A stretch of 48,475 nucleotides of DNA from Anaerovoracaceae bacterium (GTDB taxonomy: Bacteria > Bacillota > Clostridia > Christensenellales > Borkfalkiaceae), in contig CAVBZJ010000001.1 of NCBI GenBank assembly GCA_963599785.1, positions 17,701 through 66,175 on the forward strand. The letters are read 5' to 3'. Positions 1-48,475 of this stretch are shown piece after piece. The notes below the pieces were generated by a model. That model had not been told where the DNA came from. It worked only from the letters and a program-made list of their open reading frames with translations, and did not search any database. The translations under genes and the position numbers were made by a program. Positions within the stretch are counted from its first letter, which is position 1; each line of letters opens with the position of its first letter.

Positions 1-1928
1 GCCGCAAGCGTTATAATGAAAACCGTCGTCGTTTCCGCGGAATAAAGATTGCCCGCGCAACCGCTTTTTTCGGGTTTCTCGTCTTCCGCCGCCTCGTATT
101 TCTTTCCGAATTCCCCCGTTACCGTCACGTCCTTATCGAAGTCGGTATAAAAGGTTTCGGTCGGATAACCGATTGATTTTCCGTTGACGACGACCTTTTT
201 AAGCTCGTATCCCTCTTCCGCGGTAAAGATAAAGCGTATTCTTCCGTTTTTGATTTCGTACTCCGCCTTGCCGTTGCCGACGGAATCCGCGATAACGCGA
301 AGCTTTCTTACGAACACCTTGAAATGCAGATCCGCGGTCGGGTTTTTCACCTCGTAAGAATTATCCTCCGTAGCGACCGCTTCGCCGTTTAATTCCGCGC
401 GTTCTACCGTATAGCCCTCGTTCGTCAATATCTTAAACGTTACTCTGCCGTTTCTCTTAACGTAATAAATCGTCGCGCCGTTTTCTTCGTTTACTTCGGT
501 TTCTATTCCCGAAAGCTTATAGCTTATCTCGAAAACGAAGTTCTCTTTCAACTCCGCCCTGAATTCGTTGCCTTCGAGTTTTTTCTCATCGCCGTTCACG
601 GTGAAGGTTTTTACCGAATACCCCGAGCTTGGCTTTGCTGTAAATATTACCGTTCCGTTTTCCACTCTGTACTCCGCCGTTCCGCCGCCGCCCGCAACGT
701 TTACGGTCACGTCGTAAAGGTCGGAATAATCGTAAAATCTGTGGCTTTCGCTCCCTGCATAGCTTACGGAAATTCTGTCGCTGCCTTCCGAAAAGGAATA
801 AACGGTGTTCTTGTTTTCGACCGCCGCGGAAAATTCGGTTACGTTTCCTATTTCCGCTTCTTCGCCGTAGGTGTTCACGGAAATCGTTATTTCGGATATT
901 AAAGACGGTCCTTCGCCGAATACCGAATAAGGGAGACACAGCGTTCCGTTTTTGCCTTTTTCAATCGCTATCCCCTCGCCGTCGGCTATTACCTTGCCGT
1001 ATTCGTCGTTACCCGTCGCGAAGGAATATTCCCTGCCCTTTGAATAATCGGGAACGTAGGTTACGCCGCCGTGCTTTAAGGCTATTTTCACCTTTATCCC
1101 CTTTTCGCCGAGCGCGTTGAAATTAAAAAGCATCGCCGAACGCGCGTTTATCGGAGATGAGGACGAAAGGGTTATATCCGCAAAGCCTTCCGTTTTTATC
1201 ACGAGCGATTTAAGCCGCCCGTTTTCCGCGTAACCGTCCGTTACGTCGTACACCGTTTCGAGATTTTCGGTAAGAGTACATTTTTTCGCAGAAAACGCCG
1301 CGTTCGTCAGATTGCCTTCTTCGTCGAACCCGAGATTATCGAAGTCGGTCACGCTTCTGCCGCTTGTCGCGTTCAAAGCGTCCGCAAAGAACACGTTCCG
1401 CAATAAATAATGGTTTTTATGCGAGGTGTCGCCGACGAGCGTTATCTCCTTTAAGGTCACGTTCTCGTCGAGTACCTTTTTAAGCTCTATATAAATCTTG
1501 CCGTTAAAGCCCGTTTTCACGAGATACCAGCTCGTGTCCTCGAAGGGCTTGTTCGGCACGGTGAACCCCGCCGTGGTTACGTTCTCTATCCTTTCGCGGC
1601 TGTCGAGGTTATGCGCGTTCCCCGCCGAATCGGTAATAATAATCTGATAAAACGCGTATATATCGCCCGAAGCGTGTTCTACCGAATCCACCCGCATATC
1701 CAGCACGAGATATTCGTCCGTCGTTATCGGCATTTCGCCGTCCGCCGTTATTTTTACCTCCGCTTTTACGCCCGTAGCGTCGATTTTTATGCCCTCCGCG
1801 CGGACGTATCTTTCGGAAAGCTTGGCAGAATCCGCAAAAGCCGTAGTTTTTATGCTCGCCGCGCCCGCCGCAAGAAGCAGAATAAGAGAAAAAATCAACG
1901 TATACAGGATTTTAGTTTTCGCTTTCAT
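1..1928 (-). CDS. Secreted surface protein, 3' end cut by the window edge (at least 642 aa). It has a signal peptide, an N-terminal domain paralogous to the 1912..4008 and 5268..7382 products, beta-sandwich repeats, and the start of an SGC-motif C-terminal anchor.
   Basis: Absent from the ORF track because no stop codon lies in the window. ATG at 1928..1926 follows GGAGGAG (1934-1940) after 5 nt. I hand-translated 1861-1928 (MKAKTKILYTLIFSLILLLAAGA), 901-959 (KGKNGTLCLPYSVFGEGPS), 541-599 (VNGDEKKLEGNEFRAELKE) and 1-70 (EKSGCAGNLYSAETTTVFIITLAA), all in one frame without stops. Confidence 0.75.
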   Translation of the reverse strand, partial: MKAKTKILYTLIFSLILLLAAGAASIKTTAFADSAKLSERYVRAEGIKIDATGVKAEVKITADGEMPITTDEYLVLDMRVDSVEHASGDIYAFYQIIITDSAGNAHNLDSRERIENVTTAGFTVPNKPFEDTSWYLVKTGFNGKIYIELKKVLDENVTLKEITLVGDTSHKNHYLLRNVFFADALNATSGRSVTDFDNLGFDEEGNLTNAAFSAKKCTLTENLETVYDVTDGYAENGRLKSLVIKTEGFADITLSSSSPINARSAMLFNFNALGEKGIKVKIALKHGGVTYVPDYSKGREYSFATGNDEYGKVIADGEGIAIEKGKNGTLCLPYSVFGEGPSLISEITISVNTYGEEAEIGNVTEFSAAVENKNTVYSFSEGSDRISVSYAGSESHRFYDYSDLYDVTVNVAGGGGTAEYRVENGTVIFTAKPSSGYSVKTFTVNGDEKKLEGNEFRAELKENFVFEISYKLSGIETEVNEENGATIYYVKRNGRVTFKILTNEGYTVERAELNGEAVATEDNSYEVKNPTADLHFKVFVRKLRVIADSVGNGKAEYEIKNGRIRFIFTAEEGYELKKVVVNGKSIGYPTETFYTDFDKDVTVTGEFGKKYEAAEDEKPEKSGCAGNLYSAETTTVFIITLA

Positions 1929-4008
1929 CTTTTCTCCTCCTTAAAAGCAATATTGCCGCGCCGATAATCGCTGCCGCCGTCACAGGCAGTCCCGCCGTCA
2001 GCGCGGAGTTGCAGCCGCCCTTTTCGTTGTCGTTCGTTTCGGGCTTCTTTTCGACCTTCGTGAATTTCACGTTAAGATACGCGCCCGAAAGCAGCTTGCA
2101 TTTGTATTTACCGTTTTTCGGTGTTATCGTTTCGCCGTTTAAGCTTATTTCCGCGATTTCGTACCCGTCGTCTGCAACTATCGTAAATTCCACGCTTTCG
2201 TCCGCTTCGTCGAGCGTATAGTCCGCGTAACCGTTGCCTTCCGCCGTAACGCTTGCAAGGCTCTCGAAGATAACCGCCAGATAATTGTCTTTATCGTTTG
2301 CCGCAGTCACCTTTCCGTCTGTCGCCGAAATTTTTTCGCCGTTCAGATACGCTTCCGAAACCGTATATCCGAATTCGGTTTTTATCGAATATTCCACGGT
2401 CTTGCCGTCCTCGGATTTCTTCGGCGTTATTTCGCCGCCGTAATTCGCCGTGAACGAGCTTTTATATTCTCTGAATTCCGCCGAAACCTCGTAATCCTTA
2501 TCGAAAAGCGCGCGGTATTCGCCGTTTTCGTCCGCGTTGACGGGCTTGCCGTTCACCGTGAGCGAATAAAGATAACAGCCCGCGTTCGGAGTGGCTTTGA
2601 TAACGAGTATTTCGCCCTCTTCCCGATAAACAAGGCTTCCGTTTTCGGTCTCCGCAAGCTCCACTCTTCTCCCGCCGAAGGTCGCGATTATCGTTATATC
2701 CTCGCGGTATTCGGTTATCGTGTATTCCCCGTTTTCAAATTCTTCCGTTATATCTTTTCCGTTCAGAGTAACGCTTTTAAGGCTGTATCGCGCGTCCGTC
2801 GGGCGAACCTTTATCGTAACGCTTCCGTCGGCGTTCACCGTCTTTTCCGCGCTGCCCATATTCTCCGAGCCGGCGGCGACTTCGCATTTTATCTCCGCCT
2901 TTTCAAACACCGCGCTGATCTCGATATTGCCGTTTATTACTATCTCCGTGCCTTCGATTTCCCGCCCGTTCGCGGTTATTTTCACCAGCTTATACCCGTT
3001 GTCGGGAACGGCTTTGACGTAAGCAATAGTTTTGTCGCCGTTTTTATAATAGGAAAGCGTGCCGTTTTTCACCGTTTTGTCCACGCTCACCGCGTATTCG
3101 AGACATTTTGCGGAAAACTCCGTAAGCGTTGCTAAATTCGTTCTGTACACGCCGTTCACAAGCTGATTTTTTACGTCGCTTCCGTTGCTTTTCACCGAAT
3201 AGAAATACCAGCCCGATTCCGCTTTGACCTCTATTTCCGCCGTTTCGCCCTTTTCGGCGTATTTAACAGAAGTTCCCACCGTTTGCGAAACGATTCTTTT
3301 ACCGTTTCTCGTAAGCGCGTTGTTTATTATTTCCGTGCTTTCGGGAGTAAACGCGCGTTTGTTTTCGTTATTTTTTCCTTCGCAGTAGAAAATCTCCCTG
3401 ACGTCGTACGTCGCGTAGTGCGTCATATCGGAAGTAAAGGATATTCCGTCCACCGCAACGCTTTCGGTTAAAAAGTCTCCGAGGTAAATATAGAACGTTC
3501 CGTCAAAGCCCTTTTTTATAACGTAATAGCTCTGCGGCTCGGCTGTCGTTCCAGAAGTTTTTTTGTTCGCTACCGAATAGGCTTTGCCGTCCGTCGTGTA
3601 GCACTTTATTCTGTCGGCGGTAACTCTTCCGCTCCCGCCCGTCGCGGCAAAATCCTCTGCGGAAAAGCCCTCGGGCATAGTTTTTATAAGGTTATAATCC
3701 GAGGGAAGCGCGAGCGGATATTCTGTTTCCCCGTTATAAAGGGATATTCGCATATACGCGAACGCGTCCGCAGTGTTTTTTATGTCTTTCACGTTGAAAG
3801 AAACGGCGATAAAGCCGTCCTTATTCACGGTCGTCTCGGCAAAATCGTATCTTAATTCCGCCAGCACGCCCTGCGCGACTATTTCGTCCGCGGCGGAAGT
3901 CTCCGCTTTCGCGGCGGTCGGAACGCTTATTGCGAAAGCCGCCAAAGCTCCGCATATTATAGTTACGGCAAGGGCTGAAATTTTTCTTAAACGCATCGGT
4001 TTCCCCAT
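1912..4008 (-). CDS. Secreted surface protein (698 aa). It has a signal peptide, an N-terminal domain of unknown function (YYVIKKGFDGTFYIYLGDF), about five divergent InlB-B-repeat-like modules, and a C-terminal GGC motif followed by a TM helix and an RRRK tail.
   Basis: ORF track. The N-terminal hydrophobic signal is ISALAVTIICGALAAFAISVPTAAKA. Repeats follow the pattern G..V.[IV].A.P..GY. The C-terminus is EKGGCNSALTAGLPVTAAAIIGAAILLLRRRKDESEN. Confidence 0.8.
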   Translation of the reverse strand: MGKPMRLRKISALAVTIICGALAAFAISVPTAAKAETSAADEIVAQGVLAELRYDFAETTVNKDGFIAVSFNVKDIKNTADAFAYMRISLYNGETEYPLALPSDYNLIKTMPEGFSAEDFAATGGSGRVTADRIKCYTTDGKAYSVANKKTSGTTAEPQSYYVIKKGFDGTFYIYLGDFLTESVAVDGISFTSDMTHYATYDVREIFYCEGKNNENKRAFTPESTEIINNALTRNGKRIVSQTVGTSVKYAEKGETAEIEVKAESGWYFYSVKSNGSDVKNQLVNGVYRTNLATLTEFSAKCLEYAVSVDKTVKNGTLSYYKNGDKTIAYVKAVPDNGYKLVKITANGREIEGTEIVINGNIEISAVFEKAEIKCEVAAGSENMGSAEKTVNADGSVTIKVRPTDARYSLKSVTLNGKDITEEFENGEYTITEYREDITIIATFGGRRVELAETENGSLVYREEGEILVIKATPNAGCYLYSLTVNGKPVNADENGEYRALFDKDYEVSAEFREYKSSFTANYGGEITPKKSEDGKTVEYSIKTEFGYTVSEAYLNGEKISATDGKVTAANDKDNYLAVIFESLASVTAEGNGYADYTLDEADESVEFTIVADDGYEIAEISLNGETITPKNGKYKCKLLSGAYLNVKFTKVEKKPETNDNEKGGCNSALTAGLPVTAAAIIGAAILLLRRRKDESEN

Positions 4009-4038
4009 CTTTTTATCCTTTTGATTTTTTACGTTTTT

Positions 4039-4067
4039 ATTATAAATGGTTATAATGCCATTATCAA
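4039..4067 (-). promoter_or_regulatory. Sigma-A type promoter for the 698-aa surface protein gene
   Basis: Minus strand reads TTGATA (4067-4062), a 17-nt spacer, then TATAAT (4044-4039). It lies about 30 nt upstream of ATG 4008. Confidence 0.5.
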
Positions 4068-4240
4068 TATGAAAAGTAATTATATTGCTTTTAAAAAATA
4101 ACTTTTTCCCGAAAGCGAAGACGGCGCGGTTTGTCGCGTTTTCCCGTTGTTTTCAGGCTTTTTTCGCGATTTTGCCCTTAAATTATTTTTTTGACCGCGA
4201 TATAAAGTTGTTTTTTTTAATTATTTTTTTCAAAATTTCG

Positions 4241-4269
4241 TTGATTTTTCTTCGCCCGTATATTATACT
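4241..4269 (+). promoter_or_regulatory. Sigma-A type promoter of the AraC gene, placed so that the mRNA would be leaderless
   Basis: TTGATT (4241-4246), a 17-nt spacer, then TATACT (4264-4269). Only 6 nt (ttcggt) separate the -10 from ATG 4276, and no Shine-Dalgarno sequence is present. Confidence 0.45.
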
Positions 4270-4275
4270 TTCGGT

Positions 4276-5109
4276 ATGAAGTTCAAGTACCTTATAAAAA
4301 ACAGCCTGCCGAAGAACGTTAAAGTTCCGCCGCACGCTCACAACTGCTACGAGTTTATTTTTTACGTTTCCGCCGAGGGGGAAATTCAATATAACTCCGA
4401 CCACAGAAGCTCGTCCAAAGAAAATCTCACCTACACGCCCTTTTCGGGCAAAACGATTAAAAGCGTGCCGTTTGCGGACAAATCTTTCATCATTATCCCG
4501 CCCGACATAGTCCACAACGAGATTAACCGCAAAAAATCCTCGGTCGTCGCCATAGGCTTCGACGCGGAAGGCGAAGAAAAAAAGCTTATAGAAGGCTTGA
4601 TGCTCAAATCGTTCGACGATACCTTTAACATTCAGAGCGCGGTGGACGAAATTCTGAAAGAGTTCTTTGAAGCTCCCACCCATTCGGGACTGATGATAGA
4701 AACGCTCATCACGCAGATTCTTATCAGAATATCGCGCCTGACGCTTAAATCCAACGAACAGGTGGACTTTAATTTTATAAGGCAGTATCTCGACGAATAC
4801 TATATGACCGACGTGGACGTAGACGCGCTTTCGGGACAGATAGGCTACTCCAAATCTCATTTCCGCACGCTGTTCCGCAAAAAATTCAACGTCAGCTTTA
4901 AGCAGTACATTCTCAATAAGCGGCTCGAATACGCCGAATCCGCGCTGAAAAACTCTTTTCTTCCTCTCAACAAAATCGCAACGAACAGCGGCTTCGAGGA
5001 CTATTACCAGTTCAGCGTGTTCTTTAAGAAAAAAACGGGGCTTTCACCCAAGGTTTACCGCTCCAAATACGGCAAATCGATAGACGAAAACGGAAACGAT
5101 TTCAAATAA
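4276..5109 (+). CDS. AraC-family transcriptional regulator (cupin-like N-terminal domain plus AraC-type HTH)
   Basis: N-terminal PPHAHNCYEFIFYVS resembles a cupin motif. The C-terminal region (SGQIGYSKSHFRTLFRKKFNVSFKQYILNKRLEYAESAL...ATNSGFEDYYQFSVFFKKKTGLSPKVYR) is a typical dual-HTH AraC signature. Confidence 0.85.
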   Translation: MKFKYLIKNSLPKNVKVPPHAHNCYEFIFYVSAEGEIQYNSDHRSSSKENLTYTPFSGKTIKSVPFADKSFIIIPPDIVHNEINRKKSSVVAIGFDAEGEEKKLIEGLMLKSFDDTFNIQSAVDEILKEFFEAPTHSGLMIETLITQILIRISRLTLKSNEQVDFNFIRQYLDEYYMTDVDVDALSGQIGYSKSHFRTLFRKKFNVSFKQYILNKRLEYAESALKNSFLPLNKIATNSGFEDYYQFSVFFKKKTGLSPKVYRSKYGKSIDENGNDFK

Positions 5110-5146
5110 AATAAACGCGGAAGAAAAAGCTTCCGCGTTTGTTTTT
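5105..5146. terminator. Bidirectional intrinsic terminator
   Basis: An 11-bp stem pairs 5113-5123 (aaacgcggaag) with 5130-5140 (cttccgcgttt) around a 6-nt loop. An A-run lies on the left and a T-run on the right. It closes both the AraC gene (+) and the small ORF / 704-aa gene unit (-). Confidence 0.7.
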
Positions 5147-5261
5147 ACATTCCGCCGTCCCAAAGATCGTCGTATTTTACGAAATTGTCGCAAGAGACGC
5201 AAAGCACGTCCGATACGCTCGTTATTATTTTCGCTTCGGGTTTAAGATATTTCGTTTTCAT
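5145..5261 (-). CDS. Unannotated 38-aa small ORF (MKTKYLKPEAKIITSVSDVLCVSCDNFVKYDDLWDGGM), paralog of 33400..33516
   Basis: Hand-translated. ATG 5261 lies 6 nt after the TAG of the 704-aa gene and 9 nt after GGAGTGGAG. The stop TAA (5147-5145) abuts the terminator. It has the same length and motif pattern as the second small ORF. Confidence 0.6.
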   Translation of the reverse strand: MKTKYLKPEAKIITSVSDVLCVSCDNFVKYDDLWDGGM

Positions 5262-5267
5262 ATGCTT

Positions 5268-7382
5268 CTACTCCACTCCCGCAAATTTTTTCAGTAACGC
5301 AACCTGCTCTTCTTCGAGCGTTTCGCCGAGATTAGAAAGGGCGATTTCCGCAACCGATTTCACGCTTCTTGCCGCAAGCTCGTAGTAAACCGTCGTGGTT
5401 TTGCCGTTTACCGTTACGGTCACGAAAGCCCTTGCGGTAAATTCTCTTTCATATCTGCTTTCGGGAATATCCGTCAGCACCGCGTTGAATTTCTTCTCCG
5501 TCTCGGTATCCGAAAAGCTTATTTCGCCCGTTCTCGCCGCGTTTTCCGTGTCCAAAGTCAATTCTTCGCCGTCGCCGATAAGGTCGGTCGGGAGTAATAC
5601 AACCCCTATTTCAACCGTCGCGAGCGAGCTTAATTTATCGAAGCCCTGTTTATCCGCCGAATATTCAAACCGAAGCCCCGCAGGCTCGGTAAGTCTTATC
5701 GACGCGCCAAGAAATTCTATATCGAGCTTAACGATCACAGCCGTCGTGTCGGAGTTTACGACGATTTCGTCCTTCGCGAAGTAAAGCTTTCCGTCTATTT
5801 CGTAACCGATAAAGCCCGTTTCGCCGTTTTCGGGCAAAACGAAGGTTTCTCCCTCGGTTATCTCGGTTTCCGCTCCGTCAACCGTGATTTTCACCTTGAC
5901 CTTCGCGGTAAAATTCACCGCGATTTCCAAATCGCCGTCCGTTTCCGCCGTATAAACGCCGCCCGAAAGCTGAACAAGGCTTCCGTTTACGGTCAGCTCG
6001 CCCTTATACCCCGTGGGCGCGACGGGCGTTATTTTCGCGTTGCCTTCTGTCAAATCCACGGTAACGCCGCAATTCGCTATCGTTTCCGCGTAAGAAACGG
6101 CAAGCTTAACGCCGTTGGTTTCTATATTAGCTTTGTCGGTAAAAATTTTGCCTTCGGTGTAATCTATCCTCGTTTTGTTTTCGTCCTTTACCGAAGAACA
6201 GAAATACATTTGTCTTATGGTATAATCCTGAATATATCCTTTGTTCGGGTGATAAATTTTTATGCCGTCGAACGCCGTTTCGGAGGTAAAGAAGTCTCCG
6301 AGCCAAATATAGAACGTTCCGTCGAACGCCTTTTTGATAACGTAGCTGCTTGCGGAGGCGTTACCCTTATTCGGTACGGAATACGCCGCGCCCTCGCTCG
6401 TATAGCAGTTTATTCTGTCGCTCTTCACCCTTGCGCCATTCTGAAATTGAGAAGCGGTCATACCCTCGGGCAAAGCGGTTATGCTCGCGAAGTTTTGCGG
6501 CAACGAAAGATTATAATAGGTTTCGCCCGATTTAAGATATATTTTATAGTATAAATAGGTGTCGGTAGTTCCCGAAAGGGAATCTATCTTCATATCTATC
6601 GCGAGGAAGCTTTGATTCGAGACGGTAATCGGCGAATTGAATCCGTATTCGACGGTTTCCTGTCCGGAAACGGAATTTACCTTCGTTTCGCCCGTTTCAA
6701 ACCATAAAACGTCGCCGCTCGCAACGTAATATTCGTCGCCTTCGGTATTTTTCACGATATTTTCCGCAAAGAATATATCGCCTATGGTGAACGTAGGCTT
6801 GTGAGTGCCGTCCGTATTCACTTTGAGGTCGGACATTTCAAACGTTCCGTCGAAATAGTCGGGAAGATAAATGAACACCTTTCCGTTAAAGCCCTTTTTC
6901 ACCGTGAACCATACGGTGCTGTCGGTCACGCTGCCGTTGACCTTATTCGGCATCGCGTAGCCCTTTTCGGTAGTGAGATAGTTTATTCTGCTGCTCGAAA
7001 TTCTCACTCCGCCTGCTCCGCCGTAATAGTCGGCTTTGGTAAAGCCTTCGGGGTATTCGGTTGCGGAAGTCATATAATCCGCCGCCATAACGAGCAGTTT
7101 TTCCGCCCCGCCGCCGCATATCGTAAAATGGAAGGGCGTAAAGGTATCGGTAACGCCCGAGCTTATCGTGTTAAGTTCTATCGCGAGGTACTTATACTTT
7201 GCCGTGTCTACGGAAAGCGTTTCCACGCCCGATATGGTTTTCGCCGCGCTTGACGATAGCGTAAACTCGCGTTCGATGTTCTTTGCTTCGGCGGTTTTTA
7301 TGGCGCACACGCCCGAAACAACGACTATCGAAAATAACGCGACGAGTATCGCCAGCATCGCTTTTTTCATTGTTTTCGTCAT
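5268..7382 (-). CDS. Secreted protein (704 aa) with two copies of the N-terminal surface-protein domain and a C-terminal GASIRL..GLRF domain shared with the 780-aa protein
   Basis: The signal peptide is MLAILVALFSIVVVSGVCAIKTAEA. The duplicated motifs are VWFTVKKGFNGKVFIYLPDYF and SYVIKKAFDGTFYIWLGDFF. The C-terminal LGASIRLTEPAGLRFEY parallels EIRASGTAGLRFTS in the 31044..33386 product. Confidence 0.8.
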   Translation of the reverse strand: MTKTMKKAMLAILVALFSIVVVSGVCAIKTAEAKNIEREFTLSSSAAKTISGVETLSVDTAKYKYLAIELNTISSGVTDTFTPFHFTICGGGAEKLLVMAADYMTSATEYPEGFTKADYYGGAGGVRISSSRINYLTTEKGYAMPNKVNGSVTDSTVWFTVKKGFNGKVFIYLPDYFDGTFEMSDLKVNTDGTHKPTFTIGDIFFAENIVKNTEGDEYYVASGDVLWFETGETKVNSVSGQETVEYGFNSPITVSNQSFLAIDMKIDSLSGTTDTYLYYKIYLKSGETYYNLSLPQNFASITALPEGMTASQFQNGARVKSDRINCYTSEGAAYSVPNKGNASASSYVIKKAFDGTFYIWLGDFFTSETAFDGIKIYHPNKGYIQDYTIRQMYFCSSVKDENKTRIDYTEGKIFTDKANIETNGVKLAVSYAETIANCGVTVDLTEGNAKITPVAPTGYKGELTVNGSLVQLSGGVYTAETDGDLEIAVNFTAKVKVKITVDGAETEITEGETFVLPENGETGFIGYEIDGKLYFAKDEIVVNSDTTAVIVKLDIEFLGASIRLTEPAGLRFEYSADKQGFDKLSSLATVEIGVVLLPTDLIGDGEELTLDTENAARTGEISFSDTETEKKFNAVLTDIPESRYEREFTARAFVTVTVNGKTTTVYYELAARSVKSVAEIALSNLGETLEEEQVALLKKFAGVE

Positions 7383-7406
7383 TATTTTTCTCCTTACTGA
7401 ATATTT

Positions 7407-8327
7407 TTATTTATCTAATCGTTCAAATAAATAATCCATAAAATCCTGTTCTCTTACCGAAACGGACATTTTCACCGCGCCGAGGTTTTTGTCGCAAAGA
7501 GACAGGGTATGCCCCCTTAAAACGTTTTCTTTCAGCGGAACGAATATATGCCGCGTTTCGTATTCGCAGAAATGCTCGGTAAGCTCCGCGATAATCAGCG
7601 CGTCGTGCATCTGGGAGGTTCTGGTGTTATGAGCCTTCCAGCTCGCGTACATCTTGCGCAAAAACTCGCCCTCTTCGCCTTTGAGATTTTTAAGCGCGGC
7701 TTCGTCCTTTTCGCGCATATAGCATTTATTAGTGCAGTCGTTGCCGATAAGGGTTATGTCCGCGCCGCACGTCAGAACTATATCCGCCGCCTCGGGATCG
7801 CACATAATGTTCCATTCCCGCCAGTTTTTAGAGCAGCCGCCCATAATAATTATTCTCTTGAACTTCGCAAACCGTACGGGATCTTTTTTCATCGCGGTGG
7901 CAATATTCGTCAAAGGACCTATCGCAACGAGAGTAACCTCGCCCGCGTTTTCGTCCGCGATTTCGAGAAGCTTTTCCGCGGCGTCGTTCCCGTCGGCTTC
8001 GTAATCCTTCATACTGTCGTCGTACGCGGTCATTATCGGCTTTCCGTCCGCGCCGATTTTCTCGTACGGAAAGGTCGAGAACGTGCCTTTTAAGTTGACG
8101 TCCGCCCCGACGTAAACGGGAATTTCTTCTTTTTTGAAAGCCTTTAATTCCTGTTTTAATATTTTAGCCCTTAGCGCGGCGTTTTTGAAAACGGTGGTTA
8201 TGCCGAGAACCTCTATTTCTTCCGTTTTTAACGCCAAGGCTACCGCAAAAGCGTCGTCAACGTCGTCGCCTATGTCCGTATCGATAACGATTTTGCATTT
8301 ATTTTCCTTTAATGTATCAATGCCCAC
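7407..8327 (-). CDS. Nucleoside hydrolase (inosine-uridine preferring family)
   Basis: It carries the DTDIGDDVDDAFAVALAL aspartate-cluster motif. I moved the start to the GTG at 8327, which follows GGAGGG (minus strand: acatcGGAGGGcgttGTG). The TTG at 8408 in the track lies inside the predicted -35 box. Confidence 0.8.
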   Translation of the reverse strand: MGIDTLKENKCKIVIDTDIGDDVDDAFAVALALKTEEIEVLGITTVFKNAALRAKILKQELKAFKKEEIPVYVGADVNLKGTFSTFPYEKIGADGKPIMTAYDDSMKDYEADGNDAAEKLLEIADENAGEVTLVAIGPLTNIATAMKKDPVRFAKFKRIIIMGGCSKNWREWNIMCDPEAADIVLTCGADITLIGNDCTNKCYMREKDEAALKNLKGEEGEFLRKMYASWKAHNTRTSQMHDALIIAELTEHFCEYETRHIFVPLKENVLRGHTLSLCDKNLGAVKMSVSVREQDFMDYLFERLDK

Positions 8328-8379
8328 AACGCCCTCCGATGTAAAACCTCGTTTAACTTTTTTTGTTTTCGTCCATACT

Positions 8380-8408
8380 ATTTTAATAAATTTATTTCCG
8401 CGTTTCAA
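8380..8408 (-). promoter_or_regulatory. Sigma-A type promoter for the nucleoside hydrolase / 704-aa protein operon
   Basis: Minus strand reads TTGAAA (8408-8403), a 17-nt spacer, then TAAAAT (8385-8380). Confidence 0.45.
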
Positions 8409-8522
8409 TGGAAAAAATAACTGTAAAAGATTATAAAAATAACGATTCGGCGCGATTTCGTGTTAAAAACACCGTTTAACCCGATTTTCGGCGAATTATT
8501 TAAGGGCAAAAGAAAGCGATAT

Positions 8523-8563
8523 AAAAAAACGCGCGATACAGAGGTTCCCCCCATATCGCACGT
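8523..8563 (-). terminator. Intrinsic terminator ending the phosphorelay operon
   Basis: Minus strand reads ACGTGCGATA-tggggggaacctctg-TATCGCGCGT followed by TTTTTTT. It lies 60 nt downstream of the Hpt stop codon. Confidence 0.7.
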
Positions 8564-8621
8564 TATCGGCATTCTTATTGTTACAGCGACCGTTTTTAAT
8601 AAAAAATCACTGCGTTTACTT

Positions 8622-8969
8622 TTATTTTGCGGCGTTTATCGCGCGGATAATTTTATCGTATTCCGCTCTGACCTTTATAAATGCCGCGTCCGCGCCGTCA
8701 AAGCTTCCCGCGCGTAAAATTTCCGTAAGCTCCGAGGAAACGGAAGCAAGCGCGGTAAACCCGAGGTTCGCCGCAACCCCCTTTAAGGTATGCGCCGCGC
8801 GAAACGCTTCCGATACGTCTTTCTCGTTCATCGCGGAGCATAGTTCAAAAAACGTTTTATCCTCCGCAAACCTTAAAACAAAACGCTCGGTCATCCCTTC
8901 GCTCAATAATCTGTTCTTTACCGACTCGAAATTTTCGCCGATATTTTCGTAAAAATCACGCGTTTTCAT
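8622..8969 (-). CDS. Histidine phosphotransfer (Hpt) protein
   Basis: It is 115 aa and carries the Hpt signature AAHTLKGVAANLGF. It overlaps the hybrid kinase gene by 14 nt. Confidence 0.8.
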   Translation of the reverse strand: MKTRDFYENIGENFESVKNRLLSEGMTERFVLRFAEDKTFFELCSAMNEKDVSEAFRAAHTLKGVAANLGFTALASVSSELTEILRAGSFDGADAAFIKVRAEYDKIIRAINAAK

Positions 8970-11121
8970 CTTTGGCTACCAAGTACCCCCCCCCGTCGTT
9001 TTCTATTGCAAATACTATCGTTTTTACGAGTTTCTTGGCGTCTAACGGCTTCGTTACGCAACCGCTCATACCCGCACCCTTCATTCGCTCTTCGTCGTCG
9101 TAGAAGGCGTTTGCAGTCATTGCGATTATAGGAACGGTCGCCGCGTCCTCTCTGTCCATCGCGCGGATTTCTTCCGTCGCGGCAACTCCGTCCTTTACGG
9201 GCATCATAACGTCCATAAGCACCGCGTCGAAAAAGTGCGTCGGGCTGACCGAAAAAAGCACTATCGCTTCTTCGCCGTTTTTTGCGGAATACACCGCCGC
9301 CCCCGCGGTTTTAAGCATAAACTCCGCTATTTCAAGGTTAATCTCATTATCCTCCACGACGAGAACGTTATACCCCGCAAGCGGCTCTTCGGTATCTTCT
9401 ACTTTCGCGGCGGCGGGCGCGCTCGTCGCAAGCTTGAACGGTAGCGTTACGGTGAACGTCGTGCCGACGTCCTTTTCCGATTTTACGTTTATTTCGCCGT
9501 TCATTTTCTCGACCGCTCTTTTTACTATCGCAAGCCCCAAGCCCGTTCCGCCGTTTCTGTTGTCCGCGCTCAGAGCTTCCTGCTCGAACGGCTCGAACAT
9601 CTTCTTCTGAAAGCTTTCGCTCATTCCCACGCCCGTATCCGCGCAGGTTATTACCAAAGTAACGTTATCTTCTTCCCCGCATACTTCGCGCACGGTGAAA
9701 TCTACTCTGCCGTTCGGCTTGTTATATCTTATCGCGTTCACTATAAGGTTAGTGCAGACTCGTTTTAACAAAGTCGCCGCGCCGTACAGCTCGTCGTGAA
9801 CGACGTCCGTCGCCGAAGTAGTAAGGGTTACGCCGCGCTCGCCCGCCTGAAAGTTCATAACCGCGTTCAAATCGTTCACAAGCTCGCCGACCGAGAAGTT
9901 TTCGTTTTTGACGGGCAAATCCTTCGCGTCGAGCTTCGTCATATCCAGAACGTCGTTCACGAGGTCTAAAAGATACCCCGAAGCCTTCCAGATTTTATCC
10001 CGACATTCCTTTTGTCTTTCGGGGTCGTCCGCGTAATACTCGCCTATTTTTATCATTCCGCGAATACCGTTTATAGGCGTTCTGACGTCGTGGCTCATTC
10101 GGCGCAGAAAGTCGGTTTTAACCTCGTTCGCGCGGATAGCTTCGTTTGCGAGCCTGTCAAGTTCTTTTCTGTACTCCGCGTCCTTTTTGTTTTGTTCCGC
10201 AGTCCGCGTGCGCATAAATCTGTGTTGAAGCCCCGTCATCGCGGTAAGCGCGGCGAAATAGAACAACACTATATAAGCCGAAACGAGCGACCTGTTTGCA
10301 AAAACCGCTTCGTCGGACATATAAACGTATATAAAATAACCCTTGCATTTTTCTCTTATCGCGTAAACCTTTTCGCCGTCCGCCCGTTCGAGAACTCTGT
10401 ACTTTGCCGTCCTGCGAAGCTTCTGCACCACGGGGCAATCCTCCGCGGCGATTCCTATAAGGTTTTCGTCGTTTGCGGCTATGACGTACGTTCCGTCCGT
10501 CACCACGACTTTACCTTCTTTCTGGAAATTATAGCCTTCCAAAAGTGTTCTTACCGATAGCTGCGAGCTTTCTATGCTGCTTATTTCTCTGCGCACGAAC
10601 CCGAGGATAACGCCGCGAACGTCCGACCTTCCGACGACCGCGTAATCGTAACAGAAGCCCTGCTCGAATATTCGCTCGGTATACGTTTTATCAAGATTAT
10701 CCGCCGCCGAAGCAAAGACCTTTATTTCGGTAGCCCACTCTTCAAAATGCTCGCCCTCGGGAACGTAGCCGCCGTATTCCTTGTCTTCCGCATTCCACAA
10801 AACCACGCCCGTAAGCCGTTTTCTTTCCGCAATAGCGCGGAACAGATTTTCGTCGCCCATACACAGCATAAGCTCGTCGCGAAGCTCGCCCGTTTTGTCC
10901 GCAACGGCGATAAGGTCCTTCGCGCAGGTTTCGGCGACTAATTCGTCGTATCTTATGCACTGCTCTTTAACGTAGTCCGCGACGTCGGTCATAAGGGTAG
11001 CCGCCGAACGCTTATCCTCGCCCGTTGCCAGCACGAATATGAACACGCAGAGCATCGCCCCTACTATCGCTATTATAAAGCACAGCTTGGCGAGCGAAAT
11101 TTTTTTACTTTTCTTTGTCAT
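8956..11121 (-). CDS. Hybrid sensor histidine kinase: two TM helices flanking an extracytoplasmic sensor of about 250 aa, then HisKA, HATPase_c and REC domains
   Basis: The H-box is RMSHDVRTPINGI and the G-box is GGTGLGLAIVKRAV. The receiver region is VLVVEDNEINLEIA...VLMDVMMPVKDG...IIAMTANA. The TM segments are LCFIIAIVGAMLCVFIFVLA and AYIVLFYFAALTAMTGL. Confidence 0.9.
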   Translation of the reverse strand: MTKKSKKISLAKLCFIIAIVGAMLCVFIFVLATGEDKRSAATLMTDVADYVKEQCIRYDELVAETCAKDLIAVADKTGELRDELMLCMGDENLFRAIAERKRLTGVVLWNAEDKEYGGYVPEGEHFEEWATEIKVFASAADNLDKTYTERIFEQGFCYDYAVVGRSDVRGVILGFVRREISSIESSQLSVRTLLEGYNFQKEGKVVVTDGTYVIAANDENLIGIAAEDCPVVQKLRRTAKYRVLERADGEKVYAIREKCKGYFIYVYMSDEAVFANRSLVSAYIVLFYFAALTAMTGLQHRFMRTRTAEQNKKDAEYRKELDRLANEAIRANEVKTDFLRRMSHDVRTPINGIRGMIKIGEYYADDPERQKECRDKIWKASGYLLDLVNDVLDMTKLDAKDLPVKNENFSVGELVNDLNAVMNFQAGERGVTLTTSATDVVHDELYGAATLLKRVCTNLIVNAIRYNKPNGRVDFTVREVCGEEDNVTLVITCADTGVGMSESFQKKMFEPFEQEALSADNRNGGTGLGLAIVKRAVEKMNGEINVKSEKDVGTTFTVTLPFKLATSAPAAAKVEDTEEPLAGYNVLVVEDNEINLEIAEFMLKTAGAAVYSAKNGEEAIVLFSVSPTHFFDAVLMDVMMPVKDGVAATEEIRAMDREDAATVPIIAMTANAFYDDEERMKGAGMSGCVTKPLDAKKLVKTIVFAIENDGGGYLVAKDENA

Positions 11122-11930
11122 AAGCCCACCGCCGCGGTTTCGTAATCTATCCCGTATTTTTTGAGAATTTTTGCGGTAAACCCGTCGTTTTGCATCACTT
11201 TAAGCGCGTCGTTTATAAGCCTTGCAAGGTTTTCGCCCTCATCCTTTTTAAAAGCCGCGCCGAGATTTACCGCGATAAGGGTTTCGTCTAAAATCCTGTA
11301 TTCGCCCGTATTGTTTTTCATTCTTTCGCGAAGAGCCGTTTCGTGTCCCGCGACCGCGTCCGCATACCCGTTTTTGAGCGCGGCGAAAATATGCTCGAAA
11401 TCGGTGAAACAATATATATGCCCGAGCGGAGGAATCCGTTCGTCCTTACCCGAAGAGAACAGCTCGTCCGCCTTGGAGGTCGCCTGCACCGCCACCGATT
11501 TTCCCGCAAGATCGGAAAAAGTATATATTCCGCTGTTTTCTCTCACCGCAAGCACCTGACGGCTTTTCATATACGGTCCTGCCCACGCGTACAGATCTTC
11601 TCTGCCCGTCATAGAAAAACAGCCCCAAAGGCAATCGACGTCGCCTCTTTCAAGCATTTCGTCTTTTTTGCTCCATTCTATCTTGGTAAAAACAGCCTTT
11701 TTGCCTATCCTTTTACACGCTTCTTCGGCAAGCTCCACGTCTATTCCCGCAAACTCGCCGTCCTCGTCTCGATAAAAATACGGAGCGTATTCGTCGCTGC
11801 CGACGGAGACGGTTTCAAGCTCTTCGTCCTGCCTGTCGTCGCCGCCGTTTCCGCACGCCGAAAAAAAGGGAACGGCAAACGCCGCGGCTAACACCGCCGC
11901 AACGGCTTTAAGAAATTTTCTTTTCTTCAT
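11118..11930 (-). CDS. Lipoprotein, family-3 (amino-acid type) solute-binding protein. It is probably the ligand-sensing partner of the kinase.
   Basis: The lipobox is PFFSACGNG. The 270-aa length is typical of periplasmic-binding-protein folds. Its stop overlaps the kinase start (ATGA, 11118-11121). Confidence 0.7.
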   Translation of the reverse strand: MKKRKFLKAVAAVLAAAFAVPFFSACGNGGDDRQDEELETVSVGSDEYAPYFYRDEDGEFAGIDVELAEEACKRIGKKAVFTKIEWSKKDEMLERGDVDCLWGCFSMTGREDLYAWAGPYMKSRQVLAVRENSGIYTFSDLAGKSVAVQATSKADELFSSGKDERIPPLGHIYCFTDFEHIFAALKNGYADAVAGHETALRERMKNNTGEYRILDETLIAVNLGAAFKKDEGENLARLINDALKVMQNDGFTAKILKKYGIDYETAAVGL

Positions 11931-11950
11931 CTTCGGTTTTGCACGCTCCT

Positions 11951-13882
11951 TTATAAATTTTTCAGCTCGTCCGAAGCTTCGTTAAGACATTCGATAAGTA
12001 TCGGATTGAACGCGCCGCACTCGCCGCCGACTATCATTTCTATCGCCTTTTCGTGCGGGAACGCCTTTTTATACACCCGTTCGGAAACGAGCGCGTCGTA
12101 CACGTCGCCTATCCCCACCACCTGCGCGGCTATGGGAATTTCGTCGCCTTTAAGCCCGTCGGGATAACCTTTTCCGTCGTACCTTTCGTGATGCCAGCGG
12201 CAAATTTCGTAAGCGTAACGCATCAGCGGTTTTTTACGGTAATCGCCGCGGGAATTCCCCACGCTTTCTATGATTTTCGCGCCGTAAACGGTGTGCTTTT
12301 TCATCTCTTCGTACTCTTCTTCGGTGAGCTTTGCGGGCTTGTTCACAATCTCTTCCTTCACCGCAAACTTACCCACGTCGTGGAGCGCGGAAGCGGTGCT
12401 TATAAGAAATATATCCCTGCCGTGCAGTCCGTAAGACTGCGTTTTGGTAACGAGCTTTTCTAAAAGCAACTCGGTGATTTTGCCTATGTTTTTGACGTGG
12501 TTGCCGCCGAAGCCGTTACGGAACTCGACGAGCTCGCCGAAAATATCTATAAGAGTGTTCGCCGCCTTTTCCTTTTCGGTCATTTCCCGCGTGACGGCGG
12601 AAATAAGCCGTTTATGCTCTTCGTAAACGGTAACGGTATTTTTAACCCTTCTGTAAACGACCTTCGCGTCGAACGGGCGGTTGATATAATCGGAAACGCC
12701 CGCTTCGTAAGCCCTTCGCACGGTATCTTCCGTCTCGTCGCCCGAAATGGCGATGACGGGTATTTCTTCGAGGAGGTGATTGAAGGTCATAAATTCCAAC
12801 ACGTCGAAGCCGCTTATTTTCGGCATAATTATATCGAGAAGGACGGCGGAAATTTCCGCGCCGTATTTTTTCAGCGCTTCTATACACTCCTCGCCCGAAG
12901 CGGCTTCCCGTATTTCGTATTCGCCTTTCAGCATTTCGGAAAGAATCTCTCTGTTGAACGCAGAGTCGTCCACGATGAGAAGAAGCGGTTTTTTGGTCGC
13001 CTCTTCCGGAAGCTCTTTCACGCTGTCGCCGACGAGCAGGTCTTTTTTACGCTTTGCCCTGTACATAAATTCGTCCGCGCGCTTAACAAGCTCTTCCGCG
13101 CGTTCGCCGTTGCCCCACGCCGCGCCCGCGCTGACCGATATGTTAATCGTCTCGAAGTCCTTAACGTCTATTTCGCGCATTTCGCGAACTATTTCCTGCA
13201 TTTCCGCGTTGAAAGCTTCTTGGGAAGCGCGGCGAAGAATTATAAGGAACTCGTCTCCGCCGTACCTTATTATATAATCGTTCGCTTTGACGTGTTTTTT
13301 AAGCGCGCTTGCGGCGGCGGAAAGAACCGCGTCTCCCGCAGAATGCCCGAACAGGTCGTTATATATCTTAAAATCGTCGAGGTCTATCATCGCAACGCCC
13401 GCGTCCAGAGGGTAACGGCGGAGCTTTTCCTCGTAATAACGACGGTTAAACGCGCCCGTAAGCACGTCGATGTACGTTTTCTCGTAATAATCGCCGAGTC
13501 CCTTGACCGCGTTGCCGCCGCCGAAATCTACGAGAAGATTCCCGTCGAATTTCTTGACTTTTTCCATAACGCAAGGCTTGCCGTCTATCTCCATAAAGGT
13601 CGCCACGGCAAGGTACGCGTCTTTGCCCGAAAATTCAAGCTTCGCCCTTTGCGTTTTCTCCGCGAAAGCCATTATGGAAACGCAGTTCGCGCACACGAAC
13701 CCGTCGTTCGTAAAAAACGAACAACCGAGCTTTTCCAGACCGAACCGCTCCGTTCTCGCATGCCTTACGTCCGAAATATCCTTTTCGGAAAGCACTCTCG
13801 AAACGTACCCGTGTTCGCTGCAAAACCGTATTTCCTCTTCCGCTTCCTTCGCGGTCATTCTTTTATATTCTTTCTCGCTCAC
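11951..13882 (-). CDS. GGDEF diguanylate cyclase, REC receiver and HD-GYP phosphodiesterase fused in one protein
   Basis: The GGDEF motif is IIRYGGDEFLIIL, and KAND replaces the RxxD I-site. The REC region is LLLIVDDSAFNREILS...LLDIIMPKISG. The HD-GYP motifs are HDVGK and HHERYDGKGYP. The GTG start at 13882 follows AAAGGAGAGG. Confidence 0.9.
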   Translation of the reverse strand: MSEKEYKRMTAKEAEEEIRFCSEHGYVSRVLSEKDISDVRHARTERFGLEKLGCSFFTNDGFVCANCVSIMAFAEKTQRAKLEFSGKDAYLAVATFMEIDGKPCVMEKVKKFDGNLLVDFGGGNAVKGLGDYYEKTYIDVLTGAFNRRYYEEKLRRYPLDAGVAMIDLDDFKIYNDLFGHSAGDAVLSAAASALKKHVKANDYIIRYGGDEFLIILRRASQEAFNAEMQEIVREMREIDVKDFETINISVSAGAAWGNGERAEELVKRADEFMYRAKRKKDLLVGDSVKELPEEATKKPLLLIVDDSAFNREILSEMLKGEYEIREAASGEECIEALKKYGAEISAVLLDIIMPKISGFDVLEFMTFNHLLEEIPVIAISGDETEDTVRRAYEAGVSDYINRPFDAKVVYRRVKNTVTVYEEHKRLISAVTREMTEKEKAANTLIDIFGELVEFRNGFGGNHVKNIGKITELLLEKLVTKTQSYGLHGRDIFLISTASALHDVGKFAVKEEIVNKPAKLTEEEYEEMKKHTVYGAKIIESVGNSRGDYRKKPLMRYAYEICRWHHERYDGKGYPDGLKGDEIPIAAQVVGIGDVYDALVSERVYKKAFPHEKAIEMIVGGECGAFNPILIECLNEASDELKNL

Positions 13883-13929
13883 AAAAGCCTCTCCTTTTCA
13901 GCGAACCGCCTTATTCGTTATTCTTTTTC

Positions 13930-13958
13930 AGTATAACATTCGCAAGCGATTTTTGCAA
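13930..13958 (-). promoter_or_regulatory. Sigma-A type promoter of the phosphorelay operon
   Basis: Minus strand reads TTGCAA (13958-13953), a 17-nt spacer, then TATACT (13935-13930). Confidence 0.5.
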
Positions 13959-13977
13959 ATTTTATTCGCTTTTCAGA

Positions 13978-14016
13978 TAAAAAAACGGCGAAAGTCCTTA
14001 AACCTTTGCCGTTTTT
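13978..14016 (-). terminator. Intrinsic terminator ending the SipW/TasA-like/giant protein operon
   Basis: Minus strand reads ACGGCAAAGG-tttaagga-CTTTCGCCGT followed by TTTTTTT. It starts 8 nt after the stop of the 1993-aa gene. Confidence 0.65.
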
Positions 14017-14023
14017 CGGTTTT

Positions 14024-17000
14024 TTATTCTATTACGAACGAATAGAGAGTGTGTCCGTGCGCGGGCTGCTGCGCGTTTTTCACCTCTACGAGAGAAACGG
14101 TATACCCCGAAAGATCGTAGGTATAAGCGTTTTCGCCCGCCTGCGCAAAGAAATACGCCGCCGTGGTGGTCCGCACCGTCTCGGTAATTCCGAACGAGGA
14201 AAAGTCCGCTTCTCCTATCGCCCCGCCCGCGGTCGGCTCTATCTTCCATATATAAACGTCTCCGCCCCGTCTTCTGTCAACGAGACCGTCTTTCAGCCCC
14301 GAGTGAGAAACGGCGAGCGTTCCCGTGCCGTTTTTCTTCACCGTATAAATATCCGCTTTATAAAGAGTGAAATCCTTTTGCGGCGCGGCGTAGCTTTCGA
14401 GCGGCTTATCCGCCGCGTCGGTTTTTTCCGCCGCCGAGCCGTAGTTCTTTTTATCGAACGCGAATTTATAAGCGTTCACAGAAACGCTCGCTTTAAGACC
14501 GCTTTCCGTTATCCCGAACCCGTCCGTGTTTATCGGAAGAGTTACGACGAGAATAAATTCCTCCGCCGTCGCGCCCGCACGCACCTCGTCCGTGATCGCG
14601 CTTCCGTCTTTTAACGAGGCAAAGGCGGAAATCGGAATTTCCGAAGTCTTTTCCGAAAGAACGTACCCGCCCGACCAGACCGTGACCGAATTTTTACGGT
14701 AAAAAAGTCTTAAAGAGGTGTTTTCGGGGAGCTTTATTTCTCCGAAATCGAAGGTAATCGCGCCCGTTTCGTCGTTTTCGCCGTAGTTCACGTTGTAAAC
14801 CGCGGTAAACTCTCCGTCCGAATACAGCTCGGTTTCCTCGTGCCGCACCGCGTCGCCCGTGTAAAATTCCAAGGAATCCGCGTATACGACGAGGTATATA
14901 TACCCCGAATCGTACGCGCCGAGTGATTCCGCGGAAATTTCGTAAGAATATTTTTCCGCGCCGTCCGTAAATTCCGCGGTTATATCCGCGTACGTTCCGT
15001 CCGAAAGTCTTACGAACGCGTTAAACCTCGGCTCGCCTTTCCAACTATCCGAAACGCTTATAGAAAATCCGAACCCGTTCTTATCGTCCGCGGGAACTAT
15101 ATAGCCGTCTTGAAGAGAGGTCGCGGGGAAAGAGGATTTAACCTCCGCTCCCTCCGGAGCTTCCACCGAAACGTTATACGTCCAGCGCGCGTAGAAACGA
15201 AGCGAGCCGTTGACTATCGCCGAAGAATCTTCTTTCAGCTCCTCGAAAGACTTGCCGTAAGCCGCCAGCTCGGTCGCGCTTAAAACCTGATAAAAGCCCA
15301 CGAAATCGAAGCCGTACCGAGAAGCCGCAACCGATTTTATCCACTCGTTCAGCCCTTCTATATCGAGAGAAGCGTAAGTCGCGTCCGCGGGAACTATCGT
15401 TTTGAAAAAGTCGTACGAGCCGAAGTTCGTCAAAAACACGAGCGAATAGGTTTTCGCGTAGGTAACGCATATGGTAACGCCGTCGCCGTTTATTTCGGTA
15501 ACGAGCTTTTCGGGCAGAACGAAGTCGTAAGAATAGCTCAAATACGCGTTCGCTTTTGCGGAAATAACGTATTTAACCCCTTTATAAACCGCTTCCACGG
15601 TATCGTCCTTCCACGTTCCGTTCACCGTCGTTTCGCCTATTTTAAGGCTCAGCGCGGGTTTTAGCCCGTACCCCGGTTGTGCGGAGGAAGTAAACCCGAA
15701 AGAGCTGTCCTCTATCATTTTTCTGTCCGAAGAAACGTCCGCGCCCGAAAGCTCGAAGTCGAAACGCGTTTCGTCCTTAACTTCAAGCACTACGGTATCC
15801 GAAACGTTTTTGCCGAGGACGGTGCAGGTAACGACGTAATCGTTATAACTCGAAAGCACTACCGTACCGTTCGTCGCAACGTTCGTGCCGCTGTAACTCG
15901 TTTCTACTATATAAGAACGCTTCGTCTGATATTTGTACTCTATTTTTTCGGAAAATCTGACCGTATCGCCCTTGACGTAAACGTAATGCCGATAGCCGTC
16001 CTCCGCAATGTAAGAATATATCGGCGGCGTTCCCTCGTCGGGGGTTATCGTAAGACTCGTTATTTCGTTCGGAACGAATTCCGCTATAACGCCGTGGGTT
16101 ATTCCGCCGTATATGAATTCCATAACGATTATTGTCGGCTCTTTAAGGGTTGCGGTGCTTTGTATGCGGCAAACGTTCTGAACCCCGTCCGTTCCCTCTG
16201 CCGTTATCGTCGCCCTGCCGTTAAAGGTGGAAATCTGCGCTACCGAAGAAGGCTTTGCCGCGATAATCGCAAGCGCGCGTTCCGAATCGCTCATCGAGGA
16301 ATCCGCCGCGAGCGAAACGTCGTACAACACGGCTTTCACGGGGAAATAGTTCATTCCCTGAGGAAGCACTCTTATAAAATCGACGGTTTTTTCGTTGCCC
16401 GCTTCGTGACGGAAATAAACGTAATTCGCGCTCGTTCCCTTATGAACGACGGCGTAACCGTCGGTGTTCTCCGAGGTAAGCTCCTTGCCGTCCTCGCCCG
16501 TCACTTTAAGAGAGAAATTTTGCGCGGCGGGATTTTCCACCGTCACGGGATAAGAGCAAAGCCTGTATTCCTTTCCGCCGACTGTCGCATATACGCTTAT
16601 ATAAGCCACTCCCGCGGAAACGCCCGTCACCTTAACGCCGTTTGCGTCCGTCGTCACCGAAGCGATTTTTTCGTCGCTGCTTTTTACCGAAATAATCGAG
16701 TCCGCGCTCGTGATTTCGGGATACGCGGTAAAGCTTTCGCCCTTCGATATGCTTTTCGCGTTCTCGCCGTAAGAAACGAGATGTAAAGCCGCGCCGCTCG
16801 TAAGTCCCGAATAGTTAGAAGCGTTTCTGTAAACGAGATCCGTTCCCGCATTCTCCGAAACGTCGTAATTTTCGGTCATAGAAATATTGCCGTTCGGCTT
16901 ACCAGATGGCGGGTGACCTATACCGCCCGTCCACGAGCCTTTTCCGCCCGAAGCGTGAACGGTTGCGTCCGAAACGTTCTTCCTGACCGTCCATCCTTCC

Positions 17001-20000
17001 TTCGCCCAAGCGAACACGCCAGCCGCGCTCGCCTCTTCGTTGACGGATACCGAGCGCACGTCCGTACTTATCGCGGCGCAGCCCTCCACCGTCGCGCGCT
17101 GAACGAGTCCCGCAACTCCGCCCGCATACGTTTTTCCCGAAACGCTGCTTGCCGTCACGCTCGAATTCGTGACCGTGCTGTTTTGCAGATACCCCGTAGA
17201 AGCCCACCAGATACCCGCGACTATTCCCGCCGCATAGGTAGCCATTTTGTCCTCGCCGATCGATTCAACAATACAATCCTTAACGGAGATATTTTTAATA
17301 TACGCCGAGCCGTTTTTACCGGAGACGCTCGGATTTGCGAAAACGCCCGTCGCCCCGCCGACGTATATGTCGTATCTTATATCGCCCGTCTGCGCGTTGC
17401 TGTAAGCCTTTCCCGCAACGTGCATATCCGAAACGCTTCCGCCGCCGAGAAGGGTTTTCGTCTGCGTTCTCCATCTCCAAATCGCGCCGATAAGCCCGCC
17501 CACGCTCGCCGTATCGGGATTATTTGCGGACTCGAAATAAACTACGCTTTTCGTTTCGGAATTTCCCGAAACGTTCAAAGACGTACATTGCACGTCTATG
17601 GTAAGTCCTATCGCGCCGCCGACGTAGCCCTCACATTTGAGGTCGTTGTTGTCTCCCGAAGGAAATCCGCCGTTCTGCACGCCGTATACGAAAAATTCGG
17701 AATCGCCCGAAAGATTGTTCTTTTTATTCCATTCGACGGTAAGCCCGCTTATTTCGTTAAGTCCCGCCGCAAAGCCTATCGCGCCGCCCGCGCAAACATT
17801 GTTTCCGCCTATGCCCCGCCCTCTGTCGTCTATCGAATCGAAGGAGTAGCACGCCGCTTCTACGAGCGACTGCGAGGAATAGGTTACTTTAAGGTCTTTT
17901 ATCTTCCCCGCGAAGGTCTCGTTAAAGCTGCGCACGTTCTGCAAGAGTCCCGTATAGCTTATCGCCATACCCGCGTACCCGCCCGCGCAGATTTCGCCGA
18001 TAGCCGTAGAACCGACCTCTCTGTACGCGCGGATTTCGCCATTTTTAACCGAAAATTCCACGTTGTTCACTTCGTAACCGCAAGGCAGGACGGAAGTATA
18101 CCCGCCCGCGCAAACGGAATACGGCACGCCGACCGCAGTAGTTCCCGAACTCTTTTTCGCCGCCGAGGAAGAAGCCGACTGCACCGCCGTGACCGAAAAA
18201 TCGTATTCGTGAGCGGTTATGTGGAATTTCACCGTTTCCTTGCCGTCCGTCGTAAGCATAAAGCAGTTATATCCGAACACGCCGCCCGCGTACGCAGGAC
18301 CTACGCCGTTCTGCACTGCGGAAATATCCGCGGAACACTCGAAAATATATCTTCCGCGCTCGTCCGAAAGGTTTTCTTCGTTAAAGCCGTGAGTTATATA
18401 TTTAATGCCGTCGGTATAAACGTAGCCTATCGCGCCGCCCGCGAACACCGAACCCGAGCTTAACCCGTCCTGCGACTGCGCGCGTATGCGTATTCCGCCC
18501 GACTCCTCGTCTCTGTCCGCGCTTTTCGCAAAGCGTATGCCGGCGACGGAAATTCCGACAGAGCTGTCGGAAAGATTGCTTTGGCGGTAAATCGTGCCGC
18601 AGAACCCGCCCGAAACCGCGGAAGCCGAATAAACGTCGAGCTTTTCGGGGTCTATATCCGCTTTTTCTTCGGAAGCGTCGTTCGCTATAACCGACTGAAC
18701 GTTATATTCGCCCTGAACCACTATATCCACGTCGCGGATAAAAATCGACCTTACCTCCGAAAACTCGGGAAGAGGCGATTCTCTCACGACCACTACCCCC
18801 GCGAATCCGCCCGAAACCGCAGAACCCGCAATATCTCCGAGAGAGTTCGCAAGCACCATGGCCGCTTCGCCCTCGATGACTACTCCGTCCGCATAAGCGT
18901 TCTGCAAAACCCCGCAGAAGCACCCCGCGTATACCGAAGCCTTTTCTCCGTAAGTAACGCCCGAAACGTTGTTATGCTCGCCGTCGTAAACGGCGTCGCA
19001 CCACTTTTCCACGTCCGAGGAGCATACGCCGAAAACGCCGCCTATATAAAGCGACGCGTTCTGCACTCTCGCGGAAACCGAAACCTGCGACTCTATGCCG
19101 TCGAATACTATGTTTTTGCCCGCAGTACCCGCAAGCCCGCCCGCGTTTATACGCGTTTTATCGGTTACTGCTGTATCCGTCGCCATAGTGTTTACGGCTA
19201 TATACCCCTGCACCATAGCGTTTCTTACGAGGCACGGCTTGTCGTCCGCGCCGTAAATCATAGAGAAAAAGCCGTAGTCCGCGATATAAATATCTTCTTC
19301 GCCGACGAAGTTAAACTCTTCGTAAGCGTGAGCGGTTCTCGTTATACCGATAGTCGCCGCATACCCCGCGAAGTCGAAACAGCCCTGAAAAGGCACTCCG
19401 CCCGAAGAGCGCGTACCCAGCCCGTAAAACTCCGAATTATTGATAAAAACGTTGGTCGTAAGCCTGAAATATCCGTAACGGAGCGATTCTATATCGCCGT
19501 TTTCCGCGCCGAATCTGCCGAAATCGGAAGCCGTACCCACGCCGCGCAGAATCCTTGCAAGCGCAAGCACGTCCGCTTCCTTGGAAATAAGGTACGGATT
19601 GCCGAAATAACTGCCTTTATCCTCCGCGTAAGGCTCGGTCGTCTCCACTTCTATGCTTATCTCGCCCGAAGCGGGAACGGTAAAATTTCTTATCACGGGA
19701 ACTTCCGAAGTCGTTGCGTTCGTACCGCCTTCGCCGCTTATCGTCATCGACTTGAAAAGCTTTTTTTCGTTCACAACGGTGACGGTGATTTTTCCGTTCG
19801 CGGGAACGACGTAGCTTCCGTCCTCGTTTTTCTTAACGCCGTCGCCGCCGACGTACACTTCCGTCTCCGCGCCCGTCGGAACTATTACGGAAACAGTCGC
19901 GGAATAGCTCGTGCGGGTGGAAAATAATATGGCAAAAAACGCGCACGCCACGCACGCGCAGACGAGTATTTTCAGAATTCTCGATTTTAATTTAGATTCT

Positions 20001-24896: not shown

Positions 24897-26111
24897 TTAC
24901 TTTCTCTTTATCTTCGCAACGCGAACGCAGTAGTGCATACCGTACGGGAAATCGGTTATGCGAACGCGAAGTTTATCCCCTTCCCGTGCAAAGTTCAGCT
25001 CCTCTTCATTATCTATCCACGCGATATTTTCAATTTCCTCGGGATAATCGACGAGAACGGTCTTTTTCGCGTTTTTCACTATATTAAGGTGTTCATCCGC
25101 AATCATTTCCAGCCCCTTGACGACCAGATAATCGTACTTTTCACCCCTTAAAACGAAGCTATCTTCTTGCACGACGAGAGGTTTAACGTCGTAAACGCTT
25201 TCGCCGTATACTTCTATCCACTTTCCTATCTCCGACAAAATGCCCTTTTCTATACCCTTTATCGTTCCATCCGCCATAGGTCCTACGTTAAGAAGATAGT
25301 TACAACCGAACTTCCTGCAATCCACGAGGTCGCCGATAAGTTCCGATACGCTTTTATAGTTCACGTCGAACGCCGAATAGCCCCAGTTGTTGTTCATAAT
25401 CTGGCACATTTCACCCGCGCGCGGACGATCGGAATTATCGACTACCGCGGGCTTGCCGCGTTCGAAGGTTACGCTGTCTATCTCGGGCGAGCTGACCTTC
25501 CCCTGAAATCCGAGTCCCGTGTTGTTTATAATCATCGCTTCCGGACGATATTTTCTTATAAGGGCGTAAAGTTCCTTTATCTCCCATTCTTCCTGCGTTT
25601 TATCCCAGCCGCCGTCGAACCAGAACCCGCCGATATTTCCGTATTCGGTGCATAAAAGCTTTACGCTTTCTCTTAAATACACGAGATATTCCTTGAAATT
25701 CTTCTCGAAACGCTCGTCGCGCCAATCCATAAGCGTGTGGTAAAACATAGGTGTGATGCCGTTTTTATAGCACTCGTCCACGAACTCCTTAACGAGGTCG
25801 CGCTTCGTGGGGGTGTGCATAACGTCGTAATCGGAAAGCCCTTTCGTATCGTACAAAGAAAAGCCGTCGTGGTGACGAGTCGTGAGCGAAATATACTTGC
25901 AGCCCGCGGACTTTGCCGCCGCCACGAGTTCTTTCGCGAAGTCTTTTTTAACGTTGAACTTCGGTAAAAGCGCGTCGTACTCTTCCCGAGACATCTTGTT
26001 GAAATAATACGCCCATTCGCCCCTGCCGCATACGCTGTACAAGCCGTAATGCACGAACATTCCGAAGCCCATTTTGCCGAACCTTTCGACGTAACCGTAA
26101 TCTTTCGTCAT
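24897..26111 (-). CDS. Alpha-L-fucosidase (GH29), cytoplasmic
   Basis: It carries FGMFVHYGLYSVCGRGEWAYY and TTRHHDGFSLYDT, both GH29-type motifs. I moved the start to the ATG at 26111, which follows AAGAGGAAAATT. The upstream 26 codons in the track lack an RBS. Confidence 0.85.
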   Translation of the reverse strand: MTKDYGYVERFGKMGFGMFVHYGLYSVCGRGEWAYYFNKMSREEYDALLPKFNVKKDFAKELVAAAKSAGCKYISLTTRHHDGFSLYDTKGLSDYDVMHTPTKRDLVKEFVDECYKNGITPMFYHTLMDWRDERFEKNFKEYLVYLRESVKLLCTEYGNIGGFWFDGGWDKTQEEWEIKELYALIRKYRPEAMIINNTGLGFQGKVSSPEIDSVTFERGKPAVVDNSDRPRAGEMCQIMNNNWGYSAFDVNYKSVSELIGDLVDCRKFGCNYLLNVGPMADGTIKGIEKGILSEIGKWIEVYGESVYDVKPLVVQEDSFVLRGEKYDYLVVKGLEMIADEHLNIVKNAKKTVLVDYPEEIENIAWIDNEEELNFAREGDKLRVRITDFPYGMHYCVRVAKIKRK

Positions 26112-26225
26112 AATTTTCCTCTTTATATTATTTCTCCCGAACGCCTGCATATTTCGCGCTCGGGAGAATTTTAACAGTTTTTTCGGCAATCCGTCAAGCG
26201 ATTTACCGCATCTTTAAGTTTCCGC

Positions 26226-28262
26226 TTACTTAACCGCCTCGAAAACGATATTGAACACGGAAACGTTATCGCTTTTTGCAACGTGAACAGAGAACGCGTT
26301 TCCGCCGGTTATATCGAACTCTCTCGAAACGGTCTTCCCCTCCGTCCATACGGGAGCGGTATTCCACGCTTCGCCGTCGGGATAAAGCGACATATTGTCG
26401 CCCGCCGTGGAATAAGTAACTTTTATTTTCGTATATCCGTTCTTAATAAGCCAAGCTATTGCCTCCTGCTTAAAGGAGATAACGTGGCTTCCGCTCGTTG
26501 CGAAATCAAAGCTGTTTTCGCCGACCGCGGTAACGGTCACGCCGTCGTCGTACGGATTGAACCACGTCGCGGGGGAACTGTAATCGGGAGCTTTAACGAG
26601 TTCTAACGTAATAGCAAAGCCCGGAGTCGTTCCGTCGTCTATTCCGTACGCAACCGTAATGCCGAAATCTTCTATCGCAAGAGAAGCAATTTCAAAATCT
26701 CTCGCAAGGGGCTTACCCTTTCCCGTCCAGCCCCACGAGCTGTCGTAACCTTTGCAAAGATAGCCTATCGACCTGCCGTTATCGCTGTTTATGGAAGCGG
26801 TTATTCTTAACGTATCGAATTCGGTCTGTTCTTTTATTTTTGCGATGTATTCCGCTCGTATCGCAAGCGCGCCGTTGGTTTCGTTCTTAACGTTCGGGAA
26901 AACGTATTTGCCTTTTTCGTAAGTAAAGCTTTCGCCCGAAGATATATAAGTCCTCGGATCGCCGTCTTTATAAGCTATGCCCGCAACGACCGCAAGAGAG
27001 AAGCCGTCCGCGGCAACCCATTCGCCCGCTTCGGGGTTATTCGGATCGCAAGGCAAGCCTATCCAGCCGCCTATCGTCTGCACGGATACGCCGAACGCAG
27101 TCGCGTCCTTATCCGCTTCGAGATTTAAGGTAACGCTTATTTGATAGTTATTTGCTTCTTCTCCGTACATAAACTGCGTAGCCATATTTGCGTTCTTTCT
27201 GCCGAAGGTAAGGGTGAGCTGATTATAACCCGCCTTTAAATACTCGTTCACGCCGTCTTTGTTGACGGTAAAATCAAACGTTTTCGCGTTAGAAAGCACG
27301 TCGTAGTTCGCGGTGAACTTATAAACTCCGTCCGTGAATTCTTCGCCGTAAGCGGATTCCGAAACGCTGAAAATATTAGCTTTTGTATAATGCTTGTTGC
27401 ACGCGCCGCAAACGCCGTTCGCTCCGAAAGAATGAGAAAGTCTGTCGTTTTTGCGCTCGGCTTCCTCCGTTTCGCAACGCTCGCATTTTCTACCCGTCAT
27501 AGAACCGTGTTCGCAGGTAGCCGCTTCGGAAAATTCTTTCCATTCGTGACCGAGCGCGGGTTCGCCCGCCTCGTCGTAAACCGCGTAGCACACGCCGCAA
27601 TGATAAGAAATATATCCGTCGTCAACGCAGGTCGGCTCGAATTCTTCTACGATATAATCGGGCTGATGACCTTTCGGGGGAATAGCTTCCGAATATTCTT
27701 CGGTACAACCCTCCGTCGTGCAATGATAAAACTCCACTCCCTCCTCGGTACAAGTGGCTTCCACGCGTTTTTCCGTCTCTTCCGCATAGTTATGCGCAGG
27801 TCTGTCGGTTATCGCGCGTTCCTCTTTTTTACCGCAACGCGAGCAAACCTTTTCTTCTTTGCCGTCTTTTATGCAGGTCGCTTCTTCAACGACCTTCCAT
27901 TCGCCGTCGTGACCGAGCGCTTCGCCCGAAGTCCTTTCTTCGGTCTTGCCGCAGCGCGAACATTTACGTTCTTCCTCCGCCGCCGCTTCGCAGGTCGCGT
28001 GGGTTTTAACCGTCCATTCGCCGAACGAATGTCCGAGCGCGTTTACGGTTTCGGTCTTTTCTTCGCCGCATTCGGAGCATTTATAAGTAGTGCTTCCGCC
28101 CGCCTCGCAGGTTGCTTCAACGGTAGAGATTACCTTATAATCGTGCGTGCAAACGTCGTCCGTTTTGCCGCCGTCCTCTTTTTGGCACGCGGCAAACCCC
28201 GCCGCGCAAACCGCGCACATAACGCTTAAAAGACAAATCAGGGTTTTAGTAAATTTTTTCAT
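26226..28262 (-). CDS. Lipoprotein with about six Cys3-His repeat modules and C-terminal domains paralogous to the 780-aa protein
   Basis: The lipobox is AGFAACQK. Repeats follow the pattern ATCEAGGSTTYKCSECGEEKTETVNALGH. The C-terminal part shares DPRTYISSGESFTYEKGKYVF...GYDSSWGWTG and WF..SFDF..GYTKIKVTY modules with the 31044..33386 product. The ATG at 28262 follows GGAGG after 6 nt. Confidence 0.75.
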   Translation of the reverse strand: MKKFTKTLICLLSVMCAVCAAGFAACQKEDGGKTDDVCTHDYKVISTVEATCEAGGSTTYKCSECGEEKTETVNALGHSFGEWTVKTHATCEAAAEEERKCSRCGKTEERTSGEALGHDGEWKVVEEATCIKDGKEEKVCSRCGKKEERAITDRPAHNYAEETEKRVEATCTEEGVEFYHCTTEGCTEEYSEAIPPKGHQPDYIVEEFEPTCVDDGYISYHCGVCYAVYDEAGEPALGHEWKEFSEAATCEHGSMTGRKCERCETEEAERKNDRLSHSFGANGVCGACNKHYTKANIFSVSESAYGEEFTDGVYKFTANYDVLSNAKTFDFTVNKDGVNEYLKAGYNQLTLTFGRKNANMATQFMYGEEANNYQISVTLNLEADKDATAFGVSVQTIGGWIGLPCDPNNPEAGEWVAADGFSLAVVAGIAYKDGDPRTYISSGESFTYEKGKYVFPNVKNETNGALAIRAEYIAKIKEQTEFDTLRITASINSDNGRSIGYLCKGYDSSWGWTGKGKPLARDFEIASLAIEDFGITVAYGIDDGTTPGFAITLELVKAPDYSSPATWFNPYDDGVTVTAVGENSFDFATSGSHVISFKQEAIAWLIKNGYTKIKVTYSTAGDNMSLYPDGEAWNTAPVWTEGKTVSREFDITGGNAFSVHVAKSDNVSVFNIVFEAVK

Positions 28263-28287
28263 AAAATTCCTCCTATCTTTCAACTCA

Positions 28288-28316
28288 ATTTTAACACGGC
28301 AAAAAGGTCAAGTCAA
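28288..28316 (-). promoter_or_regulatory. Sigma-A type promoter of the lipoprotein-fucosidase operon
   Basis: Minus strand reads TTGACT (28316-28311), a 17-nt spacer, then TAAAAT (28293-28288). Confidence 0.55.
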
Positions 28317-28324
28317 TACGCTAT

Positions 28325-28403
28325 CTCGTCTATTTCTTACTCTCGGTTATCCTGTTTATTCCCGCATTGTTCTGTTTTGCCAAATTTTTCCTCTCCGTTA
28401 TCC
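28325..28403. repeat. Conserved upstream activator-site block with two direct repeats CTCTC(G/C)GTTATCC spaced 51 bp apart (copy A)
   Basis: 28325-28357 (ctcgtctatttcttactctcggttatcctgttt) matches 44680-44712 at 31 of 33 positions. The repeats are at 28340-28352 and 28391-28403. The offset to the -35 box is identical to that in copy B. Confidence 0.7.
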
Positions 28404-28430
28404 TTTTTACTATTTATTTTTGCAAACGCA

Positions 28431-28458
28431 TTGACAAACGCTTTTAAAGCGGTATAAT
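28431..28458 (+). promoter_or_regulatory. Sigma-A type promoter of the divergent AraC gene
   Basis: TTGACA (28431-28436), a 16-nt spacer, then TATAAT (28453-28458). Confidence 0.55.
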
Positions 28459-28496
28459 AGAAACCGAGAAAACCCGAAAAAGGAGCAGAAAAGGCT

Positions 28497-29363
28497 GTGA
28501 AAATAGTGAAATCGAGTCCCACTCCGTACGACGCGGTGCAAATGGAAACGGCGCGGACGGGGGCAAACGGAAGCATAGACCATATAGTGAACGACATTCA
28601 GGTGCGTATAAAACAACAGAACGAAACGGGGTATTTGTGCTTATACGTCGTTTCGGGGAATATGTCGCTTACGGGTTGCGCCGAAGAGGAAATTGCCACG
28701 GGAAGCGGATTTTTGATTTCGGGCGAAGCGCAAATGCCTAAAATCGTGGCGCAAAACTGCACTTTCCGCATACTCTGCATATGGAACGAGCTTTTTATAA
28801 AAAGCTGCGACTACCTTTCCGAGGGTTTATACGAAGAAATGGCAAAAAGCGATTCGCCGATATTTTTTTCTATGCCGATAGAAAACGTGTTCTGCTTCGA
28901 GAATCTGTTCGATAAGTTTCTCAATTCCGAAGCCGGCGACCAGATAATACTTTCCCGCGGAATCGTCGCTATGCTCGTCAGCCTCGTCACCCACCCGAAG
29001 GGAACGAATTACGAGCAGTACCCCTCGATTATAAAGAAAATTTTATCTATACTGAACAGCGTGCCGAAGATAATGGACGGTATTCCGCAGGAAATTTACG
29101 ATTTAGGGTATTCTAAAAATTATATTTGCAGAATTTTCCGAAAGTATATGGGAATGACTATCACTAATTACATCACGGACAGAAAGCTTAAACATTCGAT
29201 AACGCTTTTCAACTCTACCCACGCGAGCGTGTCGGAGGTATGCGAAGCCCTGAATATCGAAAGCGTGCCGTATTTTACCAAAATTTTCAAGCAGAAATTC
29301 GGCATTACCCCCGCTAAATACAGAAACAACATTTCGCATTCGGAAAAGCCTTCCGAAAAATAG
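28497..29363 (+). CDS. AraC-family transcriptional regulator, candidate regulator of the glycan locus
   Basis: The C-terminus LGYSKNYICRIFRKYMGMTITNYITDRKLKHSITLF...EALNIESVPYFTKIFKQKFGITPAKYR is an AraC HTH. The start is uncertain: GTG 28497, GTG 28506 or ATG 28542. Confidence 0.8.
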   Translation: MKIVKSSPTPYDAVQMETARTGANGSIDHIVNDIQVRIKQQNETGYLCLYVVSGNMSLTGCAEEEIATGSGFLISGEAQMPKIVAQNCTFRILCIWNELFIKSCDYLSEGLYEEMAKSDSPIFFSMPIENVFCFENLFDKFLNSEAGDQIILSRGIVAMLVSLVTHPKGTNYEQYPSIIKKILSILNSVPKIMDGIPQEIYDLGYSKNYICRIFRKYMGMTITNYITDRKLKHSITLFNSTHASVSEVCEALNIESVPYFTKIFKQKFGITPAKYRNNISHSEKPSEK

Positions 29364-29384
29364 TAATATTATCTACGCAAAGAA

Positions 29385-29436
29385 AAAACCTTTCTCCCGT
29401 CGGAATTTCCGCGAAGAAAGGTTTTTATTGTTTTAT
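29385..29436. terminator. Bidirectional intrinsic terminator
   Basis: The stem pairs aaaacctttct (29385-29395) with agaaaggtttt (29415-29425), followed by tattgtttt. An A-run on the left serves the minus-strand operon that ends at 29461. Confidence 0.6.
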
Positions 29437-29460
29437 CGTTTTAGTTTTATGCGCCCGCAA

Positions 29461-31005
29461 TCACTCTCGGGGAGCTTTCAGCATACGCTCCGCTATCCTA
29501 TTGGGAGTTACGAACACGCCTTTGCCCGCACCGATATTGAGAGTAATTTTGCCGTCCGTAAGCTCGGCGGTCTTTTTAACTCCGTTTTCTATATAGCTCA
29601 CCTGTTTATACCCCGCGCCGAAGGTTAATGTTACGGCGTTGGTTCTTTCAAGTCTCGGATCGTCCGAATTGACTACCATAAACCCGAATCTGCCGTTTTC
29701 GTCTTTCAAACACCCCGCGATAGCGTCGTAAGAAGAGGTCATCGCGGTAAGAACGCCGCCCGCATAAGAGGTCGTGCCGTTAAACACGTTCGCCGTAGCG
29801 GTCGTGCCTTGGGAATAAGTCGTTCCCAGCCATTTATAGCCCGCCATACGCGTTGCCGCTTCGGTTATTTCCGCGTTGGCGTTTTTAACTCCGTCGTAAA
29901 CCTCGGTCGCGACCGACTTATACGTTCCGTCGGACTGCAATTCCCACATATAGGGCGCGTCCGTAAACCATTCCGCGGTCGTCTGCGTCATCGGCTGCAT
30001 AAAGGTGAAGTAAGCCATTCTTTCATACCCGTACGCAAGCGCGGTATAAAACTGATAGGTCAGCTGCTGCTCCGAAACCTTGCCGTAATAGGTATAAGAA
30101 GAAGTCGCCCCTTTTCCGTTTATCTCGTCGTACTTGGTTTTGTTATAAAATCCCGTAGATTGAACGCACAAGCCCTTTTTGAACCCGTTTTCTTTTGCAA
30201 GTCTGGCGAATATTTCAAGGTTCTGGAAATATTGACTTCTTATCGCATAAGAGGTTTCGTAGCTGTATTTGTAATTAAGCACCGTTCCGCTTCTCGTTCT
30301 CGTAATCGTTTCGGTAAACGGATAGTAGTCGAAGGAAAGATACTCTTCGCCCGTACCCGTAAGCCCCGCGATATACTTTTCGACGTAAGTCGTGAACTGT
30401 GCTTCGGTAAGCCCTTCATCAGTGCTGTAATTTGTATCGTCGTCGGAGCTACCCGCAACGTGAACCTCCGCCGCGCCCATACCGAGCAGCGAGCCGTGAA
30501 GCATATACCCGTCGCGATAAACGCCGAGTTCGTTCACGAGCCATTGATACCAAAGGTTATAGGTATCCGCCATATACCCTCTCGGTTCGTCGCGGAGAAT
30601 AAACCCGCCGAAGCATTTGAAAGTTTTAAGATGATTGTAAAATTTCGTTATATTGATTTTCGTCTGAGCCTCGGAGTGAATGGCATTGCCGCTCATAGCC
30701 CCTTCGAGATAGCCGAGCTTTACGAGAACCCTTGCTTCCTCGTAAGCCACGTCGTACGCGTCGCAATAAGCCTCTACGAGATTTAATAATTTAATCGCGT
30801 CGGAATTAGCGTAATTGCCGTCTGCGTCTGTTTCCGAATAGCCGCTGTCTGCCTCGTAACCTGCCGATCTGTATGCAATGTAGTCGGCGTCGTCACCGCT
30901 GATGAAGGTAAAACCCGCATCGAAATACGCTTTTACGTCCTCTACGGTGGCGATATGGTATTCGGCTCCGCCCGTAACGTTACTTACGAGCGTGCCGTTT
31001 TCCAT
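29461..31005 (-). CDS. Cytoplasmic hypothetical protein (514 aa), putative TIM-barrel glycoside-hydrolase-like, distant paralog of the 37809..39341 product
   Basis: It has no signal peptide. The layout resembles the 510-aa lipoprotein (FGGFILRDEP.., SFDYYPF.., ALAYGYERMAYFTF.., C-terminal beta-sandwich). The RBS is weak. The family assignment is not secure. Confidence 0.35.
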   Translation of the reverse strand: MENGTLVSNVTGGAEYHIATVEDVKAYFDAGFTFISGDDADYIAYRSAGYEADSGYSETDADGNYANSDAIKLLNLVEAYCDAYDVAYEEARVLVKLGYLEGAMSGNAIHSEAQTKINITKFYNHLKTFKCFGGFILRDEPRGYMADTYNLWYQWLVNELGVYRDGYMLHGSLLGMGAAEVHVAGSSDDDTNYSTDEGLTEAQFTTYVEKYIAGLTGTGEEYLSFDYYPFTETITRTRSGTVLNYKYSYETSYAIRSQYFQNLEIFARLAKENGFKKGLCVQSTGFYNKTKYDEINGKGATSSYTYYGKVSEQQLTYQFYTALAYGYERMAYFTFMQPMTQTTAEWFTDAPYMWELQSDGTYKSVATEVYDGVKNANAEITEAATRMAGYKWLGTTYSQGTTATANVFNGTTSYAGGVLTAMTSSYDAIAGCLKDENGRFGFMVVNSDDPRLERTNAVTLTFGAGYKQVSYIENGVKKTAELTDGKITLNIGAGKGVFVTPNRIAERMLKAPRE

Positions 31006-31043
31006 ATACGCGCCTACCGCAGGTCCGTAATAGGCAGACAGCT

Positions 31044-33386
31044 CTATGCTTTTTTTGAGAGGTAATTCTCCCTTATAAACGCTTTCTGATCTTCCGTTAT
31101 GCCGCTTAATTCGGCGTTATCCAAGGCGGAATAGCCTACGTCTTGCGGGGCTCTCGCGTTATTCTCGAAGTCTACGTCCGAATAATAGGTAACGGTAGTT
31201 CCGTCCGCATATTTTACGGTAACGTAAGTTCTCGCGATATACTGCATGGTAAGGTGAGCTTCGGAAATATTAGTAAGAACGAGGTTGAACACGGTGTTTC
31301 CACCCTCTTCGTAGCTGTTAAAGCCCGAAGCCGTGCTTACAAGCTCGATATATTTAAGGCTTGCCGCGGACAGACTTTCTTTATCGAAATTATCTATTCC
31401 CACCGCTTTCGCGTTTTCGGAGTTAGTATCTATGTTGGAGCGCACCGTTAAAATCATACCGAACGCGGAGAAATACTCGGATTTTCCGACTATGCTCGTA
31501 AAGCGCAAGCCCGCCGTGCCGGAAGCGCGAATCTCCGCGCCGTCCTGCGTTTCGAGACGAAGCGCGATAACGTTTACGGTAACCGTGCTTTCGGGCGTGC
31601 CGATTGCGGCGAACACCGAAGAAACGTCTTTATAAAGCTTGCCGTCGTATTCGTAACCGAAGGTTTTAACGTCGGTTTCTGTAACGGTCGGCATATTTGC
31701 CGAGAAATTCTCTTCGTCCCATGTTATGGTCTGGGAATTATCGAGCGTTCCGTTCACGTTATAATTAACGGTTACTTCTTTAATATCGGTATCGACAAGC
31801 TCGAATGTTATACTAAAAGTGGTAGCTCCGTTTGTGGAAAGCCCGAAAGCCCCTTTCGTCAAATCGAATTCTCTCGATGCGTTTTTTCCTTCCGTCCAAA
31901 CTGAATCTCTCCAAGTTTCTGTTTCAGTCACGAATATACCCATATTAGCGGCGGTCGTCTTATAGGTTATGCGAATAACGTCGTAACCCTTACCTGCAAG
32001 ATATGTGAACGCGGTGTCTTGAAAGGTAAGAAAGGATAGAGCACTTGTGTTTGCCACGGTAAAGTCAAAACTACTCTCGCCTGTCTGTTCGCAGGTTACG
32101 CCGTCAATCAAAGAGAACCAGTTTTCGGCTAAATCGTAATCGACAGCCTCTATTTTGAGATTAAACGAAGTTACCTTATCGTTTTTAGAGTGATAAACGT
32201 AAAACTTTTTCTTATCCGTAATGTCGCGCTCTCTTGATTTTACCGTCCCGTTCGTATAAACGTATCCGTTATCGCCGTCCATCATTATTCCGACGGTCGT
32301 AGAACTCGAAGCGTTGTTTTCAAGATAGGTTACACGGATAGCTTCGTACCCTTTATCCACGAGGTAAGCAAGAGCTTCCGCCTTGAAGGACATAAACGCA
32401 CCGTTGCCGCTCTTTTCAAAATCGAAGCTGTTTCCGCTTATCTGCGTACAGGTTACGCCGCTTTGCAAAGAGAACCAGTTTATAACCTCGTCGTACTCGT
32501 TGTAATTGTCGTTAACCGCTTTAAGCTTAATATTAAATTCGGTAATACTCGGGGTTTTCGCAATATACAGAGAAAAAGCATTCCCGCTCGTTATATCGAA
32601 TTCTTTCGTTTGTGATAGGTCTTTCGTTGCCCATTTCGCCTCGACATTCCACGCTCCGCCGTCGGGATAAATGTTCATGTTCGGCGCGGATTCTTCCGTT
32701 TTCGGGATATAGGTAACGCGAATTTTTGTGTAGCCTTTTTTAACGAGCCAAGCAAGAGCTTCGCCCTTAAAGGAAAGCACGCCGCCGTTCTCGCTTCTCG
32801 TAAAGTTATAGCTGTTATACCCTGCCTTCGTATGCGTTACGTCGCTGCTGTAATCAGCAAACCACGTTTCGGAATCGCTGTAATCGGGAGCTTCTATAAG
32901 CTCTAACGCAACGGCAAAGCCCGAACCCGAGCCGCTCGAACCATAGCATACGGTAACGTCGAATTTGCCGTCGGCAAAATCCGCTATTTCAAAATCTCTC
33001 GAAAGAGGCTGTCCGTCTCCCGTCCAGCCCCAAGACGAATCGTAACCCTTGCAACGATAACCTATCGTCGTACCGTCCGTGCCTAACAGAGAAGCGGTTA
33101 TTCTTAACGTATCGTATTGCGTAAGCGTTTTAAAATAAGCTATCGTTTCCTGCTTTATCGAAAGCGTAGCGGACGTTTCCTTAACGACGCTTGCAAAAAC
33201 GTACTTTCCGTCCTCGTAAGTAAACGTTTCGCTTTCCCCCGAGCTGATATAAGTGGAAGGATCGCTTTCGTCAAAATCCGCCGCGGAAACCTTTGCAAGC
33301 GACAGACCGAACGCCGCCGCGCTTATCGCGAACAAAAATCCGAAAACTATCAATAAAATTTTTCTCAAATTCAAAGTTTTTTTCAT
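31044..33386 (-). CDS. Secreted multi-domain protein (780 aa): a domain shared with the 685-aa lipoprotein, three tandem modules of about 115 aa (WF..SFDF..GY..IRVTY), and a C-terminal IR..GLRF domain
   Basis: The signal peptide is ILLIVFGFLFAISAAAFGLSLAKVSA. The internal repeats are visible in the translation. The RBS is AAGGAGGG. Confidence 0.75.
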   Translation of the reverse strand: MKKTLNLRKILLIVFGFLFAISAAAFGLSLAKVSAADFDESDPSTYISSGESETFTYEDGKYVFASVVKETSATLSIKQETIAYFKTLTQYDTLRITASLLGTDGTTIGYRCKGYDSSWGWTGDGQPLSRDFEIADFADGKFDVTVCYGSSGSGSGFAVALELIEAPDYSDSETWFADYSSDVTHTKAGYNSYNFTRSENGGVLSFKGEALAWLVKKGYTKIRVTYIPKTEESAPNMNIYPDGGAWNVEAKWATKDLSQTKEFDITSGNAFSLYIAKTPSITEFNIKLKAVNDNYNEYDEVINWFSLQSGVTCTQISGNSFDFEKSGNGAFMSFKAEALAYLVDKGYEAIRVTYLENNASSSTTVGIMMDGDNGYVYTNGTVKSRERDITDKKKFYVYHSKNDKVTSFNLKIEAVDYDLAENWFSLIDGVTCEQTGESSFDFTVANTSALSFLTFQDTAFTYLAGKGYDVIRITYKTTAANMGIFVTETETWRDSVWTEGKNASREFDLTKGAFGLSTNGATTFSITFELVDTDIKEVTVNYNVNGTLDNSQTITWDEENFSANMPTVTETDVKTFGYEYDGKLYKDVSSVFAAIGTPESTVTVNVIALRLETQDGAEIRASGTAGLRFTSIVGKSEYFSAFGMILTVRSNIDTNSENAKAVGIDNFDKESLSAASLKYIELVSTASGFNSYEEGGNTVFNLVLTNISEAHLTMQYIARTYVTVKYADGTTVTYYSDVDFENNARAPQDVGYSALDNAELSGITEDQKAFIRENYLSKKA

Positions 33387-33399
33387 CTTTCCGCCCTCC

Positions 33400-33516
33400 T
33401 TAACCCCAGTCCTCGAAATCGGAGAAATCGTTGTCGCCCAAAGCAGGCGACATCGAAATGACGTCCGCGCTGTTTATCAAAAGCAGCGCAACGCGTGGTT
33501 GTTCATAGTGTTTCAT
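33400..33516 (-). CDS. Unannotated 38-aa small ORF (MKHYEQPRVALLLINSADVISMSPALGDNDFSDFEDWG), paralog of 5145..5261
   Basis: Hand-translated. AGGAGG lies 9 nt upstream of ATG 33516. The stop TAA (33402-33400) overlaps the RBS of the 780-aa gene. Confidence 0.6.
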   Translation of the reverse strand: MKHYEQPRVALLLINSADVISMSPALGDNDFSDFEDWG

Positions 33517-33589
33517 TATTATTTTCCTCCTATAATAATTTTTCTTTCTTATTTTCTCGGCTTTTCAGCCGTTTTTTCCGTAGGTTTGT

Positions 33590-35734
33590 TTATAAAAGTT
33601 TCAGGCTCTTTATATACGCGACGCTGCCCTTCGGCAAAACGAGCGACAATTCCGTTATGCTCCCGAACGAGCTTAAATCTTCCGTAAAGGTCTTCCATTT
33701 GTCGAACACGATCTTTCGCTCCTCTTTATCGGAAGAAGAATTGAAATCTATATATCCGTTATAAGAAGCGGCTTTTACTCTCATCGCCAGCTCGCCCAGC
33801 CCGCGAAGCTTTTGGTCGGACGTGTTCGGCAAAAACAAATCGAAAGAAAAACTCGTTTTTCCGCCGAGAATCGCGGTGTTTACGGAAAGCTTTCCCTGTT
33901 CCGTAGCCGTAATTTCGTAAGCCTTAACCCCGCCTATCTCAACCTCTTTCAGATTAAACGTGCCGTCTACGGTAAAGTCCGAGCCGAATTTCAAGCCGTC
34001 AACCGAAAACGACGTTTTTCCTTCCCAGTTCACCTTGCCGCCCGCCTTTTCGCAAAGGTATATATACGGCGTTTTAAGTCCGCCGTCGGTACCGAGCGGT
34101 ATTACCGTGCCGCCGATGAGCGGAGTAATGTTTTTAGCGGCTTTGGGCGGGTAATTTCCGTCAAATACGAGAGTTTCCTCGTTTACGCCGACGTATCTGT
34201 CGTATTCGCTGCTCTTTTGCCCGTATTGAAGCCTCACGCCCTCGTAAACCACGCTCGAACTGTTGTTATGCTCGTGTCCGACGAATATCGAATCCGCGCC
34301 GAGTTCTTTCATTCCGTTAAAAATGGTGAAATACGGATCCCAACCGCCTTTAAGCCCTCTGCCGACGTACCCGAATTCGCCTTCTTCGCGATTTTCCGCC
34401 TTGTAAATGTTTATAGGCACGCTGCTCGGAAAGCCGTATTTGGCAAGACCTTTGGCAAACACCGAAGGCTGAATATGGAACGCAAAACTGAATTTAACGT
34501 TTGACAAGCATTCCTTAATCTGCTTTGCCGAAGCGGTATACCATTCTACCTGATCGGCGGCAAGCCCGACGGCGGAAGTCGTGTGTCCGTTCGCGAGCGA
34601 GTTTGCGTGCAGATCGCCGCAACCGTTGGTATCGAGCATATAGAACACGCGGGTAAGGCTTTCGCCCTGCATAATTCCCACGCTGTAATTGCCGTTACCC
34701 GTAAGCTCGCGTTGAACGAACAAACAATTTTTCGCGTTCACGAGCTGTTCGCATTGCCAATCTACGCCCATCGCGCTCGTGCCTTCGTGATTGCCGAACA
34801 CGGGCGCCCACGGCACGCCGAATTTATCCATAAACTCCACGAATTCCTTAAACACCGAGCCGTTATCGTCGAATTCGCCGTAAACGAGGTCGCCCGTCAG
34901 TATAATGAGATCGGGCTTGATTTTGTTTATCGTTTCCGTTATATAATCGTAGCAATGCTCGTTTATATACTTCTTGGAATAGAATTCCGCCTCGCCCGCG
35001 CCGAGCCTTTTCGTTCTGTCCTGCGAGGGATCTATTATCTGCGGATCGGTAAGCTGTAAAACGACGGGTTCTCTTCCCGCGGGAACTCTGACGACGAAAT
35101 CCACAAGCGCGTCCGCCCCTTTTCCGCAACGCGTACACGTTCCGTTTTTCATATCGTGTCCCAATGCCTTTATTTCCTTCTTTTCGGTATATTTACAACC
35201 GACGTTCGTGCAATATCTGTAAGCCGCATATCCCGCTTCGTCGCAGGTAGGCTCTTTTGCGGGAACTTCTTTAAATTCGTGACCTTTCGCTTTTATAATT
35301 TCCGCAGTAGTATATCCGCAACCGTTCACGCACTCCTCATGCGCGTTCCAACCGTCCTCGGTACAGGTCGCAGCCCTTGCGGCAACCTTAACGATTTTAT
35401 GTTCGAGTGCGACGTAAGTTTTATGCTCCGTTTCGTAATCGCAACCTTCGCGCGCGCAATATTCATAGGCGTCGTACCCTTCTTCCCCGCAGGAAGCGGC
35501 TTTTGCCTCAACCCTCTGAATATCGTGTCCCAAAGCCTTTATCAGGTTTTTCGTCGTATATCCGCAACCCTCGTCCGCGCAATAAACGTACGCGTTCCAA
35601 CCGTCATCCGTACAGGTAACCGCTTTTGCAGGTACTTCGACCAGATTATGCTTCGTTTCCGTTTTTCCGCCGCAAGCGCAGAATAAGCTTACAAGCATCA
35701 ATACCGACAAAATCGCTATAACAAATTTTTTCAT
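33590..35734 (-). CDS. Lipoprotein with five Cys3-His repeat modules fused to a calcineurin-like metallophosphoesterase and a C-terminal beta-rich domain
   Basis: The lipobox is SLFCACGG. Repeats follow the pattern VTCTDDGWNAYVYCADEGCGYTTKNLIKALGH. The phosphoesterase motifs are LTDPQI, TGDLVYGE, GNHE and VGHEHNN. Confidence 0.8.
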   Translation of the reverse strand: MKKFVIAILSVLMLVSLFCACGGKTETKHNLVEVPAKAVTCTDDGWNAYVYCADEGCGYTTKNLIKALGHDIQRVEAKAASCGEEGYDAYEYCAREGCDYETEHKTYVALEHKIVKVAARAATCTEDGWNAHEECVNGCGYTTAEIIKAKGHEFKEVPAKEPTCDEAGYAAYRYCTNVGCKYTEKKEIKALGHDMKNGTCTRCGKGADALVDFVVRVPAGREPVVLQLTDPQIIDPSQDRTKRLGAGEAEFYSKKYINEHCYDYITETINKIKPDLIILTGDLVYGEFDDNGSVFKEFVEFMDKFGVPWAPVFGNHEGTSAMGVDWQCEQLVNAKNCLFVQRELTGNGNYSVGIMQGESLTRVFYMLDTNGCGDLHANSLANGHTTSAVGLAADQVEWYTASAKQIKECLSNVKFSFAFHIQPSVFAKGLAKYGFPSSVPINIYKAENREEGEFGYVGRGLKGGWDPYFTIFNGMKELGADSIFVGHEHNNSSSVVYEGVRLQYGQKSSEYDRYVGVNEETLVFDGNYPPKAAKNITPLIGGTVIPLGTDGGLKTPYIYLCEKAGGKVNWEGKTSFSVDGLKFGSDFTVDGTFNLKEVEIGGVKAYEITATEQGKLSVNTAILGGKTSFSFDLFLPNTSDQKLRGLGELAMRVKAASYNGYIDFNSSSDKEERKIVFDKWKTFTEDLSSFGSITELSLVLPKGSVAYIKSLKLL

Positions 35735-35770
35735 CTTTTTCTCCTTTTCCGATATATCGCAAAGCCGCCG

Positions 35771-37741
35771 TCAGTTGAAATACCGTTCGCCGTCGCGCAG
35801 CTTTTCGCCGAGCTTTACTACCCTTTCGGAAGAACTCGGCTCGTCCTCGTATTGTTTTATCGTCCACCGCTCTGCAATAAGGTCTATTTCGGCAAAGCGC
35901 GCCGTATCGAAAAACTCTTTCTTTGCTTTAAGCTCCTCTTCCTTGCTCCCTTCGGGGTGATAAAAATAGAAATTATCGTATAAAAGCATCAGCGGAGTGG
36001 CTTTCACGCCCGCAAGCCGCTTTAAAAGCTTTTGCTTCCTGCCGTCGCTTTCGCCCGCATTTTTAACCGCTTCTTCACCTCGTTCTATCGCGGCGACCGC
36101 GGAATACAGCATTTTTTCGGGATTTATCTCCGCCCGCTCGTGAGTGCCGAAATTTCCGCAGGTAACGACTTTTCCCGCCGCTTCCGCCTCTTTATACGCG
36201 GTGTGGAAAATGTTCATAAGCTCTTTTACGCTTTCCGCACCCGCGCCGTAATACAGGTCGATAAACTCCTCCGTAAGCTCCGCCGCCGAACGCTCGTCGC
36301 CGTAAAAAAACTTTCTGTAAGCGTAGGCGCGTATTTCATTCTGCCAGATTTTACGCGTATCGTGCGGTCCTTGCATACAAAAATAGGTTATCCCCTCTTT
36401 TTTCATTCCGCGTACGTTGGCTTCGATATTATCGAACGAATCGTAATAAGCGAGATAGCGACGGAAGCTCGCGTCGTAGCCCCAGAACCAGAAATCGTGC
36501 GCGACCGCCCGCCATTCTTTAAGCGTTTTTTTGATGAACGGATACTGCTTATCCGAAAAATAATCGTAAAACCCGTTGCAGAACAGCGCGAATTGTATTA
36601 TAAGGTTTTCGTCCGCGACGACCGTTTCGTCTATCGGCACGATTTTGCCGCCGACCTCTTTTACGGGCGCTTCTTTTGCGTAGTCGTACGCGAAGGTCAT
36701 AAGCTTGACGGGACGTTTACCCGCCGCCGCGCGCTCCTTGTTCACCCTGCGTATCACCGCGTTGCAGAACCTGATAAGAATTCCGCTTCGTTTATAAACC
36801 GCCGCGAGTTTTTCGTTGTTTTCGTCGTCGAAATAGTACGGTCCGTCTTCCTGCGTAAGGCACACGACCTCTAATTCGGGATATTTTTCCAAGTCCTTTT
36901 TAATCTCTTCCGCAACGATTTTTACAACGCTTACTTCTTTTTTCTCGTCTACTTCGCCGTTCTCCGTAAGCCCGTTCGTAATATCCACCGTCGGCAGGGT
37001 TTCGCCGTTGACGTGGATAAAACGGTAAAATTCGGGGTGGTCGTTGCCGTAAATCTCGAACGGAACGTAATTATGAAAGTTGTGATTGCAATTTCTGCCG
37101 TAAACCGTCAGCCTGCCGCCGTGCGCTTCGTCCGATTTCGTGAACAAATCGACCGTGCGGGTTTTGGCGATAAAATCCGCGTCCGAATGTTCCTGAAACA
37201 CATCGCCCGTAAGATAGGTGCGCATATTAAAGAGCGGCTTTCTCGCAAAGGGTTCGGTCGGGAATACTATTTTCTTTCCGCTCGGCACGAATTCCTCTTC
37301 CGCGGTTAAAAACCGCACGCCGATAAACCTTTCGAGATATTCGTAAACCCCGTACAAAACTCCGCGCTCCGTACCGCCCGAAATAAGAATTTCTTTTCCG
37401 CAGTCCTCGTTCTCGCCCGTTCTTTTACCCGAGGTTTCGCCGCCCGAGGTTTTGCCGTCACAGCTCGTATTTTTGCCGCCATAATCTGCGGTTTCTATAA
37501 TAAAACCGTCTTTTTCCGCGTGAGAAGAAACGCAAAGCCTGAACGCGGCTTCGTTTTTGCGGTTTGCGGTCGCCAAAGGTTCGTCGCGCCTGATTTTGCC
37601 GTCCGAAAACTCCTTATTCGGTTCGGTTATAATTTCAAACGCTTCGCCCGTGGCGCGTTCGAGATATTTTTTAAGTTCTTTCGCCGCGAAGGCCATGCAT
37701 TTACCCGCACAGCCGTTCGGGACGTTCGCTATAATCTTCAT
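35771..37741 (-). CDS. Cytoplasmic hypothetical protein (656 aa), possibly DUF4838-like (glycoside-hydrolase-associated)
   Basis: It has no signal peptide. The N-terminus AAKELKKYLERATGEAFEII resembles the start of DUF4838/GH20-like proteins, recalled from memory only. No clear SD sequence is present. Confidence 0.35.
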   Translation of the reverse strand: MKIIANVPNGCAGKCMAFAAKELKKYLERATGEAFEIITEPNKEFSDGKIRRDEPLATANRKNEAAFRLCVSSHAEKDGFIIETADYGGKNTSCDGKTSGGETSGKRTGENEDCGKEILISGGTERGVLYGVYEYLERFIGVRFLTAEEEFVPSGKKIVFPTEPFARKPLFNMRTYLTGDVFQEHSDADFIAKTRTVDLFTKSDEAHGGRLTVYGRNCNHNFHNYVPFEIYGNDHPEFYRFIHVNGETLPTVDITNGLTENGEVDEKKEVSVVKIVAEEIKKDLEKYPELEVVCLTQEDGPYYFDDENNEKLAAVYKRSGILIRFCNAVIRRVNKERAAAGKRPVKLMTFAYDYAKEAPVKEVGGKIVPIDETVVADENLIIQFALFCNGFYDYFSDKQYPFIKKTLKEWRAVAHDFWFWGYDASFRRYLAYYDSFDNIEANVRGMKKEGITYFCMQGPHDTRKIWQNEIRAYAYRKFFYGDERSAAELTEEFIDLYYGAGAESVKELMNIFHTAYKEAEAAGKVVTCGNFGTHERAEINPEKMLYSAVAAIERGEEAVKNAGESDGRKQKLLKRLAGVKATPLMLLYDNFYFYHPEGSKEEELKAKKEFFDTARFAEIDLIAERWTIKQYEDEPSSSERVVKLGEKLRDGERYFN

Positions 37742-37808
37742 TCAGGTTAAAGTTAAATAAAATCAAGTAAAAAATTCAATGTAAATATTGTGCAAAACCG
37801 ACTTTCTG

Positions 37809-39341
37809 CTATCTTAAAACGATGAGCGCGCCCTCGCCGTAATCGAGCGTAAGCGGGATTCTGCCGCCCACGACGTCGCAGGACTTTCCGCGTTGAATCA
37901 CGGTGTATCTGTAATCGTCGCCATCGAAGGATAGAGATACGTTCGCCTTTTCTTTTCTGTTATAATTCACGACGTACAAAGCCGTGCCGCCTTTATAGTT
38001 AAAGCACCCTACGATACAATCGTCGCCCGTAACCTTTTTAAGCTGCTTATATTCGCCCGAAGAAATAATCTCTTCGCCCGATTCGCCGTCCGTGATAATC
38101 GCTTTGGTCGCCGCGTCGCCGTGTACTATGATTCCGTCGTTTTCCGACTTCATCAGGTATTCGTCTACCGCTTTCACCTGCTCGTTGGCACGTTTTGCGT
38201 AATAATACCAGCGGGTAAGGTTGCCGTCCGCGCCGATAAGCCCGTTACGGTTCTCGAAATCGTAAGTTCCGCCCTCTTCGTAGGCAAAATACAGCGGCTG
38301 AATAAGCGGGAAATACTGAATCGCTTTCGCGCCGTACGCAAGCGCAAGGTTTACGTCGTAAAGAAGCTCGCCTTCCGAGGGATACGGATCTACCGAAGGT
38401 ATCCATTCGGCAAGGTCGTTCCATTGTCCGCCCGCCTGCAACATTCTCCAAAACGGCACGCCGTATTGTTTGGAATATTTTCTGTAAATCGAAAGCTGAT
38501 TGTACATAAGCGCGGTAACGGTGGATTCGGGAGTATTTGCGGAGGTATACGGATATTGCGTTACGGAAAGCATTCTCGGCTTCGCTTCCTCGAATATCTT
38601 TTGTATATACGCGTCGTAAGCGATGGGATCGGAATAACCCCAGAAGTTATCCTCTCCTGCCCAGTAACCGTTGGCGTTCATATACATATCGAGACCTTTG
38701 CTTTCTTCGAGCAAGTAAAACGCGTCGGAGAAAACTCCGATATTGTCGAGCTGCGCCGTGAACGGTTCGTCGAACGAATGAAGCCCTATAAAGCTTTTAT
38801 ACCGCGACAAATCGGTAAGAATTTCCGCAAGAATTTTCTTTCCGCTTTCTTTGCTTAACGCCATATCTTCGATGGCTACGTCTGAGGTATGCGTGCCGAG
38901 CTGCCCCATAACCCAGTAGGAATCCACGAAATAGCCGATTCCGTACTTTTCGCAGAGGCTGAGCGCAGTGGTTATGTTGGGATTAGAGCTGCCGTACGAG
39001 TGGCGGTCTACCGAATACACGAACATATTGATGCCCGCTTCCGCTAAAACCTCGAAATAATAATCGGTTAAAAAATTCGGCATATCGTTGCCGTCGAGGC
39101 TTCCGCCCGAAGCGTACGGGACGTAGAAGCCGCCTATCGGCATAACCTCGTCGCCGCCCATAATATCGTAATAAAGCGCGTCTACCTTGCCCGCTTCGCC
39201 CTTAACCGTTTCGGTATAAGCCATACCGTCCTCGTAAAGAGTTACGAGTTTTCCCGCCGCGCCGCCGTCTTTACAAGCGGCAAAGCCCGCGGAAAACACC
39301 GAAACCGCCGCAAGCGACAACGCCAGAAATCTCTTTTTCAT
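37809..39341 (-). CDS. Lipoprotein (510 aa), putative extracellular TIM-barrel glycoside-hydrolase-like protein
   Basis: The lipobox is SAGFAACKDG. It contains LAEAGINMFVY, GLHSFDEP, VTQYPY and AYGAKAIQYFPL segments and a C-terminal beta-sandwich. The start overlaps the upstream stop (TAATG at 39341). Confidence 0.4.
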   Translation of the reverse strand: MKKRFLALSLAAVSVFSAGFAACKDGGAAGKLVTLYEDGMAYTETVKGEAGKVDALYYDIMGGDEVMPIGGFYVPYASGGSLDGNDMPNFLTDYYFEVLAEAGINMFVYSVDRHSYGSSNPNITTALSLCEKYGIGYFVDSYWVMGQLGTHTSDVAIEDMALSKESGKKILAEILTDLSRYKSFIGLHSFDEPFTAQLDNIGVFSDAFYLLEESKGLDMYMNANGYWAGEDNFWGYSDPIAYDAYIQKIFEEAKPRMLSVTQYPYTSANTPESTVTALMYNQLSIYRKYSKQYGVPFWRMLQAGGQWNDLAEWIPSVDPYPSEGELLYDVNLALAYGAKAIQYFPLIQPLYFAYEEGGTYDFENRNGLIGADGNLTRWYYYAKRANEQVKAVDEYLMKSENDGIIVHGDAATKAIITDGESGEEIISSGEYKQLKKVTGDDCIVGCFNYKGGTALYVVNYNRKEKANVSLSFDGDDYRYTVIQRGKSCDVVGGRIPLTLDYGEGALIVLR

Positions 39342-41035
39342 TATTTATCCCTCCTCTTTTTGAAGGTAATCGCAACTCCCGCCGCCGCAAGAGCCGAAAG
39401 CGCGGAAATCGCGCCGCCGAACACGCCGCTTCCGCAACCGCTTTTATCTTCCGTAAGCTTTCCGTTCGCGAGCTTGTCGCCGATAAGGTCGCCGTCGTCC
39501 GTTTTGGTCGTATAATCGTAGTCGGAAGCCTTGTCTATGTGGTTAGACTTATAATCGGGTGCGGGAATAACTTTTCTCACGCCCTCGTAATCGGTATTTC
39601 TGACCGAGAAATTGTCTATTTTGAACTGCGCGGCGGAGTTGTATTTGATACCGTTTTTGCTTATCGCGGTTTCGCCGTTAGCGATTATGGCGACGTACCC
39701 CGTTTTAAGCGAACCCATATCGAACGCGAAATACGGCTCGCCCCATTCCTTTTCGCCCTCGAAACGGTAATAAACTTCTATAAGTCCGTCGGTCATAGTG
39801 AATTTGACGCTTACCGTTCTTTCCGAGATAAAGTCTTTATCCCAAAGGCTGAAAGAAGTGCCGTTATAGCCGTTGTGCATAGGAACTACCGCTTTGGACG
39901 ACCAGCTTCGTCCGTCAAACGCCTTGTCGTAAACGACGTATCTCGCGCCGTCGTAATAGGTCGAGTGATCGACGTCCATGGGAATCCCCTCGAAATTCAG
40001 CCACGTTCCGTTTTTGATAACGTGGTCGAGATTCACGTCGGAGGAATCGAGTCCGAACGCTATTCCGAACCAGCCGCTTATAAGTCCCGTAAGGGTTTCG
40101 CCCTCGTACGTCGCTTCCGCGCGGAGGTCGGAAATATCGAAAGTCAGCTCGAAATTGCTGTATTTGTACCTCGTGCTGAAAAACGCGCCCGCGGTGTTGT
40201 TGAACCAGAGCTTGCCGTCCGCAACCGAAAGATTAGTCGGAGAAAGAGGCGAAGCGTCGCTGTGAGAATAGAACATATTCGCGTTATAGCCGTTATCGAA
40301 CGTTTCGACGTAATCGACCGTTTCGGGCGCTTCGTAGCGATAACCGTAAATCTCCGTATCGCTTAAATAAATTTCGTTCGCGCCCGAAGACAGGAACGCC
40401 GCAAAGCCCGCAGCGTCTACCCCGAGCTTATATTCCTTATAAGTTCTGCCGTTTATTTTGAACGTAAGCTCGTTATTCGTCGTAACCTCCGCGCCCACGG
40501 TAAATTCCGAACCGAGCTTTATCGAGGGAAATTCGCGGGAGGCGTAAATATCGGTCGCCGCGCCCTCTTTGCGGTATTCCGCCGCGCCTATTTTAATACA
40601 ACCCTTCCCTTCCGATACGGTTATGGCAAAGGTGTTTGCCGCACCCTTTGCCGCGGTAAAACTGCCGAGTCCGAATATCGCGGAAAACTCTCCGCCTTCC
40701 GCAAAGCTTTTCGCATTAAGGGTAATCGTCGCCGAAAACAGCACGGGAACGCCGTAATCTTTAAGGTTCGCGATATAGGCTTTCGCAACGAGCGAGCTTT
40801 CCGTTTTATCGGGAGAAAAAACCGCTTTTCCGTTCTTCGCCGTGACGCCGTTTATAAAGAAATCGCCCGAACTTATTTTGTTTTCGCCTATCGAAGAAGC
40901 GGATACGACGAGCGAGCGGGAAGCCCCCGCGCTCGCCGTTTTCGCGCCCGTGCCGAGCGTCCCCGCCGCCGCGAGAAGCGCGAACGCGAACGCCATAACC
41001 GCCACGAATATTCTTATATAAATTTTCTTTTTCAT
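39341..41035 (-). CDS. Secreted protein (564 aa) with lectin/LamG-like regions and a C-terminal SGC motif followed by a TM helix and a KKRRDK tail
   Basis: The signal peptide is IFVAVMAFAFALLAAAGTLGTGAKTASA. The C-terminus is DKSGCGSGVFGGAISALSALAAAGVAITFKKRRDK. Confidence 0.7.
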   Translation of the reverse strand: MKKKIYIRIFVAVMAFAFALLAAAGTLGTGAKTASAGASRSLVVSASSIGENKISSGDFFINGVTAKNGKAVFSPDKTESSLVAKAYIANLKDYGVPVLFSATITLNAKSFAEGGEFSAIFGLGSFTAAKGAANTFAITVSEGKGCIKIGAAEYRKEGAATDIYASREFPSIKLGSEFTVGAEVTTNNELTFKINGRTYKEYKLGVDAAGFAAFLSSGANEIYLSDTEIYGYRYEAPETVDYVETFDNGYNANMFYSHSDASPLSPTNLSVADGKLWFNNTAGAFFSTRYKYSNFELTFDISDLRAEATYEGETLTGLISGWFGIAFGLDSSDVNLDHVIKNGTWLNFEGIPMDVDHSTYYDGARYVVYDKAFDGRSWSSKAVVPMHNGYNGTSFSLWDKDFISERTVSVKFTMTDGLIEVYYRFEGEKEWGEPYFAFDMGSLKTGYVAIIANGETAISKNGIKYNSAAQFKIDNFSVRNTDYEGVRKVIPAPDYKSNHIDKASDYDYTTKTDDGDLIGDKLANGKLTEDKSGCGSGVFGGAISALSALAAAGVAITFKKRRDK

Positions 41036-41069
41036 TTTCCGGTTATCCTTTTAACGGTTACTCTTACGA

Positions 41070-42572
41070 TTAAACGTTTTTCGACCACTCGTTCCAGTTT
41101 TCTTTTATGATGCTCAATATATCGTTCCAAAGAGCTTCCGCGTCTTTACGCGCCGCCGAGTTCGTCGTCCAGACCTTATCCGCAAACGCAAGACTTGCGA
41201 ACTGATTAGTACTGCTGTTTATAAAGAGACGGGATTTGGTCATCGTGTTCGTAATCGCGGTAAGATTTTCCGCAAAATCGAACTGCTGTTTGTTCCATTC
41301 GGGAATTGCGGAAACGTCGAAAGCGGAAGAATCCGCAAGACGAGCGGAAGCGGGAAGCTTCGTCGCTCTGTTATAAGCCGCTATGCCCTTATCCGAATAG
41401 AAATATTTCAAAAATTCTTTCGCGCCGTCCTTCGCGGGGGAATATTCGGGAATGAAAACGTATTGTTCGGAAGCGTTGTTATACATAATGGTTCTTGCTT
41501 CCTTTATCTTTGCAAAATCGTTCGCGGAGCAAAGCTCGCTTTCTTCCTTGCCCGCGTCCACTTCGTCTATAATCGCCGCAAGGGTGGAATCGCTCATAGA
41601 AGTGTTTTCAAGCTTTTCCACGATACTGCTGATAACGGGGAATCTCATCATTTTTACGTTCGTTTTAGTGCCGGTGGATTCGTTCATCAGCCAGTTGCCG
41701 TTTACCATCATAATCGCGCCGCCGTCGAGATAAACCGCCTGCGCGTCTGTAAACGTACCCGTACTCGACCTCGAAACGGTGTCGGGCGTCAGAAGACTTT
41801 CCACGACTTCGAGCGCTTTGTATCTGCCGTCTTTCTTTTCAAACACCTCGCGCGAGGGGGAATTGCCGTTCTCGTCTTTTAACGCGAGCATATTGTTATA
41901 ATAATAATCGAGTCCGTCGTACTGCGCTTCCCAAGTCATAACGGAATAGTTCCAGTAACCGTTGTTGTTCGTGTCGCTGTAAAGAATCCACGGATAGGGC
42001 TTGCTTCCGTCCTGCGCGTGAAGAGCGGCGAAGGTCGCGGTAAGACTTTCGAGTTCCTTCGTCGTTCTCGGAACTTTATACGTCGTGCCGTCGATATAGT
42101 CCGCGTTATAAGCTATTCCGCACCAGCCGTTTCCGTAAGTAAGAAAACGAGTCGTTCCGTCCGCTTCCTTAACGCCGTCCAGAAGATAATCGTAGTATTT
42201 TTGTCTTATGGTAAGGCTTTCGCCCTCCGCCTTGCTGTCCAGAACGTCGTCGAGCTTAACGAAATCGTCGTTATACTGATAAGTGTTAAGCATCGTGAAA
42301 TACAAGTCGTAGGTATTGTTTTTCCCGAGTTCGAGAGTTTTGATGATCTGATTTGCCGTACCCGTTTCCACGGTCACGGTATACTCCGACTGCGCCGCAT
42401 TAAAGCTTTCGGCTATATCTTCTATAAAATCCGTGCCGAGTCCCGATTTCCAGAAATAAACCTGAATATCGGTAGAAGAATTTTGCGCGGAATCTCCCCC
42501 GCACGCCGCAAACGGAACGACGGCGGTCGCCGCCGCAAGTACGGTTGCCAGAAGCCTTTTTAATTTTTTCAT
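41070..42572 (-). CDS. ABC transporter extracellular solute-binding lipoprotein (carbohydrate type, large family-1 SBP)
   Basis: The lipobox is VPFAACGGDS. It is 500 aa and sits immediately downstream of two carbohydrate ABC permease genes. Confidence 0.75.
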   Translation of the reverse strand: MKKLKRLLATVLAAATAVVPFAACGGDSAQNSSTDIQVYFWKSGLGTDFIEDIAESFNAAQSEYTVTVETGTANQIIKTLELGKNNTYDLYFTMLNTYQYNDDFVKLDDVLDSKAEGESLTIRQKYYDYLLDGVKEADGTTRFLTYGNGWCGIAYNADYIDGTTYKVPRTTKELESLTATFAALHAQDGSKPYPWILYSDTNNNGYWNYSVMTWEAQYDGLDYYYNNMLALKDENGNSPSREVFEKKDGRYKALEVVESLLTPDTVSRSSTGTFTDAQAVYLDGGAIMMVNGNWLMNESTGTKTNVKMMRFPVISSIVEKLENTSMSDSTLAAIIDEVDAGKEESELCSANDFAKIKEARTIMYNNASEQYVFIPEYSPAKDGAKEFLKYFYSDKGIAAYNRATKLPASARLADSSAFDVSAIPEWNKQQFDFAENLTAITNTMTKSRLFINSSTNQFASLAFADKVWTTNSAARKDAEALWNDILSIIKENWNEWSKNV

Positions 42573-42749
42573 AATTCACTCCTTATTCTTCGCGCCGTCA
42601 AGGCGCGGTTTTTATTTTATTTAATCGTTTATGACTGATAAAGCGGATTTCGGCTTGGCGCGACAGCGGCAAGCCGAAAAGGACGCGTCCTTTTCTTTTT
42701 AAACGGGTTTCCCCGCAAATTTACTTTCTTTAACCCGTTCGTCCGAACT

Positions 42750-43619
42750 TTACTCTTTGATACCGCCGAGCGAAACGTTGTTCATAAGCGCGTTGTTAAA
42801 GCACGCGAACATTACGAGCGGCGGTAGAAGGGATATAAAGCACGCCGCGTACAGAATATCCATTCTCGATTCGTACGTCATATCCTGCTCGAAAAGATAT
42901 ATGCCGACGGCGAGAGTGGGAAGCTTCGGAAGGTATATGAGCGCGGTCGCGTAAGAGTTCCATTCGGTCATCCACAAAAGAAGGAACAGCGAGCCGAACA
43001 TAGTGATCGATTGCGGAAGCATAATCTTGAAATAAATCTGCCAGTGGTTCGCGCCGTCTATCTGCGCCGCCTCCGCGTAGCTCCACGATACCCCTTTGTA
43101 AAAGGCGAAGAAGTACATATAATAAATGGAGAAAGCATTGAGCGACGTGAAAATCATCAGCCGCGAATTGAGGAAATGCAGGTTATATAAAAGCTTATAC
43201 ATAGAAGAGGTAGAACCGTATATAGGCAGCGTGATTACCACCAGAACTATCAGGTACACCGCTTTCGAGCCGAAAAATTTGTATTTCGAGGTGACGTAAG
43301 CCATCATAGAAGTAACGGTTACGCAAAGAAACGGTCCGAGCATACAGAAATACAGACTGTTTAAGAGCATATCGAGAAAGCTGTTTTTGTTCACCGAAAG
43401 CTTGCTGAAAACTTCTATATAGTTATGCGGCGAAAGCTTGCCCGAAAAGCCGAACGGATCGACTTTAAGTTCGAGTGAGCCTCTCATTCCCGAAAAGAAG
43501 CACCAGAATATCATATAGACGTAAGAAAACGCGAACAAGGCGAATATTACGAAAACTATTGAAAACAGTACCCTTTCCGAAGGGGAACGTCTTTGAAAAA
43601 TTCTTTTTTTGTCTTTCAT
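42750..43619 (-). CDS. Carbohydrate ABC transporter permease (MalG/AraQ-like)
   Basis: It has six predicted TM segments and the EAA loop YAEAAQIDGANHWQIYFKIMLP. Confidence 0.85.
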   Translation of the reverse strand: MKDKKRIFQRRSPSERVLFSIVFVIFALFAFSYVYMIFWCFFSGMRGSLELKVDPFGFSGKLSPHNYIEVFSKLSVNKNSFLDMLLNSLYFCMLGPFLCVTVTSMMAYVTSKYKFFGSKAVYLIVLVVITLPIYGSTSSMYKLLYNLHFLNSRLMIFTSLNAFSIYYMYFFAFYKGVSWSYAEAAQIDGANHWQIYFKIMLPQSITMFGSLFLLLWMTEWNSYATALIYLPKLPTLAVGIYLFEQDMTYESRMDILYAACFISLLPPLVMFACFNNALMNNVSLGGIKE

Positions 43620-43632
43620 ATTTTTCCCCTCC

Positions 43633-44577
43633 TCAATACGTCGTTTCTTCTATTTTGGAAACGAGGAATTTTCTCACGATAACGGCTATTATGCAGGAAA
43701 CGGCGGTGAGCAGAAGCCCCATTGCCGAAGCCTGATACAGATAACCCGATGTCAGCGGGTTCGTTGAACGCTGAACCCTTATATAAATCCAGTTGGCTAC
43801 GGTCTGCGTGCCGTAATCTCCGCCGTTCGCGAGCAGGAACACGTTACCCGATGCGCCGAATATTCCCGCAAGCTGTAACGTAACCATAAGCACGAAGGTC
43901 GGCCACACGAGCGGAAGAATTATACCGAACATCTCGCGCACCCAGCTCACGCCGTCGAGCCGCGCCGATTCTATAACCGAATCGGGGATTCTCGAAAAAG
44001 TGCCGCCCCAGACAATAAGATTGCCGGGGAAAGTGAGCCAAATATAATTAAGGAATATCATTTTGTTGGCGAAATTCGGATCTTTAAGCGGATCTACCAG
44101 CTCGTAATCTATGCCCGATATTTTTTCAAGGAATTTCGGGAAGAAGTTTTCGGGCGAGCAGAACTTGATGAAAAAGAAGCTGACCACGACCGAGGAAACT
44201 ATCTGCGGCAGATAAAAAAGCACTCTGAACACCCTGTAACCGAAAATCTTTTTGTAAATAAAATAGGAAACGAAAAGACTTATCGGGAACATTATAATCT
44301 GTATACCGAACGTCTTGAAGGTGTTTACGAAAGCAAGTTGCAGGTTTTCTACCGGATTGTTAGAACCGTTTTTCATCTTATCGAAAATCCACGCAAAGTT
44401 TTCGAGAGTGAAACGAAGTTCGCCCTTTTCCGGCAGTTGAAACGCCATAAGAATAGAATTGAAATTAACGTAAACGTAGAAAACGAGAAAAGAGATAACG
44501 GGTACTATCATAAAAGACAGTATAAACAGCGTCTCCTCCGTCTTTTTCTTTTTTAAGTTCTCATCCTTTTTTACCAT
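43633..44577 (-). CDS. Carbohydrate ABC transporter permease (MalF/LplB-like)
   Basis: The EAA loop is ESARLDGVSWVREMFGIILP. I moved the start to the ATG at 44577, which follows GGAGGA after 6 nt. Confidence 0.85.
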   Translation of the reverse strand: MVKKDENLKKKKTEETLFILSFMIVPVISFLVFYVYVNFNSILMAFQLPEKGELRFTLENFAWIFDKMKNGSNNPVENLQLAFVNTFKTFGIQIIMFPISLFVSYFIYKKIFGYRVFRVLFYLPQIVSSVVVSFFFIKFCSPENFFPKFLEKISGIDYELVDPLKDPNFANKMIFLNYIWLTFPGNLIVWGGTFSRIPDSVIESARLDGVSWVREMFGIILPLVWPTFVLMVTLQLAGIFGASGNVFLLANGGDYGTQTVANWIYIRVQRSTNPLTSGYLYQASAMGLLLTAVSCIIAVIVRKFLVSKIEETTY

Positions 44578-44642
44578 TCGTTCTCCTCCGAATACCAACG
44601 TTTTCAATGGCAAACGGGCATAGTTATCCCTATTTTTCCTTG

Positions 44643-44671
44643 ATTATAACACGCCCGACTTTACTCGTCAA
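44643..44671 (-). promoter_or_regulatory. Sigma-A type promoter of the roughly 15-kb glycan-locus operon
   Basis: Minus strand reads TTGACG (44671-44666), a 17-nt spacer, then TATAAT (44648-44643). Confidence 0.6.
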
Positions 44672-44679
44672 TATCCCAA

Positions 44680-44758
44680 CTCGTCTATTTCTTACTCTCT
44701 ATTATCCTGTTTTTCGCTGTATTGCGCTAAAATCTTTATTATTTACTCTCGGTTATCC
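44680..44758. repeat. Conserved upstream activator-site block with two direct repeats spaced 51 bp apart (copy B)
   Basis: 44680-44712 matches 28325-28357. The repeats are CTCTCTATTATCC (44695-44707) and CTCTCGGTTATCC (44746-44758). The block starts 14 nt upstream of the -35 box, exactly as in copy A. Confidence 0.7.
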
Positions 44759-44790
44759 TTATTATTCCCTTAATTTGCCAAAGTATTTGC

Positions 44791-44826
44791 AAAAACCGCC
44801 CGCATCTGATATGGTTTAGCGGGCAG
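44791..44826 (-). terminator. Weak intrinsic terminator candidate
   Basis: Minus strand reads GCCCGC, a 15-nt loop, then GCGGGC followed by GGTTTTT. Confidence 0.35.
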
Positions 44827-44886
44827 CGTGTCCTCAATGCAGAATTCCGCTTTATTTTGCGATAGACAAATAAACCGAAGTTTAGC

Positions 44887-44920
44887 GAAAAAACGCTGCT
44901 CTTCCCTCAGCGTTGTTTTT
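44887..44920. terminator. Bidirectional intrinsic terminator
   Basis: A 7-bp stem pairs aacgctg (44892-44898) with cagcgtt (44908-44914). It is flanked by an A-run and a T-run. Confidence 0.55.
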
Positions 44921-44990
44921 GTATTTGTATTCTTTTTTTGTTTACGGGTCGGGAATCGTTCCTTCCGAACACGTCCTCGAAAATTGTTAT

Positions 44991-45029
44991 AGAAAAGAGT
45001 CGATAGTCCGTTTTTAAGACTATCGACTC
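44991..45029 (-). terminator. Intrinsic terminator of the AraC/GyrI and ABC-2 exporter operon
   Basis: A perfect 12-bp stem pairs gagtcgatagtc (44997-45008) with gactatcgactc (45018-45029). TTTTCT follows on the minus strand. It lies 36 nt downstream of the stop at 45066. Confidence 0.7.
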
Positions 45030-45065
45030 CATATTTGTATCTATGTAGTTACAATGCGTAATCTC

Positions 45066-45806
45066 TTATTCCCATCGGAAGAAACATGCGGAGAGAACGG
45101 AACAAAACGCGATAACCACAAGCATTACGCAGATAGGTAGCAGTATGCTGTTTGCGCCGATACCGAGGAACATATTTTTCATCATCGTTAGTCCATGCGT
45201 TAAAGGGAATACGCTGACGACCTGTTGCATTGCCTTTGGCATAACCTCAATCGGAAGCGTCGTCCCGGAAAGAACAAGCATCGGGAAATAAAGGACGCAG
45301 GCAATAATGCTTGCTTGTTTTGTATTCTTTGCAATACCGCCCACCAACATACCGATTGACAGAGTTGAGAGCATTGTAAGTGCCCAACTGCCGAGAAATG
45401 CCCAGAACGAACCATGTAGTTTTACGCCCCACAAAAGTGCGACAATAGACAGCGTTGCAAGGGACAAGGCACAGTAAATGACGTACATAGCAAGTTCCAC
45501 GCCGAGTATGAATACGGGACTGACAGGCGTAACGCGCAACCTTTTGAGAATTTTCATCTCTCGTAAGCCCGATACCGCAAGTGGCAGTCCCATCAATCCG
45601 CTTGCGCAAATAGCGATCGCGCTGACCGCTCCGAAAGACTGTTCCAAAGCAGTATAATTCGCCCCGTCATAAGCAGGTTTTGCGCCATATACAATGCCGA
45701 GAATAATGAACACTATAAGCGGCATAATCACGGCAAAAATCACCATATTCATATCACGCAGACTAAGTTTCAACTCGGTTTTCAAAAAAGTAAAAAATCG
45801 TTTCAT
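45066..45806 (-). CDS. ABC-2 type exporter permease
   Basis: It is 246 aa with six hydrophobic segments. Its start overlaps the stop of the ATPase gene (45803-45806). Confidence 0.75.
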   Translation of the reverse strand: MKRFFTFLKTELKLSLRDMNMVIFAVIMPLIVFIILGIVYGAKPAYDGANYTALEQSFGAVSAIAICASGLMGLPLAVSGLREMKILKRLRVTPVSPVFILGVELAMYVIYCALSLATLSIVALLWGVKLHGSFWAFLGSWALTMLSTLSIGMLVGGIAKNTKQASIIACVLYFPMLVLSGTTLPIEVMPKAMQQVVSVFPLTHGLTMMKNMFLGIGANSILLPICVMLVVIAFCSVLSACFFRWE

Positions 45807-46525
45807 GCACCCACCTCCTCGTCCGACAATTTTAAGTACGCATCTTCAAAGTGTTCACAGCCACACTGCTCCTTTGCTTGTTCAACGGTTCCGCGGAAAA
45901 CGACAATCCCCTTTTTCAGAATACAAATCTCATCGCACAAGGCTTCGACTTCATCCATAAAGTGAGAAGTCAGAAATATTGTAAGACCTTGCTTTTTAAG
46001 TGATTCAAGCGTTTTCCACACGCTACGCCGTGCTTTTGCGTCAAGCCCTGTCGTCAGTTCGTCAAGGAAAACGACCTCCGGTTGCGGAATCAGTGCGAGG
46101 ACAATAAAAAGTCGCTGACGTTCGCCGCCGGAAAGACTTTTCACCGCAGCTTTTGTTTTATCACCAATGCCGAACTGCTCGCAAAGCGTGCGCCAATCGG
46201 CAGGTTTGCGATAAAGACTTGCCGTTTCCCTGCAAAGTTCGTAAACCTTGATCTCCTTCTGATAATCGCCCTCTTGGAATTGTACGCCGACGCGTTCAAA
46301 CAATGAGCGGCGTTGCTTTTTCGGATCTTGTCCAAGCAACCGAACCGTTCCCTCGTCAGCCTTCTTCGTGCCGAGTATGCACTCTATCGTGGTGCTTTTC
46401 CCCGCGCCGTTTGCCCCGAGTAGTCCGAATACCGTACCTCTTTTCACCGAGAAATTCAAATGATTGACTACGGTTTTCTCTCCATATGTTTTTGTTAATC
46501 CTTCGACAAAAATCGCTTCACTCAT
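45803..46525 (-). CDS. ABC transporter ATP-binding protein
   Basis: Walker A is GANGAGKST, the signature motif is LSGGERQRL, and Walker B is VVFLDELTTGLD. Confidence 0.9.
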   Translation of the reverse strand: MSEAIFVEGLTKTYGEKTVVNHLNFSVKRGTVFGLLGANGAGKSTTIECILGTKKADEGTVRLLGQDPKKQRRSLFERVGVQFQEGDYQKEIKVYELCRETASLYRKPADWRTLCEQFGIGDKTKAAVKSLSGGERQRLFIVLALIPQPEVVFLDELTTGLDAKARRSVWKTLESLKKQGLTIFLTSHFMDEVEALCDEICILKKGIVVFRGTVEQAKEQCGCEHFEDAYLKLSDEEVGA

Positions 46526-47406
46526 TTCTGAATCCTCCGCACGGCTCGTAGCTCAATGTATCCGCGCTGTCCGCGAGGTTCTAATTGAATGCGCGGATTT
46601 TCATCGTCCCAGCGGTAGCCGATGACGGACGGATCGTAACTATCCATTGCCGTTTGTACGGTGCGGATAGCTTCGCAATAATCCTCTTCGCGGAAAGATG
46701 GTCCTTGAAACATAAGATATTCTGCTTCTGGCAAACGAATGGTTTCAAATCCTTCCGGAATGATTCCCATGTAGTCGGTTTCAACCTCAACACCCTGCAC
46801 ATAGGTGGATGTATTCGGCTTTTTATATTTTTCGGGTAACCACATGGAAACCGGTTCTCCGCAGAGCGACTTCATGCTCATAAGAATACCCCAAACGTCA
46901 CAACTGACTTCTTCGCAGTACGGAAAATAGTCCGCCGCCTGCTTACCGCGTTTGATAATGCACAGGCGTTCCGGTTTGCGGATAACCTGTATAAAAATAG
47001 GTTGAATGTTTGACACGTCGATGTCCTCCTTTTTTAGTTCTCGATATTTTGCACCGTAAGGAATAAAGAAGGTGATAGGAACGGGATTTTTCATATAATC
47101 GCTTGGATTCAGCCCGAATTCTCTGTAAAATGCCCGTGTAAAGGTATCTACATTGGAAAATCCTGCGTCAAACGCCGCGCGGGTGACCTTTACGTTACCG
47201 CTTTTAAGTTGTTTAGCCGCCTGAGTAAGCCGATATTTACGAATATACTCAGTCGGCGTCAGCCCCAGAGAGTCACGGAACAGTCGATAAGAATACCACG
47301 GAGAAAACAACGATGCGCGCGCTAAGTCCGACAAATTGATTTCTTCCGCATTATTCTTCTCGATATAATCCTGCATCCGCTGTACAGCTAAAATCTGTTC
47401 TTTCAT
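46522..47406 (-). CDS. AraC-family regulator with a GyrI-like effector-binding domain
   Basis: The N-terminal HTH is LSDLARASLFSPWYSYRLFRDSLGLTPTEYIRKYRLTQAAKQL...FSNVDTFTRAFYREFGLNPSDY. The C-terminal region of about 170 aa is typical of GyrI-like domains. Its stop overlaps the ATPase start. Confidence 0.75.
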   Translation of the reverse strand: MKEQILAVQRMQDYIEKNNAEEINLSDLARASLFSPWYSYRLFRDSLGLTPTEYIRKYRLTQAAKQLKSGNVKVTRAAFDAGFSNVDTFTRAFYREFGLNPSDYMKNPVPITFFIPYGAKYRELKKEDIDVSNIQPIFIQVIRKPERLCIIKRGKQAADYFPYCEEVSCDVWGILMSMKSLCGEPVSMWLPEKYKKPNTSTYVQGVEVETDYMGIIPEGFETIRLPEAEYLMFQGPSFREEDYCEAIRTVQTAMDSYDPSVIGYRWDDENPRIQLEPRGQRGYIELRAVRRIQK

Positions 47407-47623
47407 ATTCCTTCAACTCCTTACAGCTAATAATTATACCGCAAAGAACAATTTTTTTCTCGACTTTCCTTGCCTATTTAAGGTTTTCTTTTTATGCGAC
47501 GTTTTTATACTCCTTTGTTGACTTAGAGGCGGAGCAAATCTTGCAGCGTGCGGTAAATTCTTTCCCCGTGCTTTTCGTACCCCGCTTAAAAAAGCGAGTT
47601 GTAAAAACCAAAAATACCAGAAT

Positions 47624-48106
47624 ATGTACAGAAGATTATTAGACGATATTCATACGCCGTCAATAAACCGTCCTTTATCCGACGGGTACGAATTAGTACA
47701 AAGCGTATGCTGCGTGCTATTACAGCATTTAGGGAAAAAGCTTGACGATATTGTAGGGGTTAACAAATACAAACGCTCCGCAAGCGTGTTAAAGCTTTGC
47801 TATTCCGCAGTAAACGAGATTACCTATCGTTATACCCGCGACGCTTACCTCAAAGATTTTATCGAGGACGAAGCCGCTATTTCAAAACCGATTGAAACCG
47901 AGATTACCGATACCGAAAAGGAATACGAGAAAGTGGATGAAATCATAGAACGTCTTAACCTGTCAAAAGCGGAGAAAGAAACTTTATTGTTATGTATACA
48001 CGGATACGGAGCGTTTACTATTGCGAGAATGTTATCCGTCACTCACGGCACGGTATGGGCAAGGCGGCAACGCATAATGAAAAAATATGTCGCTATTATG
48101 GTTTAA
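47624..48106 (+). CDS. Small HTH protein with a sigma-70 region-4-like C-terminus
   Basis: The C-terminus is LSKAEKETLLLCIHGYGAFTIARMLSVTHGTVWARRQRIMKKY. The N-terminal 110 aa are uncharacterised. Confidence 0.5.
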   Translation: MYRRLLDDIHTPSINRPLSDGYELVQSVCCVLLQHLGKKLDDIVGVNKYKRSASVLKLCYSAVNEITYRYTRDAYLKDFIEDEAAISKPIETEITDTEKEYEKVDEIIERLNLSKAEKETLLLCIHGYGAFTIARMLSVTHGTVWARRQRIMKKYVAIMV

Positions 48107-48140
48107 TCCTATATGACCTTAACCGAATATGTTTTACGAC

Positions 48141-48180
48141 AACGCCCGTCAGAGAGTTTTTCTTACGGGCGTTTTCTTTG
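48141..48180 (+). terminator. Intrinsic terminator
   Basis: The stem pairs aacgcccgt (48141-48149) with acgggcgtt (48165-48173), followed by ttctttg. It lies 35 nt after the stop at 48106. Confidence 0.6.
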
Positions 48181-48475
48181 TAATTTTTAAAAATATTTAA
48201 CGATATTTATCGATAACGAGCGATACCCTTTGCACGTTTTTGTTCGTTTATTTGGCATTTTTTTAAAATCGTCGTTTTTCGGGGTTTGCAAATTTTATAC
48301 TTTTATTTCGACCTTCGGACTCTTTTTGTTACAACTTTTAATCTGCTTTTTACGCAAATATTCGCTTCGACAGGGCTTTAAAAACGCCCTTAACAAAGAC
48401 TCTTTTCCGAGAAAATTTTTAAAAATCAAAACCCTTGAAATCGTCAGTGATTTACAAGGGTTAAAGGGTAGCACC

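What the first reader, a model, noticed from the sequence alone, without database searches (positions are those of the whole stretch)
1..2025. Cys-containing tripartite C-terminal signal (G/S-G-C, TM helix, basic tail) on paralogous surface proteins
The 698-aa protein ends in EKGGCNSALTAGLPVTAAAIIGAAILLLRRRKDESEN (GGC at 2019-2011). The upstream paralog, cut by the window edge, shows EKSGCAGNLYSAETTTVFIITLAA... (SGC at 65-57). A third, unrelated protein (39341..41035) ends in DKSGCGSGVFGGAISALSALAAAGVAITFKKRRDK.

A short signature with an invariant Cys, a hydrophobic helix and an Arg/Lys cluster is the architecture of dedicated C-terminal sorting signals. Examples are LPXTG/sortase, PEP-CTERM/exosortase and the Cys-containing MYXO-CTERM type. 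None of the three proteins has LPXTG, and no sortase, exosortase or CPBP-type protease gene is present in this window.

This could be a distinct sorting or lipidation signal for Gram-positive surface proteins.
Basis: partly seen in the sequence, partly recalled or inferred. Interest (0 to 1): 0.6.

Follow-up and report, generated by a model that had tools for sequence, protein, structure and literature searches.

The report
Cysteine C-terminal sorting tail, gut Clostridia
At least 22 unrelated secreted surface proteins of this sortase-less gut Clostridia bacterium end in the same Gly-Cys motif, membrane helix and Lys/Arg cluster, and across genomes this tail occurs together with one particular Rce1-type membrane protease, which points to an undescribed Gram-positive counterpart of the myxobacterial cysteine sorting system.

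Summary
All three tails lie at the stated coordinates. A profile of the tail finds 22 complete C-terminal copies in this 85%-complete, 2.1-Mb genome. All are on Sec-exported proteins with typical surface domains (MucBP, BspA LRR, Big, Flg_new, CBM).

No NCBIfam sorting-signal model reaches its cutoff, and I found no paper describing the signal.

The genome has no sortase, exosortase or rhomboid gene. It has two CPBP (Rce1-like) genes, both outside the window.
- **CPBP-A** is nearly universal in the genus.
- **CPBP-B** (G000:C4:14480-15457) tracks the tail. Across the 120 genomes of the genus, 37 have both, 5 have the tail only, 8 have CPBP-B only and 70 have neither.
- All 30 distant genomes chosen for having a CPBP-B relative also have tails. 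In an even draw of 200 class genomes, only one had a real tail, and it also has CPBP-B.

Most likely the tail is a Cys-type sorting signal cleaved by CPBP-B, probably after lipidation of the Cys. Cleavage and lipidation are inferred, not shown.

In other Clostridia the CPBP-B homologue is translationally coupled to a divergent Lgt. In this genus it stands alone, and the genus' usual single Lgt resembles the coupled type.

This scan has noted the same signal before on other genomes.

The parts
1912..4008 (-). Gene of a 698-aa secreted surface protein. It has an N-terminal Sec signal peptide, an InlB B-repeat-like domain (PF18998) and a C-terminal Cys tail.
   Evidence: ORF and translation. Pfam PF18998, E 4e-8. 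Tail profile hit E 7e-12.
1912..2034 (-). Tripartite tail of the 698-aa protein plus its stop codon. It reads NDNEK-GGC-NSALTAG, then a hydrophobic helix LPVTAAAIIGAAILLL, then RRRKDESEN. The GGC codons are at 2019-2011.
   Evidence: first row of alignment A1.
1..1928 (-). Gene of the neighbouring paralogue, which lies downstream on the - strand and whose start overlaps the end of the 698-aa gene by 17 nt. The window holds 642 aa of it. The tail begins EKSGCAGNLYSAETTTVFIITLA, with SGC at 65-57, and runs off the window edge.
   Evidence: In the contig the tail is interrupted by an N run and then reads SRRRYERLKRR*. 25% identity to the 698-aa protein.
39341..41035 (-). Gene of an unrelated 564-aa secreted protein with no Pfam domain. 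It carries the same tail and lies between genes of two lipoprotein-like proteins, one of them a weak, sub-cutoff match to ABC solute-binding proteins (PF01547).
   Evidence: Tail profile hit E 8e-14.
39341..39463 (-). Tripartite tail of the 564-aa protein plus its stop codon. It reads GKLTEDK-SGC-GSGVFGG, then the helix AISALSALAAAGVAITF, then KKRRDK. The Cys codon is at 39436-39434.
5268..7382 (-). Gene of a 704-aa secreted paralogue that shares the N-terminal domain (present twice) but has no tail. It shows that the tail is a portable module.
   Evidence: 40% identity over 159 aa to the 698-aa protein.
3904..4008 (-). Predicted Sec signal peptide of the 698-aa protein (MGKPMRLRK...PTAAKA, followed by ETSA). 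The cleavage site was judged by eye using the AxA rule.
   Evidence: Sequence. All tail-bearing ORFs that are complete at the 5' end and have an evident start begin in the same way.

Best explanation
The three tails are copies of a genome-wide, uncatalogued, Cys-type tripartite C-terminal sorting signal. Its form is [K/E]-x-[G/S]-G-C-[G/K/N/S]-[S/G/A]-x-[V/I/L/F]-[S/D/T]-[G/A], then an 18-21-residue helix, then a K/R cluster. The organism is a sortase-less monoderm gut Clostridia bacterium (a Christensenellaceae-like MAG).

Proposed pathway:
1. The precursor is exported by Sec through its N-terminal signal peptide. This is shown by the sequence.
2. The C-terminal helix and basic cluster act as a stop-transfer and hold the precursor in the membrane, with the Cys just outside the outer leaflet. 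This is inferred from the positive-inside rule.
3. The invariant Cys is modified, most likely S-lipidated. The candidate enzyme is the single divergent Lgt usual in the genus. This is inferred by analogy.
4. A dedicated Rce1-type glutamic intramembrane protease, CPBP-B (326 aa, G000:C4:14480-15457, outside the window), cuts after the Cys and removes the helix. This is inferred from co-occurrence.

The result would be a mature protein held on the cell surface by its C-terminus. In this genus the system would take the place of LPXTG/sortase.
For: **The signal**
- 22 complete C-terminal copies in G000 (E 8e-15 to 4e-3), plus the window-edge copy.
- The Cys is invariant.
- The carriers that are complete at the 5' end and have an evident start show Sec signal peptides.
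- The cargo is heterogeneous and typical of surface proteins: Flg_new, MucBP, BspA LRR, Big_2/3, CBM_4_9, PKD, BNR_2.
- Large secreted proteins with a plain helix plus basic end and no Gly-Cys also exist in the genome, so the motif is not needed just to anchor a protein.

**No other machinery**
- No sortase, exosortase or rhomboid in G000.
- No sortase in any of the 25 genus genomes searched, against 10 of 16 sister families.
- No LPXTG-type tails.
- No Omp85.

**Link to CPBP-B**
- In the first 24 congeners, 8 have CPBP-B and all 8 have a Cys tail; G014's tail shows only at E 2.5e-3. The other 16 have neither.
- CPBP-A is in 22 of those 24 and does not discriminate.
- On an RpoB tree the CPBP-B-positive genomes sit in at least 3 separate places.
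- CPBP-B is a clean insertion or deletion within the conserved order pepP-efp-SDR-[CPBP-B]-purA.
- Whole genus: 37 both, 5 tail only, 8 CPBP-B only, 70 neither; odds ratio 65.
- All 30 genomes picked only for having a CPBP-B relative have tails with the Gly-Cys motif. These include the cultured Pumilibacter muris.
- In an even draw of 200 class genomes, only G216 has a real tail, and it also has CPBP-B at 215 bits.

**Nature of CPBP-B**
- PF02517 at 54 bits.
- EExxxR, FxxxH and HxxxD motifs are invariant.
- AF2 model has pLDDT 93 and 8 TM helices. The best PDB folds are MmRce1 (4CAD) and SpdC (6U0O).

**Precedent**
- The CPBP protease MrtX cleaves MYXO-CTERM in a Cys-dependent way (PMC11980579).
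- Haft linked four Cys-type signals to CPBP enzymes (10.1101/2023.06.07.544157).

**Lipidation lead**
- In 37 of 80 CPBP-B relatives a divergent Lgt lies directly upstream, where checked with 4-nt overlaps. In 9 of them a tail-bearing gene precedes it.
Against: - There is no biochemical evidence here for either cleavage or lipidation.
- The co-occurrence is strong but not absolute. Five genus genomes, three of them 93-96% complete, each hold one genuine Gly-Cys tail but no CPBP-B at E<=1e-15. Eight hold CPBP-B but no tail at E<=0.003.
- Related genomes are not independent, so the Fisher value overstates the case.
- CPBP-B misses every curated myxosortase model: Mrt_core 16 bits against a cutoff of 100, MrtS 18.5 against 130.
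- In this genus the Lgt does not follow the tails. It is also present in tail-free genomes, so lipidation has no profile support here.
- No lgt is found on the G000 contigs. In G017 the gene lies in a stretch that falls between the ends of G000 contigs C94 and C130.
- ICMT-like genes do not follow the tails.
Confidence: 0.62

Rival explanations
1. The tail is cleaved by CPBP-B without lipidation. The Cys would be only a recognition element for the protease, or it would be joined to something else, such as a wall polymer, another protein by a disulfide, or a non-Lgt lipid. The protein would then be released, or held by another bond.
For: The same co-occurrence evidence applies. In this genus no lipid transferase follows the tails. 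The chemistry of the Cys is still unknown even for MYXO-CTERM (PMC11980579).
Against: In the sister clade the CPBP-B gene is translationally coupled to an Lgt paralogue, with tail genes directly upstream. Characterised Rce1-type enzymes act on Cys-lipidated substrates (10.1101/2023.06.07.544157, Discussion). Surface-adhesin cargo such as MucBP and LRR argues for retention on the cell.
Confidence: 0.17
2. The tail is a plain, unprocessed C-terminal membrane anchor. The Gly-Cys motif would be a structural or juxtamembrane feature, for example for disulfide formation. The CPBP-B link would be incidental, and CPBP-B would serve another role, such as bacteriocin immunity or maturation as in other CPBP proteins.
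For: Five genus genomes keep one Gly-Cys tail without a detectable CPBP-B. Many bacterial CPBP proteins have functions unrelated to sorting. Nothing here shows cleavage.
Against: The Cys is invariant across 22 unrelated proteins and across distant Clostridia lineages. Plain anchors without Gly-Cys coexist in the same genome. Genomes chosen only for having CPBP-B had tails in 30 of 30 cases, while 0 of 16 sister families and about 1 of 200 class genomes did. No bacteriocin-like neighbour of CPBP-B was seen; it sits among housekeeping genes.
Confidence: 0.12
3. The signal is real, but a different, unidentified enzyme processes it. CPBP-B would merely share its distribution with the true machinery.
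For: No genome-wide profiling of all G000 genes could be run, so other genes with the same distribution cannot be excluded. The five tail-only genomes also fit this reading.
Against: No member of any other known sorting-enzyme family is present. All four previously described Cys-type signals are linked to CPBP enzymes, and one link has been proven experimentally (PMC11980579). The neighbouring SDR gene is also present in tail-free genomes.
Confidence: 0.08

Closest known systems
MYXO-CTERM with myxosortase MrtX (Myxococcota; TIGR03901/TIGR03382, NF040914; PMC11980579)
   Same: Both have a tripartite tail with an invariant Cys in a Gly-rich motif, a short spacer, a TM helix and a basic cluster. 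Both occur in dozens of copies per genome on unrelated Sec-exported surface proteins. In both, the linked enzyme is a housekeeping CPBP/Rce1-type protease that is not encoded next to its substrates.
   Different: - The tails score far below the model cutoffs (at most 10 bits against 20).
- CPBP-B scores 16 bits against the Mrt_core cutoff of 100.
- The host is a monoderm Clostridia bacterium without Omp85, so there is no outer membrane for a type II secretion system (not itself searched for) to carry the protein across.
- The basic cluster is rich in Lys rather than Arg.
Synerg-CTERM with MrtS (Synergistota; TIGR04564, NF040589)
   Same: Both have a Ser/Gly-rich motif ending in one invariant Cys, followed by a helix and a basic cluster, and both are predicted to be processed by a CPBP enzyme.
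   Different: - Synerg-CTERM has no spacer between the Cys and the helix (10.1101/2023.06.07.544157). Here 7-10 small residues follow the Cys.
- There is no TIGR04564 match at E<=1.
- CPBP-B scores 18.5 bits against the MrtS cutoff of 130.
- The Synergistota system is tied to a type II secretion system.
LPXTG with sortase A (Gram-positive bacteria)
   Same: Both place the same kinds of cargo (MucBP, LRR, Big, FIVAR, Listeria-Bacteroides repeats) before a helix and a basic tail. Both serve surface display in monoderm bacteria.
   Different: There is no LPXTG motif. No sortase was found in any of the 25 genus genomes searched. The signature residue here is Cys, and the candidate enzyme is an intramembrane glutamic protease rather than a transpeptidase.
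N-terminal lipoprotein pathway (Lgt, LspA) and eukaryotic CAAX processing (prenyltransferase, Rce1, ICMT)
   Same: The proposed logic is the same: a Cys next to a membrane helix is lipidated, and an intramembrane protease then removes the helix. In sister lineages the CPBP-B homologue is coupled to an Lgt paralogue.
   Different: - The topology is mirrored: the Cys lies on the N-terminal side of the helix, at the C-terminus of the protein.
- The -3 position is K/E/N rather than the Leu of a lipobox.
- No ICMT-like gene follows the tails.
- In this genus there is usually only one Lgt, and it is also present in tail-free genomes.

Membership tests
MYXO-CTERM sorting domain (TIGR03901 / TIGR03382) | The tail scores above the curated model cutoff | tested here: not met
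   TIGR03901 is matched by 1 of 22 tails, at 10 bits against a cutoff of 20. TIGR03382 is matched by 2 of 22, best E 0.043.
MYXO-CTERM sorting domain (TIGR03901 / TIGR03382) | Tripartite architecture with an invariant Cys in the signature motif | tested here: met
   In alignment A1 of 22 tails the Cys is invariant, followed by a helix and a K/R cluster.
MYXO-CTERM sorting domain (TIGR03901 / TIGR03382) | Diderm host, with transfer to the outer-membrane surface by a type II secretion system | tested here: not met
   No Omp85 in G000, G017, G004, G001 or G066, while all 7 diderm control genomes give a match.
Synerg-CTERM (TIGR04564) | Model match, and no spacer between the Cys and the helix | tested here: not met
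   No TIGR04564 match at E<=1. A spacer of 7-10 residues follows the Cys.
Myxosortase family (NF040914 Mrt_core; MrtS NF040589; MrtJ NF033192; MrtA NF040590) | The protease scores above the curated cutoff of one of these models | tested here: not met
   CPBP-B scores 16.2 against 100 for Mrt_core, 18.5 against 130 for MrtS and 16.1 against 75 for MrtJ. CPBP-A scores 33 against 130 for MrtS.
CPBP / Rce1-like glutamic intramembrane proteases (PF02517) | Pfam match above cutoff, plus the EExxxR, FxxxH and HxxxN/D motifs | tested here: met
   PF02517 at 54.2 bits against a cutoff of 22.4. E137, E138, H175 and H219 are invariant in 63 sequences, and R142 and N178 are at least 90% conserved.
CPBP / Rce1-like glutamic intramembrane proteases (PF02517) | Rce1-like multi-helix fold | tested here: met
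   The AF2 model has pLDDT 93.1. The top PDB matches are 4CAD (MmRce1) and 6U0O (SpdC), with probability 1.00, TM-score about 0.5 and E 5e-3 to 2e-2.
LPXTG / sortase | LPXTG motif before the helix, and a sortase gene in the genome | tested here: not met
   No LPXTG-type tail in G000. PF04203 is absent from G000 and from 24 congeners.
PEP-CTERM/exosortase and GlyGly-CTERM/rhombosortase | An exosortase (PF09721) or rhomboid (PF01694) gene in the genome | tested here: not met
   Neither family was found in G000, which is 85.5% complete. The tails match these signal models only weakly.
Cys-type C-terminal sorting systems in general (signal plus cognate CPBP) | The signal and one CPBP subfamily co-occur across genomes | tested here: met
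   Genus: 37 both, 5 tail only, 8 CPBP-B only, 70 neither. 30 of 30 CPBP-B-positive distant genomes have tails. Class draw.
Cys-type C-terminal sorting systems in general (signal plus cognate CPBP) | Cys-dependent cleavage of the tail by the CPBP enzyme | not testable with these tools
   This needs mass spectrometry or tagged-protein experiments.

The most novel reading that the evidence does not exclude
Monoderm gut Clostidia may run a mirror image of the lipoprotein pathway. An Lgt-type transferase would lipidate a Cys near the C-terminus, and a dedicated Rce1-type protease would cut off the following helix. Dozens of adhesins and enzymes would then be lipid-anchored by their C-termini. This would be the main surface-display route in lineages that have lost sortase. 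It would also identify Lgt-family enzymes as the missing lipidation step of all Cys-type sorting signals, MYXO-CTERM included.
Probability: 0.45. Interest if true: 0.85.

Novelty: new variant of a known kind. Interest (0 to 1): 0.72.

Why it matters
- **New territory for a known system.** Cys-type C-terminal sorting signals with CPBP enzymes are so far described only for diderm bacteria and archaea, in Myxococcota, Synergistota, some proteobacteria and Thermococci. Here the same logic appears in monoderm, sortase-less, mostly uncultured gut Clostridia. It carries the adhesin-like and carbohydrate-binding proteins that meet the host and its diet.
- **Better annotation.** A model of this tail would improve the annotation of thousands of MAG proteins that are now read as having a plain C-terminal helix.
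- **A natural experiment.** The genus varies in presence and absence, with about 45 of 120 species carrying the protease.
- **A way to test the open question.** A cultured carrier exists (Pumilibacter muris CLA-AA-M08), and the protease is coupled to Lgt in sister lineages. Together these make it possible to test which enzyme modifies the Cys.

Tried and rejected
- **Complex prediction.** CPBP-B (residues 1-285) was folded with the 40-residue tail. The result was no verdict, with a score of 0.02 against a mark of 0.32. It is not used as evidence either way.
- **NCBIfam and Pfam scans of the tails.** Only sub-cutoff hits appeared, driven by the helix and basic end: LPXTG_anchor, NPXTG, Loki-CTERM and tails of MYXO-CTERM-anchored families.
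- **CPBP-A (C139) as the sorting enzyme.** Rejected because it is in 22 of 24 congeners whether or not they have tails.
- **The SDR gene next to CPBP-B as a partner.** Rejected because it sits at the same syntenic place in tail-free genomes, although it overlaps CPBP-B by 4 nt in G019 and G020.
- **An ICMT-like carboxyl methyltransferase as a third step.** PF04140 is not found in G000, G017, G004 or G007, and occurs mostly in tail-free genomes.
- **A dedicated second Lgt in this genus.** Not found. There is one Lgt per genome in most, in tail-free genomes too. No Lgt of either type is on the G000 contigs, which an assembly gap explains.
- **Other conserved neighbours of CPBP-B.** None was found in G007, G014 or G216.
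- **Literature searches.** No description of this signal in Firmicutes or Clostridia was found.

Full report
**Observation**

- The 698-aa ORF 1912..4008(-) ends EKGGCNSALTAGLPVTAAAIIGAAILLLRRRKDESEN.
- Its neighbour 3..1928(-) shows EKSGCAGNLYSAETTTVFIITLA at the window edge. In the contig it continues through a run of N to ...SRRRYERLKRR*.
- The unrelated 564-aa ORF 39341..41035(-) ends DKSGCGSGVFGGAISALSALAAAGVAITFKKRRDK.

The two neighbours are distant paralogues, at 25% identity. A third paralogue, 5268..7382(-), shares the N-terminal domain but has no tail. The tail is therefore a portable module. None of the three proteins has LPXTG.

**Extent in the genome**

The window is G000:C1:17701-66175. 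The assembly is 2.14 Mb in 261 contigs and 85.5% complete.
- A regex found 17 such tails, and a profile built from them found 22 complete C-terminal copies.
- In their alignment (A1) the Cys is invariant and the preceding Gly is at least 90% conserved. The consensus is [K/E]x[G/S]GC[G/K/N/S][S/G/A]x[V/I/L/F][S/D/T][G/A], then about 18-21 hydrophobic residues, then a K/R cluster.
- The carriers that are complete at the 5' end and have an evident start codon begin with a Sec signal peptide.
- The cargo is heterogeneous and typical of Gram-positive surface proteins: Listeria-Bacteroides repeats, MucBP, BspA-type LRR, Big_2/Big_3, CBM_4_9, PKD-like, BNR and FIVAR. Many carriers have no Pfam domain.
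- Of 62 ORFs ending in a helix plus a basic tail, 22 have Gly-Cys just before the helix, against 2.2% of random windows. Several large secreted proteins have a plain helix-plus-basic end without Gly-Cys.

**Is it catalogued?**

No NCBIfam model (release of June 2026) reaches its cutoff on any of the 22 tails. The weak hits come from the helix and basic end. Four literature searches found only the myxosortase papers. None mentions Firmicutes or Clostridia.

**Candidate machinery**

G000 has no sortase, exosortase or rhomboid match. Sortase is missing from all 25 genus genomes searched but is present in 10 of 16 sister families. Omp85 is absent, which fits a monoderm envelope.

There are two CPBP (PF02517) genes, both outside the window:
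- CPBP-A, on C139, 347 aa.
- CPBP-B, on C4:14480-15457, 326 aa.

Neither reaches a curated myxosortase cutoff.

**Phylogenetic profile**

First sample, 24 congeners plus 16 sister families:
- Tails occur only in the genus, in G002, G004, G007, G015, G017, G019 and G020.
- CPBP-B occurs in exactly these seven plus G014.
- G014 has an intact CPBP-B gene and one tail...KKGCGASAFDS...KNKKRKD, at E 2.5e-3.
- CPBP-A is in 22 of the 24.

Independence of the pattern:
- On an RpoB tree the CPBP-B-positive genomes lie in at least three separate places.
- CPBP-B is a clean insertion or deletion in the conserved order pepP-efp-SDR-[CPBP-B]-purA. In some genomes it sits elsewhere.

Whole genus, 120 genomes: 37 have both, 5 have the tail only, 8 have CPBP-B only and 70 have neither. 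The odds ratio is 65 and Fisher's p is 9e-18. Kinship inflates this value. Each of the five tail-only genomes holds one genuine Gly-Cys tail. The link is therefore strong but not absolute.

Outside the genus:
- CPBP-B has about 400 relatives in GTDB genomes. Nearly all of the 80 kept are uncultured gut Clostidia MAGs, labelled Christensenellaceae, Oscillospiraceae or Eubacteriales. The cultured Pumilibacter muris CLA-AA-M08 is among them.
- All 30 such genomes tested have tails with the Gly-Cys motif.
- In an even draw of 200 genomes of the class, only two have any hit. G216 has a real tail and also CPBP-B at 215 bits. G104 matches only the helix part of the model and has no CPBP-B.

**The enzyme**

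- CPBP-B homologues keep E137, E138, H175 and H219 invariant, with R142 and N178 at least 90% conserved. These are the EExxxR, FxxxH and HxxxD motifs.
- The AF2 model has pLDDT 93 and eight helices. Its best PDB matches are the two CPBP-family entries that top the list, MmRce1 (4CAD) and SpdC (6U0O).
- By the positive-inside rule, which is my inference, the N-terminus is cytoplasmic. The conserved His, Asn and Asp residues lie in the outer half of the membrane, where the substrate Cys is expected to sit.

**The lipidation question**

Notes from this scan on other genomes suggested an Lgt paralogue coupled to the CPBP gene. I tested this with my own loci.
- In 37 of 80 CPBP-B relatives a divergent Lgt lies directly upstream, where checked with a 4-nt overlap. 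In nine of them a tail-bearing gene precedes it.
- Those genomes also have a canonical Lgt.
- The coupled and uncoupled CPBP-B genes form separate clades, and G000's gene is in the uncoupled clade.
- In this genus most genomes have a single Lgt. It scores 220-238 bits on the profile of coupled Lgts, but only about 100-118 bits on PF01790.
- That Lgt is also present in tail-free genomes, so it gives no profile signal here.
- G000's own lgt falls in an assembly gap between contigs C94 and C130.
- ICMT-like genes do not follow the tails.

**Interpretation**

The most likely reading is a Cys-type sorting signal processed by CPBP-B, in the manner shown for MrtX and MYXO-CTERM (PMC11980579) and predicted for three other Cys signals (10.1101/2023.06.07.544157). 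Here it is adapted to a monoderm cell that has no sortase.

- Shown: Sec export and the architecture of the tail.
- Supported by comparative genomics: the link to CPBP-B.
- Inferred: cleavage after the Cys, and lipidation.

The rivals are cleavage without lipidation, a plain unprocessed anchor, and a different enzyme.

It is a new variant of a known kind. It works like a myxosortase system but fails the membership tests for every catalogued signal and Mrt model.

Noticed in passing
G000:C1 about 17650-17700 (just left of window position 1): A run of N, about 48 bases, interrupts the tail-coding end of the window-edge paralogue. After it the frame reads SRRRYERLKRR*. The frame across the N run cannot be verified.
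   Followed up: partly
whole genome G000; G017:C6:59283-60050: Neither Lgt (PF01790) nor LspA (PF01252) is found on the G000 contigs, although the window encodes lipoprotein-like signal peptides (...FAACKDGG, ...FAACGGDS). For lgt the cause is an assembly gap: the flanks of G017's lgt map to the ends of G000 contigs C94 and C130. LspA was not followed up.
   Followed up: partly
genus-wide (G001-G024); L180-L184: The single Lgt usual in this small-genome genus is highly divergent, at about 100-118 bits on PF01790 against about 240 bits in sister families. It is much closer to the CPBP-coupled Lgt paralogues of other Clostridia, at 220-238 bits on their profile. Only G002, G012 and G015 have a more canonical-looking copy. 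The genus seems to have kept the paralogue-like Lgt and lost the canonical one.
   Followed up: partly
window 37809-42572 (-): The 564-aa tail protein lies between two lipoprotein-like genes. Its stop codon overlaps the start of the 510-aa one (37809..39341), which has no Pfam domain. The 500-aa one (41070..42572) gives only a weak, sub-cutoff match to ABC solute-binding proteins (PF01547, 21 bits against a cutoff of 26). The layout looks like a nutrient-uptake operon with a surface-anchored partner.
   Followed up: partly
window 1912-1928 (-): The start codon of the downstream paralogue (1928) lies 17 nt inside the end of the 698-aa gene (stop at 1912-1914), so the two tail-protein genes overlap.
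   Followed up: no
G000:C60:3251-6430 (+): A 1059-aa ORF has a tail-like segment (DDDDKGSGCNATTDSS..., then a helix) at residues 916-947, followed by about 110 more residues. It may be a variant with a long cytoplasmic extension, or a decayed tail.
   Followed up: no
L042 (G020) 731-2313; L043 (G019) 758-2334: In G019 and G020 the SDR gene upstream of CPBP-B overlaps it by 4 nt, which looks like translational coupling. The SDR is, however, also present at the same place in genomes without CPBP-B.
   Followed up: partly
L063:5344-6903 and L111:4517-5953: Two CPBP-B homologues sit in much longer open frames (519 and 478 aa), with about 200 extra N-terminal residues. These could be fusions or mis-called starts.
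   Followed up: no

What the first reader, a model, noticed from the sequence alone, without database searches (positions are those of the whole stretch)
5145..5261. Unannotated 38-aa ORF tightly coupled to the 704-aa secreted protein gene (paralog pair, copy 1)
The ORF lies below the size cut-off of the ORF track. The peptide is MKTKYLKPEAKIITSVSDVLCVSCDNFVKYDDLWDGGM. Its ATG lies 6 nt after the upstream stop codon and 9 nt after a GGAG-rich SD, and its stop codon abuts the terminator.

A second ORF of exactly 38 aa at 33400..33516 shares the pattern MK-x(1,2)-Y-x-x-P-x(7,8)-S-x-x-D-V-[LI]-x-x-S-...-[YF]-x-D-[LF]-x-D-x-G. Each copy neighbours a gene for a secreted protein carrying the same C-terminal IR..GLRF domain.

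Two independent copies with preserved length, preserved motifs and good translation signals argue for a real small protein family of unknown function. The peptide is hydrophilic and has no signal peptide. The Y-x-x-P...D-V-[IL] start is loosely reminiscent of some RiPP leader peptides, but no maturase gene is present in the window.
Basis: seen in the sequence. Interest (0 to 1): 0.65.

Follow-up and report, generated by a model that had tools for sequence, protein, structure and literature searches.

The report
Orphan RiPP-type peptides beside secreted proteins
The two 38-codon ORFs are real genes of a large, unnamed family of small peptides from gut and rumen Clostridia; each has a RiPP-type leader and an acidic tryptophan tail and sits directly beside a secreted protein carrying one particular C-terminal domain, which points to an undescribed peptide–surface-protein partnership.

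Summary
Both ORFs exist as described, on the minus strand (5145..5261 and 33400..33516). Their pairwise similarity is not significant on its own (p=0.15). A profile search of 1.84 billion proteins nevertheless found 33-42-aa relatives that bridge them. Orthologues keep the length and synteny and show coding-type substitutions.

A DNA pattern for the N-terminal motif recovered 85 more 30-59-aa ORFs from metagenomes. The family pattern is MKKYxxP-x10-DV[ILVM]TxS followed by a variable core, which is acidic in 73 of 79 unique peptides and contains W in 41 of 79.

Thirteen of these loci also encode an HprK-related kinase, a PqqD recognition element, a SipW-type signal peptidase fused to NTP_transf_5, or an MsbA-like exporter. 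That is the core gene set of the linear polyphosphorylated peptides (LPP) of Popov et al. 2026. The N-terminus is therefore an RRE-type leader.

None of these enzymes lies in the window or within 10 kb of any p1/p2 relative, so p1 and p2 are orphan precursors.

Most family members start 10-20 nt after a secreted-protein gene. The C-terminal domain shared by the 704- and 780-aa proteins occurs only in the nearest upstream gene (24 of 65 versus 0 of 180).

Most likely these are precursors matured in trans that work with their partner protein. Their function is untested.

The parts
5145..5261 (-). p1: 38-codon gene (stop at 5145-5147). Putative leader is residues 1-23 (5193-5261, MKTKYLKPEAKIITSVSDVLCVS). 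Putative acidic core is residues 24-38 (5148-5192, CDNFVKYDDLWDGGM).
   Evidence: Translation. Orthologues of exactly 38 codons at 97%, 66% and 55% identity with the same synteny. pN/pS is about 0.5 overall and about 0.33 in the core. It ranks second of 1035 window ORF-starts against a leader HMM built only from metagenome peptides.
5271..5279 (-). Shine-Dalgarno region of p1 (GGAGTGGAG, the last codons of the 704-aa gene). The nearest GGAG is 9 nt before the ATG.
   Evidence: Read from the sequence. Orthologous junctions have a 4-nt gap (L030) or a 4-nt overlap (L033).
5113..5140 (-). Intrinsic terminator-like hairpin (11 pairs followed by a T-run), 4 nt after the p1 stop. It is shared with the convergent AraC gene (4276..5109, plus strand).
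   Evidence: An equivalent hairpin follows the L030 orthologue.
5268..7382 (-). Gene of the 704-aa secreted partner protein of p1. It has an N-terminal signal peptide. The conserved C-terminal domain is roughly residues 520-704 (5271-5825).
   Evidence: No Pfam, NCBIfam or PDB sequence match. The C-domain HMM hits only genes adjacent to a family peptide.
33400..33516 (-). p2: 38-codon gene (stop at 33400-33402). Putative leader is residues 1-23 (33448-33516, MKHYEQPRVALLLINSADVISMS). Putative acidic core is residues 24-38 (33403-33447, PALGDNDFSDFEDWG).
   Evidence: Translation. Five haplotypes at 84-100% identity, all 38 codons, with the same synteny. In the leader, 7 of 9 variable sites are third codon positions. 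It is the top hit of the independent leader HMM.
33526..33530 (-). Shine-Dalgarno sequence of p2 (GGAGG), 9 nt before the ATG.
   Evidence: It is invariant in six aligned sequences.
31044..33386 (-). Gene of the 780-aa secreted partner protein of p2. Its Shine-Dalgarno (33394-33399) abuts the p2 stop codon. The C-terminal domain is roughly residues 560-780 (31047-31709).
   Evidence: In L016 and L023 the orthologous gene overlaps the peptide gene by 4 nt.
29461..31005 (-). 514-aa protein with no signal peptide and no Pfam match. It is a conserved third gene of p2-type loci, and in L028 it is fused to the 780-like protein.
33590..35734 (-). 714-aa secreted calcineurin-like phosphoesterase directly upstream of p2. 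A phosphatase (Metallophos or Y_phosphatase3) recurs in p2-type loci.
22030..22629 (-). Archaeal-type (SipW-like) signal peptidase I. It is the only enzyme in the window of a class used in LPP maturation. A link to p1/p2 is unproven.
   Evidence: TIGR02228, 67.8 bits against a cut-off of 51.85. The neighbouring genes are small secreted proteins without Pfam matches.

Best explanation
p1 and p2 are genuine, translated genes for precursor-type peptides of a large Clostridial superfamily related to the linear polyphosphorylated peptides (LPP) and to lasso-type RiPPs.

Residues 1-23 form a leader (MK-x-Y-x-x-P, a beta-strand-like hydrophobic pattern, then [DE]V[IL]xxS). In relatives this leader is presumably bound by a discrete PqqD-type recognition element, which presents the peptide to an HprK-related kinase and a SipW-type signal peptidase. 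Residues 24-38 form a short acidic core containing Trp.

Each gene is translationally coupled to the gene of a secreted multidomain protein that ends in one particular C-terminal domain. The unit is therefore 'C-domain protein plus peptide'. In some genomes this unit is followed by the maturation and export genes. In this window it stands alone.

I infer that p1 and p2 are satellite precursors. They would be processed in trans by a cluster elsewhere in the genome, exported, and would then act together with the C-terminal domain of their partner protein.

**Shown:** coding status, family membership, the leader module, the gene coupling, the domain association, and the presence of maturation genes next to relatives.

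**Inferred:** maturation of p1/p2 in trans, the cleavage site, phosphorylation, export, and the interaction with the partner protein.
For: **Coding status**
- Orthologues of p2 (84-100% identity) and of p1 (55-97%) keep exactly 38 codons and the same neighbours.
- In the p2 leader, 7 of 9 variable sites are third codon positions.
- For p1, pN/pS is about 0.5 overall and about 0.33 in the core.
- Strong Shine-Dalgarno sequences are present, and gaps or overlaps of 4-13 nt link each peptide gene to its partner gene.

**Family**
- A profile search of 1.84e9 proteins gave ten 33-42-aa hits, matched from residue 1, that bridge p1 and p2.
- An extended profile reached MKKYE.P...DVIT.S peptides.
- A DNA pattern for that motif gave 88 metagenome stretches, of which 85 are 30-59-aa ORFs, those inspected carrying a Shine-Dalgarno sequence.
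- A leader HMM built only from those peptides ranks p2 and p1 first and second of 1035 ORF-starts in the window.

**RiPP link**
- Thirteen of the 85 loci carry maturation-type genes.
- This is the core gene set of LPP clusters (PMC13381572).
- The cores of p1 and p2 resemble other family cores. For p2, the match (KGDANDFENGWY) belongs to the cluster-linked GWY subfamily. For p1, the match (DNFVDDPDWGM, L044/L059) has no detected cluster genes.

**Partner protein**
- 51 of 85 peptides start 4-45 nt after a same-strand gene. Where that gene is complete, it has a Sec signal peptide.
- The C-terminal-domain HMM seeded only from p1/p2-type neighbours hits 13 of 65 nearest-upstream genes and 0 of 180 others (p=1e-8). 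After iteration it hits 24 of 65 and 0 of 180 (p=4e-16). The hits include cluster-linked loci.
Against: - No kinase, RRE, nucleotidyltransferase or dedicated exporter lies in the 48-kb window or within 10 kb of any p1/p2-type relative. I could not search the rest of the genome.
- The leader differs from the published LPP consensus. It reads DV[IL]xxS rather than FETxxS, with one residue of different spacing.
- p1 and p2 replace the family's invariant Thr21 with Cys or Ser.
- The leader-HMM scores are modest (E=0.006 and 0.023 within the window).
- 14 of 18 metagenome loci with at least 2.5 kb of downstream sequence also lack maturation genes. Most family members could therefore work without modification.
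- There is no expression, peptide or modification data. The 'RNA' runs found were labelled as genomic libraries.
Confidence: 0.55

Rival explanations
1. The peptide is an unmodified small subunit or chaperone. It would stay in the cytoplasm, or be used as translated, and bind its partner protein directly, for example by beta-strand addition of its N-terminal hairpin to the C-terminal domain. It might act as a folding, holding or inhibitory factor before export. On this view the RiPP-like leader is only shared ancestry.
For: - The pairing with the C-domain protein is tight and stoichiometric-looking, and occurs in either gene order.
- Most loci lack maturation genes nearby.
- The core of p1 is under purifying selection.
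Against: - The partner proteins carry Sec signal peptides, while the peptide has none.
- The most conserved part of the peptide across the superfamily is exactly the RRE-type leader, and this is retained even where the partner proteins are unrelated outside the C-domain.
- The same module lies inside true maturation clusters.
Confidence: 0.25
2. The ORF is a cis-acting translational device: a regulatory upstream ORF, an arrest peptide, or an ORF that couples translation or stabilises the mRNA. The peptide product itself would have no function.
For: - p2-type ORFs lie 13 nt upstream of the partner gene or overlap it by 4 nt.
- A conserved acidic-plus-Trp C-terminus close to the stop codon recalls some arrest peptides (own knowledge).
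Against: - p1-type ORFs, and most of the superfamily, lie at the 3' side of the partner gene. p1 is followed directly by a terminator.
- The leader sequence is conserved across very different contexts, while the C-terminus varies in sequence and length.
Confidence: 0.08
3. The peptides are lasso-peptide precursors. The core would start with G or C, and an Asp or Glu at position 7-9 would close a macrolactam ring.
For: - The YxxP leader is present.
- The possible cores GDNDFSDFEDWG and CDNFVKYDDLWDGGM have an acidic residue at positions 7-9 and bulky aromatic residues after it (read).
Against: - No homologue of the cluster enzymes (kinase, RRE, S26-NTP transferase) was found in the window or within 10 kb of p1/p2 relatives. 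No lasso cyclase or B2 peptidase appeared among the Pfam families of the window's ORFs or among those listed for the metagenome neighbours. Only 25 of 46 downstream families were shown, and no lasso-specific model was run.
- The cluster-linked relatives have the LPP gene set, which lacks a cyclase.
- The p2 core of 12 residues is very short for a lasso peptide.
Confidence: 0.05
4. The two ORFs are chance open frames in untranslated regions.
For: The p1/p2 pairwise similarity is not significant.
Against: - There are significant family hits in a library of 1.84e9 proteins.
- Length, synteny and Shine-Dalgarno sequences are conserved, and substitutions concentrate on third codon positions.
- 85 of 88 pattern matches in metagenomes are short ORFs.
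Confidence: 0.02

Closest known systems
Linear polyphosphorylated peptides (LPP) of Bacilli: LppA precursor with LppK kinase, LppB RRE, LppS SipW-like peptidase, LppN NTP-transferase and LppD exporter (Popov et al., Nat Commun 2026, PMC13381572)
   Same: - The precursors are short, with a conserved N-terminal K-x-Y-x-x-P leader and a highly variable C-terminus.
- A conserved Ser lies just after an acidic residue about 14 positions after the Tyr.
- Cluster-linked relatives of p1/p2 sit beside the same five gene types (paper).
   Different: - The leader box is [DE]V[ILVM]TxS rather than FET|xxS, and the spacing differs by one residue.
- The cores are much shorter (7-36 aa, and about 15 aa in p1/p2, against 45 aa) and acidic with Trp.
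- The hosts are uncultured gut and rumen Clostridia, a group the paper does not mention.
- p1/p2 have no maturation genes nearby.
- The precursor is coupled to a secreted protein with a specific C-terminal domain. I did not find this feature in the parts of the paper I read (sections 6, 7, 11, 12 and term searches).
Lasso-peptide precursors of Bacillota (paeninodin-like)
   Same: Both have a [Y/W]xxPx[L/V/I] leader motif bound by a discrete PqqD-type RRE. HprK-like kinase and nucleotidyltransferase genes occur as accessory genes (PMC13381572).
   Different: No macrolactam cyclase or B2 cysteine peptidase was seen in any locus examined, although no dedicated model for them was run. A signal-peptidase-type enzyme occurs instead.
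Satellite precursor genes of RiPP systems encoded away from their maturase (for example prochlorosin ProcA genes served by one ProcM; own knowledge)
   Same: Many diverse cores sit behind one conserved leader, and most precursor genes are not next to the enzymes.
   Different: In this family each satellite precursor is tightly coupled to a specific secreted-protein gene. Trans-maturation is not demonstrated here.
tapA-sipW-tasA-type systems (SipW-processed secreted proteins of Bacillus; own knowledge)
   Same: [quoted passage not shown]
   Different: That operon lies 11-17 kb from p1/p2 and shows no linkage to them in related loci.

Membership tests
LPP RiPP precursors (Popov et al. 2026) | Leader with a K-x-Y-x-x-P RRE-binding motif followed by hydrophobic positions | tested here: met
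   p2 has K2-H-Y4-E-Q-P7-R-V9. p1 has Y5-L-K-P8. Both are the top hits of a leader HMM built from 79 independent peptides.
LPP RiPP precursors (Popov et al. 2026) | Full published consensus YxxPxVLxHQxIxFETxxS, with cleavage after T-1 and phospho-Ser at core position 3 | tested here: not met
   p1/p2 and the whole Clostridial superfamily have [DE]V[ILVM][T/S/C]xS. The Ser lies 19 (p2) or 18 (p1) residues after the Tyr, and there is no H-Q or F-E-T.
LPP RiPP precursors (Popov et al. 2026) | Discrete PqqD-type RRE encoded next to the precursor | tested here: not met
   There is none in the window or within 10 kb of p1/p2 relatives by tblastn or HMM. One is present next to other superfamily members: L050, L066, L071, L103.
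LPP RiPP precursors (Popov et al. 2026) | SipW-like (archaeal-type) signal peptidase I acting as leader peptidase | tested here: inconclusive
   An archaeal-type SPase I is present at 22030..22629. It is 11-17 kb away, sits in another operon, and is not recognised by the HMM of cluster-type peptidases.
LPP RiPP precursors (Popov et al. 2026) | HprK-like kinase, NTP_transf_5 nucleotidyltransferase and MsbA-like exporter in the cluster | tested here: not met
   All are absent from the window and from L001-L036. They are present beside relatives.
LPP RiPP precursors (Popov et al. 2026) | Polyphosphorylation of a core Ser and leader removal | not testable with these tools
   This needs mass spectrometry of expressed peptide.
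Lasso peptides | Asn-synthetase-like cyclase and B2 cysteine peptidase in the cluster | tested here: inconclusive
   None appeared in the Pfam results for the window's ORFs or among the listed families for metagenome neighbours (only 25 of 46 downstream families were shown). No dedicated cyclase or B2 model was run on the window or on L001-L036.
Lasso peptides | Core starting with G/A/S/C, with D/E at position 7-9 | tested here: inconclusive
   A register that satisfies this exists for both peptides (G27...D33/E35 in p2; C24...D31/D32 in p1). The cleavage site is unknown and the p2 core would be only 12 aa.
Double-glycine-leader bacteriocins and pheromones | GG/GA/GS cleavage motif and a C39-peptidase ABC exporter | tested here: not met
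   p1 and p2 have no GG after the leader. No C39 or ABC_membrane exporter is in the window.
Regulatory leader peptides (uORFs) | Located upstream of the gene they control | tested here: not met
   p1 and most of the superfamily lie downstream of the partner gene. p1 is followed by a terminator.

The most novel reading that the evidence does not exclude
The 'C-domain secreted protein plus leader-bearing peptide' pair may be a new two-component cell-surface system of Clostridia. One maturation cluster (RRE, kinase, SipW-type peptidase/nucleotidyltransferase, ABC exporter) would serve many satellite precursors scattered through the genome. Each exported, phosphorylated acidic peptide would be the cognate ligand or anchor recognised by the C-terminal domain of the protein encoded beside it. 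This would be a peptide-based counterpart of cohesin-dockerin or SLH-polymer anchoring, and it would give the LPP class of RiPPs a biological role.
Probability: 0.25. Interest if true: 0.85.

Novelty: new variant of a known kind. Interest (0 to 1): 0.7.

Why it matters
LPP-type RiPPs were described only in 2026, only in Bacilli, and their role is unknown.

This finding points to a much larger and sequence-distinct Clostridial branch in human-gut and rumen metagenomes. Its precursors are systematically paired with secreted multidomain proteins that carry one uncharacterised C-terminal domain. Most of these precursors are 'orphans' far from any maturase.

That gives a concrete, testable lead for what such peptides do, namely partner with surface proteins of glycan-degrading loci. 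It also assigns a partner to a widespread domain that has no Pfam, NCBIfam or PDB sequence match.

Finally, genome annotation of gut Clostridia routinely leaves these 30-60-aa genes unnamed or uncalled.

Tried and rejected
- **Direct family look-ups.** Pfam and NCBIfam gave nothing for p1, p2 or ten relatives.
- **Pairwise similarity of p1 and p2.** It is not significant, so I did not use it as evidence.
- **The search for homologous proteins on the 38-mers.** I repeated the search with two upstream codons added. Only close relatives were found because of the word index.
- **The search for related loci with broad alignments.** The narrower C-domain alignment found only 3 loci in GTDB genomes, all uncultured gut Clostridia MAGs.
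- **Maturation genes near p1/p2.** tblastn and small HMMs of kinase, RRE, S26 and NTP-transferase against the window and L001-L036 gave nothing. The S26 HMM also missed the window's own SipW-like gene, so its sensitivity is limited.
- **Structure of the C-domain.** The two-sequence AlphaFold model had a pLDDT of 36.8 and was unusable, so I ran no fold search.
- **PDB sequence and profile searches.** No relative was found for the 514-aa protein, the 780-aa protein or the C-domain.
- **Rfam and tRNA scans of the window.** Both were empty.
- **RNA evidence.** The only runs holding the locus are labelled genomic 454 libraries, so I did not use them.
- **Last contig look-up.** I used a gene at the window's edge to extend the context, but no such product is on record.

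Readings considered and rejected: toxin-immunity pair, Tat hitch-hiking, stop-codon read-through fusion, and double-glycine pheromone.
- Read-through fusion fails because the frame relation differs among orthologues: in frame in the window, a 4-nt gap in L030, a 4-nt overlap in L033.
- Toxin-immunity fails because p2 lies upstream of its partner, the peptide is very small, and the C-domain is conserved rather than polymorphic.
- Tat hitch-hiking fails because neither partner's signal peptide has a twin-arginine motif.
- The double-glycine pheromone reading fails because p1 and p2 have no GG after the leader and the window has no C39 exporter.

Full report
**1. Observation**

Both ORFs are present on the minus strand and translate exactly as reported.
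- p1 (5145..5261) starts 6 nt after the TAG of a 704-aa gene, with a GGAG 9 nt upstream. It ends 4 nt before an 11-bp-stem terminator, which it shares with a convergent AraC gene.
- p2 (33400..33516) has a GGAGG 9 nt upstream. It lies between a 714-aa calcineurin-like phosphoesterase gene and a 780-aa gene, and its TAA overlaps the Shine-Dalgarno of the latter.
- p1 therefore follows its large neighbour, whereas p2 precedes its own.
- The 704- and 780-aa proteins have signal peptides and share a C-terminal region (27% identity, E=1e-9). No other protein of the window has it.
- The p1/p2 pairwise similarity is not above chance: local score 22, shuffle p=0.15, and unrelated ORFs score higher.

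**2. Are they genes?**

The word-indexed search found only close relatives, all of exactly 38 aa. Their contigs keep the synteny.

Across five p2 haplotypes the first 24 codons have 9 variable sites. Seven are at third positions and none at second positions. The last 14 codons vary evenly (4/3/3), and the frame and length never change.

More distant p1 orthologues (66% and 55% identity) sit behind 712- and 704-aa orthologues of the partner (84% and 68% identity). They also keep 38 codons. The junctions are a 4-nt overlap or a 4-nt gap. pN/pS is about 0.5 overall and about 0.33 in the C-terminal 15 codons.

No Rfam family or tRNA lies in the window. I regard coding status as established short of direct detection.

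**3. The family**

A profile of the two groups searched against 1.84 billion representatives gave 16 hits at E<=1e-3. Ten of them are 33-42-aa proteins (one is mis-started) matched from residue 1.

Sequences such as MKKYIKPDLELNLIKVSDVLNVSDKDDNFGDLDNWED bridge p1 and p2. An extended profile added MKKYETPKVELMELSESDVLTASNG... and MKKYEKPEMNITTLKNTDVITVSGG.... None of these matches Pfam or NCBIfam.

A DNA pattern for MKKY..P-x10-DV.T scanned over metagenome contigs returned 88 stretches. Of these, 85 are 30-59-aa ORFs, and those inspected have an AGGAGG-type Shine-Dalgarno. They give 79 unique peptides.

The leader is strongly patterned: Y4, P7, hydrophobic residues at 9, 11 and 14, D18-V19-[ILVM]20-T21, and S23. 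The remainder is 7-36 aa long. It is acidic in 73 of 79 and contains W in 41 of 79.

A leader-only HMM built from these peptides ranks p2 (E=0.006) and p1 (E=0.023) first and second among 1035 ORF-starts of the window.

Some cores are recognisably like those of the window:
- KGDANDFENGWY against p2's LGDNDFSDFEDWG.
- SDNFVDDPDWGM against p1's SCDNFVKYDDLWDGGM.

**4. What the leader is**

In 13 of the 85 loci the peptide, often two tandem precursors, is accompanied by maturation-type genes:
- a 230-270-aa protein with weak HprK-related/ScmC matches;
- an 87-97-aa PqqD protein (PF05402, E=1e-17 and 4e-16);
- and/or a 562-aa MsbA-like ABC exporter.

This is the core gene set of the LPP RiPPs described in Bacilli by Popov et al. 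2026 (PMC13381572). In that work the YxxP leader is bound by the discrete RRE LppB. A core Ser is polyphosphorylated by the kinase LppK. The SipW-like LppS removes the leader only when LppB presents it.

The published leader consensus (YxxPxVLxHQxIxFET|xxS) differs from the one found here in both residues and register. The paper does not mention Clostridia. The Clostridial peptides are therefore a distinct branch rather than members of the published family.

**5. p1 and p2 are orphans**

Pfam annotation of the 29 long ORFs scanned shows sugar ABC transport, AraC regulators, glycosidases, phosphatases, two-component and c-di-GMP proteins, and several secreted proteins without Pfam domains. The 1993-aa ORF (14024..20005) was not scanned. 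None is a kinase, RRE or nucleotidyltransferase of the cluster type.

tblastn and HMM searches with the cluster proteins found nothing in the window or in any p1/p2-type locus, each covering up to 10 kb per side.

[quoted passage not shown] It lies within an operon of small secreted proteins and a 1993-aa protein. It may simply serve those proteins.

Among metagenome loci with at least 2.5 kb downstream, 14 of 18 likewise lack cluster genes.

**6. The partner protein**

p2-type loci read: phosphatase or AraC, then the peptide, then (13-nt gap or 4-nt overlap) a 644-1308-aa secreted protein, then a 512-aa-type protein.

p1-type loci read: nucleoside hydrolase, then a 704/712-aa protein, then the peptide, then a convergent AraC gene.

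In L021 the peptide lies 12 nt after a 790-aa protein that carries the same C-terminal region.

In the wider family:
- 51 of 85 peptides start 4-45 nt after a same-strand gene, with the distances peaking at 10-20 nt.
- The complete upstream proteins have Sec signal peptides. Where Pfam matches them at all, the domains are Flg_new, Flg_new_2, F5/8-type-C, Big_2, VWA or M64.
- An HMM of the last 110 residues, seeded only from p1/p2-type neighbours, hits 13 metagenome proteins. After iteration it hits 24.
- Every hit is the nearest upstream same-strand gene of the peptide or tandem peptides. None of 180 other genes in these loci is hit (Fisher p=1e-8 and 4e-16).
- The hits include cluster-linked loci (L066, L103, L105, L106, L057, L123, L124).

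The conserved unit is therefore 'secreted protein ending in this domain plus leader-bearing peptide', with or without adjacent maturation genes. The domain has no Pfam, NCBIfam or PDB sequence relative. The only model I could compute was unusable (pLDDT 36.8).

**7. Mechanism**

Best supported (0.55): p1 and p2 are satellite precursors of an LPP-like system.
- The leader would be bound by an RRE encoded elsewhere.
- The box [DE]V[IL]xxS would hold the cleavage site and the phospho-acceptor.
- The acidic Trp core of about 15 aa would be released and exported.
- It would then function with the C-terminal domain of the co-expressed secreted protein.

Coding, family, leader type, coupling and domain association are shown. 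Everything after translation is inferred.

The main rival (0.25) is that the peptide acts unmodified as a small partner of the protein. The following readings fit the data worse, for the reasons given in the rival-explanation and membership sections:
- cis-regulatory ORF (0.08);
- lasso precursor (0.05);
- chance ORFs (0.02).

**8. Novelty**

The kind of element (RRE-dependent, LPP/lasso-like precursor) is known. Four things seem undescribed in the libraries and papers available here:
- the Clostridial leader variant;
- the short acidic Trp cores;
- the predominance of orphan precursors;
- above all, the systematic coupling to a secreted protein with a dedicated C-terminal domain.

The organisms are uncultured human-gut Clostridia MAGs, and the wider family comes from gut, rumen and other metagenomes.

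Noticed in passing
window 20020..24305 (minus strand), with 14024..20005: There is an operon of four secreted or membrane-anchored proteins without Pfam matches (332, 252, 259 and 259 aa) around an archaeal-type SipW-like signal peptidase I (22030..22629). It lies upstream of a 1993-aa protein and resembles a tapA-sipW-tasA-type fibre or matrix locus.
   Followed up: partly
L001:18215-18343 and L002:11748-11876 (about 8 kb beyond the left edge of the window): A third, weaker family member is present: MKKVYEKTYCKIIFCTEEDVLTVSPGGNDNELPIIPIEDLLK (HMM E=8e-7). It lacks the Pro of YxxP. It lies after two fragments (240 and 112 aa), the first of which matches the N-terminus of a 613-aa lipoprotein that is intact in L030.
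   Followed up: partly
L001:6394-9994 and L002: In a close relative, the orthologue of the 704-aa gene is cut down to its last 263 codons, next to a serine recombinase and an HTH gene (a mobile-element insertion). The p1 orthologue behind it is kept with a single amino-acid change.
   Followed up: no
L028:4876-8802: The 780-like secreted protein and the 514-like protein, which has no signal peptide in the window, are fused into one 1308-aa ORF. A second 668-aa paralogue without its own peptide gene follows.
   Followed up: partly
window 33590..35734; L016:8703-9875; L024:5591-7954; C-terminal part of L012:6946-9552: A phosphatase domain (Metallophos or Y_phosphatase3) recurs next to p2-type peptides. 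This is notable given that the related LPP peptides are polyphosphorylated. It could also just reflect the glycan-degrading character of the locus.
   Followed up: no
L086, L090, L092, L105, L123, L124, L066, L070: Cluster-linked loci carry two tandem precursors. The first is longer (41-78 aa; MISKAYEK.DF.I.EF.LEDVLT.S.VVHTTT... in most of them), with a Thr/Pro-rich middle. The second is a short one ending in GWY. The longer one starts MISKAY rather than MKKY, so the pattern scan missed it.
   Followed up: partly
L036:334-2142: The distant member P0029 lies 16 nt after two secreted proteins, one of which has two dockerin-type repeats (DANLDGIIDTKD..., DVDGVQGIDTKD...). The family therefore also occurs beside cellulosome-type components.
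   Followed up: no
window 26226..28283 and 1912..4008: The large secreted proteins of the window are mosaics. The 685-aa protein shares its N-terminus with the Cys-rich N-terminus of the 714-aa phosphoesterase and its C-terminus with the N-terminal repeats of the 780-aa protein. The 698-aa protein shares a middle module with the 704-aa protein.
   Followed up: partly

Follow-up and report, generated by a model that had tools for sequence, protein, structure and literature searches.

The window analysed here, a stretch of 48,475 nucleotides, carries on its minus strand a phosphorelay operon directly downstream of an operon for a SipW-type signal peptidase and secreted proteins. It appears that the relay sets the level of c-di-GMP that is read by the adjacent ON-type riboswitch of this fibre/adhesin operon, and that a clade of uncultured human-gut Clostridia derives from an ancestor in which the two units were inherited together as a single cassette; the probability of this reading, taken as a whole, is put at about 0.6. 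All parts of the cassette are of known kinds, and their combination is new.

How pathway-specific outputs are obtained from a diffusible messenger that is made by many enzymes is a standing question for c-di-GMP. If the reading is true, it would describe pathway-specific c-di-GMP signalling in which the receptor RNA is encoded beside its enzyme. As a candidate for riboswitch-mediated specific signalling, the cassette is compact and testable, and it could serve as a module for heterologous reconstitution; it may also show how abundant uncultured human-gut Clostridia time strain-variable adhesive fibres. Its regulator family, GGDEF-REC-HD-GYP, is likewise flagged as a candidate for study.

The relay operon and its four proteins

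13979..14017, minus strand: intrinsic terminator between the two operons (fold energy and U run)
13930..13959, minus strand: relay operon promoter (promoter scan)
11951..13882, minus strand: response regulator gene, 643 aa (ORF list and Pfam)
11118..11930, minus strand: SBP_bac_3 lipoprotein gene, 270 aa (ORF list and Pfam)
8956..11121, minus strand: hybrid histidine kinase gene, 721 aa (ORF list and Pfam)
8622..8969, minus strand: free-standing Hpt gene, 115 aa (ORF list and Pfam)
8518..8564, minus strand: relay operon terminator (scan: stem of 17 bp, 8 of them GC, followed by a run of T)

The relay unit (13959-8518) is one transcription unit that encodes a multistep phosphorelay. A preliminary description had placed here four tightly packed genes with overlaps at 11118-11121 and 8956-8969, and the open reading frames were found exactly there, with overlaps of 4 nt between the solute-binding protein (SBP) and kinase genes and of 14 nt between the kinase and Hpt genes. 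It had listed the SBP first; the transcribed order is regulator, SBP, kinase, and Hpt. The promoter that it gave at 13958-13930 was found by the scan as TTGCAA-17-TATACT, which scores 9/12, has an extended TG, and is kept in relatives, the columns TTTGCAAAA...TATACT being invariant in the alignment of the window with L009, L047, L012, and L040; overall, the scan found 7 promoter-like sites against 4.4 expected, which is no enrichment. Likewise, for the terminator described at 8563-8523 the scan finds a 17-bp terminator at 8564-8528, and the neighbouring operon, said to end less than 150 bp away, has its last position at 14024, which leaves 141 nt to the regulator start. The inter-operon terminator (-16.8 kcal/mol, z -3.54, with a U run after it in the fold computation) is kept in relatives, including those that lack the relay. 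Co-transcription of the relay and riboswitch operons seems unlikely, since both a terminator and a promoter intervene and each is conserved. Long plus-strand ORFs over the relay genes (e.g. 12497-13936) were treated as antisense artefacts since the minus-strand products carry every domain match.

The regulator consists of a Cys3 domain (residues 1-135), a GGDEF domain (137-280), a receiver (REC, 302-413), and an HD-GYP domain (about 440-640), and a long helix (406-452) connects the last two. Pfam matches were obtained for GGDEF (1.8e-33, 116 bits), Response_reg (7.5e-20), and HD_5, which is of HD-GYP type (1.2e-22); the N-terminal domain had no Pfam match up to E 10. Among the matches listed, all 120 of the closest database relatives have the same four Pfam domains, and the architecture name GGDEF-REC-HD-GYP was found in no paper of the literature searched. 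When 19 members of the family were aligned, down to 48% identity, the catalytic and acceptor residues were invariant. In the GGDEF domain these include the intact cyclase motif RYGGDEF (206-212, GGDEF at 208-212), the metal-binding D167, D169, and D170, the substrate motif N146-R147-R148, and K277; in the HD-GYP domain they include H462, H501-D502, H530, HHERYDGKGYP (564-574), and D593. The receiver has D305, D306, D350, and S380, and its usual conserved Lys is Arg402 in 19 of the 19 members. The nearest solved relatives of the enzymatic domains are active enzymes, namely PleD for GGDEF (best PDB sequence match, 3.7e-32) and PmGH (4mcw, 6.5e-31) and PA4781 (4r8z, 2.6e-27) for HD-GYP. From these motifs we infer an intact GGDEF cyclase and an intact HD-GYP phosphodiesterase, predicted to make and degrade c-di-GMP, in line with the output of synthesis or breakdown that had been proposed for the relay.

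Many cyclases, though not all, have an RxxD inhibitory site five residues ahead of GGDEF. The regulator has KAND (199-202) in place of RxxD, and product inhibition via the I-site is therefore unlikely. The residue that aligns with PleD Asp344 was rejected as a guide to nucleotide specificity, as active cyclases such as DosC are also without Asp there.

The SBP matches Pfam SBP_bac_3 (2e-26) and the GlnPQ substrate-binding domain (1.7e-30), and has a lipobox (FFSAC) with Cys26; transporter genes are absent beside its gene. By these features it is classed as a sensor-type solute-binding protein. Its Arg110 aligns with the conserved Arg of the family, and the usual ligand-holding Asp column is Gly195-His196, conserved across all orthologues. 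In HisJ and LAO, the Arg binds the alpha-carboxylate and the Asp the alpha-ammonium group of the ligand. The earlier label "amino-acid-type" therefore stands at the level of the family (SBP_bac_3) and falters at the alpha-ammonium Asp, which is replaced by the conserved Gly-His; the ligand would be carboxylate-bearing and is probably no plain alpha-amino acid.

The hybrid kinase comprises a transmembrane segment (residues 13-34), an extracytoplasmic domain of about 250 aa, a second transmembrane segment (282-298), and the Pfam domains HisKA, HATPase_c (1.3e-27), and Response_reg. Its sensor region has no Pfam match, even at E 10, and its NCBIfam matches cover the cytoplasmic core only (LuxQ, 228 bits with an equivalog cut-off of 1200; TorS, 275 with a cut-off of 676). 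The phosphosites are His344 in SHDVRTP and Asp637 in LMDVMMP, with Lys691 present. The Hpt protein (Pfam Hpt, 1.4e-12) has His60 in AAHTLKG. The relay of SBP, hybrid kinase, Hpt, and receiver is complete, as the preliminary description had it, with each domain found by Pfam and the acceptor residues in place. The operon structure, the gene overlaps (translational coupling), and co-conservation suggest that phosphotransfer may take place among the four proteins.

Leader and products of the SipW operon

24755..24784, minus strand: riboswitch operon promoter, TTGACA-18 nt-TATAAT (read from the sequence)
24543..24697, minus strand: c-di-GMP-I (GEMM-I) aptamer, as assigned through its orthologues, with a structured insertion of about 65 nt in the P2 apical loop
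24508..24556, minus strand: expression-platform intrinsic terminator (hairpin of -23.2 kcal/mol, then U7)
23526..24305, minus strand: secreted protein 1, 259 aa, of an uncharacterised family, candidate major fibre subunit
22641..23420, minus strand: 259-aa membrane protein with one internal transmembrane segment (residues 92-116)
22030..22629, minus strand: SipW-type (archaeal/ER-type) signal peptidase I (TIGR02228)
14024..21913, minus strand: variable cargo, secreted proteins of 252, 332, and 1993 aa with a common N-terminal signal type

The neighbouring operon had been described as gated by a c-di-GMP riboswitch, and the leader at 24697-24543 is assigned to the c-di-GMP-I class through its orthologues. 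The gathering cut-off of RF01051 (GEMM-I) is 35 bits; compact orthologous leaders reach 54.3 (L017) and 52.4 bits (L018), and three further leaders (L007, L010, L016) 35.8 bits. Rfam at gathering gave no riboswitch match within the window itself; the best clan hit of the aptamer there is to c-di-GMP-I-GGC (RF03167; cut-off 59), at 33.3 bits and E 1e-4. The shortfall is put down to the P2 loop, which is enlarged by about 65 nt. Our own covariance model R1, of which the window is one seed sequence, scores this aptamer at 139.9 bits, and the aptamer of L012 was detected with R1. The TTGACA/TATAAT pair is also found upstream of the aptamer in orthologous leaders.

P1b has a GAGA (GNRA) loop on ACCGUC/GGCGGU, and the P2 hairpin is present. 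The equivalents of G20, A47, and C92 are present as the G before GCAAAA, the A after GACGC, and the C within GGUUGC (Vc2 numbering). A G rather than an A at position 20 would argue for c-di-GMP over 3'3'-cGAMP as the ligand. Among the loci found, the core is near-invariant, so that covariation lends it thin support: a compensatory change is seen at two pairs, where L018 has replaced C-G by U-A in P1b and L017 has replaced A-U by G-C in upper P2. In L018, moreover, a G-U pair has become A-U by a change on one side, and a C.A mismatch is present. The 5' arm of the terminator is formed by the 3' strands of aptamer P2 and P1, an arrangement that is the same in all orthologous leaders, and the two folds are mutually exclusive: the minimum free energy fold of the full leader forms the terminator and excludes P1/P2. 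Since the terminator overlaps the aptamer 3' strands, the riboswitch is predicted to be of the ON type.

The signal peptidase passes TIGR02228 (67.8 bits, cut-off 51.85) and matches the SipW model (4.6e-17). Because its score of 62 is under the SipW equivalog cut-off of 190, it is classed by sequence as a SipW-like relative of the S26B type and not as the Bacillus orthologue. Its catalytic Ser74 and His112 do not vary across alignment A1, and the 259-aa membrane protein adjoins the SipW gene in all related loci. Secreted protein 1 begins with a basic and a hydrophobic segment followed by GGYTFSKY; it has no match in Pfam, NCBIfam, or a PDB profile search, and none of its 804 homologues has a Pfam domain. 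Its AF2 model is a beta-sandwich (pLDDT 70.6), for which Foldseek gave weak jelly-roll matches only, among them TasA (8aur, probability 0.77 and E 7.6e-3, and 5of2; probability 0.69-0.77, TM 0.26-0.35). The cargo proteins gave nothing in Pfam or NCBIfam, and the PDB search of the 1993-aa protein was also empty. The filing of the secreted proteins in the TasA family was rejected on the empty Pfam, NCBIfam, and PDB searches and the weak Foldseek similarity.

All four secreted proteins have one N-terminal signal type in common. The cargo of the window is common to the distant L005, L028, L030, and L021, and its place is taken by proteins of 170 and 483 aa in L001, which is the closest relative, and by a 178-aa protein and a DUF285/LRR protein in L012. 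The products of the operon are possibly TasA/BsaA-like and would be fibre components.

Synteny in relatives and the possible readings

Synteny in relatives had been named in the preliminary description as a check on the link between the two operons, and its outcome favours such a link. In many lineages, the relay lies directly downstream of the riboswitch/SipW operon: in the window (regulator identity 100%), L001/7 (94%), L009, L010, L015, L035, L039, and L050 (71-72%), L005/51/52 (56%), L028 (54%), L030 (52%), and L054 (41%). The 16-kb block that had been said to hold sensor, enzyme, RNA receptor, and effector structure remains intact while the recorded outer flanks differ; these are a nucleoside hydrolase in the window and, in other lineages with gene calls, GDSL lipase/rhamnosidase, ribosomal S6-SSB-S18, Abi_2/pyruvate kinase, or Cas9. 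Divergence of the SipW-operon genes tracks that of the relay genes across loci, and the cargo between SipW and relay has been swapped without parting the two.

In a monophyletic subclade (L012, L033, L036, L040, L042, and L044-L047, with L019 and L038 as probable members), the riboswitch operon is present and the relay is missing. At the same place, these loci still have the terminator that separates the operons, the promoter of the relay, and 28-38 codons of the regulator; adjacency is therefore ancestral there too, and the subclade, judging from these remnants, deleted the relay. In L057, the cargo genes are followed by a tRNA-synthetase-like gene (read from its translation) where the relay would be, and L004 has the relay without a SipW operon. 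Two SipW paralogues and a GGDEF-EAL-type phosphodiesterase precede the relay in L026 (51% identity). The aptamer is lost in the paralogous locus L008, and the distant SipW operons L020-L023 (identity <=50%) have no riboswitch and, as far as their flanks were seen, no gene with GGDEF, REC, or HisKA. Overall, the gene order suggests that the relatives inherited the relay and the riboswitch operon together and that the two may form one circuit.

The proposed mechanism can be described as follows. The SBP lipoprotein would report an extracytoplasmic ligand to the extracytoplasmic domain of the hybrid kinase, and phosphate would pass from kinase His344 to kinase Asp637, Hpt His60, and regulator Asp350. 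Phosphorylation of Asp350 would shift the balance between synthesis and degradation of c-di-GMP, most likely by turning the phosphodiesterase on, by analogy with RpfG-type REC-HD-GYP proteins; if the phosphodiesterase is the switched activity, control of the cyclase would fall to the N-terminal Cys3 domain. The c-di-GMP level would be read by the ON-type riboswitch (24697-24508), where ligand binding would hold the P2/P1 3' strands and block the terminator so that RNA polymerase enters the SipW operon, whose products would be exported as fibre/adhesin-like proteins with strain-variable cargo.

Several points count against a single circuit: c-di-GMP is diffusible, each unit has a promoter of its own and a terminator intervenes, the receiver has Arg for Lys, the window aptamer scores below Rfam gathering and has a large P2 insertion, and covariation in the aptamer core is thin. 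Nor is the closed circuit that had been proposed supported as such, since the relay-less subclade keeps the riboswitch operon, L057 also lacks the relay, and L004 has the relay without the SipW operon. Paralogous regulators of about 50% identity are also found in unrelated surroundings, either singly or together with other kinases, and some lie beside ATP synthase/topA or MoxR-type genes. With such loci in view, the riboswitch can therefore use, or at least persist with, other sources of c-di-GMP and the relay can serve other targets. All this, together with the separate promoters and terminator, would be expected if the relay controls the general c-di-GMP pool (or other targets) with no privileged link to the riboswitch, adjacency being an inherited order in a narrow clade. 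Such a general role is unlikely, however, because adjacency survives to 41-56% regulator identity with all recorded flanks differing, the cargo changes without separating SipW and relay, and L026 has another c-di-GMP phosphodiesterase and two SipW genes beside the relay. At the other extreme, the whole may be a dedicated signal-to-structure cassette, in which a solute sensor and a bifunctional enzyme feed an ON riboswitch that reads mainly or only their product and controls the SipW fibre/adhesin operon; the enzyme family would be an uncharacterised one with an invariant receiver Arg and a Cys3 sensor domain, and the 3' cargo would be exchanged between strains. This stricter form is possible, and is proposed only tentatively.

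The regulator might also act in one direction, as an RpfG-like enzyme with HD-GYP as its sole regulated catalytic output, so that the relay only lowers c-di-GMP and turns the fibre operon off; GGDEF would then be a GTP-sensing/dimerising module or a constitutive low-level cyclase. The REC-helix-HD-GYP arrangement resembles RpfG-type proteins, the I-site is absent, and GGDEF domains do act as allosteric GTP sensors in some GGDEF-EAL proteins. Nevertheless, none of the 19 aligned members departs from the GGDEF motif, the metal-binding Asp residues, or the NRR substrate motif, which argues for retained catalysis, and the best PDB matches of the domain are active cyclases; a one-way enzyme is thus somewhat unlikely. 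It is very unlikely that the leader in the window genome is a decayed riboswitch, with the P2 insertion blocking the ligand and the operon controlled otherwise. The sub-threshold Rfam scores would agree with decay, and aptamer loss does occur, as in L008. However, the insertion, placed in the apical loop of P2, folds so as to prolong that stem coaxially in every variant, the compact orthologues with passing Rfam scores have just the same core positions, GNRA loop, and terminator overlap, and the insert-bearing form is the majority (about 25 loci), which is unexpected for decay. A co-inherited relay and riboswitch operon joined through c-di-GMP is therefore the preferred reading.

Comparison with known systems

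In RpfC/RpfG of Xanthomonas, a hybrid kinase signals to a REC-HD-GYP c-di-GMP phosphodiesterase. The relay described here likewise runs from a hybrid kinase to a receiver-HD-GYP fusion with a long helix linking the two domains. In contrast, its Hpt is separate, the SBP lipoprotein is the presumed ligand receptor, the regulator has two further domains (an N-terminal Cys3 domain and an intact GGDEF), Arg takes the place of the receiver Lys, and the host is a Gram-positive gut anaerobe. The order of SBP and hybrid kinase, then Hpt, then response regulator is shared with LuxP-LuxQ-LuxU-LuxO of Vibrio and TorT-TorS-TorR, whereas the sensor domain here is unrelated to those of LuxQ and TorS (no Pfam match) and the relay ends in an enzyme instead of a DNA-binding protein.

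In Borrelia burgdorferi, the hybrid kinase Hk1 feeds the adjacent c-di-GMP-making response regulator Rrp1 (PMC4013479). Both systems have a hybrid kinase with extracytoplasmic sensing, REC, and Hpt, and a c-di-GMP regulator encoded alongside. However, the sensor domains and Hpt are fused in Hk1, Rrp1 is REC-GGDEF only, the phosphodiesterases are separate proteins, and there is no riboswitch target. The sipW-bsaABCRSD locus of Clostridium perfringens carries its own two-component system that activates the sipW promoter (PMC7395162), to which BsaR binds directly (PMC7395162; bioRxiv 10.1101/2024.11.04.621531). There too, SipW is encoded with several secreted proteins (polymer-forming in that case), and a dedicated signalling system at the 3' end controls the locus. 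Unlike BsaR, the regulator here has no DNA-binding domain and would act via c-di-GMP and an RNA switch, and the secreted proteins have no detectable similarity to Pfam TasA/camelysin-type models and only weak similarity to the TasA fold.

In Firmicutes, a c-di-GMP riboswitch with a transcription terminator is found upstream of surface-structure genes, and high c-di-GMP favours attachment. Cyclases and phosphodiesterases are not known to adjoin the riboswitch targets in Clostridioides difficile or the Bacillus cereus group. Both groups have adhesins and pili under c-di-GMP riboswitch control (reviewed in PMC6366702). What differs here is that the signalling enzyme and the sensor are co-inherited beside the riboswitch operon and that the regulated genes are SipW-dependent. 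Finally, the regulator would resemble PleD and WspR (REC-GGDEF) as a phosphorylation-controlled GGDEF enzyme, whereas in its own arrangement GGDEF precedes REC, the I-site is lacking, and HD-GYP follows.

Layout of the relay operon and of its proteins

The relay operon (13882-8622) consists of four open reading frames, all on the minus strand, and their coordinates, including the overlaps at 11118-11121 and 8956-8969, agree exactly with the preliminary description. The four components named there were also recovered; however, they had been listed in logical order, and transcription begins with the regulator.

Genes of the relay operon in order of transcription, with Pfam assignments
First, minus strand: regulator, 643 aa; GGDEF 137-280, Response_reg 302-413, HD_5/HD ~460-618
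Second, minus strand: solute-binding protein (SBP), 270 aa; SBP_bac_3
Third, minus strand: hybrid kinase, 721 aa; HisKA, HATPase_c, Response_reg
Last, minus strand: Hpt protein, 115 aa; Hpt

The operon's own promoter (13958-13930; sigma-70-like, extended -10) and a 17-bp terminator (8564-8528), both of which had been claimed, were recovered by a consensus scan. Consensus promoters showed no overall enrichment across the scanned stretch; every base of the relay promoter is conserved in relatives. The regulator starts with GTG at 13882, preceded by AGGAG, and a terminator (-16.8 kcal/mol, z -3.5) lies between this codon and the end of the neighbouring operon at 14024.

In the regulator, the GGDEF motif (residues 208-212), the HD dyad (501-502), HHERYDGKGYP (564-574), and the acceptor residue Asp350 are all intact, and an alignment of 19 members of the family, reaching down to 48% identity, shows no variation in them. 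The RxxD I-site is missing from the regulator and is replaced by KAND. The lysine of the receiver KPF motif, otherwise near-universal, has become Arg402 in RPFD (window 12677-12679), and this arginine is invariant in all 19 aligned sequences (at least 48% identity). Residues 1-135 (window 13478-13882) are without Pfam match and contain three invariant cysteines, C54, C64, and C67 (CX9CX2C). An AlphaFold (AF2) model of this part is an alpha/beta module, with low confidence near the cysteines, that looks PAS-like as judged by secondary-structure order alone; this Cys3 domain may convey a redox or metal signal to the cyclase. Among solved structures, the cyclase part is closest to PleD and the HD-GYP part to PmGH and PA4781. 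In the full-text literature the name "GGDEF-REC-HD-GYP" was not found and "GGDEF-HD-GYP" appeared in three passing mentions only; by full-text search under that name, the architecture is unstudied.

In the kinase, hydrophobic segments 13-34 and 282-298 enclose an extracytoplasmic region of ~250 aa, which had no match in Pfam even at E 10. The phospho-sites are His344 in SHDVRTP, with Asp637 and Lys691 in the receiver, and the Hpt acceptor is His60 within AAHTLKG. The SBP carries the lipobox FFSAC, and its top matches are polar amino-acid binding domains (e.g. GlnPQ SBD, 1.7e-30). Since no transporter genes lie beside it, it appears to be a sensor-type binding protein. Its Arg110 aligns with the conserved arginine of the family, which holds the alpha-carboxylate in amino-acid-binding members, as the family aspartate holds the alpha-ammonium group. 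The aspartate column is occupied by Gly195-His196 (window 11343-11348) in the SBP, and the replacement is present in all orthologues; therefore, the ligand may be something other than a plain amino acid.

The SipW operon and its riboswitch

The neighbouring SipW operon encodes six proteins.

Products of the SipW operon (24305-14024, minus strand)
Protein 1, 259 aa: 804 relatives in the database, all lacking Pfam domains
Membrane protein, 259 aa: second gene
SipW-type signal peptidase: TIGR02228, 67.8 bits, exceeding the cut-off
Cargo proteins, 252, 332, and 1993 aa: window 14024-21913

Four of the six have the same type of N-terminal signal: a basic segment and a hydrophobic segment, together with a short G/S-x-S/T-aromatic motif. 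The model of protein 1 is a beta-sandwich with uniformly weak Foldseek matches, the TasA fibre among them. The operon products are thus described as SipW-dependent secreted proteins, possibly TasA/BsaA-like, and were not assigned to the TasA family.

The 3' cargo is swapped from one strain to another, against a constant background of riboswitch, first two operon genes, SipW, and relay. Among related loci from genomes and metagenomes (L numbers), the cargo of the window (252 + 332 + 1993 aa) is common to the distant L005, L028, L030, and L021. The cargo is 170 + 483 aa (7852-9833) in L001, which is 94% identical, and a 178-aa protein with a DUF285/BspA-type LRR protein (3360-5287) in L012. In the wider surroundings (window 1912-7382 and 26226-39341) most large minus-strand open reading frames have no Pfam match (704, 685, 514, 780, and 510 aa), and one of 698 aa matches the Flg_new_2 repeat only. 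Glycan-degradation genes (alpha-L-fucosidase, 24897-26189; DUF4838 protein, 35771-37741) and an AraC regulator (28497-29363, plus strand) are also found among the flanking genes.

At gathering thresholds, Rfam reported nothing in the window. With E-value reporting, 24546-24694 gave a 33.3-bit match to a c-di-GMP-I clan member; an insertion of ~65 nt in the apical loop of aptamer P2 (window 24565-24650) keeps the element below the gathering score. This insertion is the majority form in the clade, and its sequence varies, each variant folding as a coaxial extension of P2. Compact orthologous leaders in L017 and L018, whose aptamer cores are identical or nearly so to that of the window, score 54.3 and 52.4 bits against RF01051 (cut-off 35). 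At the level of sequence, these orthologous leaders settle that the window leader is a real c-di-GMP-I riboswitch, and the earlier claim that the neighbouring operon is riboswitch-headed is borne out. A covariance model seeded with seven leaders, including that of the window, has matches in 11 loci from genomes or exact look-ups and in 20 from metagenomes (window not counted), all of them immediately 5' of the gene that opens the SipW operon.

The positions G20, A47, and C92, which are ligand contacts in the Vibrio Vc2 structure, correspond to G, A, and C in the window leader, which points to c-di-GMP rather than cGAMP as the ligand. The expression platform holds a terminator (24556-24515, -23.2 kcal/mol, followed by U7), and its 5' arm is formed by the 3' strands of aptamer P2 and P1. 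Since these strands are common to both folds, aptamer and terminator are mutually exclusive, and the riboswitch should be an ON switch.

Conservation and loss of the linkage

The preliminary description had made the link between the two operons depend on synteny in relatives. The riboswitch/SipW operon and the relay are adjacent in many lineages, with regulator identities to the window from 94-95% to 41%.

Loci found by exact look-ups of regulator homologues (regulator identity; arrangement; outer flank)
Window, for comparison: outer flank nucleoside hydrolase
L001: 94-95%; full; GDSL lipase, rhamnosidase
L005/L006: 56%; full; ribosomal S6, SSB, S18 (L005)
L028/L029: 54%; full; Abi_2, pyruvate kinase (L028)
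L030: 52-53%; full; Cas9
L026: 51%; variant with two SipW paralogues and a GGDEF-EAL-type phosphodiesterase, then the relay

A search from the SipW side, in one genome per species and then in metagenomes, added L009, L010, L015, L035, L039, and L050 (71-72%), L051 and L052 (55-56%), and L054 (41%). The outer flanks differ between all lineages with recorded neighbours. Where the SipW-operon genes are less identical, the relay genes are correspondingly so, which suggests that the two operons were inherited together and not brought side by side repeatedly by chance. In the variant L026 (1427-9861), SipW-like peptidases of 260 and 256 aa, a 938-aa protein, and the 769-aa phosphodiesterase precede the relay.

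In the SipW tree, a monophyletic group has the riboswitch and SipW genes without the relay (L012, L036, L040, L042, L044-L047; probably also L019, L033, and L038). The first eight of these loci retain, just downstream of the last cargo gene, an in-frame regulator fragment of 19-38 codons spanning residues ~96-133. The three loci that were aligned also preserve the terminator between the operons and the promoter of the relay (remains at L047 4830-5410, L012 5280-5800, and L040 5350-5930). From these sequence remnants, the relay-less loci are read as products of relay deletion from an ancestral full cassette. Overall, the adjacency is ancient and strongly retained, yet dispensable.

Other loci depart from the arrangement in different ways. 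In L057 the relay is absent and the cargo genes are followed by a convergent gene, read from its translation as glycyl-tRNA synthetase. In L004 the relay lies behind an integrase fragment and the SipW operon is absent; this copy of the relay is rearranged and probably in decay. Its regulator is called as an 852-aa fusion with a phage-type integrase N-terminus (9464-12022), its kinase is two split open reading frames, and a 23S-5S-tRNA cluster lies 6 kb upstream. The distant SipW loci L020-L023 have no riboswitch and no GGDEF, REC, or kinase gene in their visible flanks. The regulator architecture also turns up in other contexts at ~50% identity: L024 has such a regulator on its own, in L031 one is flanked by an SBP-kinase-Hpt set on each side, and in L032 one is accompanied solely by an Hpt. 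L031 (5991-15896), where an SBP_bac_3 set, an SBP_bac_1 set, and a stand-alone receiver accompany the regulator, suggests two inputs converging on one enzyme.

The anatomy in the preliminary description stands, and the synteny check that it set turned out positive; "closed", its word for the circuit, is not earned, given the relay-less riboswitch loci, L057, L004, and the regulators in other contexts. One suggestion is that loci lacking the relay might be second copies and be served in trans. The metagenome-assembled genome CAKQQY01 holds two SipW loci, L008 and L010. L010 has both riboswitch and relay. In L008 (1-470) the aptamer and the terminator 5' arm are deleted and the promoter and 3' arm remain; therefore, its expression is probably constitutive.

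Proposed circuit and known systems

A proposed mechanism can be described as follows. The SBP would bind its ligand and signal the kinase, and phosphate would pass from His344 to Asp637, His60, and Asp350. The phosphorylated receiver would then shift the balance between cyclase and phosphodiesterase in the regulator; activation of the phosphodiesterase is favoured, by analogy with RpfG and from the long REC-to-HD-GYP helix in the model. The Cys3 domain would add a second, intracellular input to the cyclase, possibly redox or metal. C-di-GMP would stabilise the aptamer, suppress the terminator, and switch on the SipW operon. We infer the sign of the ligand response, the partner specificity, and the two enzyme activities. 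The probability that the relay materially controls the neighbouring riboswitch is put at roughly 0.6; that the two form a dedicated, pathway-specific circuit is a more tentative view, held to be somewhat improbable.

Each component is of a known kind and the assembly is a new variation. The locus offers a compact and favourable target for experiments; in principle it is no surprise. The portion of the literature surveyed that combines SipW, c-di-GMP, and riboswitch does not report a c-di-GMP riboswitch on a SipW operon. Among Firmicutes, riboswitch-controlled surface structures are known in the B. cereus group. They are also known in C. difficile (review PMC6366702). The relay logic is comparable to RpfC/RpfG, LuxPQ-LuxU-LuxO, TorTSR, and Borrelia Hk1-Rrp1 (PMC4013479). 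The controlled locus is nearest in kind to B. subtilis tapA-sipW-tasA and C. perfringens sipW-bsaABCRSD, and the C. perfringens operon includes genes for a two-component system that activates its sipW promoter (PMC7395162; bioRxiv 10.1101/2024.11.04.621531). Compared with C. perfringens, a bifunctional c-di-GMP enzyme and an RNA receptor, as known here from sequence, replace the DNA-binding regulator.
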